64,000 bases of DNA from contig OZ260665.1 of the NCBI GenBank assembly GCA_965285935.1, positions 46,438,001 through 46,502,000 on the forward strand. Reading direction: 5' to 3'. A program made the translations under genes and the position numbers. This stretch comes from Ophelia neglecta. Lineage: Eukaryota. Of this stretch, positions 1 through 64,000 are shown in pieces. Numbering within the stretch: position 1 is the first letter of the stretch; each line of letters begins with the position of its first letter. Below the pieces are notes generated by a model. It was given only the letters and a program-made list of their open reading frames with translations, had not been told where the DNA came from and did no database searches.

Positions 1-3000
1 CATGCTTTACTGAACATTTTGCCAATTCATCTTGAGATTGGTTGAAAGAAGAGACTTTAGCTTACATGCAAGTGACTTTTGTCAACTGTCAAGGATTGTG
101 TCAGAACACTGATGAGTGGCCATGAACAACTTTTAAGTTACATGATCCCAGTGTAATTTATTGCATGTTTTAAAGGATCTTTTTAAAGTTAGGAAAGGCT
201 GTAAAGTTAAATTAATCATTTTTGATTTCAGCCCCTTAAAAATGTGTTTGCTCCTTATAACTATAACTCCACCATGTATTTAGTCTTATAGGTTTAGCCT
301 TGAGATGAGATGGTGACAAACTTCTTTATTTTTCATATTACCTTTAACACCCTTTCATTCATTTAGTCAGTGCATTGATCATGTTGATATGTGCTTAATT
401 AAGTTTTTATGCACTTTGCTCTTTATATACTGACAATATATATATAATAATTTACTTTTGTCTAGTTGTCTGAAATTTTCCAACTGTCCAGATAGATGAA
501 GTAGAAAGGAGGTTATAAATTGTCGTTTTGAAAACTATAACCAAAAGAAATGTGCTGGTGTGCTTAGAATGCATAGCATGGTTAGAGAGAAAATGACTGC
601 CCATTTCCCTAATAAATGTTCACTACTTTAAATGTATATGATATTTGTGCTGACTGTATTTTATAGAGTTTTTATTACATAGATATTCCCTAAACTTCAG
701 AGCTGATCAATTGCTTCTAAATTGATTTCCACTTCAGGTCGCTGATAATGTTGATAAATCTTTGTCATTGACCCTGTGTAGGTCTGAAATGTCCCTGAAA
801 CATTACCCTGGAGGATGCCCACTGTATGAACGTAAGGAATATCACTGTATGATCAGAAGTCTAATCTATAGAAAAGGCTGCACAATGTGATTGAGTATAG
901 CATGTCGCATTTGCATCGGCTGACTTTTTCATGCCCTGCGTCTTGATTTGATCTTTCAAATAGATTGGCTCTAGCCTTGTTATTGGGGAATCTGCCTTCC
1001 AAATGAATAATAGCCAGAGTAGATTGGGCAATCTAATTGGGAGATATTGCCAGTGTCCTTCTTGGCCTCACTCTCTGGGATTGGATGATTGATTCCTCCC
1101 GATGGTATCAATGAAATTATGATTCCTCTCACTAAAAAGACTGTATACAAGAAACTGTTCATTTTTCAAGTAGCCTAATAAAGGCTAGTCTCAGTCTCAT
1201 CCCTGTATGTGTGTAAAGTGTTTAGATAGCATTGTCTGTTAAGGCAAGTTAAATGATCCCTGTGGTATGGAACAATAATAAGAGTAATTACCCATTAACA
1301 CAAATATCTTATTTTAATAGAAAAGAAAAGTCATATGAAACTAAACTTAGTCCAATGAGACTATAAGCAGATAGAACTGGAACTGTGGAAATACTGGTGG
1401 GTTTGGCAGCAGTTTACCTTTATTAAATTTTGATTGCTTGTTTGTAAGATTAAAGATGTTCCTGAAGGGTTGACGATGAAAATACTTGCAAATGTTTGTG
1501 TTTGATAAACATGATTTGGTGTACCTGATTAATTTGGTAAAAGACAACAACCCCTGTAATGCGCATTGCTCGAAGTACAGCCAAATGTGTAGGGTATTTC
1601 CTAGCATTCAGATTAAACTGATAAATTACATAAAACTGGCTTGGACACTACCATGTTTCTTTAAGAAAAGCCATGCCTAGGTATATAATACTGTAATTAC
1701 TGGCTGAGTGAATTATATAATCCCTATAATAATTTGTGAAATTAATATATATATATGTTCAGTTGCAATAAATTTAAAAGCTTTATTGACATGAATTGAA
1801 AATTGACTGTCAGGTCATTGATGGGTTAACCACTCCATAGTCTAACATCACTGAGGTCATGGCCCCTAAGCTTCCTGAAAACCTGAGATACTGAGCTGCT
1901 TGTGTAAAGTAGTTCTGCTCACATATCAACAGGTAAATGAGTTTTCCACAGAATTCCTAGTTGTTTAGGTGTTTAGTTTTGTTGCCATTTGTTTAATTAT
2001 CCTCTAAGCCTGTGGATACCAACACAGTAACCATACTGCAGGCTCTCAAAGCTGCAGGGAAGGGAGATGAAATTACCTATCATCTCTGGAGGAAAAGTGG
2101 TGAAATAGAACCCTAGAATTACTTAGAAGGCAGAATACTCTGTATTTCTAGGCCCCAAGACACTCCTGGCTAGCAGCTATCGGGTAATTTGTGGCAGAGC
2201 TTCATCTGCTTTGACCATCAAACACTCTCGCTGGTGTACTGATCTGTTGTTCCTTAACTTAAAGTGTAAAGTTGAGGTTACCTGAGGTTTGTAGTTTAAA
2301 ACTTCCTTCGCATTGAGAAGATGAGTGTAAGAAATGATTCCCTTACCCAAAGGTAGATTGCATGATTAAAAAAACTGATTGCCATCAATACTACAGTCTC
2401 TTCAAGTAGTATAGGGCTGGCCATGCTGGTATTGTAACTGTATCGGGATAAGCCACTTGCTGGATAAGCACAGCAATGGAAAGCAGCTATGAAAACATAC
2501 TTTTCACCAAACTGTGTATCCAGATAACATTCAAGCACAATATGCCAGGAAGATATATGCTCTGGGTATAAACATATTAGAGTTTAGATACACATGGTAG
2601 TCACACCTCACAGATGGTAGTAATGTGTTTGCAACATTTCATTTTCATAAGCCGTAAGGACATTTAACCTTAAATATTCACTGTATAAGATGGTATCTTA
2701 TGACAATTCAATTGCAGCTTAGATGTCAAGAAGGTTTTGTTTGGTTTCTTTTTGTTGAAGAGTCCTATGACACTTTAATAGTACAAAACACTATGACATT
2801 GTATAAATGCCATTCAGGAACACTTAACAATATTAGTTTGTTGTTACTTGTCAATTTTTTAAATATAACTCTTCAGTGTCTTCCTGAGGGCAGTAAATAT
2901 ATATAAATCCATAAGCTTCACTCCTTGGTAATTTTCAACCATATAGTCTTTATCAACATTGATAACTATATAGGACTACATTGTGCAACCATCTTCACAG

Positions 3001-6000
3001 AGAAGTGACAAGTTGAGCATTATCCGTTCAAAGTGACATAATTTCTGTAGTTATGACATCATTTCCGCTGGCGAATACTACATTTTCCTCATTATATCAT
3101 ATATCACCAGCGACAAATAATTTTATCAAAACAAGTACCAATTGAGAGCAGCCCCATTAAAATGAATGTAGACATGCAACATAATATGCATACATGTATT
3201 TATATATACATATATAGATATAAATAGATATAGGTACATTGTATATAGATGTAAATATATGTTTTGTTTCTTTTTAGTAAAAGATTCTCTTAGTTTTATG
3301 ATGAATTATTATTTTTATATTTTAAAAGCTCAAGGTAAAATTTGTGATGATGGCAGGGTTCTTCTCCCTCTCCCGGTCAACCACTATTATTTATTTTTGT
3401 TCAAAACCTTCTGTTGCAGCTGTGAGCAACTGACATCTCCTACACTTGGAAATTAGGTTTTTATCGTGTTTTTGTGTGCAAAACATACACTTTGTGAACT
3501 TCTTGATTTGAAACAATTATGAACCATCAGAAAAAGACACTATAATTCCTTCCTTGAGGGGATGCTCCAACAGTTTCGAGTAGTTAGAGCAAAACTTAAC
3601 ACCTAATGAATGTTGGCCCTGACAGGATTTGAGTGATTCCCATTGAGGTAAGCATACCGTACAAGTCAGAGAGTAGATACATGTGTTACCTAGGAGTATT
3701 GTGTGCTATATGTTGCCCCTGTCATCAAATTGAAAAAGACAATGCTGTTGATTTCTTTCAGTCAAAGAGGAAAACCTAAAACTGAACTTGTAGTTGTGCA
3801 GTTCTAAGTACTCTACCTCAGAATACCTGATATATTGTCCTCTTCATCCTGCCAAGAGCTGAGAATGCCAACTGTCAGCCATAATTAAGGGCTTTTTGTT
3901 TTAAGCCAGATGATTTGTCAGTTGTTTTTATCAAAGCCACCATCGATGAGGGTGGTTCTCTCCCAAGCCCTCCTCTGGCCAGCTTATTCACCTTCTATCC
4001 CCTCTCTCTGTCAGCTAAAACTCTAGAGAATGCCAACTTCACACTAATACTGCTGGGCACATGCTAGCTGTTCTAAATTTTCCACAGTTTTATTACGGAT
4101 TAAGATACCTGAGCAGCACTCTAGAGAGGGAAATGTCAAAAAGCCAAAAAGAGTGCAATTGACACCCTGGTCAGCATGTGTGGCAGGCTGTCAGAGCTCA
4201 GTACAGCCATGTACATCTACATGTACATGTAGATACAGGTCTGATAATCTGCACCTGCCCCTCCTGCAGGCTTGCTGCTCCTTCTGATACAGAACTCCCA
4301 TCAGTACTACTAGGAGCCCAGCATCACTTCATTTGTGGCTGGAGGTATGACTACAGTAAGTGGAGTTAGTACTCAACTTGATAGAGTTACCGGCAGTACT
4401 GTAATTGATACTGTGCACATTGATAGCTGTCTCATTCTGAAATTTAAAGACAACTTATAAAGAAAATGACTTTAATTAATTCAACTTGAAAGAGTTCCCT
4501 ACATGTTTGTATGTGTTCTAAGTCTTTGTCACAATATGTAGCTGTTTTTTCATTAATGTTTTAGAATGCTCTTTCAACAGTCTCATAAACACCAAAGTGA
4601 TACAACTAATTTGCATACAAAAACGCTCCAGGAAAGCCTCAGCACACTGCTCTGGTCTTCTTTCAACTCCATTTAGAGGCTAATTTAGGGCTGCTTATGT
4701 AATATAAAAATTGCTGTTTGATAGAATTGGATGGCTGTGGAATCTGTGCATTGTGGAATGCTTTCTGTTTCCATTCTTTCACTGTTCAGAAACACTTCTT
4801 TGCCTAAAGGCTTCATTGTGCACAGTGGAGAGGAAGGAGAAAGTTCTTCAAAGTAGTTTGTATCCTTCAATGTTAAATTGTTAACAGACAATATAATGAA
4901 TGAAGTGTCTGTATAATGACATTTAGGTTGTTGTGATTTTACACTGTGCCATAGATTTGCCTCAAGACAAGCCACAGTGAGTTAGAGGCTCAAGGCGGTG
5001 AATTTCCAGACCCTGATAACATGCCAGTCAATGACCAGCTACCCACACCAGAACACTAACCTATGTCTGGCCAACACAAACTAGGAGAAGATCAAAGCTG
5101 AAAAGTAACAGGGATACCCGTAGAATCTCCGAACAGTCCCTAAGTTGGGCCATCTGGCTTAATTTGTGTTGGCCAGCTACTAGACTGGAGAGGATCTGGC
5201 TTGTGTACGTTTGGAGGGGGCCTTCATTGATGTGGACAGGGTTGACCAGCAGATAATCAACCAGCAGATAATTACTACTTGTTTTAGTTTTACAAACTAT
5301 GCAGAAATATGGCAATGAGAAAAGGTTGCCTTTGAAGCCAGTCTGTCTTTTAGTCTCCTACCATTCTAATCACCTGGGAGTTGGGCAGGTTATATATCGG
5401 TCTCCTGGGATATGCTGGAGTGATAGTATTGTACATCACCCTGGTCAGTCAGTACTCTTTAGAAACTACTAGTCCAGGCATGTATAAACATCACTTTTCA
5501 GGTTCACATGTTAAAAGTGGAAGATGTATATTATTTGGGGCCCAATGCACCAGTTGTTTTAAATATGCACCTGTTAATACCTGTTATGATCAGTTGACAG
5601 ACATACATCAAGTACACAGTCTGACGGTGATTGACAGACAGGTGTAAAGGAAGACTACTCATCTTAGGTCAGCGCCTGTCACCTTTATCATGACGTCTGC
5701 CACCGAGCCACCCTCTGAGGATTGCAGAGTATGTGACAGCATTTAGGCCAATCTCTATTAATTTAATATGGCTTAGAGACTGGTGAAAGTGCATACCTTT
5801 TGTGTATGGATTGCTTTTGCATATGAAGTGCATACAATACATAAAACACGAAGTGCATCAAAGTTCATAAAATCAGTTGTGGGCATACTAAAAGTATTTA
5901 TTATTCAGATGGCATTAGGTTTCCTTGAATATCAGTAAAACAATACACTGGAGATGGAGACATGTCATTTAATCACAATTTATAAACTTTATCTTGTTTG

Positions 6001-9000
6001 CCTCATGGTTGCTTTTCCCTCTCTGTTTACACAGAAGATGATGCTGGTAAAATATTTATCTCCCAAGCTCAGGCTTTGTTAGTCTGTGACACATTACACC
6101 AGTCATTATGTCTGATTGTTTATATGTCAAATTTTTTAGGTGCTGTGCTGACAGACTTTGTGAATACCTATTCATCACCTCACTATTAAAACATTAATTT
6201 ACCACATTTAAAGGGAATAGAACTCATAGAAAGTACATTAGTAACCCTATCTGGATGATAGGGTTTGGCATTGGTAAACCACAGGACCAGAGACAGACAC
6301 CCACAGAAGTCAGGGTCTCAGACATTGGCGTCCTCCCCATGCATCAATCTCTGTCTCCAAGTTGTTGATATCTAAAAACAAATAATAATGTGACAGATTA
6401 ACTAATTATGACAGCCATGACAACCAGTCAGACCCGTTGGTTATTAGGCATGAATTCTTAAGAGCAACTTAATAAAAACCAGAGTTTGGAATTTGGCACA
6501 TGTATCTATAATCTGAGTTAATCTTCTGCTAAAGTCAGATTATCCATGGTTCATTAGAATGTATATGATAGCTAGAGCATGTCCCTAGATCATATTAAAA
6601 AGCACTGCATAGATCTTATCAGTTCCATACCATACATTTATTTACTTATGCGTCACATTTCGCTTGGGTTTGGAGAAGAATGGTGCTTCAGGCAGTCCTA
6701 GCTGGACGTTTGCTATCACTGACATGTCAGTTTATGAAATTTAAAAATAATGGACTAACTTATTATATTGGATGATGGGAGGACATTTCTCCAGTTCAGG
6801 TTCCAGACATGTAAATGTATGCTGTTTTTTTGTTATGCAATCTACATTTTACATGCAATCAGCAATCATATACATATTTCCTATTCTTCTTGGGGTGCAC
6901 GAGGTTGGGATTTGTCTTCTTGATTATGTAGTACATTGGTAGAATGGAGATACCCCTTTGGTATTGGCTTCCAGATAACCATGGCTTGGGGGCATTTGAT
7001 AAACACATGACAAGAGTGCAGATTGTGCTCCAACCATGTTTTATCTTGGCCAGGAAGTCAACTTTTGACCTGCCTAGCATAGTTCTTCAGGGGTATTCAC
7101 ACTAGGATGAGCAAGTCTACACTGGAATCACAAAACTTTCTCTCTGCTAATAACTCTGATTTGTTCATGACTTTTTTCTACAGTGTACTGATCAGACCGA
7201 TAGGATCCAATAGCAGAGGCTTAAGTAAATTTGTACAAAGTCAAACTACTAGAAAATCTGAACAGTCTTCTCATTCAATTAGGTGAAAGAGCCACCAGAA
7301 GAGATGTTTAAAGTGAATAGTCTCCTATAGAAGCAAACAGGTACTTGAGATCAGAGGGGAGTGTGCAGCATTTGGCATAGTACCATGGTTCAGTAGCCTA
7401 AGTCATATCAGAAAAGACCGATACCAATCTGTGTATAGTTAATCTCTTGTTTAATCCATACTGCTGAGCCCTGGCTTTGGATTAACCTTTGACTTGTTGA
7501 TGTTTATCTATAAATCTCTTCATCCTTCCATAATCAAAGTGTTCATGGGGCATGTAATTACCTGGTTTCAAACAGCACTCTGTTCTCCATAGTGATCTAT
7601 GTCAACTTTGGCATCCAAGGACTTGCTGTTTGGTTAGTTTTTGTTGTTGTCTAACAATAGCAGTGAAGTGGGCTCTTTCCAGTAAGTTGATTTTATCCAG
7701 CCTGGCTGGCCACAGGTCCTGTTATCTCTTTCCTCTGAAGGTGGTGCTCTGGGCTCCCTCTTGCATTTACCCTACTCCCCTGTGTATTGCACAGTGCTCT
7801 TTGAGGGGGCAGTTACACCAGACAAGTAATAGTTGTAGGAATGAACAAGATTACCCTAGAGAATGAGCAAAGATTAGGGGTGACATCATGCTATAATCAA
7901 TGCTCCCTGACTCCTTTGATTCCTCATGTGTGGGTGAATTTTTAATGAAAGCAGACACGTGTTTTTTGTAAATACCGTGGCAATTGCAGATTTTGAAAGC
8001 AGTAAGAGTGGCAGCCAACTTGATTAATTAAAGAACTGAAAAGCTCTGAGAAGGCCCTGGAGAAGTTAATGGTTAACTTCCCAGAGAAGACTCAAGTATC
8101 AGATGGAATTTTGTTTATGAAACTCAATAATTCAGAATTCCAGCCATAGTGTACAATTCACATGTAATGATCCCTTTCTGACTCCACTACAACCCATCTG
8201 CAACATTTTTTAAGTTAGTATACTACTGGTATGCAAGGTAAATCAGACAGTGAACATGCTTTCTCAAAACATCAGGAGTGCAGTGCCATAATTAGGATGG
8301 GATTCTAGACACAGAAATGTAATTGTGGTAGGACTAGATTACCAATAATCTAGTCCTATGACTGATTGATTGTCACTATGATGGATTGTGATAGATAGGC
8401 CGACAATGACCATTTCGAGTTGCAGGCAGGAAAACAATTGAAATTTGAGAACAAGTCATGCAGAAAACACAATTGTAGGGGTATGTCACCAAAATGAGAA
8501 ACTAGGTAGGGGTGAATAAAAACTCATGCAACATTATTGAATGATATCCAATATTATCATATCACATCCGTAGATATCATGATATATTGAGTCTCTTAAA
8601 AACCCTTCTTAAGTAGAACTGGTTTAGCAGTCATGTGTGTATAACCCAATGCACAGCTATGTACATGTATCATGGGATATTAATTATGAACTGTACTCTG
8701 CCTGTGTATGCATTTTTTCATCAGTGAATTTTAAGTATGGCCAGGGATATTGTACGTCAGGCTATTATACATAAGAAATTGTACCTTTGAGTTGACATGG
8801 AAGTATGTCACAATCACTTAAAATAAAATAAAGCAAAATTCTAAAATTCATGACTGTGAAATGTATTTGCATTTTAAGGGCACATACATTCTATACAAGT
8901 ACCTACATTCAGACAAAGGGTGTATAAGAATTTTGTGAATTTCTAGATTGGGTCAATCAATTACCAAGAGGATGATAAAACTTGGATAATTTATGGGCCT

Positions 9001-9758
9001 AAGATGTCTGCCTCATACTTTGAATAGAAGCCTGTATTTTTTTTTTGCTGGTTTTAAAATATGTACTGACAGAGGTGAAGCAGGCTCATATAATTTTGAG
9101 AGACATAGACAGGTTTTTGCCATGAAGGGCCTCTGTGAGCTGTGATAGTGGTATACCAAGGCTGAGGTCCCTAGTGTCGACATGACCAGATGCTTGCTGG
9201 TGATGGAGCCAGGAAACATGTGTATATAGTTTACCAGTATTCCTGCTGCAAAATATAAGATTTTTTAGGAAATCTTGATGCATGCTTAGCCAGACCAGTG
9301 CAACAAAGTTTCATGATCATGAATTAAAAGAATGGCATGATGATCTGATGATCCTGGTCCACCATGGACAATTCATTCACTCCCTTCAGATATTACATGA
9401 ATCAAATCACTACTTAGAACATAAATAACACCAAACCTCTTGGGGCATTTAAGACATCTCTGGATGCATGATTACCTGATTAGTTTATTTTCCAATGTTT
9501 ACCCTAAATGTAGGCTGGGCCAAGTCTAATCTGCTGAGACTTGATCAATGAACTTACATTGAACTGTTGTGCTGCAAAGCAGCTTTTGACTTAATCAGAA
9601 CAGCAGAGCAACATCATGACACTTATAAAATAATAAGAACAGTTTTGCACACTGCCTGAGAGATAATGTGAAATTTATAAATTCGCTTAAGACGTAATAC
9701 CGGTAAGCTGCAAACTTCTATGTAACTGAGTACTCATAACTTTATAGTTAATCTACGA

Positions 9759-9863
9759 ATTTCCGTGTATTGACCAACTTTTTCAGTTGGGCAAATGAAT
9801 ATCTGAAGCCCGAAGGGCTAAGGATATTCATATCCATAAGAAAGTTAGTTTATACACAGAAAT
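9759..9863. repeat. Imperfect ~105-bp palindrome (fold-back element)
   Basis: Outer arms ATTTCCGTGTATTGACCAACTTT / AAAGTTAGTTTATACACAGAAAT. Inner arms ATGAATATC..AGCCC / GGGCT..GATATTCAT around a GAA loop at 9812-9814. Confidence 0.75.
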
Positions 9864-12800
9864 GAGTGGACTCACTGACTTAAACCTTTCCCAGGATACT
9901 AGTGATTAATTTTGTCTACAATAAGTAGCATTTACTATATTTATCAGAGGAATAGTTCCAGCTCATAGGTCAGATAGAGATATTATAGGGCAAGCAGACT
10001 TGATGAGTACTTCATGTTTGTTTTGGTCAACAATCCTCCTGCTGATAGATGTAGCTAGCCTGGGTTCTAAGGTGGCCTAAATCCATGAACAATTCAATGA
10101 AGATGCATTCAATGACCAAACCATTTCCCACATATTGCTAAATTTAGCCTATATCCACTTGATGAACAGTGCTCAAGAAACAAACTGCAGATCTCATACA
10201 TTAGAAGAAATTTTCAGTGTGCCAAAATAATTTGCCAATTCTACAAGTTGATGGTACAAGTACATGTATGTTTAAACTTTACTTCTTTTGTGGTTTGTGC
10301 AAAAGGTTAATCTCACATGCATATTCAGGTTTAAATTCAATGTCTTCATATTTGTAAGCAGGTAATTTTTTATTGCCTTTTGTGTAACATCTTCCCAAGA
10401 GGGCACTGAAGTCTGTTCCCCCACACTGTAAGGAAATGGGTACTATGTTATTATTTAACTTTCTGTGCTAGGTACTTAACCTAATAGTAGTCCTTGTTAT
10501 TCTGAATGCATGCAATAGACTGTGACCAGCCACTGTGACCAGCTGTGTATTATCTTATAAGATTAATCTTTGGCATGAAACAGAAGAAAGAAAAGTTTAA
10601 TGGGACATTATAACATTGCTCCCACAATACATCAAGGGTTAGTCTTTAAAATAATAATCTATCTAGTGCACTATCTTGCACTGCACCATGACTGACCATT
10701 TTGATAAGAAATCTATTGCATGTCTATAATAATAGTGCAAACTACATGGGATACCAGTCAATTTGTGTAAGCTTAGGACAAGTTTACCCAGCCTCCCACT
10801 GTGGACAGGTGCAGTGGATGTCCAGATATGCCATGTACCTCTTCTAATTTCTTCTGGGGGTGGAGTTCTATGATAGCTTCATTTAGTTTGATTGGTTATA
10901 ATTTGGTGCATCATGGTGAGCAGGTATGCCAATGCTGTAGGCTTGCTATCTGCTGACAGTGTCAGCAATTTAAATATCACTTAATTGTTGTCCTCCATAC
11001 TTGTAGCATGTTGTCACTGTTATTGGACAGTAGATATATGAGCATATACTTGTCTAACCCTGGAGGTATCAGTTCCAGACTTTCTTGGTTGCTAGTTCCC
11101 AAATTCTTCAAATGTATTAGGTATAATATATGGCTGGTTATAAAAGTTTCCTCCTTAGAGTAAAGAGTGGGCATTGTATTGAGTGGGTATTTTCTGCTCT
11201 TAATGCCTTTATGATATAGGAGGCTCAGACAGAATGGGCGTTCAAAGAATACAGGAGCATCTGCAAGAACCACTGTTGTCTTTTAACAGGTCAGAGGCCA
11301 AGTCAAACTTATCATAAGAGCGTCTGAACACTCTGTGCCAGAGACTGGCATACCTTCCCTATTTTTGAAGTTACATGGGCCATACTCCCATGGATGTCAA
11401 ATTAAGTACACCCTACAAGTTGTGTTATGATGTTGTGATGCCTATAAGACAGTTTTATGTCGCTATATGTATATGTGTGCTGAGTTTGACCAGGTTCATG
11501 GCATGGATGAATGCTGCTATCATCACCAAACACTGTTTACTATGTTGAGATACAGTCATGGAGCCTCTGAAATGGTTTATATATAATGTACAACATTTAT
11601 ACATCATGTGCATGTTTTCAACAAAATCAATTTTCTGCTGTGTTCCAAAACCTAAAATGTGAATCTTATAAAACATTGATTTTGAGATGGAAACCTGCAG
11701 GAAACACCTCTCTGGGATAATTGTAGCAAGATGCTTCCTTCTGTGGTATTTACTCTCAAAATGTTACATCTGCATTGATTAACATTAAAGGTTTTTACAA
11801 TTTCATCTGTGCAGCTGTTTGCAATCATAACATAGTTTAAATTGCATGCAGTCAGTTGATATGATGTATAACTGAGTATGAAGGGAGGTGTGACCTTGAG
11901 GCCCTACCTATCACATATTTTGTTTGGGTCACTGCCTGTAGAAGTCATTACACAGCTCAGATGGTGAGAGTTCAGCTTGGTGTCCAGCCAGACAGATATA
12001 TACCTTAGCTCCTGAATGGCCGTGGTGTGGCCATGAGCTGTTTGGGTTAAGACTCCTCTCATGATCCCTGGAGGATTAGGCACAGCAAGGGTCACCTCAA
12101 ATCAACAAGGATTTACTCCTGCTTTCTAGGTTATAAAGCATGACTTGGAAAGCAAGTCATACAAAGACGCTTCTCAGATGCCTCTAATTCCTTTAATTCC
12201 TTTCATTCTTTTTCTCTTTGCTTACTACGTAATGATTAGTTTCCAGCTTTCCAAGTGATTGGTTAATGGTATACTTTGTTGCTGTTTAGCTCTGTTTGAT
12301 TGTGCAGCTCTTTCTGACATTGAGAAGGAACCCCTGCTGCCTAGTGCTCTTTCCCCACTGCCATCAAATGCTTTGCTGATCTCTTGTACTGTGCTCTCCT
12401 ACTCATCTGCCTCAACCAAGCTATGACTAGCTTTACAAAACTTCTGGAATTTCCTCAGAACTCCCTGAGCTCCTGAGACCTGAGAGCTGTAGGTGGTATA
12501 TCTTAGTATCTCAAAGATGATTCCAATTATAATAATTGATGTGTTTGGGCTTTATTATAGGTGCTGATAGGAATGAAATATATGGTGATGCTGTTGCCTG
12601 GGGTGGCAAGGAAGAGTGTGACAGACAGTGATAGCCACCCTGCAGGAAGGGCAGGGAGGGTGGGGGGTGACACACCCCCAGGGGCATCCCTCTGTCCCTG
12701 TGTCAGCATCAACACTAACCTGACAGTGGTCACCGATGATAGCATTATGAGATCCAATTACTGACACCTCTTCTAAACTGTCAGCTTATGATAATTTGAA

Positions 12801-15800
12801 ATTTATCAAATATTATTAGATTATGGAGTGAATTTATTTGGCAGTATCAATAGATTAGTTTAAATCGCAACCTTCCCAAGTAAATGTTCCATAATATCAT
12901 TGAAGGGTGGGGACAGTAACCTTGAAAATGGCCATGTGTCTTTTTTCTTTATCCATTTTTTATACCCAAGTTCACACCTAGGCTGTGTATGATTTTTGGT
13001 TGCCATTAACCTGTTCGACTCCTTGGCAATTTTGGTCTTCCTGGCATGTTTATGTCAAAGTGTGCTTTAGTTTATTCCAAAGTGTGCTTTAAGAGGGCAC
13101 TGGACTGACTGAATGATTGTTGGTGTCAGTCTTTATTTAAAATAAATACATCCTATCATAAAGTTTATAACCTGACACCTCAGATAATGGCAGCCCTGCC
13201 ACCTGAATATTCCAGTCTGTAAATTCTCTTATCATCCAAGCTTGTGGACTTACTAGGAATTGATAACTGGTATGCATCAAGAAAAGATTAATGGGGCATG
13301 AAGACAAATGTCAAGGAAATTATCATGTTTTCTGATCTGTTTATCAATAATTTCAAATACTCAGACATCAGTGAATGCGAATACCTGTTAATATTTTGGA
13401 CACACCAACATGTCAGGCTAAATCCATACCCTAAATTATGTAACTTATCATAAATCCACTTGATGTAGGTTTGATTGTAAGTACTAAGTGAATTGCTGTA
13501 ATGTTATGTTGTGTAGGTGGTATTAGAGGTGGGTGATAAATATATACTAGCCCCAAGCCCCCTTTAAAGTGGGTTTGATGATGGTTGTGATATCCTTGAT
13601 TTGGTCCGTGTTATATAACCTGCAGACTACCTGCATCTGCAATAAACACTCACAATATATCTTAGATGTTCTGATGTGCTACATTTACCTGTAGGTTATA
13701 TTAGCAGAACATTGTGGCTTATGCCAATACCCTTAGTGACTTGTCATTTTTACCATGGCTTTCAGCAAAATATCACTTAAATTATCTTGCTGGTCTTTTC
13801 CATTATCAACTAATAACAATATAATTATCAGTTCATGTTCATTTTGATAGAACTATGAGTGACGTTTTACAGCTCAAACTTGGTTTAGATGTAAACGTTG
13901 TGGGAGCATTACTCTTCATGATTGCGGATTTTACTTCACAAAGCAGAAAGCCCCGAGTCTAGTAATGGCATGATTACATGCCAAAGTGCAAATATGAAAC
14001 TTTTCAAAGTATTGAATTTCCTTCACTCTGTATTCTGGCAACATCACTGAAGAAAAAGTTCTCATAGCCTTCACTAATGATGGGATTCAGCCATTTGGTT
14101 TAAATGAGGATTAAGATCAAATTTCTCCAATCAGGGCTACCAAATTGCCTACCACAGTGTGGACTATTTTTGCTCTCTGTCCAATTGTTTTTGAAACTTT
14201 TCAGTTGTCAATCAGGATCAGTTGAAAGGTATTGGCTTATAGTGTCTCAGCTAAATTAAATTTGGCAATGAAAGAAAGATGATGCAAATTTATATAGTAC
14301 ATGTACTCCCACACAACAGTTGTTGTCTTTAACTCAATGTTATATCCTGAGAGGACCATGCACTACAAGAGGTACCACAGCCATCAAAGGTGTACCAGGC
14401 AATCATTGACACCGGTTGATGGAAAATTGGCTCTCTCTGCAACATGGCTATGTTCTTTTGGAAAATTTCAACCATCAGCTGATAAGTGTTCCTATTAATA
14501 TTTGAACCCATTTTATTAGAATAAATATTGATTCTCTTAAAAAAAGCACTGTAGGAGTTTATATAAATACTAAATCATAAATGCATGTTACTAATGAAGG
14601 TTTAATAATGAGTAACATAGTTCATAAAATTATGATAGATTTACTGCAGGAATAAATAATCACCAGCTTTGGACTTCTTTATATTGCAAAAATGATTAAT
14701 ACAGTGTATATGGTTCCTGTTGTACCATTTTACTTAATCACATTAATAATGCAGCCAGCATTCCTTGGATGTCTCTTTGAAAATGTTTTGTTTAATTTTA
14801 AGTGGGCTATGGCTGCTTGTATGTAGTCTGAGATTCTGGTCTGAATTAGTTTGATCATGGACAGCAATTTGTGATATGAGATATTGATCTTGCCAGATCA
14901 GATTTTGAAAATCCTTTACTTTCAGACAAGTATACTCAAAGTAGAAAAGACATATTGTGGATACACATCCTACAAACTAAACACATTTTTCCTAATATAT
15001 TTGCATTGAAACAGCTTAGTAATAGTCTGTGTTAGAAATACAAATAGGGATATGCAAAAAGAAAGTATTCAGTATCACTAGTGATTGTTTACTTTATCTG
15101 ATCACAGAATTGTGCTATGATTTGTATTGGGGTTCTCTACTACAAGTACATGTTATTTTTTTACATTGAATGCAGGTTACTATTGAAGCACCAAATATTC
15201 AAATAATGTTCCCCACAATTATCAACCAGGAAAATAAAGCATTGTTTTATGACAGGCTGGCCCTTGTGTGTGACCAGTGACCAGTTAATTGAGCAGGAAA
15301 CTGAAAAGAAAAAAATTTATGAACCAGTGGAATAAAGTACAGATTTATGATGTATAGTTTTGTGTAACAACATGTAAAATGGGATCCATTTTCTGAAACT
15401 GGCTTTTCCCTGAGGGGGCTATACCAAAAAAAAATTAATGCTTAAAGTTTATACTTCTGTTTTTGGAATGAATATGTTTTATTTATGCAAGTAAAGATAC
15501 CATGTAGTCACAAAAAAGATCTGCTACCTTTTCAATGAAAGAAGGGCTTCTAAAATGAGAGTTTGCCTCAATAAAAAAATGTTGACTTACTGAATGTTAT
15601 TTATATATTACATTTTTCTATTAAAATGTAGCATTTGTTGCATTGTCCCATGAGCAAAGAAAGAAGCATAGCAATCCAGACAGCACTACAGCAGGAACTC
15701 AGCACAGACCATCAAAACACTGTTGATCCCTTGATTGCTGAAACTCAATTTGCTGTGAAACTCGGTCCCAAGAAATTGGACAAATCAGATTTGGGACAAT

Positions 15801-17734
15801 TCATGTACACGGGAAGATTTAATCAGGATTTGATGGACTGTGTGAGGGCCATAAAGTTGTATCTGGTTAGAATGGCCTAAAATTGCAGGACAAATATGGT
15901 AAATTGGGTCTGTTTTGTGGATTCAGGGATGTAGTTTGTGAACCTCTGGTATCTGTCATTGATTCTGAATCAGAATCTTACTGTTAAACCTAGTTTCTGA
16001 CAGGGGTTGGCCTTATTATGGCATAAGATTGAAGGCAGATATCCAAGAATTGATTTTCTTCAGGGCAGTTTTACCCCTTTCTATTTGTCTGTTTTCTGAT
16101 ACAATCGCTAGTTTTGTGGGTTGCGCTTGTAGGGGCAGCAAGGCAATCTTATTGCTACAAGATTACACATTGTGATCTATTGGGTGAACTGAATTGGTTG
16201 GTTGAAATAACAGATTTAATGTTGCTACTGATTTTTTTCTGATGTTGAGTTTTTGGTGCATTTGTACAAATGAAATAAAGAATATGAAGAGAGTTTTCAT
16301 CATTGTGCATCATGCTTCCATAACTATTTCACAATGCTCCTAACTTTCTGAATAGGCCAGCCTTTAGTCTGTTTACCTTTTTACAAAAGTAAACTATTAA
16401 TGTGTGCATATCAAGTTGCCTGTCTTTTGTGCTTGATACTGTTGTACATTTACAAGGAAGTTTGTAAAACTATAAGTTAGGAATTAAAATTTGTCCACAG
16501 TTTTTCCCAGATGAAACAATGAAAACAAAAAGCATTGGACGTTTGTTGATGTCCCTTACACATCCAACAGCATAGTGATCAAATATTATCAGTGTTCATC
16601 TACAATGCCCTGGGCACTGGGCTGTAATTTAGGGTTTAACATGCAATGTGGGATATTAGAGGTCCTGCAAAGCCCTGTCCCCAGGGCTCTGGTTACTTTT
16701 GGGAAGCTTTTACTGACTCATTATTGTATAATGGCCAAATGTCTGGTCCAGGGACAATGGAAGTCACATTCAGTTTAATGCATTCAATGTCATTAACAGG
16801 TGGACATAGTCTATGAAAAGTTAGAAAGACTAGATTTAAAACAACTGTGGGCATATTATATAACTCAAAGCTATGTATTGGAATTCTTACTTCTTTGTTA
16901 CTTAGTTTTGATGATTCTCATTCTAGATGACTGTATTGTTACAATTTATCTGCTTTTTTTAAGTGGTGTAAATGTATTGAACTTTTGTGTGGCCTTTATT
17001 TTAGACTAAGCAGATTATGGGTGGTGAATCCGAGTTTCAATATACAACCAAATAATTTATCAATTTGGCTCTGTTGCCACAACATCACCTTATAACAAAA
17101 CTGGAGTATACATGTGTACACGTATCAAAATTAGCCTGTGTCGATACAGCAGGAGAGATTTATAATGTATATAATTTTATTTCAGCCTTCTAGTTCCTTA
17201 CATGTGTAATGGCTGGCAGCATCTGATCAAATTCTCACCAGGTGAGGTGTGTCTGTCAAAGAAATGTCTGTTAACCCATATTGTAGTATTTACATCACAT
17301 GAGGCACTGCTAAATGTCTTCTCCCAGAGAATTTAACTTACTCTCTCACACAGACTAATAACATGGCATCAGACACCAGAACTCTACAAAATATATCCAA
17401 ACTGATATCTGTTGAAAAATGGGAGAATTGTCCCTGTGCAAGTCAGCTAGGTGTTTACAGGTGAATTATCAGCTACAAGTGCCTACTCAAAATATTATGG
17501 ATACCACTAGGTGGCAGTGATATTTTCACACTGAGTATTAATACACTATGTGCTGTGAGTTTATACAGGGATGATAGTGATGATTAATGAGTAGCTGCAG
17601 CCCAGGTGTGCAGACCACTGGTATGAGGTTGATAAAGGAATTATACCACCCCAGCATCTGGTCAGTATCAGTGATATTACCCTGTCACCTGGCCTGTGAG
17701 TCAGCCACCCAGCTGGGCCATGTCTCATATGATA

Positions 17735-18550
17735 CTCCTGTTACATCTCAGACCATCTTCAGACTCCTGTGTTACACCACAGAGACAGGTGCTATACCTA
17801 GGACCCATGGTACACTAACAGAAGCCTGTAACACCATTGGCCCATGTTACAGTACAGACCAGGTGTATACTCAGACCCATGGTTCACCACTAGACCTCTG
17901 TAACACCACAGACCTATGTTACAACATAGACCCATTGTACAACTCAGACCCATGTTAAAATGCAGAACTGTTTTACACCTCTGACCCATGTTAGAGAGAA
18001 CAATTGTCTTATGCTTCATCCCCTTATACTTTACACAGTTCACTTAGGACATCCATATATACATCCTGGTCCCATTTTCACGGCCCTCAAAAGGACGTTT
18101 CGTAAATTATACTGGTTGGGATGTCTCCGCCCCATTTACCTAGCCCACAAACCTGTGTTAAGCCTCCCGCCTTACACCACAGATCCAAATATTAAACCTC
18201 ATTCCTATAGATGAAACCTCAAAGTCCCTTGTTATGCATTTGTTACCTATTTTACATGTGAGTCCCATCATACACTTCACAAGGACTTGCATGTTACACC
18301 CATGCCCCATGTTGTACAGTAAAACCTGTGTTTATGGTCACCTGTGTAATAAGGACACCTGCCCACTAAGGTCACTAAATAATAGCCCAATCACCAACAG
18401 ACCTGCTTATTAGTAATTAAGGTCACCTACATAATGTGGCCAGTTTTTTTCAGTCCCTTGACTGACCTGATTAGACGGGTTTCACTGTACTTCACATCAC
18501 ATTGTGTTACACCCTAGATAAGTGTTACATCCCAGACCCAAGTAACACTT
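17735..18550. repeat. Highly degenerate ~19-20-bp tandem repeat (CAGACCCATGTTACACCA-like), interrupted by the 18317-18487 MITE
   Basis: Recurrent agacc(c)atg / tgttaca(c) motifs, densest at 17740-17995 and again at 18290-18315 and 18500-18550. Confidence 0.6.
18317..18487. mobile_element. Older MITE, Tc1/mariner-pogo-like, 171 bp
   Basis: TA|CAGTAAAACCTGT...GGTCA at left and TGACC...ACGGGTTTCACTG|TA at right (imperfect TIR of ~24 bp). Internal AAGGTCAC/AAGGACAC subrepeats. Confidence 0.75.
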
Positions 18551-21500
18551 AAATCCACCCATTGAATGCACTGGACAAACTTGGTGTCCTGAGATAGTTT
18601 TAAGTTCCAAAAGTTACTTTAGTTTGTAGGAGCCCTGCCATAGTTTATCTCTACCAGCAACAGGCTTGATTTACATGAATTATATGGTTAATGTGAATGT
18701 TTACATTAAACTTATCCTTGAAATGTCTGTGTTGTTGTATACAAACAATTTGTCTATCTTGTTTTCTGGTCCCTCATGATGTCATGTAAGATGCAGTTAC
18801 CCAGAATCTCATCAAGGTTGAGTGTAAGCCAAGTCATATTTTGATGCTACAGGTGGTGTATACCATGATAAGACCTGCTCACGGGCCCATTTGTCAGACT
18901 CTTGCTTGGTTAAAGAGTACAATTATTTTGTGGCTAAGTTGCTTTTTGGCACAGTAATGACCACTTTGAGCTGGAAATGTGAGATTTAAATGAAATTGGT
19001 CACCAGAAACACAAGTTCCACTCACAAATTCTTGTTTTATTATATCTGTCATGGGTGGTAAATATGAGACCTGGCACTCAAACCCTCACCAATGTACTGA
19101 AATAGATCTTCTGTTGGAAATTTAAACCAGCTGGCAGATGTCAAAGCAGACAGATATTTGGTTATCTTTTGGCTTGATATGACTGACAAATTTCCTGTAT
19201 TTTTTATTCACAGTGGCATGGATTTAATCTTGGAGGTTTTCCTTCCAATATTTGGCATGTGCGGCATTTCTAAGTTTATTGTTAAATCTAAATTTATGGT
19301 TTTTCCCTGTAGGTTTCTTGGTGTCCTGTCACAGGGTCGCAGCTTGCCAAGTAGCATTCTGTAAGATAGTGGCCAATTTCTCTTGGCTATGAAATATAAT
19401 TCTTGATAAATGTCTTGTCAGTCGAGGCTGATTGATTACAGGGCAGGTAAATTTGCTGTTTGGCAGAAAAATTGACCTCCATTGACCATGCACCATGTGC
19501 TAGAACTACAGACTTATCACACTGTAAATTGAACTGACCTCAACTTGTCAATTTATAAAGTAGACTCACTAATGAAAATAGGTAATATCAATTTATTGGA
19601 TGTACTGGTTATATTTTTTCTATCCGAGAAACTCTGGACTTCTCCAGGGTGCATTCATTTGTCATTTGCCCAACTAACAATATTGGAAGTCTGAGGGACA
19701 TAGCAAGTTTGTTTACCTAGTCCCCTTATTAACAAGTATGTGTTATCAGTTCTCACCTATCTCATAGAAAAGTGTGAATGTATCAGCTCTGTGGGTCATC
19801 ACAGGTCATCACAGGCATCAAATACACAATTGTTGTAACAGGAGAAAAAATTGTCTTTTATACATCTAGAGATTGTAAATAATGGTGAACTGAAACAGTG
19901 ATATGATTCCCTCAATTTTCAATAAATCATGTACAGATAAACCCATACTTATTCCTCTAGGAGTGCATAGGCACAGTATTTGTAAGTTAATACTGTAGTT
20001 TAGTTGCCAGGGCCTGCATCCAGTTTTTGAAAGCCAACCGCTTATGAGTGTACCCAATTACATACCACATATCTCAGCCACTTGAAATGAACAGTATGAA
20101 AATGATATGGATGCTTGAACAACAATCACAGGTTTTCATACAGTGTAGCATTTATGACTGGAACATGTGGTAAGTTCAAGATGCTCAGTTGGTTGAAAAA
20201 AGCATAGCTGCCTGTTCGTTAGTGACTGCTTTAAGTTTGTTCAGTCAAACTGAACAATTGTAGGTTTTACACTTTTTATGTCATGACGGTACAGTCTCTT
20301 AATATGATCTAAACATGACATGACACATGCACATGATGAAAAGCTGCAGTTTATCAAATGGTTCAAAAGATTTAACATGGTTGTAAAATGAATTCTGTCT
20401 TTATCCAAATAACATTCTAATATAAATAAACTAATAGGTAATATGTATTGAAAGCCATTATGCTTCATCTGACATTTTGGACAGTTATTGTAGTATACAT
20501 TTTGCATTTGATGTGTTTAAGCACCTGCCAACATGGCAAATGTTGATTTAATGAAGTTTTCCAAATCAAATCATCGTAATTACATGGTGAATTGTTGTTC
20601 ATTGTACCGTTTGTGTACATTCAGAGCCTGCTGTGTCATGTCATAGAGAAATTGTCCATGCCCAGCCCCAAGGTTGATGAAACTTTCAGCCTGTGCCCCT
20701 TTTTGTTGGTGCTTACTGGCTCGTTTCCTTAACAACCTGGTTAATTTCAAGTGCTTGTCTTCCAGTGTAACACATTAGCCAAGGTGGTGTACTTCAGATA
20801 GAATTTCATCAAATGGCTTCCATCGGTCATACCACTGGGAACATATCAAAGTGGCTTAGGTGCTGATGAACACCTGTGTTGCCTCGGGATATAGGGAAAA
20901 TGTAAATGTTGACAAAAGCAACGCTTAACAATCTTTACCAGCTTACTCTTTGGGCCGCCTTCTCACTCACTTATTCATCTAGATCTACAAGTGCTTTTTT
21001 TTAACTTTAATATATTTCAAGTGGTAATGTTTGTCAACGTTGACTGCAGAGAAACATGAATGTCTATATTAGGTTAGTGTGTACCTGACAGTTGATGTCT
21101 TGAGCTTACCTCTTGTGTATTTAACCTTACATTAGTCAGTTATGAAGTCAGGACTGCCTACTGCCATAATTCTCTATATATTTGGACTGGTTTAACAAAT
21201 GTGTGTTTGGCATTATTCTCACATGAAAAACACTTCACTATTTTACTTTTTTGTGTTTGCTGACTCAAGTGTTGCACCTGCTAAGATATAACAGACGGTA
21301 AAAGACTGACTTGGGAACTGTGCCATGCTAAGCCTGTCAAAATTGATTTTGTATTTGACATGATGCCTTTAGGTGTACCCAGTCTATTGTGCCTTGGTCT
21401 ATATGCTAATCCTGGAGCACAAATGACTATGTTTAGAGGAGTCTCTAGAAAGGATGTCTAACTCAAATATTTGTGTTTGCTGTAGAGATTTGTGTTACTA

Positions 21501-24500
21501 TACATGTGTATACATGGTCATAGCATTTATTAAATCACTGCCAGCAGATGATGTTTAACCTCCAACCAAAAATAGGTAAATTTACCCAACGCAATTTAAT
21601 TTTTGTGTAATTTAGAAATGGATGCAAAAGAAAATAGTAACAGCAGCTGGTTGCTTGTGATTAGGCTGATTAACCCAATGTGGTCAACAGTTCTGACATT
21701 GGCACAATAAAAATGACATAGGGTTTCATAACGGCATTGTGCTGAGCTAGCACTATGGCTCCTTTATTTTCTATTACAGGTATGAATGCAACAAATCCAG
21801 AAAAACTTCTAGTACACTCCAGATGCCATATAACAAAGGGACACATTTCCAGTGTGGAAGTTTTTTTTTAGGACTGAAGGGGTTATTATTAGTGTCACCT
21901 TTTGTGTCCATTCCGCCTATGCCCTTTTTGTCTTAGGATCCACCATTATTGTTAAATAGTCACAGAATTATACTCCAAAAAAATAAAAACGGAATAAAAT
22001 ATAACAAGTGTTGCCGTTCCATGAGCTTATATTGCTTCCATATTTGTGTGGAAAGTCAGGTAGTTGTTCTGAGTTTGGGTCTACTGTTCAGGGATACTGT
22101 AAACAGATTGCTGAAGGGACCAACTCATTTTCTTAAATACTTTATGTTGGTACTTGTTGTTGCTTGGTCAGAAAGGAAAAACAAAATCAGCTGACTTGAA
22201 GTTTTAAGCAGGAAATTAATAGGCCAGAAACCTAAAACATTATTTAAAAGCATGGTTTTCAGCCAACCAGATCGCTAAAATTTGCTCTACTACATTCTTA
22301 CCAGGTTGATTTACATGATGATAGTTCAGAGATCACAATGCCGTGACAGTTTGATTCCCTGGTTAACAAATGAAGCATTGAAATTGACTTTCACTGGTTA
22401 TTGGATGGCAACATGTCTGCTGGGAAGTTTTTTTATTAAAAACAATTCTACACCAGTTAGATTACCTGTCAGAGTTTTTTTTTATTATAGCTGTGTATTT
22501 GTTGTCAATCACTGACTGATACTGCCACAGTTTAATCTAAACCCAAACTTTTGTGGACCCATAGTGTACATGTACATTAATCAGGAATCAGAGGAAAAAA
22601 TGACTTTAAGTATAGTAGAAATAGTACATGCAACTAGAACATGTATGCATGGAGTCCCATTGGCGTATAATTAGAGCAATATTGAATAAAGTGAATTCAA
22701 AGGGGTAGCTTGTTTGTACACTCGATGCAGTTTTCCCTGGTTGAAATTTTCAAATTAGGCAATAAACATTAATATGTATGAAATAATAATTTGATAATTG
22801 TTTATATCAATCAATGGTGACATAAAGTAAATAGCAGCAGGTTGAAATGAATGGAATTTTTCATGTAAAATTATTTCCAATGAGAAAGGCATTATCATTT
22901 TTCACTGGAGACATGATTTATATATTTTGATCTATATGATGTATTCATGAATAGCAAACCTGCTCATTTTGTTTCCACCTGCTTCTCTGTGAAGTCAGGT
23001 AGGGTTTACACATAGCTCACATTGATTAATCTTAGTTGGCGCTCCAAGTCGTCACTGCAGTTCGCTCCCAGATTTTACAAATCAGTAGAGCTCTCACAAG
23101 CTGTCTCAAATGGCCGGTCTTTCAGCCAAAACTCCGTCCATCAGCACACAATGGCATATTTCGGTAGCCTACCGCCCAGACTAAGGTCGTAATTGATAAC
23201 AGAAAAAAAAAATCTGTGTTATTCCTGCTAAACTATGGAAAATGTCTCAAAATTGAAATTGTTTACACACAAACTAATGACAGATTTTTATGGCATATTT
23301 GATATGCATTCAGGCCTTTTAGAACTTCTCCCAGCACTGAAGGTGAGCACTTTTGACAAGTTTCCACAGAACTTGGATTCTTTTTCTGATCTGCATTATG
23401 ACCACATGTGCTGCCAATTTTAGGGTTTCAGGCTAGGATTATTTGATTCCCAGCAAGGGACAGCTCAGATGGCTCTGGTATCACGATGGCTATTAAGAAT
23501 AGATGAGATCCAGAAACAGTTGCTGTTCAACATTGTCAATGAACAATTTTGCTTAATTTTACTGTGATAAGAGAAAACTATGAGAAGGACTGTGGAGTTG
23601 CAAATCAAAGGAGGGATTAGCCTGGGTTGAAACTGAAACAGACTGTGATACATGGACACACACTTTGATACATGTATACAGACTATGTTACATTGAAGAC
23701 AAGTTGCAGAGTGGCAGTCTCCTAAATAGGATGCTTGATCAGCAGTTTTGCACCAACACCACTATGTGTTCCGTAGTAACATGCAGTGTTTTGTGGACAA
23801 CCAGATTCACTGAATCTGTTATGAAGAAATTTGTTTGATGTTGTATGCAATGAATAAAAAGGCTTTTAGGAACTTATCTATACTACTTGTTTATTGCAAT
23901 TGCTTCAGCACTAGGGAATTATTGTACATAAGGATGTTAAATAGCATTATACTGTCTAGCCCATAATGTCCCAGGTCACCAAAGCACATGTGACTTCACT
24001 CATTCATTTCATATGCCACTGGAACATTTACAAGTCATTAAATGGCCAATGCAAATGTAGATAATTACTAGAACCAAGGCTGGAAGATCCAGCATGTGGT
24101 TCTAATCCATTAAACTCTCACATCAAACTTCTCAGTGCTTTGGAATCAGATTGAGCCATCAACCTAAGTCGATTACAAATCTGGGTAAACCTTTCATAAA
24201 TAGTAATTTGGTACAAAAACAAACAAGTGATGTCTTCCCTGGAGGAAGATATTTAAACTCTACCAGTACCATGGAAACACTACCACTATATTTGGTATAA
24301 TATATATGATATAATATATATATATAATTGCAACTCCTGTTGCATTTATTTAAAAATAATGTGAGCATATGTCTGCAGTACTGAAAGGAGGCTACCCGGT
24401 TTTCTCTATTCATCCTATTATTCCAGCAGCTTAGCCAGTCTTAGCCATCTCCAGACGACCTTTGAATCATTTCTTAGGATCAGATCAGCTTTACTCCATA

Positions 24501-26274
24501 CTAAATTCAATGCTCTTTCCAACTTAATATTATTTAAGTTATCAGTCAATAAAATCACAAACCATTACCAGGAAATCCTCTTAGTGTCTGATGAACTTAT
24601 TTAAGCCAAGTACAAGGGTCATGCCAATCAGTGTTGAAATTTGATATACTCTTTACAAAAGTAATCAGACTTTGTTAAGTGCTCTTGTGTGGTCATCTTT
24701 TGATATTTTTCGGAAAATGTTCCTTTTGTTTTTCCTTTTGTATGACAGTGTTTTTCAACAACTGTATTTTAAGGAGAGTCTACCAGATAATATAATTTTT
24801 ACTGGGAGTGTCTTTTTGTGAACACCACTCTGTGCTATGTACATTAGACAGTTTGCAGCACACTAGCAGAGTCATAACATTCTTACAGGGGCAAGAGTAC
24901 CAAAAAAAACTTCTTTGGTAGAGGAATGTTAAATAATACACTGTGAGATGATTAGATATAAAGCAGAGCCTAAAGTCAGGCAAAGGTGTAGAAATATAGC
25001 TTCCAATGTCACCTTTGTTTGATGTAGTAGCCTTGGGTAGTAAACAGAAAACCAACTCCTTGGTGCCAAGTCTTTCCATAGTTTATGCAAAGAAAATGTT
25101 CAGCGCGATAGAACTCCAGTGTTGAACCAGATGTGCAACTGGAGATGTATTTGTTTAGATTTTCAGTGTCTGTTCATAGACCCCAGAATAAATTATGTGC
25201 AAACTGGAAGTTTATTTTTTCTTTTCTTTTGTTATTTACAAATTGATTTATTCAGGTATATGTATGTAATATGGATTAAAGGCTTGCCATATTAAAGAAA
25301 AGTTTGATGATAATAAGAACATTGGTCTTATTCCTATCGCAAAGAACCTTAATTGCTTGTTTTTTTATAGGATATATAATTACAGTGGAAAAAAATATGA
25401 TGAATATGGTTATAAATAAGCTACGTCTTAGTTTCCCTGTAGTTATGTTTTGTCTCAGTGTTATACTTGACACTTTCCACAAATATTCCATTTGCTTGCT
25501 CCCCGCTCTTCTTCCAAGTATTTTCTAACAAACCCAATGAGAGCTGTGTATGATTTTGATGAAGCCAATGTGTATTATTGTCCTGTTGCTGGGGTGAGCA
25601 TCATCTCTAATAAGGCGGTAATGAAATCCCATCATGCTTTAACAAAATGTCAATATGTGACAAATTATACACCAGAGGTGCAGTTTTTTGTAAACGCTAA
25701 ATTTCAGGTTCAAATATGCTGTTTGTGTCCTTGAATTGACATTATTAATGCAATACATGATATATCCTGTGTATAATGTTTGTCAATAGCCATGTAATTT
25801 GGAAGACAAAAAGGATCCTATTTTGTTGATGTACACTGTTTGCCCCTCTGTATTGTTTAGAGAGGCAAAAGTACTTGTTTTGTTGACATTTATATTTATT
25901 CATCATGATTTAATATTATTTTCTGATAGTTCTCTTTATAATTATTGAATACAAGATTATACTGTTGCCCAAACAATATTATATTAACCCATCTTAGGGC
26001 TTGATCACTGTCCAAATTTGTATGGCACTCCAGTGTTCTTAATGGCACATTCTCAATGCCAATTACTGAAAATGGCTGGGTGTTTGGCACATCCATTTGT
26101 AACTGGCTTGATTGCACTTGACATATCAATACCCTATTCTATGAAGGATTTAGTGATTGTTGTCAGATACAATGTCATTAGGTGCCTTTGTGAATCTCAA
26201 TATCTCCGCACCCACCCTGAAGAAGCAACTGGAACAAGATATTTACATACATTTCTACATGTACATGTACATGT

Positions 26275-26863
26275 CCCAGGGGGAGAACACTTTGGTAGAA
26301 TTTGTTTAGTCATGTTCGTACAAAAAACAAAGAAAAGGGTGTGTTCTTTAGTGAAGATGCTTACCCATGCTGACCCTTGTGTTCGTTTTCAAGCATTTTG
26401 GAAAAAAAGCGTTGGTTTTTAGTCCCAAGTTCGGGGGGGGGGGGGGGGGGGTTAAGGGTCCTTTTTTTCATGTTCATTGCAGCTTAGCTGACCAGGAGGC
26501 CATCATGTTTATATCTGATAAAATTAGTGTGTATGTTTACTCTAACTGCAGCACTGCTTTCCCAGTTGGGGTACTGCTGTCTCTTATATGTGGCTACGTC
26601 TAGTGATAAAAAAAAAACAGCTTTCTCTCAGTATTTAGGGGTACCTTTTCCAGCCGTCCTATGATTAGGGTAATATTTTCAGATAGAGTGTTTAGGGTAT
26701 TTATATTTCCCCACATCAAGGTCAATGTTTAGGGTAAGATTTGAAGTTGATATATAAACACAGGACTACATAATAAATCTAAAGTATGGAAGGTGATGTC
26801 CACCCATGACTACTTAGCAAATACATAGAGTGGCCCCCCTCCCCCCCCCCCTCCCCCCAAGGG
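26275..26863. mobile_element. Possible degenerate non-autonomous DNA transposon with CCC...GGG termini (EnSpm-like)
   Basis: Begins CCCAGGGGGAGAACACTTT and ends AGAGTGGCCCCC...CCCCAAGGG (loose inverted match). Repeated internal TTAGGG(T/G)/AAGGGT motifs. TSD not clear. Confidence 0.35.
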
Positions 26864-29800
26864 TATATGTGCAAGGAAAAGATGAAATATACCAGCTTTG
26901 TCAAGATCCTATTTAACTAATTGTATATATTAGATATACATGTGTGTTGTTAGACCATGTATATACTTCCACATATTTTTTATCATGCATATGCCAGTGA
27001 TAAACACCAGTAATACATTGATGTTAGACAGACACAGTAGAAAAAGGCATTTTTTTGCTGCACATCAAGTACTGCGCAAGCAAACATCAGCCAATAATTG
27101 TCTTTGAAATATTTCCAGTTCTTGACATCATATCTATTGATGGCTCAAGCAAAATATTAAGATGGGGTGTCTTTCTGCCCAGTGTTGTGTAAATAGGATT
27201 AAAGACCATTAATAGGCCTGTGTGGCCATGTGCATCTCCTAATAATCCTTGAGTGAGTCTGTGCAGTCAAGGATGAGTAACTGGGCTGTGCATATCATAA
27301 GGAGGGGCGGTGGAGGTTGAGGAAAGGGGGGAGGGGGGAGGAGAGAGGTCTGGCTAATTTTTTTTAAAAGCTTTATTTATCATTTTCAATAGCTATTTAT
27401 AATATTACCCTATTCAATAACTTTTTATTAGTTTCAGGTGAACTTTCTTGAAGTTGTGTACAAATAATGTGATGACCCTTATTTAGAATTGGATATCAAT
27501 AGAGTTGCAGGATTGAGTTAGTTCCTGCCTTCTTAAGTGTACAGCTTCTTTACCCAAGTTTATTATCAGAAAATTGATTTTGCTCATTTATATTTACTTT
27601 TATATTTAAATGGGTACATTGTAGAGGGTTCCCTACCCTTTGTTTAATCAGATATTAGTAAACTATTGAATGTACCACACCTTGGAGTCCATGAGTGTAG
27701 GAGCAACAGTCAGGCTGAGTGTACTAATAGAGGAGCAGGGTTCTGCCCAGCAGGGATGGGTATATAGCTGTGGGGAGTGTGTTTGAAGTGGGTGAGGAGC
27801 ACAATAACAATGATATGACAGTATACTGCCTCAGGGTAATGACTATATGAATTGCAACACCTGGGACTATAATACAGTGCTTGTAGATGAACTAACACAC
27901 AGCACACACACACCCCCTCCTTCTCTGCCCCCCCCCCCTCCCCCCCCCCCCATCAACATGGTATCAATAGGTTACAGTTTATCTGTGATGTACTGTGAAT
28001 GAGCATCTATTTTACATATATACTGTGGTCCCATGATGGTCTTCAATGCTTACATTTTATAAATGTGTACTTTCTGGATATATGGTGTATAGTAGCCGGT
28101 CAAGTTATCAGAGCATTCATAGAGGATGATGTTCATGTGTGTTATCATGATAGAAATGAGAGATAAGCTTGTTTTTGACTTTGCTTTCCTGTTCTAGCGT
28201 CTCCTAACACTCATTCTTAACCTTCCTACAAATGTAATAGACTGGGAACTGGAAGGCTCAGATGATTTCCAGTTCTTACCATTGGCACAATAACATAACC
28301 AGGTTCTTACTTTACATCTCTTATATGAATGGCCCAACAAGGGCTGTGGGAAAGTTTCATGGTGTGTTGTTTTGGCTAGCCACGATGGCCTAAAATTTAG
28401 GAGGGAATATCTGGCTAATATTGATAATGGGCTCTCACCTGACCAAGGTGTACTCCTAGAAGTCAGATGTGTGTTAGCTGTTAAAACTACATATGTAACA
28501 AGGTATATGAGTGAATATATACATGTATTAAGGTGATCATTATTAGAATACTGAGGTGATGGTGGGGCTAGTATAAAGGGCAGTGTGTGATAATAGTTCC
28601 AGAGAATGAGAGAGGTGGTCCCTCCAGACAGGTAGCCATACATGATCATGTACTTTACAATGACATACACTTACTATCAAGTCCTCCTGAAGGGCATGAA
28701 ATTATTTGAGGGGTCCTAGCGAGCAAGCCGTGTAATTACTCTATTGATGTGATATGGTGTAGCTACCCCAGGCCATTTTCCTACCTTCCATTGCTTTGAT
28801 GGCTATGTGCTGATGGTTACCATTTCAGTTTGTAGTCACCTGTCCCATTTATTGATGCCCATATATGTTCTGTGAATGATTCCCATAATTCTAATGTTAC
28901 CTCTTTTATCCACACTACATTTGAAACCAATATCATGAATAGATTGGTCAATTTAACATTTATAGATACTAAATGTAAATATGTGGCTTGCTTACAAAAA
29001 ATGACATCACTCCAGAGATATTTTTGTCAAGGTAAAGAAAGTAAGAGACTAATGAATGCAGAAACATGTTCAAAGTTAGATTGGGGGATAAAGTTTCCCT
29101 ATATTTCTTTTTCCTTAAAAGCAGATGGATATAACCTGTGCTCAGTTTACAGTATTGGTTGCATTTGTTGTTTTCATTTAGTTGAATTATTCAATGTCGA
29201 TGAAGTAAACAAACATTGGCGTGTGCAGCCAACCCATGTCAAGAAGAGCCACCCCGGCCAGAGGACAGGCCTTTGCATGTCTGCCCTTGGTATTGAGTTC
29301 CACAGTTTGTCTGCTAGATTCAGAGAACAAATAATTTACTGAGTATGTGTTTATTTATTTGGCATTAATGAAACCAGAAATATGGTTAAAATTTTCAGCC
29401 TTAACTTTATGCATTGTCCATTGTACATCATAATCTTGTCTGGTTAATGTACAGTGTTATGTAATAGTTATTGAAACATTAGTTAAACACTTTGTAAAAT
29501 GCCCAACTTTGTAAGCTGGGAAGTTCATGGCCTTCATTTTCAGTCACTTGCTAAAAGAATACTTGTTTAGACCATACACTGGCTAACACTGTCCAGAGAT
29601 TGACATTGTCCTTGCCTTTCTAGTCTACAAACCAGACATGTTCAAGTACATTGTAGGTACTTATGAATTTGAGGATTCCTTTTGTTTCTTTTGATTTCTA
29701 GCAGTGAATTTTAAATTCTAAGTAGCTTTATTAGTCGGTGTATGTTCTTTAAAACAAAGTCCAATGAATACAGTGTGCAATACGCTCTTTGAAAAGGTTG

Positions 29801-32559
29801 ACAAACTGATTTGTTTTGCAACCAAAAGGCATGTAAATTATGTCCAAGTTACATGTAACAAAGTAATACAAAGCTCATAAAGTCCATGTGGAAGGCCTAA
29901 ACATGATCATGTAAGCTCATGCTATCACAAATGTGCCTAACAACAGTCAGCCAGATAATGTGGAATCAGGCCTGACTTGCACAAAATGTTTGCATGTTCC
30001 ATTAGCTGTCATTTTCTAATTCAAACAAAAAGGACCCTAGTGTAACTTATCACACAGGGACATACTATAGTGTATGGCGGTGGTGTGCGACTCTATCAAA
30101 GCTTACACCATTGTCTGGCAACAGCATGTCAACAGTCACCAAAGCAAGGCCTGCAGGTAGTGAATGGAGGAAATTATATTAAATTGGTCGCCTTGAAGGG
30201 GTATGAAATTACTGAGGAGGGGTCTGCCCTGTCACAGAGGGCAGCCCGGCTGACACAGCTGAGCTATGGCCAGTGATCCGCGTCCCCTCTAACGCACCAC
30301 AGTTTTGGTTGGCTGTCAAAGCATGAATAATTAATGAGGCCGTGCTATCTCTGCAGTGAGTTGTGTGTGCAGTGACAGTTTGCCATGCAGGCTATGTTGT
30401 CAGTTAGAGCCTGCCTGATGGACAGAGCGCATGCATCCGGATGGCTTGCCCACTGAATCTGTGCCTCTTTGCCCATGTGCTTCGCTGTGAGAACTTACTA
30501 TGCTCACTAAACTACCGACAGAGGCAATGTATGTATACCATAAACTTTACTAGCTAGGACTGGATTATTGCATTTTATCGCAAGTGAATTGATTTTTGCA
30601 ACTGTTCCTCCAAGAAGGGATTTCCATCTTTCACTCAGGCGCGGATAGCAGCAGTTTGGCAGGAGTTTGCTTGGTGAATTTTTCAACAGTGCAAAGACCT
30701 TGTTGCTTAAACTGTAACAAGTGCTTTTTGGATTATGACAATACATGAAAACATTGATAAAGTATACTTATATGTTTCTAATATGTATGAAGTCATCTGC
30801 TCTGCCCTTTTGGAGATGGAAGTTGTTGGCTGACCAGTGTTCTAAAGTGTTCAGAATTAAAGTTTGGAATGAAAATTGGCCCCAGTTAGCATCCTTTCTG
30901 GATTGTATGTTATGCAAAGACGGACATATCTTGCGGGCACCTGAGGAGTCCAGTGTAGTAACCTTTATGACAGTTGAACACTTTTGACTGAGTCAGCTTA
31001 GTTGATTGGTGTTGTGATTAATCTTAATCATTGGCTAGTGGGATGACCTATGTGCTGTCCCTCCAACTATGCTGCCCAGGATCTCACACCAGTTGGCCAA
31101 TTAGGGTGGAAATCTACACTTTTCTCAAGCTGAAAATCTAGAGAAGACCCTCATCAGTCACCCCTCCTGCTGAACAGAAACCCTGTGTCAGAGTCGTACA
31201 CCAACACAAACAACAGGCAACTGTAAATGAAATACTTCAGGAATTATAACATTCTTATTGCAATGGCCATGTAAATGGTGTGCTTAACTTGTTTGCCAAA
31301 CAGCATACCAGCCAGAAACACTACAGTCAATCTTGCCAGGAATTGGGCCAGTCTGCATAACCATGTGGTTAACCTATGCACCTAATGCAGTTTTAATATA
31401 CAGCAGCTGACGCTAAGTTGTGGATGCGATGAGATAGCAGTATAAAAACGAAGGAAGAGCACAACACAAGTTTTGACTGCTGGTTTTCAAGAGCCTCTAG
31501 CAGGGTCAGAGAGGAGGCATTCTACTGACCTGACTTGCATAGATCACGGCCTGCCCTGAGCAGCTTCTAGTTGTCTGTTAATGTTTAGGTCCTGCAGGAT
31601 AAGGAAGACAGTTTAGGTAGATGTGTTGGCTTATTAACTGCAGGTGTTAGTGTTCTTAAGGGAGTGTGCCATATTACTAAGTAAAACCAACTGGGCTTCA
31701 TCGTGCGTGAAGATATCACTGACAACTGACCTATGCTGACACGTTTGCTTAGTCAGAAATATCCGCACACAACTGACGGGCACAATTATGGAATAAAACT
31801 GTGGAAAATTTACTGTCAGAGAGAGAAGATATTCCCCAACCTGGATTTTTTGATGCACAAGTAACAGCTGGATGTTCATCTTCTGTCCTGATCTGATATT
31901 CTGCAATCAGCAATCCTATTTTTTTAAATTAGAATAGCGAAGCTCACTCTCAAATGAGATCAAAAGAGTAATGTTGCATCCCATCTAGCTCAATTCAGCA
32001 TTTTTTCATCTGTGGTGGCTCAACTTGGTTTTGATGAAGTAAAGTGCATTTACAAGTCAAGGGGACACAAAAGCTTTAGGGCCAGCGGGGAAAGAGAACA
32101 GGGAAAACAGACACTCCAGATGTGGCAAGGACAGTACAAGTGCTGACCCCGGTGGCAGAAAACCTAAATTGATTACCAAAATAAACAAGCAGTTATTCAC
32201 ATCTTGGCAGGACTAAATACACTGGTAACAGAGGAAGCACCAGGCAGTGTTAGAGAGAACCTATGCAATGAGCTGTGGAAGCCTTGGGAGAATTACAGAA
32301 TTGGAATTGAGTGGTCTCCCTGTTCTACCCCTGAGAACATGTGCCATCCATACATGTACATGTGCTGAAGCTCTCATTGGGGGTCTCAATTTACTTAAAG
32401 ACTATCTAGTTTGTTGACTTTTACAGTTATTTGCCTGTGATATTGTTTTGTGTGATGATTCTATGAGGATCAACATAATCAGGTTACTGGGGCATCATAC
32501 AGCTAGTTGATGTCATTGCCGATTTGATTGAATTTTTTTTTCATTTTGAAAACAGAGAA

Positions 32560-32665
32560 ATGGCACAATTGACAATGGAGTTTTTACTGTTTTGCTCTGT
32601 CCTCTTATTTGGCCAGTTTGTGTCATGCCTACCAGTTGGGACAGAGGAATTAGAAATATTTCCAG
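32560..32665 (+). CDS. unc-5: UNC-5 first coding exon, signal peptide: MAQLTMEFLLFCSVLLFGQFVSCLPVGTEELEIFP(G)
   Basis: Not in the ORF track. T-rich acceptor ...tcattttgaaaacag ends at 32555, ATG at 32560, hydrophobic core FLLFCSVLLFGQFVSC, donor CAG|gttagt at 32665/6 in phase 1, which matches the next exon. Confidence 0.8.
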
Positions 32666-34966
32666 GTTAGTTTTTATATGTTTGCATTAAATCATATACT
32701 GTCCTTTTCAATACATTATATATATATTTCCATTAATATTTTTTTATCTATGTATATATTTACATACATGTACATGTAAGTACAATTTGGTAATTTAAAT
32801 ACTTAAGTAACATTTCTTTAATATCTGTTTCAATTAACTGATGATTTTCACCCAATTGCTATTTATGTAGTTAAACCTCTTATAATCAGCTGCCTTTAGC
32901 CTGATGTTAATATACTTATGTCAGCCAGACCCATATGATATGATTGACTAGAAAACTGATAATAGCCCAGTCCTGGGTTTGAAGCCCACTTGATCAGGCC
33001 TGAAGCATACCAGATTCACGATGGCTTCGCCTGGGCATGTATTGGCCGATCAAAACCCAGCCCATGCATCTCATGTTATTCTTCTATTTGCCTTGTTTGC
33101 CAGACGTGACTTATGAACATAATATTTCACATTTTGTCCCATTTTGCTGCTGAATGGACTGTCTGGTGAAATTCATGTTTGTTTTCACAAATCGCTTGCT
33201 CTTGCGGATGTGCAGCCTTTAGCCTCTTACACACTGCTGACAGTAGTGCGGCTATCAGCTCCTATCCTACCCTCTATATCTTTGTATAAGAAGTTCTCAG
33301 TGTGCTTTTTGGCCACCCACCCAGATGGTATCAAATAAAGCAACCAGCATTGGTTCAGCATCTTTGTGTTTATGAATTTCAAACCCTGTCACTGAGAATC
33401 TGTCATCAAGGGGGGATGGCTGAAAATCTCAAATGACTTTGAATTAAACCAAATGCTTTAAGTTGGCTGCCATCTCATGCAAATTAGTTCAAACAATAGG
33501 TTGGTTGGCTGCTGAATTTACCTTTGCGAGGGTATTTGGTGGCAAACACTTTCAGCCGTGTGTTTGTAAATGTGTACACTCAGCAGAGCATTCAGCTGTC
33601 AAGGTTTACAACTAAAACCAAACCTAAATGTATGCTTATTCTTGTAGCAAGCACAATTATTAAATTTCAGAGAAGTTTAAAGCCTAAACCTGTGCTCTCT
33701 GTTTGAATGAGTATATTCTGTCATAATCATTCAGCCTTGAGATGGAATTTCTTGCACACCAAGGTTTACGCACAGTAGGAAAAAAACTTCCGCTGATATT
33801 GTAACATTATCATGCTAAGCAAACACAAGTGAGCATAATATCGAGTTTTGGGGGATAACTTGGCCCAGGATGAGATTGCTCCACTAGTATTGATTTTTGG
33901 CCACCACAGCCACCTCGCTCAATTTATTTTTCTCGGTTATAATAGACAGAAAGGCACATCCTGTGGATAAGGGCTTAATCAGTACCAAACAATAATTGTG
34001 AACATTATTAAAGGGATATTCAGAATTAATCAGTATATTACTAGATTGTCTCTAGAAATGCATTTATTCATGAAACTTTTCCAAGTGCTGTTTTTTAACT
34101 TGAGTAATGTGTAATTGGAGTTGAATAGATCTTCATTTAGTAGCTGCCCTCCCTGTGGGGTCAACCCTAGTTACTTTAATGACTAGTTGATTTGCTAAAC
34201 AGACCTTTGCAACAGATCTAGCAAATTAAGTTCATGTTGAGGTAAAATACAATTTGAGGTGATATTTACTGACTCTATTGGCTTAGCTCAAGGACTAATT
34301 TAGGGTCAGGGTTGGTTAGTGAGATGATCGATTGGTGAATGGGACAAAGCAGTGTATTAAAGCAGCATTATTTGTTCATGAATTTACATGTAACCTTCCA
34401 AATGGATAGTCTCCTGAAGCAACCTGTCTGTTGTCCAGACTTGACCCTTTTTAACCTTCTTTTTTCACATTATGTCCATCAAGTTGTGTTTGTTATGCAG
34501 TGTGAGGAGTTTTGATGAATGCACCCTTGACCTTCTTCACAGAACGACCACACTCCTACTTGACAGGGTCCTCCCTGCCTAATTGCAGCCTCAATCTTTT
34601 CAGGACTAGCCAGACCCTGTTTTCAGATTAGCCAGGCCAAACATTTTTGTCATTGAAGTATAAAGGCAATTATTGATACAAGTTATTTATTGCATGAGAC
34701 TGGACATGACAGACTTGTGAACAATTCTGTATCATTGTGCAAATGTCCTGCATGACTTGATACTTTGGCTAAACAATATTTAGCAGCGCTTGTTCCACCA
34801 TTAAGGGTACAATTTGGCATTGATCTGTATTAGTTTCTGTACATCCCTTGCATGTATAGTCATACAAGAAAATTAATACTAGACAGGCATGAGAGTAGGC
34901 ATGCTTATTAGGTCAAATGTATCAAAAATGTGTAAACATGGATCAATTGAAGATGACCTGGTCCCC

Positions 34967-35107
34967 GGTCCACTGACAGAGTATGGTCCACTGACAGAGT
35001 CTGGTCCACCGACAGAGTCTGGTCGTCTGACAGAGTCTGGTCCACCGACAGAGTCTGGTCCACTGACAGAGTCTGGTCCACTGACAGAGTCTGGTCCACT
35101 GACAGAG
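34967..35107. repeat. 18-bp minisatellite, ~8 copies (GGTCCACTGACAGAGTCT)
   Basis: Direct tandem repeats; they generate the repetitive ORFs GPLTES, DQTLSV and QWTRLC. Confidence 0.95.
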
Positions 35108-35574
35108 GCAGTTGATGATAAGGAGGCTCACACCTTCAATTGTAATATTTGGCAACAAACAAAACCAGTGGAATAGCTCGCTATCACAATTAATAATATG
35201 CTAGGACAATATTTATCACTGCCCACCATGTACATCTGGGCTTTATTAACAGGCAGAGGTTTCCCATATCCTTTGTGGACTGTTGTTTGCAGCCATGTTT
35301 TATATATTGGGAATGAAACAATGTCTTTGGCTTGCTTGAGGTTAAATCACTTGTTAAGGTGCTATTATTGCATGTAATATACACATGCATCCCTGTGCAA
35401 TCCATAATATTTTGTACAAACTGTAGCCATTATTTGTAACATCAATAGATTCAATACTACAGTGAGAGGTCATCGGGTATTAATTTGGTCTGTCAACTGT
35501 CCTTTCTCATACACAAATGGTGGTTGTTTACCAATGGTCCCTAGGGTTAATAAATATTTCTTTGTTTTTTTTAG

Positions 35575-35958
35575 GGGACATAGTGGACCCAGCCCCAGGA
35601 GGCGAGTATGTGGAGGGTACACCTATATTCTATCAGGAGCCTGATGAGAACTATTACATTGTTAAAAACAAACCAGTGACTATAATGTGCATAGCATCAC
35701 CAGCAGTGCAGATAAACTTCAGATGTTCAGACCAATGGGTTCGACCCACCCATTTGATGACAGTGGCCATCAGGGACCCAGAGACAAATGTAAAGAAACT
35801 CCAGACAAGTATAGATGTGACAAGAGAAGAGGTGGAGCATGTGAAGGAGGATTTCGGGACTGACGTTTACTGGTGTGAGTGCCAAGCCTGGAACAGCCAG
35901 TCCAACCTCACCCAACCCCGCTCAGCCAAAAGTAGACGAGGGATCATTCAAGTAGCAT
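35575..35958 (+). CDS. unc-5: UNC-5 Ig-like domain 1 exon (384 nt, phase 1-1): (G)DIVDPAPGGEYVEGTPIFYQEPDENYYIVKNKPVTIMC...YWCECQAWNSQ...RRGIIQVA(Y)
   Basis: Inside ORF 35517..35966. Acceptor tttttttag|GG, donor GCAT|gtaagt. UNC-5 Ig1 motifs present. Confidence 0.95.
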
Positions 35959-38900
35959 GTAAGTAGTACAAGAACAGGAATTATTGATAGTACAGTATTA
36001 TTATCGGGTGTGGTTATTTCTGTTAGCTTGCATCAGTCCTATGGCTTAAAAATCTAGGAATATGTGGCAGTCTTCATTTTCCAGGCATTTCACACCCAAA
36101 CCAACCATAATATTGTTGCTATGTTTTGTTTTTTATATCATTTCAGCCCAGTAAATGTCTCTCTATATACAATAATAGTAATTTTCTAGTGTTTCATGTA
36201 TGTTTTCTTATGGCTCCCTTAGGCCAACTGCAAAATTAGTGTGAGGTATTAACGTGGTCGATCCAATCAAACACTAACAACTGGCCTATGTATTTCATCA
36301 AAGCAATATATTTTCTAATTAACTGGAAGATGTACAGCTATTTGGCCCTCATTTGCTGTGGAACTGTATATCCAGGATGTTTGATTGGAGCAGCACATAT
36401 ATCATGTGTGTTATATAAAGTCTGTGTAGCTTTTATCTGCCCCACCTGAGTCTAATGGACCACTGCATCAAACAGCTGCTGGTACCACTCTCTCCCCACA
36501 CCACAGATTACCTGCTCCTAGGTGTAAAGCTCAACATTGTTAATTAGTATGTATACCTGTGGGAGGGACCCCTGGAAGGTTGTAGGTCTGTGTAATACCC
36601 CAGGGCATGTTTCATATTCCCCTTCCCCAACCCCTCCCCTGAAGCAAAGGACATTCTCTCTTGACAAGAAATCAAATTCTAAGTAGGCAAACATTTTGCT
36701 ATGTGTTCACAGGTGCTCTATAGATTACCACCTACTTTTTATATCAACCCCCATACTGGGTATGATATCCTTAATATCCACTCCCTCACACTTCTGACCT
36801 CCCCTATTCTTCCATTCATGAATGCCTTAGTATTTTCACAACTGTTATCGATGGGCAGTGCTTACACATACAAACAGTCCTGCCTGCTTGTGGTTCTCTA
36901 GCTCACCATTATATATCCTACCACCCAAGTTCCAAGTACTGTGTTCAGCCTAGGAGTTCGGGGATAATATCAGTCTCCTAGCAACCATGACTTCCTGGCG
37001 GTGATCAGAAAGCAGTAGAGTAACTAAGTCTGGCATGTCTGCTGGTACTTGGTGGTCCCAGTTTGCCTTGTTAATTGGGGGAGACCATCAGTAACTATTG
37101 CTACAATTCACAACAGTTGCTTTTGATACATTAATCTTGCTGATTGCTCAATGAAAGTTTGGTTTGGTCAGAAGCAGGTGCCCCTAATGGGTCGTTAACT
37201 ACCAGGTGATATAGCTCTATTCCTCCCACTAAGTGAATGTGATAAGCTTGTAGCTCACAATTTTGGCAAATCACACATAGTCAAAATATCATTTACTTGG
37301 TTCTATTTTGATTCTAATATAATAACATGTAAAAGTTCTGATTTTCTCTGCTAAATAAAACTTGGTAGGACTGTTCCTGAATCATAGCTGTATTTTTAAC
37401 TTTTCAGTGTTAAGGCACTTACTGAAATGGTAAAAATGATCATTCTCAGTTTTATAAACATATGGTTTCTAAGAAGGTGATTCATCCAGAGTATTTTTTA
37501 TTTTGGTCAAAGTTACAAATTCTGACAATGAGGGACAAGCCTCTGCCAAGCTAATCCCCACTTTACACTTATTAGCATTGTGAAGTCAATATTGCTCCAC
37601 CAAATATAAGATAAATTGTGCTATGAAAAGTGAAAATCTGCTATGGCATCTGATTGGGTTAATGTAATCTTCATGCTGATGCCATAAGCAATGACATAAA
37701 GTGTGCATAGCCAAAAAATATAAAAGGAATGCCATATTTCCTTTGAGCCCACTGTCATAAGTAGGCACTGTGGTGATATGACCGATAAGTGTTGAAAGCC
37801 AAGTAAAACTCGAAACATCACCAAAAACAACAACCATATTTCCAGTAAATTAATGTTATATTGTGTTTTAAAGGTGCCTTTGCAGCTCTAGGTGTATTTC
37901 TCTGCTGATGTGATAAGAGATTATTTTCCAATAAGATTCAACTCTCTGCTAGTGCCATACTGCTCAGTTTACCCATATCTGTGATTTGGTCATATGTATA
38001 GCACTCACACAGAGAAGGTATTGTTGTGGAGAATTCATGTAACTCTACATGTTGAGTTTGCCCTCAATCACCTAGTGATAGATCATGAAAGCCACCAGTG
38101 TGTCCCACCTCCAATATAGGCCACTCACCTATTGTTCATGTCTTTGTTTGATAACCCAGTGTTTTCAAGCATTTCTTTTTATTCTGCTGAACAAATATAA
38201 AGACTATAAATGAATGGTAAGTCAACAAGTCTGAATGATGGTATCCTATTGCTAAAAGATTGATGGTGCAGGTTATTGTCTGGTGTTTTATATAATTACA
38301 CTATTGACATTAGCCATACTGCATATATGTATGGCCATTTTGTATTTTTGGCAAATTAAATGTTTAATAACATCAAATCTGTAATACACGAGTGATCTTA
38401 CATGAGTTTTCAGAGGTTATTAATAGCCTGAATATTGAATATCTCTACTTTATTTCATATAAATTAGTCCCCCATGCAGGCTCATGTGCTCAATATGTGG
38501 TGGTGTTGAAATTAATGCACCTGTATGTACAAGAAGTCATAGCACGCTGCTCAGGTAAAACAGAAGAGGATGATCCTTGATTCTAATAATCAGCCTAGCA
38601 TTATTGGATATTTTAAGATTTCGTTTCACATGCATCTGGTGGGAATGAATTGTGCAGTTTAAAGTAGGTATGATCAGAGAGCCTGGTTTCATAGTCATAA
38701 TATGTATTGAGAGTGGTTTATTTAGAATTATAGTGGACAGTTTTTGGTTTACAATTAGTTATTGGTCTTTTTCTATAAACTGTGTCTGTGATGAAGACTG
38801 TAGTTTAAGTTGGTGTGTAGTAAGCTGAGACTTGATAGCCAAAGGGGAGGACACAGTCAAAGAGGTTTCTCAGTGGAGTGTGACCAACCATACCATGCCT

Positions 38901-41900
38901 CCAGCTTTTTTCTCTCTCAGACTGTACAGTCAAAAGAAACATCATACTTATAAATTTACCACCACAGTGTAACCTGCTGGGAGACACAATCACTGTTAGT
39001 CTACCCTTGTGGTGCGTGTAACTTGTGTTAAATACAAATATGCCCTTCCATTGAAAAGGCTTGTTTAGTTCACAAAAGAAAAACTAATATACAACATAAG
39101 CACATTCTTTAATGTTGTGAAAATCTAAACTTGTTGATAAAGCTACCAAGCCCCAGTTCAATGAAGGTTGTGTGGTGAGTGCTAATAAAAATTGATGAAT
39201 TATTTCAATAAGTTGATCCTTCCCTGTGTGCATGTGGGTTCCTTTGTCAGTTGCCCCCACTAAACAGTGTGACTGTCATGGAAGTTAATAGAAAAACCAG
39301 TACAATTTATGAAGTTGTTGGTAGACATATGAGAGACACCCTGTTGAGCATGACAAATTGTGCCTATTTGTTGCACACTTACATCTCTTTTTGCTTGCTG
39401 TCTTTTTGGGTGAAATGGTGGAACAAGAATGTACAAAAATTTAAATGAACAATTAGAAGCTTCAATATGTACAACTTCGATATACACTGGCTTCAAAATA
39501 TACTGCGGTATATATTTCACATTATTTGCTCAATTGTAATCACACTTGTTGTATAACACATATTATTTAGATAAATCCTTCAGGTTTTTTTCCTGTTTGC
39601 TTTGGCACTTGTTTTAGGTTGTTTTTCTTTCCACACTTTTGTGAAGTTAAGTAAATATTAGTTATTTCATTTCTTTGTTGTGGGCATCTACTAAATGGCT
39701 GCCACTTGGAGTTGTTATTCACAATGAAATTGATAATCAAAAGGCCTTTGTATGGCCACAGCCGGGGATGGTGCTATTGATGTAGAACACTTCTCATCAA
39801 ATAAAACAAGGCTGGCACATTTAAATGTACTCCACAAAAAAGACCTATCTCAATAGCAATGCTTTTGATGAGGAATGTATCATTTGAGACAAAGCCATTT
39901 CTGTGAAAATAGATGGGCTTCACACCAGTCATGAGCTATAGGGAATGGTTGTTTTCATTATTGACATTTTAAACACCTGTTTAATTCATAATTTCATGGT
40001 CCTTCATCTAGTATGATCATGCCAGTTTTGTTTTGTCCAATTTTTGAAGATCTCTTTTCTTCTTATATCTAAAGCTTAGGATATCCGTCAATAAGCTTTT
40101 TTTTACTTGAATTGAATTCTGATCAATGAATTTAAAAAAAAATTGGTACTTGCCTATACGTGTAGTACGTTTTTTCATTAAGATTAAACTTTCATTTTGA
40201 CATTTAAATTGCTCACTATTCCATGTATTATTTTCTGATTGAAGGAATAAATTTAATGAACTTCAGTGCATGTCAGTGCTAGCATGTTTCATACAGTGAT
40301 ATCAGACCTGTTTTTGGGATGGTAGAACAATATGATCAGGTGTGTGTTTCTGGTTGTGAACACCTGGGTGGCAAAACAACAGAGGTTACTCTATATGGGT
40401 AACTTGGGTCCATGGGCAAACACCAAGGGTGATTATATATCACACTGGCAGGCCTGTGCACTGACCCTGGCCACTGTCATTTTCTGCTAGGCGTAGAAAA
40501 GGAGGGCAGATTTGCCGCTGGCAGAATCGAGACAAAGATGCGAACCTTGTAAGCAGTAATTTTAGAAGACCCAATGCTGAGTCTGTGTGTGATCTTAATC
40601 GCTGTGGGAAAGATTGAGCTAAAGATTGCATGTGCCTGACTAAGAAAGTTTTAAAGAAAGTAGAGAATAATGGCTTATTAGCATGCAGATAGTGGAATAT
40701 TTCAACTGATAAGGCTAGCTTTGGCATCTGGGTAACAATAAGGTCCGCAGATGCAGAAGCTAATAGACAGATTGACCAGTCATGAAAGGCTGCAAATTGC
40801 ATGCTAGATTCTGCTGTCAGATTTTACTGATTGTCAAGTTACTAGGCTCGTTTTGGGATTAATTCTCCACATTATGCGCATGGTTTGTATATATAAACCA
40901 TGTAAACCTAGTACATAATGTAAATATAAATTTACTCGTGATTCATATGTTTACCCATCCATTTCTGGTTGAACACCCTAAGTACCATCAATGATAACCC
41001 CCTTAATGGTAGTGTTGAGTAATGTAGAAGGGGGGCATCATTTACCCATAGGAGGCATTGACAGAGACTGCAATTATCTTTGTCTATCTCTAGTGGGTGT
41101 GAAATTAAGATTGTTTAATCCAAGGGGGGTAACATTTTGTATTGTTCACTTTTAGGCAGATAGAATTCCACCCACTACCAATCCTGTTTGAAATTCTTTA
41201 TGCATTTGTATTGTGTCATTTCAGAATGATCATAATGATAATTAGCAGTGGTCAGTTGACAAGTTGAACTGGGAATGGTCATTACATCCTATGGTCTAAC
41301 ACAATACAACTGCATCCAGCATTTATACCCCATTGACTTAAGCCAATAATTAGCAGCTATGTATTCAGGTGTGTAAGGTATAATCAACAGCCCTCTATAC
41401 AGACTGGCTGCATGACCGTTACCTGCTAGACTAAGCTGCAGTGTCAGCACGCCTTTCATTCTGTCACTAAATCCTTCACGACAAGCATACTATGGGTTTT
41501 GATTGTGTCACCAGCTTTACTTTTTCTTTGAGTTTAGAAGCATCCCGTAATTTGAAAAGGGCAATGTTTCAGTCATGTAATACCTGTGCAACCTACCCAT
41601 TTATCTCCTAATCTGCCTCTGTCCAAAGCTCCTCAATGGTATTCTGTGATGCTACATTCTAAGAGGCGCCTAGCAGGAAGTCACTCACCAAGTGCTCGTT
41701 TGGATATGGACCATCCAGGTTAGCCTGGTTTGCCACTGTGTGAGGAGCATTCTTCCTATCCACACATTCAATGAGTGTAATGGTCTCTAATCAGCTTAAA
41801 GATTCCCAAATGAAGTCAAATTGGCCTTCTGATTCAATGTCAATAAAAGGCAAGCACTCCTGTTGCTTGAGGCCATCTCCAGAAGTGATTCACAGCTCGG

Positions 41901-43070
41901 CCGAAGCCACCATTGGCCTGCTTATTGAAAACAGAGCTGACTGAAAAAAGCAAAGAACACTCGTCTTCACTTGACTATTGTAATATCATGTAGGCATGGT
42001 CTAGCAATTAAAGTACAGATATGAAATTTGATTGTTAGTGATTTATGTATGATAACTTAATGCCTGCCAATATAATTTACCCCTAGGGCAGCAGTACTTG
42101 ATGTACCATGTGCAACATGAAAATGATTAACTACACTACTTAATATACTAGTATACAGTAGAAAATACTGAATTAAATGGAAAATAGAGACACTCCAAAT
42201 AGAATGGGTCATTCATGCCACTTATGAATTACCCGATTTTCATAAATAATATCAATTGACTCCCAGTTGGAATACAAATTATAGCTTCCTTGATTCCCAG
42301 TGGTTTCATTTGTCAAGTTTGCAATGGTTCAGTTCCAGTAAATTTCTAGAAATGCCGAACCAAAGAGGCATTCCCAAAAATTGTATTGATTGAACTTTGC
42401 TCTCACTGGGGATCTGCAAATCTATTTTCTAGTCCATCCTGCCCAATCAAGTGGAATACATCAACTATCATTCAGCTAATATCAGCAAATGTCACCATCA
42501 GAGGGAATACTTGGTATAGGACAAGATCCTGGAGATAAGAATTCCAATAGATTTCTATGTCCTGATAGCCAGCCACAGCTTTGCTCATTTGCCTCCCTCC
42601 TTTCTGCCCGTCTTGGCAATTTGTCTTTTGATGCCTGTGATGTTCCTTGCTTGGAAGGGGACTGCACTTGCCATCCGATTGCCATCTACTGAAGCAGGAA
42701 CAAGCGAGGAATTGACTACGGGCTTGTCCAAGTTCCAATATCTCAAACACTTCATATTAGTTGTGTATGGAAAAATGGGTCCTAACAGATGAAAAATCAC
42801 TTCCACAATCAAAACTAGAGGAAATAATTGGGATATTTTTTATTCAAAAGAATGAAATATTGACTGATATAAACATTATGTATTGTGTATCACATCAATG
42901 TCAATGGTTTACAGTGTCTGCATGGTTATTAAAAAAGAACAGAAATTAGCCATTTGGATAATAATTGCTTTTCAAACAATTTGCAGAGGAGAGCCCCAAA
43001 TTGGTGAGAAGCCATGTGTGTCTATAAATGTGTTTGCCATTTTATTTTCAGATTTATAACTGCCTGTAGG

Positions 43071-43300
43071 ATTATTTCCCCCCACCCTTTTTTGAAAAAA
43101 AGTGTGGAATATGTATAGGGCCATGTACTCTGCGCTGGCGGTGCCATTTGTTTTTGCTATAGTTCGGCAACCGTTAGGCCCTCAGTAACTTTTTTTCTCC
43201 CCAGGTATGCTATATATATCTGGGAAATTTGTTTTGAGATAGGTGGCGCCATCCCCGCCATCAAGGGGGGGGGGGGGCTTGTGTTTCTAAACACCTTGTT
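43071..43300 (+). mobile_element. Possible non-autonomous Helentron/HINE (DINE-1-like) element
   Basis: 5' C-run followed by an imperfect hairpin (ccaccctttttt/aaaaaaagtgtgg). 3' G13 run complementary to the 5' C-run, then a perfect short hairpin GTGTTT-ct-AAACAC and a T-rich end. Interior is CpG-richer than the flanks. Confidence 0.45.
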
Positions 43301-43798
43301 AACATTGAAACCAGGATCACTTTGTTACATAAACCCAATGTACTTAATCACTCAAATCCATAAAGATGTTCAGCTATTGATCTCTCTCACTCACCCCCCA
43401 AAAAAATCTGCTGTTGAATATGCATTGCCTTCCATCAATTTATGTCGCTCATTGTTTTGTCGAGATCAAGACAGTATAACTAATTTGTGAAGGATATGAA
43501 TTACAAATAGCTGTTAAAGATGGGTTTTACATTTTCCTTGTGTGCTTTTAATACAGACAGTTATTAACTCTTATTTGATCTTCGTGACTGGTGATGACTG
43601 TATTTACATTAATGACAATGGATACCAAATGGCAGTGACAGACATCGCATGTATCACAATATTATAATAAGAAGCAAAATTATACTGACTACTTTTTTTT
43701 CGACTATTTATCGATTGTCTATTAGCTTGAATGCAATCCAATTAGCACTGCTTTATTTGCAATGGTTTTATGCCTTCTATTTTGTAATTGTTTTTCAG

Positions 43799-43902
43799 AC
43801 CTTCGTAAGCGTTTTGAGAGGGAACCCATGACAACGAGGGTAGAGCCAGCCTCTCAGGCACAGTTACTCTGCCTACCTCCATTGGGACTGCCAACGCCTC
43901 AG
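43799..43902 (+). CDS. unc-5: UNC-5 Ig2 N-terminal half, alternative exon A (104 nt, phase 1-0): (Y)LRKRFEREPMTTRVEPASQAQLLCLPPLGLPTPQ
   Basis: Acceptor tttttcag|AC, donor CAG|gtttgt. Completes the Tyr codon from the Ig1 exon and reads in frame into VFWLKDG. Confidence 0.92.
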
Positions 43903-43952
43903 GTTTGTCTCTCACCTCACCCACTTATTCAACCCTATTTTACCCTTTTCAG

Positions 43953-44056
43953 ATATACGTAAACGCTTTGAGCGAGAACCAATAAACACAGCAGTGCAGG
44001 CAGAACATGCTACCCAACTGCAATGCTTACCTCCTGTTGGCTTACCAGAACCTGAG
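43953..44056 (+). CDS. unc-5: UNC-5 Ig2 N-terminal half, alternative exon B (104 nt, phase 1-0): (Y)IRKRFEREPINTAVQAEHATQLQCLPPVGLPEPE
   Basis: Not in the ORF track; translated by hand. Acceptor ccttttcag|AT, donor GAG|gtttgt. Same length and phases as exon A, no stop codon, conserved Ig Cys. Confidence 0.92.
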
Positions 44057-45864
44057 GTTTGTTTTTATTAACCTTCTTGCACTTCCCAAAATGTTCACAC
44101 CAGGTTTCATGATAATGTCTTCCAATTTATAACCCTTCAGACTGACAAATAACTTGACTTTAAGATATTATAATCCGATTAGTGTTCCAGATTAATCAAG
44201 TTCTGTCTAAATGATATATTGATCTGGGCTGACTGGTGCCTGCATTTCTATCAATCCTTGCACATGCTTCTTACTATTGTTGGTACTGGGGTGCTCATCA
44301 TTGGGGATGGACAATAGTTTGCTTTATTTAATCAACTTATATAAGTATCTATTAAATCTGTTTCAATCCTGCATTGCATATGTTCTATTTCCATGGCATT
44401 GTGTTAAACTGTTTATTATGATTATTACGCTCCTATGATTTTCAATAATATACATATATTCTGTTGACAATCAGCCATGAGATTGTTACATATCATTGTT
44501 TCAAACAATGGTTTCATAAAACACACACTTGTTGGTATTCTGTGCAGAAGAATGCTTCTCTGCATGAGAGCAGATCAATGCACATAGAAGAAAATCATCT
44601 CGACATAATCTCATAAACGTCACAAAGCCAATCTGAATCCACAAATCATTACCAGCTCAGAGATCAGTACCGGATCATCCATGAATAAACATTGAATTGT
44701 GTTGTGGGTTTATCCACAGCGTGTGCCCCCACAGAGCCCTACTAAAAAATCACAGTCTAATGAAGCATAGTCGTTATTGATCAAGTTGGCTAATTAAGCT
44801 TGAAGTTGTCTGGAGATGTAATTTCATGGACTCTTGCCCCGTCATTGTAGGGTTAAAGTCCTATTGAGGGCTGAACTGAATGTGAATGGGAGCATTACAA
44901 AGGTGGTTGGATGCTTTTAGAGCCAGTTGCTTGTTACTCTTCAATACTCAGAACTTGTGGAGTGATGGTAAAGATGACCTTGACACTGCAGCTTATGGGT
45001 CACTGCCTTGGAGATTAATATTAATGTAATGACATTGTCTGGCACAGATATAGATGCCGAACAATGCCAGCATTCAAAAATGGAAGCTGACCTCCAATCT
45101 CTCAGGACTTCTCTTATGCCATCACCCCTGTGTGACCTAGTGATCAACTCTTGCTTCATATTTTTGGTTTCAAGTGCTTGAAAAAATATTGACCCCATCT
45201 AAATTTTGAAGCTGTCTTGCATTTAGTTGTCAGCTCACCTGCTTACCTTGTTTGAACGTCAGCTGTAGATCAGCAGAGATCTCTGCACCTGAACTGGAGT
45301 GTTTGTCCTCTCTACCGCTGCTCTCCTTCACCCAACAAGAGGATCAAGTTAAAGAGCTGACACAAGTGGACCTAAGTAAGAGCCTGTTGGCTTATGCTAA
45401 TCTAGGCCTAAATCAATGATGAACGCAACCATTTCAACATATGAAAAACTAATATTTTCTATTTGAGCTCAGCCTGGCATTAATCCTTTGTGACACAACA
45501 AATCTCTTTATCATTCAGCAGTAAAGGTGAGGAGACCTGCTCAAAATACCAGAATTATTCACATTTTAGAGTTACAGGACTTAAAAAGAACAGTTTGTTT
45601 GAGTTTTGCCATAGCCTCCCCCCCCCCCCTCCCCCTCCCAGAGACTTAGTACTGAGATCCAGTGAGTCATATGGGGACATGAAAGGAAACAATTTTCTAA
45701 AATCTAGAATGAATTTTATGAGTAAAATTATTATGAACTACTGGTATATGGTGAGCTTGTGTCTCTTGTTTGACATTTAGTTTTATTATGTAAGTGATTT
45801 ACTAACTGTCTGGCCAAAAAAAACCTGATCCCAGGAATGTGGCTGTGTTTCCCTACACTGAATA

Positions 45865-46042
45865 CAGTGGTCCCTGCGATGTAGGGCCACCCCTCAATCC
45901 CAGGAAAAGTAGCCCTACATTGCAGGTGGCCCTTCATCAGAGGTATTTTAACATGGAATAGATAGGACATGGGAATTCAAAAACTGTCCAGCCATCGCAG
46001 GTTACCCTTCATGGGAGGGGCCCTACATCGCAGGGACCACTG
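45865..46042. mobile_element. MITE, Tc1/mariner-pogo (Tigger-like), 178 bp
   Basis: Perfect 24-bp terminal inverted repeats CAGTGGTCCCTGCGATGTAGGGCC ... GGCCCTACATCGCAGGGACCACTG, with TA on both sides (45863-4, 46043-4). A partial TIR-like copy lies inside. Confidence 0.9.
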
Positions 46043-48619
46043 TACTAGGTGATCAAAATAATAAAAAGCTAATGGACAAAATTTAACACAAGTTACATGT
46101 TCTTAGCCTGAAGCCCACTCTTAAGCGAAATATCAGTATACACACAGTGAAATTGCCCCAAACTATAGACAGCAAAAATATGTGATTGCTGAAACAGACT
46201 TTCGTCTAGAATTTCATGGTTCCATTTTCACACATCCTGGAAAATGTTAATTTTTCAAAAAAAGTAACAAACTTCACCTGAGTTGACATGCTGCAAAGTT
46301 TGCATTGGGGAAACAGTGTCTTTCCCACAGTTTTGCAGCAGAGGAAACAAGAAAATCAGTAAATAAACAACTGTCTACATTTCTGCTCTCACAAGCTTTG
46401 TGAGCTGATAGCATTGCATCTCATTAATGTCTAGGTGTAGTCAGCTTCTGGTGAACGCCACAAAACAAAAAATTGAGAGTTTATAAATTGACTAGATTTA
46501 CAACTTGCAAGTGCTTTAAACGCCGGCTGCCTACTGAGGGCTTCACAAGTGCTGCTTGTCTAGGACAAAGGTGTGAACATTGCAATATAAAGGCCTCTCA
46601 TTATCACTGTATCCAACTTCCTTGCAGTTGGCTTCATTGTTGCATGTCAAGCCGGTCACCCTGCAGGGCACAATAACCATTTAATGTGTGTGTTTTTGCC
46701 TCCAAGCTTGACACCAACTAGATCTCTCCTCCTGAGGTGTTACAAAGTGCATGGCCCAGGTGGTAGGTGTGACCTGAAGAGACTTCTAGTGGGCCAGGGC
46801 TAGTATTTTGCCATCAGAGGGGCTGTAGATTGTAAACTATCAAGATGATTTCAAGCTACACATGGCTTTTTGTTGGGAGAAAAAAACCAAGTCTTGATGG
46901 CTGGAGTGATCTTTTACATACTCTAAGCACTGAATTCAATGCATTTAGTCATGTAATATACCCTGATTGTAACACCAACAGAATTGTACTGTTCTAATGG
47001 GCCCATCTTGAAGAAGTTTTGTGTACTTCAAGCCTTACTATAGTGACACTTGTGAATATATTGAAATAGAAATTATTATTAAATGAACGGAAATATCCAA
47101 CATGTTTGAATACATCAATACCATGTAATACTTTCAGGGAATAAAACGTCACCATTCAAGTACAACTTTTATTAATGTTTTTTGTCAAATTGATAGTTAA
47201 GTATTTCAATTTGAAGATAATTGGCCCACATGTTTCAAATATTCCATTCATTTGAAAGTAGTGTAGGATTCCTTTATTAAGTGGAAAATGACAAGTAGAT
47301 CAAAACAGGAAGCAATTTGTATTATTCCATCTACCTTTTGATTGGAGAACAAACCTTTAATTTTGGCAAAGCAGGTGTTTAATCGAGTCAAATTGGAGCT
47401 TGTAATAAATGCAGTATTGTATGTCCAGGTGGAAGGGGTTGGGGAGGGGAGGGTTTGTTTGATCGGGAGGGAAGGGCTTGTTTGAGCGCAGACGTCTGTC
47501 CCATCCTCCCGCTATGACCTAGCAGATGGTTGCCACCAGATCTACAGGAACAAGATCAAAACCTAGCAGATCTCCCGTTGCCTAATTACTTAATTGTGGT
47601 CTTTGTTCTGTCCATTTTTATTTCATATTTGGCCATTTCCAATAGATTTATGATATAAGAGAATTGTCCAGCTCCCTTATTAGTTCCTTATTACAGGAAA
47701 TTCACACAAATTGAAAATTACTGCTGTTTAATCATCATGTGATTGCTTTGGGTGTCTGCTAGTTGCACATTAAAGTTGAGCTTCTCTTGCACTTACTCTG
47801 ACCATTTTATTGAGTACTGATCCAAGGGATGTATGGACCAATCCAGAAGTGACTGAGTTAAGAAAATATCAAATCACTCATAATGTATACATGATTGATT
47901 TCGTTTATTTGTCTCATTCTGATGGCAGTTTGCATAGTTGTCTGTGCAAAACTGCTTTGCTATTTATACATCTCCACTTCACCGAAATGTAAGTGGTTTA
48001 AAACAGAATGCCTCAGGCTATTGGGAATCAACATCAATTGATGGGGCAAAATTGGATCATCTGCCATTTATGGTTGTCTTAAAAGCACAAACAGTTTCAT
48101 GCTCACCATTTTAACTTAATGAAAACTAAATTGAAACAATCAAGTACTAAATTCACTTAAAACCTGGACATCATGCATTGTTGACTCTGGGGTTTAAGCA
48201 CTATTGTACTTTCATCTAGCACAACAGCCTGTGGCTATAAGCTGGTAAATTGTCCTTGTCCCATTCTGTTTTATTCGGATGGAACTGATTTGCTCTGTTT
48301 AATCCATACTCAGACAATATGTTCTAATCGCAGCCCTGGGCCAAGCACAAAACAAGATTGTTCCTTTATGTAATGGAACCAAACTACTGCCAGCGTCATC
48401 TAAAGTATCACGCAAACTTAAATGTGCTATGACAAGTTTACCTCATTCCATATAATAACTATTCTTAAAGTAGTGAAACCCTCACATGTGAAACAATGAA
48501 ATTTCAAAAATGAAACGTTATCGTGCCTTCATAAATTAATGTCATCCTAAATCTTGCTGTAGGATGGTAATCCTATATGTTTTGCTCCTCAATAATCATC
48601 CTTGTGTGTGTGTTTTCAG

Positions 48620-48800
48620 GTGTTCTGGCTGAAAGATGGGGAGATGATTGATGTGGAAAAAGAGATCAACTACATCATCTCCAACGAGGGAAACCTCATC
48701 ATCAACCAGGCCCGGCTGGAGGACATGGGCAACTACACATGCGGGGCTCAAAACATGGCCAGTCGCAGGTTGAGCGAGTCTGCCACTCTCACTGTCTATG
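48620..48800 (+). CDS. unc-5: UNC-5 Ig2 C-terminal half exon (181 nt, phase 0-1): VFWLKDGEMIDVEKEINYIISNEGNLIINQARLEDMGNYTCGAQNMASRRLSESATLTVY
   Basis: Acceptor tgttttcag|GTG, donor TATG|gtaagt. I-set motifs W-x-K-D-G and D-x-G-x-Y-x-C. Confidence 0.96.
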
Positions 48801-51594
48801 GTAAGTATCCAGACATCATTTTAGATGATTCTTATAGAATCAAAAAGTTGCCCTTACCATGTGTCTTTATGGTATGCTGTTGTCATGTTTGTGATGAGTT
48901 CCGTCCAGCCAAGCCTGCTGCTAATGATTTCAAATTCAGCTCCTGGATTGGGTCTCTTCCCTCAAGTGTCTTTATGCAAACATTTGTTGCAGATCAATAC
49001 GATCTGGAGACTTGTGATATATTTCCTGGATATGGCCTTAAAGCCAACTGTGAGATGGATATCTGGAGCTGAGGGGCAGGCTAACAGCTTCAAATGATGG
49101 ATTTTGTGTGTTTCAGTAATGTTATGACACGGCTTTGTTACTAAGACAGAGTAGTCTGCAAGGACAATGACTTTAACTCTAATATCACAAGTCACTTTGG
49201 AAGTAGAGAAGGGCTTGCTGGCACTTAATTATAGCACATGTTACTGTTAGAATGTTTGCTCTAAATTTGCTTAAACATAGAAAAGGTGATGAGTTACCTG
49301 TTGTGATTTAAGTACAAAAAATGGAACAGAGTAAATAAACACCTTATTTTTTATGTGTTAAAATGGCGGTGATTTTAATCCAATTTTCATTGCTTTCACT
49401 GAATGAATCCAAATTAAAGGTTACTTGGCTCACCTCTGGCGTTTGCAATTTCCCCAACTGTTCATTTTAGGGACCAGCTTATTTGCCAAGTGTCACAAAT
49501 TTGAAGCTTTTTCAGAACCTGATTCAGCAATCCAATTTCCACTCACATGCCCACATTTAGTGTGAAGGATATTAAACTTTTCCTCTCATAGGGCACTCAT
49601 GCTAAGGACCAGGCCTTAGGTCCACAGCTATACCAACTTGTTCATTGCCAGTCTTGCTTGCTACTAGCCACATGGGCCATTATTAGAGAAAGATTTATTG
49701 TGCTGTTTTGAAAACTTGATTATGACATGGCATTCGAAGTATTTGATGTGAAATAAATGTAATCGACCAAAATTATTAAACATTTAGCAATGGTCAGAAA
49801 CAGCACCATTCTGAGTGTCTGGATCTGCTTCAATTAGCCAGTTCAAGTGGATAACCTAATAAGGGTACTGTCACCCAATGAAATAAGTGATAATTAATAT
49901 AATTATCATGATGCAGACTGTGGTAGCAATGAGTGGAGTAATGAGTGTAATGTGATTCAGAAGACACCTGTTAATTTCCCCATGGAGATGTGGAATGCCA
50001 ATTTTGGCTTCATCCAGCTATCTAAGCTTGAAATGGTCGTCTGAGTCATCTGTGTCAGTCAGAAGTTCCTCCAACATGCTCAGCAGCCAGCACTAACTCC
50101 AATTCATTGTACAAACCCTGTCTTCTGTCCAAAGTCTTTAATTAGCCTTGGTCACTGGGTAGCATCCCACATAACTGTATTATAGTTATCATAGACTGAT
50201 TGATAGTATTCATATTTAGCTTTCCCAAAACTCAGAGGAGATGTTAGTAAAGGATTCAGCCATCAATACTTGACAATTCCCTTTACGCTAACCACCTAGT
50301 CTTCTGTTGATATATCTTTCACAGTGATCATCTTTTACCTGGGAACCCATAACTGTTTATTAGGTGTGCTCGCATCCTTACACTGGTCCATGTACATGAA
50401 CATAGAAAATATTATGTTTATTCTACACAAAGAATCCATGTAATTTGAGGCAAAATGTTATAACCTTGCAAATGAGCTGCTAATTCTACTTGGAAGACAT
50501 CAATATTGCTTTTTGGCAACTGTTAATTGTAGCTGTTACACTAGTCATTAGTAACTCATTATTTTGGAGAAAAGTTGTTAAACAAGTGATAATCTGGTGG
50601 AGTAATCAGACAATAGGCTGTGATGTAAGTTGAAGCTGCATTGTCAATACTATTTAGCATGTAAATTAGAATTAATCTGCTGTGCAAACAGAAATTGTAA
50701 ATGAGTAATGAAGGATTCTTTTTATTCCTGAGAATCTACACCTGATCCTTCTCTAACAGTCACCAGCAAACTTACTTTATTCAACATGAGAGATGAACAA
50801 GCACTGAAGTTATGGAAAAAAGCAACTGTAAACTTATGCAGTTTTTGTTACATCAAGTTGCTAAAAAAAAAAAGTCTGTTGAGATGAGATGTAGTCTTTA
50901 ATTTTACTGATGATTTAATGAGTCATGGTCGGCCAAATCAGTGTCTTTTCTAACAGAATAACTTAAGATCTTGAATTGCAGATAACTCTGGTTGTTTTGC
51001 TTCAGGTTTTCCCCTTGCAATGTTGACCGCTCAATCAAAATTTGTGCATGATTCCTCTCTATTCCAAGTATTTAGCATAAGTTGTAATATGAGATTGTGA
51101 AATATTAGAGAACAAAATTAATTGTTTAAATTGACTGCTGTGAAATATGGATATGCTTGCGCACGCTGTGTAAAGTTTACTGAGTATTGCAGTCATCTGT
51201 TAGACTTGAGATATGAACATTCCCAGTGGTCTCTCCCCAGAGCAGGCCTCATTGTTGACACCTGTTCAGTTGTAGTTCAGGTGAGTTGGTGAGGTAGAAA
51301 TCATTGACTTGTGTGCCAACTCCTGCTGCTGCCTGACACAGTGTTTGAGCAGTTGGTGACAGAGGACAGAGATCCATTTGGCCATGCCTTCTCTTATTGT
51401 CTTTATGGCACAAGTCATGTTATACTCGGGCTATGTCAACACCTTTGGGCTAGCTGTGGGTATCTCAATGAATTTGACAACTTGAAGTTATGACAAATTT
51501 CAATTAATTATGTTAGCTTAAAAAAGCAAACATTTGTCCTTATGAACATCTGTTGCCACTCTTTCACCAAATATTGATAATTTTGCTAGCAGGT

Positions 51595-51647
51595 TTGACT
51601 TGATGCACTATTAATTCCAGTTTGACTTGATGCAATATTAATTCCAA
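51595..51647. repeat. Short tandem duplication (2 x ~26 bp)
   Basis: gtttgacttgatgca(c/a)tattaattcca occurs twice, adjacent. Confidence 0.8.
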
Positions 51648-53910
51648 ATTATTTTTACATCTCAGCTCATCAATGGTTCATCGGCCAATGCTTATCTCGT
51701 TTCACCTTGAATTGTCCATGTCAGTGGCAAGCAAGTTTGTCTTTCATGGCAATTCTTTTAACCTAAGTCTGGAATGGTAATCTTAAGCCAATGCAAAAAG
51801 GACCATTCAGTCCTCTGAAAACTTCAGCAGGGTAGCCCACAAAACTGTCACTTGACTAGACCAATGAAAACGTTTGCCCACAGTGTGCTAAGAACACATT
51901 CCGATTCTCAAAGTTGAGAACAGATTAGTCTAGGGTTTCCCAAATAAACCAACAATGTACATTGGCTTTATTCTACCAAATGTGTACATAGCTACTTAAA
52001 CCTCAGATCTGAGGCAATCAACAGATTTCCGTGTAAAGACGTTGTGATTGGCAAACACAAGAACTATGAAAAATAAATATTCACTTTAATCTGTGGTTTA
52101 CTTATGGTAACAAGGATTGTGCATTCAGTAAACAACATGACATCTTCATTATACTGTTGTCACTCATTGGCTAGGGTTGACATGCATGATATGTCAGCTT
52201 TAGATCAATTTTATTTTATTATTCAAGCCATTTCTGACTTCTTACAGCATTAAAAAGTGTATTTAAATGTATGGGTTCTGGTTAACTGAGACGCAGGAAT
52301 ATAAAGCTCATCAGGCTGCCCTGCTGATTCCTCTAAAACTTGGATTACAGTTGAGTTCAGAGACAAGCTAACATTCACCTGTACTTTATGAAGGCTTAGG
52401 ACAGGTCTTCAGAACATCAAGTCATGAGACATGCATCAGGCCAAACCTCAGGATTGGAAATGTCTTGAAGACAGGGCAGACAGTTTGGTTATTCAGGGAT
52501 CATAGTTATTTCTTCAGGAAGAAACATTAAATACTATTGTAGGGACGGGGAAAGTTCCTAATAAACATCCCATATTAATTTTTTTATCATTCCAAATTTA
52601 ATGTTTAAATGGATATGTCGATGACACCAAGACTGAACATAACATTTGACAATGTTGAACACATCCTGAATTAAACAATTCTAAATTAGATGGAATTTAA
52701 GTTAGACCAAATCCCTGCATAACATAAAATTGGACATATATAAAATGATATTGATCCTAGGGTAAGAACACTTTAGTTAAACATACAACTTCCATAGACT
52801 CTACATACCTTATACACTCATTCAGTCAATTATGGTACAGTTTGTGTAGCAGTTCACATGTGGGCTATTCATAACTATAGGGGCAATATGAAATGTTGCT
52901 GATCTTAAAAATAATATAAGTACTAGCCTTCTATGTCAGAGGATGATATTGTTAAGCTTGAAGAATTCTTTGATATCTAGATCCTATCAAGTCAATTTGT
53001 AACAGGCTTGGCTATAATACTGGCAATGATGTTGATTTCATGATGTATCATTCTGGTTTGCTCGTCCTTCAGGATTAGCTGGTGCTCCTAACTGATTTTT
53101 AATAACAATTAAGGTCACATAATGGCCCTTTCACCCTTTGAGTAGACCACATATGGCTCCTGTGTTTTCACAGTTTTGTTCTGCTCTGAATAACCTGATA
53201 TAAAAATAATGAGTTAATTTTCCATGACATCATCAATTGAATTCTCCATGTATAGTAGAATAGGGATGTATAGATAGAGTGGAGAGAAATGGAAACCTAA
53301 CTGCAGTCAGGGTGATGTCCCTTGAGTGCCATGCATGAGATCCTATTGTTGCTGTTCAGCATCCCTTATTGGCCCCTAAATTAATCCCAATGGGGTCAAT
53401 AGTGGTAGCCTTGATAGCAGTCTAATTCCGATTGAACTGCAGTCAGGTAAATGAATTGCAATATTGACTTAGGGGATGATTTTGCCAACTGATAACATTA
53501 GTAAATCCATTTGAATATTTGAAATTACTTCATATCACTGAGGAGCCTCCGACAGAGAAGTTTTGTAGTTTTGTCATGCAAAAACTGGACCCATGTAATT
53601 ATATTATACTAAATTGTCAAATGCAGAGGAAATGAGAAGACATTCCTTTTAACAAATATGCCAGTGTAATTGGATTCTTCATACATAACAAACATTACTC
53701 TTTGGGGGAATGGATAGCATGTGAAAGGTTATGTATGCTAAATGTTATTGATCAGGTCATTACTATACACACTGGGAAATAGCCCAGTAGTTCAATCAGA
53801 AGTTAATCAAACTTCTTTGAGCCCTCCCTACTCACTTTTGAAGGTCCATAAGTTTGTTTTTTGAGTGTGTATGGTTTTTACAAATTAAAGATGTGTGGTT
53901 ATGTTTGCAG

Positions 53911-54078
53911 TGAATGGTGGTTGGTCGACATGGAGCCAGTGGAGTGAGTGTAGTAGTCGCTGTGGGAAGGGACAGAGAAAGCGGATGAGGACTTGTTCTG
54001 AACCCTCTCCTCTCAATGGAGGTGCTCCCTGCAGCAGTGAGGCTCTACAACGGGAGCCTTGTACCAGCGTTTGTTCAG
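53911..54078 (+). CDS. unc-5: UNC-5 thrombospondin type-1 repeat 1 exon (168 nt, phase 1-1): (V)NGGWSTWSQWSECSSRCGKGQRKRMRTCSEPSPLNGGAPCSSEALQREPCTSVCS
   Basis: Acceptor tttgcag|TG, donor CAG|gttagt. WxxWxxW, CS..CG.G, R.R.C..P.P..GG..C. Confidence 0.96.
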
Positions 54079-56330
54079 GTTAGTATCATTTCTACTCCCT
54101 CTCCGTAATTCCCTCCTATCTCAGGTTTAATGGGCAAAAGTCGGCTGAAAGACATCACTATTTTTACTTATTTCAACAGTTTTTCTATATTATTAACAGC
54201 CCTGTTTTATCGGTGATTGATTATGTAATGGATCTGGCCTAAACATCTAAACAATACATGTCACCAGAGTCACTACCTGTAAGTGGTATGAAGTAGATGA
54301 AGGGGTGCCAGCATTGTTCTGCTGTGTATGTATTAACTAATGTTTGATGAGGATGAGACATGCCAGTGGATGGAAATTCAACCTGCTGATTGAGAAAGCC
54401 AACCCTGTTGACCTTGATGGCCGAGAAAATCGTTTGAGTCCCCATCAATTACGAAGCAAATCCTGCTGGCAAACACAAATTTGAGAGTAGGGCAAGCTTC
54501 CGGGGCTTAGGACTGTCATTTGCAAATGGCTGAGTCCTTTGTTTTTCCCATCCCAACAAGGGGAGCATTTACATTCTGCCACATAGGCATGTCTTGTGGA
54601 CAAGAAAAGGCCACCGACACACATGCCCATTGTTGTCATTTTTCCTAGCTTATCAATTGATGATGAAATTCATACAGGCCAACATTAAAACAAATTTTTA
54701 TGTTTGCACATTGCTGGACAGCATCAAAGTTTCCAGGGAATGGTTGATTAAAACAATGTCTGATGCATTATTTATTAAAACACAAATGTGCACCAAGAAT
54801 TATAGATCTGTATTGATATTTCATTTATTCATTAATTACATATGTCATACATTTAAAATGAAACAAACTACCTATTAAAATTACTGAAAACTTAAGGATA
54901 GTACAAATTCAATATAGGATAGGTCAAGAAGTACAAATGTAAAACATGTAATTTAAACTCATGCAGTTAATTTTCATAATTTAATAAAAACATGTTAATC
55001 AAGTAATTCATAATTGAAATTCAAACATGTGTTGAACAACAAGTTGAAATTGTCATTATAAGTAGCTAATAATTCATTAAGGCCATCAACATGTTTCTGC
55101 CTAATTTAAAGATATTATTATTTATCAAATGTTTATCTGAACCTTTATTTATACATATAATAGTTATAAAGTATTGGTACTTGAAATTCTGTGACAGAAA
55201 TTCAATGACTGTGACAGAAAATGTGCAATCAATCAGATCTTGGGCCATATTTGAAAATTGTGGTTAACAAAAGAAGCTTTTAAGTTAAACTGCTTAGCAG
55301 AGATTTTGACATTTGCTGTTAGAGTCTTGATTTATACTCAAATTTCGCCCGTCTTGGGGTAGTTTTGTTCAATCTTAGAGATGTTATCACTTGGATGGTA
55401 AAAGGGCCAGAAGGAGGACATGTAGTTTGGGTTTGTTGACAATGCATAATGGCACAGGCATCAATTAGAATTTCTAAAAGCATCTCAACACAGCTCAGCC
55501 ATTGCTGCATTATACATCAAGGTTGAAAGCATTTCTAATAGCAAGGGGACTTTAGTGATAACCATCACACTGTACAATAGGGGAGGTGAAATTTGTTCAA
55601 TTCTATTCAGCTAGAAAGAACTTTTAGATTATAGTTATGTCCTTTGGACACATTTGGGATTTTCTAATCCCATAAATATAGTTTGCTAAATAACCCCTGT
55701 CCATTAGATGATAAACAAATCAAAGCATTTGTCTTCATCAATGTCTCATATTTTTTTTATACATCATTGCCTGAGGCCAGTCTGAGACTAAAAACAGTGA
55801 TGTGAATTACTTATAAGAAGTCCACACTCTATAAAGAGAGCGCTTGGTGCACCTGCACACTGGCAGTCAACCTGAACTTCCACAGGCACTGATCTTTATC
55901 TATACAGGCTCGAAAGATCTGCTGGCCCTGGTTAAATCACAGCCCTCTCAGCTGTGCATTTTGTCATTGTTCTCCTGTCAGAATTTGAAAAAATCCTTTG
56001 CCTGATAAGGTAAAGATAAATGGATGGTAGGCCTAATTCAGACAGGCTAGGGTGAGGAAGGTCTCATACTGATGGAGTCCCAAATGCCTGTTAAATACTC
56101 CTCATAATAAATGCTGACACTAACACTACCATGCACTAAAATTGGCATATATATATATATATATATTTCTACCACATTCTCACCTCTGTAATACACCACT
56201 TAATAGTTGAAACAAATAATTCTTAAAACTTTGGGCTGTTATCATTCAGGCTTGTTGCAGACAAATGCTCCTGTTATCGAAATAGCAGTAAGGCACTGAT
56301 AATGAAAAAAAAAAGCACAATTCATTACTT

Positions 56331-56369
56331 TAATTGATTGTCCTCATTCTAATTGATTGTCCTCATTCT
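56331..56369. repeat. Short tandem duplication (2 x 19 bp)
   Basis: taattgattgtcctcattc occurs twice, adjacent. Confidence 0.85.
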
Positions 56370-58289
56370 GGTTGCAACAAAACTAAATCTGTAAATGCTT
56401 AGATATATCTTGTTTGAAAATATGGATGGTTCGCTACAAATAACCTAGACATACCAGTACAGTTTGGCAATAGTTTGCAGATGATCAGAAACATAACATG
56501 CAAAAATGCAAATACACCTTTCATGTCACCATACAGGGAAACTTGAACTTGGCTTTTGTCTTGCAAGTTGATATCATCCATTCTTCACTTCAAGAAAATA
56601 TGACAAAGGGAAATTGCCACTTACCAGGGTTGCTGGGGATATGCTGATGCATTTTCCTACTTGTAATTTGATAACCTTTTGGTTTGGAATGCATGTCATT
56701 TGTGAATGCATTGTAGAGACCATTAGAAGCATGTTTATCAATAATTAAGTCCTAAGAAGCAGAAATATGATTCAGAGTGAATATATTCGATCCTGATTTA
56801 GTGCCCTTTTGAAGCTTGTTGAATTTTATAATTAAATCTGAATTGAATTACATTGAAAAGTATTATGATATTTTAAGTAGTGTATCATCTCTATTTCAGC
56901 TCTTTGATCATACTCTGATTTGTGTAGTTAAAATATGAAATCATACTTCCTACCTGATTATGTATTGTTTTCATTGATTTGACGTCAGTGAATGTTGATG
57001 ATAATGAGACTTGCCAATCTCCTCAGCTGCGTATTGAACCTGACATCTTCGGAGCAGTCTCTTCAGTTGTCTGAAAATGTCATTCCACATTCATTAGGCA
57101 GCTGATGAGAGGTGTGTCTAAATGCACACTGTTTTGTCTTGTGATTGTTTTTAAGAAAAGCACGCTAACCGGCCATAATAACACCTGTACTACTTATGGC
57201 TGGTAAAACCTGCATTTCATCTCACCCCCTCACTTACCCCTGCAGTCTCTTTTACCCTCCCTTGCTCTCACACAGATAAGGATTATAAGGAAAATCAGTT
57301 TGTAGACTCACACAGCTTAGGTAAGAACTCCTTACTGGGAGGTGTTAACGCCATCTGCCAAATGTCTTTGAGTAGGATCACCTATTAGTCAACTTGTTCT
57401 GTGTGGCTGAATGTTTTTTTTTCTTTTTTGCCAACATTACCATATGTCATCATTGTTGCTTTTCTTATTTTTTTATTGCTTTTATTTCTCAAATTAATGA
57501 CTTTGGCCATCAACTGACCATCTGCATTGCTCTCAGCAAAATAGGTTATGTGTTAAAAGTATTAAAATAACAACATTTTCTTTTTGAGAACATATAAGAT
57601 TTTAGTGTTTTACAATATAGTATTTCCTCTATTTTGTTTTATATGTCAGGGGCTTTTAGAAAAAAATGTTCATTTGCAATATTAACATTTGCTATATCTG
57701 ATTTTCAAACTTTTACATCTCATTCATTGAACTTGATTTACATGTATTAGGGAAACAAAGATATATTAACAAGTCACAGAAACAGTTCTTCTTGTGCAGT
57801 GATTGTATATATATATATATACATTTATGTAAGTGGGAATCCCATAAAGTAGATCACAATACATGACAGGCTTAATTAATGTCTTATGTCTTATTTCATT
57901 TCATATTGATTTTTTCCATCATGTAGTTTATCTAGTATCTCAATCATTCTCTTCTTTTTTGCCTTTAGACTTATCTGTTACTTCTTTTAAATGGTGATTG
58001 TTTTTTAGCTGTCATTGTGTTATCATTTAGTTTGATACTGAGCCCATGTGGATATTAATTAGCAATCATTTACCAAATTTAACTAATAGTACATTCATCC
58101 AATCAATGTACATTTTTTAAGTAATGATTTATAATGTGTTGTGTGAGGTTCCACATTCTACTGATTAAAAGATTAAAGAAGTTTGTGATCCGACTGAGGA
58201 TGACACTAGCACCCTCTGTCTGTTACTCCCCTAGCCTTGACCTATTTTTCACCATGGTGCCGAGTTTGATGTAGATTGTGTGTTTTCAG

Positions 58290-58451
58290 TAAACGGAGAC
58301 TGGTCCACCTGGTCCTCCTGGTCTACCTGTAGTCCCGACTGTAAACACCACCGTCGTCGACTGTGTGACAACCCCTCGCCCAGCCACGGAGGACAGTACT
58401 GCCCAGGAGGCGATCTTGACACCTCCAACTGTACTGGAGGCATGTGCCGAG
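58290..58451 (+). CDS. unc-5: UNC-5 thrombospondin type-1 repeat 2 exon (162 nt, phase 1-1): (V)NGDWSTWSSWSTCSPDCKHHRRRLCDNPSPSHGGQYCPGGDLDTSNCTGGMCR
   Basis: Acceptor tgttttcag|TA, donor GAG|gtaagc. WxxWxxW motif and UNC-5-type ending NCTGGMC. Confidence 0.96.
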
Positions 58452-59549
58452 GTAAGCCCACTACTCTCACTCTTTCAGTGATCAGCAAATCTGATCATTT
58501 ATTTTTTATTCTTGTATGATAAACACAAATGCTGTTTATGAGCATATCACTTTTCTCTGCTTCTAAAATACAGTATTGTGAGATTACTATTTTGCTGGAT
58601 AGTAAAGTTCAGTAGGTAGTTATTACTGAATGTCCTATGGATATTTAATGACAATATAATTCTCATGGTGCCTACTAAAAAAGTTTTATACATTATTAGG
58701 ATTTGCAAATTGCTTCCTTAATGTCCTGTTGCTTAGCACAAAATGCATGCAGTAAAAAAGTGACAGCTTACTGCCATATTGCTTCAAGTACAGCATACAC
58801 AGAGGAAATGGACAAAACTTAAAGCAACAAACACAGGTCAATTTGCCGTTGAATCTTCATGTACCAAAAGTTGAACAGCTGCATTTCCCCGTAGAATGGC
58901 CTTTTGGCTGATGTGCTGATATAAGTTTGAGAGCTTAAGGGACTTGAAGGGAGTATATATATGTGATCTTTATGACATTCTGTACAGACTAGAGACAGAA
59001 CTGTCAACATACACCTGCAGCAATTATTTTAATTTGTCACACCAGCCTTCAAGCACCCTTCGCGTCTGAGCATTGAGTAGGCAGTAAATGTCCAATAACT
59101 GACAGTATTATTGTACATGTTTGAAAATAAAGTACAGCAGGCACATTCTCAAGAGGAGCCAAATGACCAGTAGAACTGCCAGACATGTTACAATAATCAA
59201 CCAGGGTGTGAAATCAATTTTGCTACTGTTAGCTATCCATAAACAATATCAGGAAACTCATCACAAGTAATAAGATTCTAGGCTCTCTTGCATTGCTGCC
59301 AATTAAATCACACCCTCTTCACATTATATTGATGGTGGGAGTACCCTGTTTATGATACAGCCAGATAGGAGCCTAGGACTTTTATTACAGTTCCACACCA
59401 ATAAGGCAATTTCTGGCTCCACAGTGATCCAAAGCTCAAACTTATAAATATCATCAGAATCCCAGGCTGGCTAGATGAATGATAAGGCTGGCCGTCAGGG
59501 AGCCTCGATGGAAGTGGGTGTGTTTTTTACAATGACATTTACCAGATGG

Positions 59550-60450
59550 GCTGTCATGATGAGCCATTGTGAGTGTCTGATTGTTTCCCTGTGAGGTGTA
59601 CAGGGTTTTTAAGATGAGCCATTGTGAGTGTCTGATTGTTTCCCTGTGAGGTGTACAGGTTTTTTAAGATGAGCCATTGTGAGTGTCTGATTGTTTCCCT
59701 GTGAGGTGTACAGGTTTTTTAAGATGAGCCATTGTGAGTGTCTGATTGTTTCCCTGTGAGGTGTACAGGTTTTTTAAGATGAGCCATTGTGAGTGTCTGA
59801 TTGTTTCCCTGTGAGGTGTACAGGGTTTTTAAGATGAGCCATTGTGAGTGTCTGATTGTTTCCCTGTTAGTGTACAGGGTTTTTAAGATGAGCCATTGTG
59901 AGTGTCTGATTGTTTCCCTGTTAGTGTACAGGGTTTTTAAGATGAGCCATTGTGAGTGTCTGATTGTTTCCCTGTTAGTGTACAGGGTTTTTAAGATGAG
60001 CCATTGTGAGTGTCTGATTGTTTCCCTGTGAGGTGTACAGGTTTTTTAAGATGAGCCATTGTGAGTGTCTGATTGTTTCCCTGTGAGGTGTACAGGTTTT
60101 TTAAGATGAGCCATTGTGAGTGTCTGATTGTTTCCCTGTGAGGTGTACAGGTTTTTTAAGACGAGCCAATGTGAGTGTCTGATTGTTTCCCTGTGAGGTG
60201 TACAGGTTTTTTAAGATGAGCCATTTTGAGTGTCTGATAGTTTCCCTTCGAGGTGTACAGGGTTGTCATGATGAGCCATTTTGAGTGTCTGATAGTTTCC
60301 CTTCGAGGTGTCCAGGGTTTTTAAGATGAGCCCTTGTGAGTGGCTGTTCGTTTCCCTGTAAGGAGTACAGGGTTGTCATGATGAGTACAGAGTTGTCATG
60401 ATGAGCCTATATGAGTGGCTGATTGTTTCCCTGTGAGGTGTACAGGGTTT
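59550..60450. repeat. 55-bp minisatellite, ~16 copies, including three internal 54-bp variants
   Basis: Unit GATGAGCCATTGTGAGTGTCTGATTGTTTCCCTGTGAGGTGTACAGG(G/T)TTTTTAA starting at 59558, 59613, 59668, 59723, 59778, 59833, 59887, 59941, 59995, 60050 and onward; decays at the 3' end. Confidence 0.97.
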
Positions 60451-63137
60451 TCCTCCTGCTCCTCCTTTGGCACATGGGGATGTCAGCCAGTCCCACCCCA
60501 ACAAGCCACCATTGAATTCTAGTGGCAAACACATATCTCTTCCCACTTCATGCCAGTTCTGGCAGCAATGTCAGACTGCATCAATGTCTTTGCTGTAAAA
60601 CCAGGCCAAGGAACCTTGTATACAAAGACTGGTAATGATTTTATCTACACTTGTGTCTTTTTAGACATCAATCAGACAGTTAGTCAGCAGTGATTCACAC
60701 TTCAGTCCAAAAACTTAGTACCAAGTCTCTTAGAAATACTATCTGGTGATAAGATATGATGTAAAACTTGTCCAGCAGGGGGAGGTGATGAAGGGTGTCA
60801 CATACATTCAACTTTTAGTTGGTCAATAATCTTTCGAGTGTGTAATTGTTTAAAAGGTGAAGAATAAGATTCATTGCATACTGTGTAGGAAAGCATGTCA
60901 GGTTCAATTTAAGCTCATACCCATCTTTTATAGGATTTCATCGTGATATACAGTTTATCTTTTTCTTTTGTGGAAAATAAGCTCGTTAAGTGTTGGGATT
61001 GGCAATTTCAACTTCACACTCAGGCTAGCAAATAAGAAACCTTGAACTGATAGATGGACATGTTTTTTTTCTACAAACAAATTGGGTGTTTTAATTTGCT
61101 GCTAAATTGCCCTGGTCTGTCTGTGTGACATATGGTGGAGTTAGGAATGTCCAATTAAGGAAGAAAAACTGCTGTTAACAGAAGTAATATATATAAGCTG
61201 CCAAGGTCCCCCCCCCCCTCCCCCCTACCCCCAGGTTTTGAGGGCCAGCAGTGTGGATTTGCCCTGTTTGTTAATTCCTGGCCTTTCAAATGCAGTAGAA
61301 CTGCAATGTTGTTTGGCTTTCAAAGCCTAGTCCATGATAACTTGGCATCTGGAAAAAGGAAGTTCTTGATGCTGGAACAAGACCCAATACCAGTTTTCTT
61401 CCTCTATTACCTTTAACCTAGTTTTACTGTGTTGGCTGACATCCTGCTACCAGTAGAGCCAATTAAGCCATTTTCATTTTAGAAAGATCATAGTAATACC
61501 GGCCTGACATGCCACTTAGTTGTTGGGTTGCCACTTGGACATTCGGTCAAGGCGAGCAAAGATCCCACCCTTGTAATTTATTGAATATTGCAAGGAATAT
61601 TTGTACTGCTTCCTGCTAGCCTAACATGGTGGGTTGAGATATTGACAAATGCTGATTGCTGATGCCTACCAATACATGTGCATGTCAGCAGACCCTTGAT
61701 GGACATGGATGCAGTTATTGAAGGATAATTAGCCACACTCACTAGCCAGTATATATGGTCCAGGACCTTCCAAGCCAGTCCTGGGGGGAGAGCCCTGTGG
61801 AGAGGTTGAGCAAATTCCCTTGCAGCCATCCCTTTTACCTCCCTGGTTCCTTGGTCCCCTGTTGTCTGTCTTGGATCCCTGCAGATGCTGTTTCATTATA
61901 GTGTAAACTAATATAACGCTGTACTTGTAGTACTCACTGACATGCACATTGCTCACTACATAAATTGCCTGCAAATTCCAAGCACCAAATTGCCAAGGCA
62001 GTGCTTGCCAAGGAGTCCCTCTGAAACTTTTGGCACACAGTACATTTTTACTTCATGAAGCTCACAAATTGATCTGATTGTGTTTGCATAATGCCTGTTT
62101 TTCCTTTAAATCTTGCATTGGTTATGTTACTAGTGATGTAATAAATGTTTTAAAACATGTAATGACAGAACAGAGAGATTGGTGGCTGTAAGGATGATAC
62201 TAAATATCTGTGCCAATAAACATTAACCTTGACCTGTTGACCATTTAAAGGCACAATGGATGATCATTCATCTTTGTCATTTATGCCGGGGGGGGGGGGG
62301 GGGGAAACTTTGCTAACATGCAAAGAATGGGTGCTAATGCTTTATTACATAACAATGTGTAATATAATATATTTATTTTAAAAATAAATGGGTTTTAGAT
62401 TTCAAGTTAGTCTTCATAATATTGTGTTATATCTATTGCATGTAAAATGAATTAAATGTGCTAGGCATAAATTTTGTTTTATTCAGTTTAGAAATTGAAC
62501 TCGTAATGACCAAGGCATAAAGATGGAATTTATTTACTGCTGGTTTTGTACTACCACATGGAAGGTACATGCTGTTGAAGATCTTGTATCCTTAAGTTCT
62601 TGTTCACCATGCATAGATTTTAACCATTTGCACTGCATCATCATTGGTGGAGTTAACCCATAGCTTTATGGTCTGCCTTCATTTGGTCATATCTTAGCCA
62701 TGATCTTGCAACTAAAACTTTGTACATGGTTTATGGAGAAGCAAAATTGGCTTTTAAGCCTGGGTATGGCAAGCCCCAATGTTTGCTGTGACCTGGAGAG
62801 CAGGCAAATGAAGTCAGCGAAATCCGGGAGATCAGGGCGTGTAAAACGAGAGTGGCTGAGTGCATCGGAGGGAGGCAATAGCATGGCCTGGCATCCGAAA
62901 ACAGGCCAAAAGTATAGCAGGGATCATTTCCTGCAGGCTGGCAGACAGCCACCACAACCAGTTCATAGGGGAGGTGTGTTCCCCCATCAAAATGTCAGCA
63001 CATAACCATAATGCAACTAGCTGCATCTAGTCATAATTATATAGGAACCTGTCTTCAAGCGTGGATCCCTCTTTTCATATGTTTCCATGAGAAATAAATC
63101 CCTATGAATGCATTAAGTTTATTTTCTATGTTTTCAG

Positions 63138-63170
63138 ATGAATTTGGCCAGCTAGGATATGATGAATCTC
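63138..63170 (+). CDS. unc-5: Candidate 33-nt in-frame microexon after TSP1-2: (D)EFGQLGYDES(x)
   Basis: Strong acceptor (tttattttctatgttttcag|AT) and perfect gtaagt donor 33 nt apart. Phase 1-1, no stop in the frame set by the TSP1-2 exon. No homology support from the peptide itself. Confidence 0.65.
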
Positions 63171-63505
63171 GTAAGTGGAATTTTCATTGTTTGTGATTTT
63201 ATTGCTTATATACACATGTAGTTGGAAAAAAGATTGGCATATTTATTGAAATATCCTCTAAATTTAAAAGCAAGTTAGGTATTTTTTTTTAAATTCTATA
63301 TTATACAACTGTTAAAGAAAAAATCTTGACATTTATTGAGTTGTTTGTAGGTGTACCTTTTTATTTTCTTCCTTAGTCATGTATGACCTCTTCATCTGTG
63401 TCTTCCTATTTAAGTGATTGTTGGACCAAGAAGACATTTCCATATAATGAACCGTGGGTTTACTAAACCAGATAACCCAAATTAACATTCTCTGGGTGAT
63501 AATTT

Positions 63506-63737
63506 CCCATTAACCAGTCCTTGTGAGATGTCCCATTCACTTGCCCTGTAATACCGGTATGACCCATTCACCAGTCCCTTTGAGACGTCCCATTCACCAG
63601 TCTCTGTGAGACATCCCATTCACCAGTCCTTGTGAGATGTCCCATTCACTTTCCCTGTAATATGACCCATTCACCAGTCCCTTTGAAACATCCCATTCAC
63701 CAGTCACCAGTCCCTTGTTGTTAGATGTCCATCTACC
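63506..63737. repeat. Degenerate ~25-bp tandem repeat (CCCATTCACCAGTCCTTGTGAGATGT-like)
   Basis: Seven exact CCATTCAC cores at about 63533, 63564, 63589, 63616, 63642, 63667 and 63693. Confidence 0.85.
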
Positions 63738-64000
63738 ATATGCAGATACTAGTAGGCCTCATTCAGGCCTTTCTAAGATCTATGACAAGCCAGGTGCACC
63801 CCTGATAGAAATACCTTTTAAGTGAAGTGCCATATTTTGTTTGAGCAACCATACAAGACGTGCAGCTGGTTTTTAAGAGTAGCAAGGAAGTAACAAGACA
63901 GACATGTCCCTAGTCTTCTGTAAAAGTCCTTTTTTATGCTCATAGCCCACACTACAACAAAGCCTTGAAGAAGCTGTATCAGACTGTTTGGAGCCTTAGT

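Follow-up and report, generated by a model that had tools for sequence, protein, structure and literature searches.

In the window, the 64,000-nt stretch of DNA that we analysed, a single UNC5 gene carries two neighbouring exons, A and B, that encode alternative versions of the first half of its second immunoglobulin domain (Ig2). We think it likely that they are a genuine tandem-duplicated, mutually exclusive pair of coding exons. Because the pair is old, intact and also retained in a related species, whose copies (A' and B') lie on ENA contig L059, its sequence indicates that the gene very probably makes two versions of its receptor by either-or splicing. The parts of the gene that matter here are the following.

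35565..35958, + strand: Ig1 exon (UNC5 N-terminal domain), from Pfam Unc5_NetrinR_N (E = 2.9e-28) and tblastn of residues 29-156 of transcript P0152; the 5' limit is homology-based
43799..43902, + strand: exon A, upstream alternative copy, 104 nt; ortholog at L059:5043-5146
43903..43952, + strand: spacer intron between A and B, 50 nt (70 nt in L059)
43953..44056, + strand: exon B, downstream copy, 104 nt; best match of all homologues; ortholog at L059:5217-5320, transcript L007/P0152
47418..47490, + strand: G-tract run in the intron after exon B, conserved at L059 8903-8982; candidate regulatory element
48620..48800, + strand: constant exon, second half of Ig2 (strands C to G), Pfam I-set positions 31-90; 93% identical to P0152
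53892..54077, + strand: first thrombospondin type 1 exon, Pfam TSP_1 (E = 8e-12) and tblastn; limits from homology
58289..58450, + strand: second thrombospondin type 1 exon, Pfam and tblastn; limits from homology

An earlier reading of these letters, made from the sequence only, had called the gene an UNC-5 netrin receptor, and Pfam domains, a genome-wide search and a transcript alignment all agree with that. By Pfam the gene encodes Unc5_NetrinR_N, an UNC5-type Ig1 domain (PF25609) that scores above the Pfam cut-off, then the second half of an I-set domain and two TSP_1 repeats. Across the assembly there is a single Ig1 match. P0152, the full-length transcript of a relative (P0952-class, 968 aa), carries ZU5, UPA and Death domains by Pfam and aligns with the contig exon by exon, in colinear order, from Ig1 to the last exon over ~57 kb. 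Its residues 368-968, which hold ZU5, UPA and Death, match the same contig in order at 66-95% identity, and these cytoplasmic-domain matches reach ~28.7 kb beyond the window end, where the remainder of UNC5 (transmembrane, ZU5, UPA, Death) lies. The gene is therefore a complete, single-copy UNC5 netrin-receptor gene. UNC5 receptors convert netrin attraction to repulsion, and from homology this one would bind netrin and mediate repulsion as well. The best Ig1 match among named species is to the annelid Capitella (60%), and the animal, an invertebrate, is probably an annelid.

The UNC5 introns also hold tandem repeats at 59457-60045 and 34882-35135, seen on both strands as peptide-like open frames that recur. 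At 45708-46075 there is a very high-copy repeat, where the summed word depth in DNA contigs rises from ~30 to 40,000-220,000 with many alternative joints.

Exons A and B read as first described: each is 104 nt long and in phase 1-0, and each is preceded by a pyrimidine tract and CAG and followed by GTTTGT. The Ig1 exon ends in phase 1 at 35958 with the donor GTAAGT, and the one T it leaves over completes a Tyr codon with the opening dinucleotide of whichever exon, A or B, follows. The constant exon starts in phase 0 at 48620, and its acceptor fits either alternative exon. The peptides are identical at 20 of 34 residues (59%), 12 of the 20 being written with different codons; our recount gave the same figures as the sequence-only reading. 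In nucleotides, 61 of 104 positions are identical (41% differ), and the differences fall on codon positions 1, 2 and 3 as 14/7/21. When exon A was compared with all six frames of the 762-Mb assembly, exon B was the only other real match (E = 1.2e-6), so the similarity of the two exceeds chance. Searches were run exon by exon. The identical donor, which the earlier reading had counted among the marks of the pair, is indeed present on both exons, but it is not specific to them: relatives having a single exon carry GTYTGY donors too, and the GTTTGT shared by A and B is ancestral.

The second species came to light through a search with a natural Ig1-Ig2 fragment, which led to a short genomic open frame (P0353) and from it to the 41.5-kb contig L059. 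There A' (5043-5146) and B' (5217-5320) are separated by a 70-nt intron and followed, 4.8 kb downstream, by the constant exon (10100-10279). Both copies are again 104 nt long with intact AG acceptors and GTTTGT donors, so that in both species the neighbouring homologous copies agree in length and phase and have undamaged splice sites. From another run (ERR550532), transcript P0152 (L007) carries a B-type exon identical to B' at 96 of 102 nt, and for this reason we conclude that the B type is expressed in the P0152/L059 lineage. P0152 is the only transcript assembled from the clade. Between L059 5219-5320 and L007 1369-1470, exon B differs at 4 of 23 synonymous sites, compared with 22 of 38 in the next exon; this low synonymous change may reflect RNA-level selection on an alternative exon, or chance.

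In the splicing scheme that we propose, the Ig1 donor at 35958 would be joined to A or to B, and the chosen exon to 48620. Because 104 nt is 3n+2, only messages that include a single copy can make receptor, and all others run into a stop within ~11-20 codons. With both exons included, a TAA follows after 10 codons; with both skipped, a TGA stands at codon 11; and when the 50-nt spacer is retained, the frame closes with the TAA at 43960-62. The rule that exactly one exon must be used, part of the original claim, thus holds for every combination. Faulty messages would presumably be removed by nonsense-mediated decay. The 50-nt spacer leaves ~35 nt or less from the A donor to any usable branch point, and so short a spacer may hinder splicing of A to B, by a steric exclusion of the kind known for alpha-tropomyosin exons 2 and 3; in L059 it is 70 nt long.

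Which exon is used by default may be read from the acceptors. That of B has a strong and conserved pyrimidine tract, which lies in the spacer together with its likely branch region, and that of A is weaker, especially in L059. Since B has the stronger, conserved acceptor and the relative's transcript has the B form, B is probably the exon used by default, with A as the regulated alternative.

A candidate for the regulation itself is the G-tract run 1.1 kb upstream of the constant exon, which is complementary to the spacer and the exon B acceptor, although not specifically. One way in which it could act is through a long-range duplex of 43924-43958 with 47418-47490 that hides the B acceptor, loops out B and favours A. 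Such a duplex would be compatible with a mutually exclusive pair, as a sub-hypothesis on its regulation, and we keep it as a lead while judging it unlikely. Within the 12.6 kb of flanking intron, the G-tract run is the best partner of the spacer (-38.9 kcal/mol, where the mean is -10.6 with sd 5.1), and the element in L059, a homologous block, is joint-best there (-48.0, next to -47.9 at L059 2471). The full structures reach -52.7 kcal/mol with 47 pairs in the window and -56.7 kcal/mol with 56 pairs in L059; on the acceptor side (43924-43958) most pairs persist at aligned positions, and 28 of the 47 pairs are unchanged. However, base composition accounts for most of this pairing, in which a pyrimidine tract faces G-runs: with dinucleotide shuffling the z-score is -2.3 for the window and just -0.5 to -1.4 for L059, and the G-tract element pairs better with other C-rich stretches of the pre-mRNA. 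We saw no compensatory changes, 11 pairs are broken in the 5' half, and the predicted register is not the same in both species. A second selector beside the other exon was not found. With weak z-scores, better partners and no covariation, the arrangement does not resemble the docking/selector pairs of the Dscam and 14-3-3 zeta type, and each side could be conserved for another reason, the one as branch region and pyrimidine tract and the other as G-run factor sites or a quadruplex. The element might instead be a G-run splicing-factor site or a quadruplex. A further contig, L060, has no G-tract homologue in the 2.7 kb upstream of its constant exon, an absence that says little, and no Rfam family matches between 36000 and 54000 in the window.

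Other intronic sequence is shared with L059 as well. A block of ~95 nt at 41767-41893 (core 41776-41872; L059 3570-3695) is near-identical in the two species despite near-saturated synonymous sites. It is non-coding, rich in TAAT/ATTA-type motifs and without an Rfam match, and from its sequence it looks like a developmental enhancer in an UNC5 intron. Further colinear blocks lie at 39014-39361, 40427-40627, 40931-41277, 42173-42539, 44524-44866, 47358-47663, 48968-49113, 49823-50003 and 51841-52167, with 60-84% identity over 60-370 nt in three UNC5 introns. We considered whether such blocks are hidden exons and rejected this because their conservation extends over several frames and both strands.

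The sequence-only reading had proposed an old duplication with both copies under protein-level constraint, and the comparisons support it. Between A and B, synonymous sites are 84% different (saturated) and non-synonymous sites 27%. We ran 20,000 neutral simulations that started from B and reached the same nucleotide divergence as separates A from B; on average they kept 10.5 of the 34 residues identical, none reached 20, and 75% of them acquired a stop. Against a family profile of 96 UNC5 exon peptides (family mean 84 bits), A scores 76.5, A' 76.7, B 83.2 and B' 78.0 bits, and the best simulated sequence scored 32.5. Exon A agrees with the family consensus at 12 of 12 well-conserved columns. 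Between the two species the synonymous distance is ~1 in neighbouring exons, and since their split non-synonymous change has stayed far below synonymous change in each exon: 0.27 and 0.76 for A vs A' (Fisher p = 2.8e-5, 34 codons), and 0.12 and 0.52 for B vs B' (p = 1.2e-4, 34 codons). Both copies have thus been kept as coding sequence in another species too. The A types change about twice as fast as the B types at non-synonymous sites (p = 0.02), and A' has an Ala at the otherwise invariant Pro of the C-x-P-P motif; it is for these reasons that the constraint on the A types is real yet looser than that on B.

This looser constraint could also mean that exon A makes no protein today and is either a recent relic or a 'poison' exon that lowers UNC5 through decay. 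The faster evolution of A and its weaker acceptor tract, especially in L059, would fit such a role, as would the early stop that follows when A and B are both included. Moreover, transcripts and every homologue show the B type only, and an open frame around exon A, used as a query, retrieved no A-type protein among 5.8 billion proteins. A poison or dead exon, however, has no need of a conserved peptide, and A and A' keep an open frame, splice sites, the length of 104 nt and (nearly) all conserved residues. The synonymous excess in A since the species split and the simulations, in which three quarters of the sequences hold a stop and none comes near the profile score of A, argue in the same direction. 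We regard a silent or poison exon A as improbable and return to the reading in which both exons code for receptor.

How old the pair is can be told from the residues that the copies share. In a tree of the 34 residues, a supported clade (98/92) unites B, B' and P0152, and A and A' sit on long, unplaced branches that are not joined. The B types have the derived residues I1, A13, Q15, H18, A19 and T20 in common, while A and A' retain the ancestral L1, E15 and S18. Both A types also have P16, which in other UNC5s is not one of the five most frequent residues of the column. Because the B types share derived residues that the A types lack, the sequences point to one duplication, before the B-specific changes and before the species split. 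In this scenario the exon would have been duplicated once in the common ancestor of this species and the L059 species, both copies being kept coding. As the tree leaves the A types unjoined, the orthology of A and A' rests on position and a few shared residues. It is hardly credible that the pair reflects an artefact of assembly or haplotypes, or that it arose independently in the two species, which the failure of the tree to place the A types might allow: contigs of three DNA runs each span both exons at flank depth, the copies differ at 41% of nucleotides, and after independent duplications both species would have had to revert in parallel at positions 1, 15 and 18.

The contigs in question are Logan contigs from three DNA runs of one sample; a search for sequencing runs turned up DNA of that sample and no RNA. 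Each covers 43500-45877 in one piece, with both copies in cis and a depth equal to that of the flanks, which rules out an assembly artefact, as the earlier reading had maintained on other grounds. Within the pair they differ only at 43824, a synonymous A>G in exon A.

Elsewhere we found one copy at a time. All homologues match exon B best. In metagenomes, 51 loci with animal UNC5 exons of several sequence types are single-copy where the contigs are genomic (a few, such as L009 and L018, are transcript contigs, which are silent on genomic copy number), and both flanking exons often lie on the same contig as the single exon. ENA contig L063 likewise has one copy; a weak match at L063:12473 was dismissed as a second copy, as it lacks splice sites. 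Annotated isoforms of nemertean, brachiopod, mollusc and chelicerate genes have one version of the exon per gene, and no alternative for it occurs in the isoform sets of Lineus, Lingula, oysters, mussels, abalones, Gigantopelta, Biomphalaria, Ruditapes, horseshoe crabs and scorpions. As far as we have seen, the exon pair is restricted to one lineage, in which two species are known to have it.

Three observations on repeated UNC5 sequence were made along the way. Loci L010-L058, animal host DNA in JGI metagenomes, comprise at least three types of UNC5 Ig2 exon, each at its own locus and each with a single exon, and UNC5 in the host lineage seems to have diversified through copies of the gene rather than of the exon. 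Proteins P0001, P0003-P0007, P0012 and P0017 (970-1,816 aa) have four to six stretches that resemble the UNC5 N-terminus, and at least three of them (P0001, P0006, P0017) also have repeated Ig2-like segments. In P0116, a vertebrate UNC5 prediction, part of the same exon is repeated directly after itself, which is probably a prediction or assembly artefact.

Where the two receptors would differ can be seen on an AlphaFold model of the natural homologue P0008, on which the fold was made (mean pLDDT 81, >90 in Ig2). It places the exon as follows.

Exon positions 1-9: linker and strand A
Exon positions 12-15: strand A'
Exon positions 16-19: A'-B turn
Exon positions 20-25: strand B
Exon positions 26-33: B-C loop

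The two proteins would differ only in what A and B encode: the linker from Ig1 to Ig2, strands A/A'/B, and the B-C loop of Ig2. The differences between A and B that are conserved by type fall at position 1 and positions 15-20. Both peptides match Ig2 in PDB structures of UNC5B and UNC5A. In the netrin-1/UNC5B crystal structure, contacts are made by the interdomain linkage and the A-B, B-D-E and A-G sheets of Ig2 (PMC13759497), and C. elegans UNC-5 has a conserved heparin site at the Ig1-Ig2 boundary as well as netrin contacts on Ig2 (PMC10871540). The swapped segment, which the sequence-only reading had put in a ligand-binding Ig domain, therefore lies in the netrin/heparin interface of published structures (PMC13759497, PMC10871540).

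Given that location, it is reasonable to expect different binding of netrin or heparan sulphate, and by analogy with these structures the likely effect would be two receptors that differ in ligand or co-factor (netrin/heparan-sulphate) binding. Charge follows no common trend: B had been described as more acidic, which is correct in this species (about -1, vs +2 for A) but not in the relative (about +1 for B' vs 0 for A'). It is tempting to go further and speculate that in this lineage of marine invertebrates splicing re-tunes the sole receptor for netrin repulsion, presenting Ig2 surfaces of different netrin and/or heparan-sulphate affinity by neuron or stage, with the choice set by pairing of the B acceptor with 47418-47490 (or by a G-quadruplex or G-run protein site there). 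That complete scenario strikes us as decidedly improbable. If both forms are expressed, they would make a natural minimal receptor pair, at most 14 residues apart and with ~6 positions type-consistent in both species, that helps to dissect what sets affinity for netrin and heparan sulphate.

Among known systems, the closest functional analogy is offered by vertebrate FGFR1-3, in which two homologous, mutually exclusive exons (IIIb/IIIc) encode half of a ligand-binding Ig domain. That swap has a proven effect on ligand specificity and is regulated by tissue. There, as putatively in UNC5, one gene for a single-pass receptor yields two ligand-binding forms. The gene families are unrelated, and FGFR1-3 swap the C-terminal half of Ig3 whereas the UNC5 pair swaps the N-terminal half of Ig2.

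The earlier reading had called the pair Dscam-like. With respect to position this is apt, as the exon 4 cluster of arthropod Dscam1 also consists of tandem exons, used singly, for the N-terminal half of Ig2 in a neuronal guidance receptor (PMC1397879). Scale and demonstrated mechanism differ, however: Dscam1 exon 4 has 12 variants and serves homophilic recognition, while UNC5 has 2 variants and is a receptor for a secreted cue. For Dscam clusters docking/selector RNA pairing has been described, and for UNC5 our evidence for an equivalent is inconclusive to negative.

In frame logic the UNC5 pair resembles clusters of C. elegans, where exons of equal, non-3n length also shift the frame when both are included or both skipped (PMC4165533). 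Nonsense-mediated decay is needed, at least in part, by 14 of 19 such two-exon clusters, and in some clusters the spacer is too short for excision (PMC4165533). The main text of that catalogue does not include unc-5 (PMC4165533).

Vertebrate UNC5A-D and the UNC5 types from metagenomes have the same domains as the gene described here and the same conserved intron positions around this exon (in phase 1 behind Ig1 and in phase 0 ahead of the C strand). In contrast, those lineages have whole-gene copies of UNC5 with one N-terminal Ig2 exon each, and here one gene has two exons. To our knowledge, known animals owe their UNC5 diversity to gene copies and to cassette exons in other parts of the protein. 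The sequence-only reading knew of no such exons in UNC-5 genes, and our search of the full-text literature likewise found no description of mutually exclusive or tandem-duplicated exons in UNC5 or netrin receptors. Tandem either-or exons, including those for Ig-domain halves, are well known from Dscam1 and the FGFRs; the UNC5 case is a new example, in which a single UNC5 gene could exchange just that portion of Ig2 which lies in the netrin/heparin interface. If both forms are expressed, it would be another case of an Ig-domain half swapped by splicing to alter ligand binding. And if the re-tuning of affinity and the RNA pairing were both true, the netrin pathway would have an FGFR-type ligand switch operated by a Dscam-type RNA mechanism.
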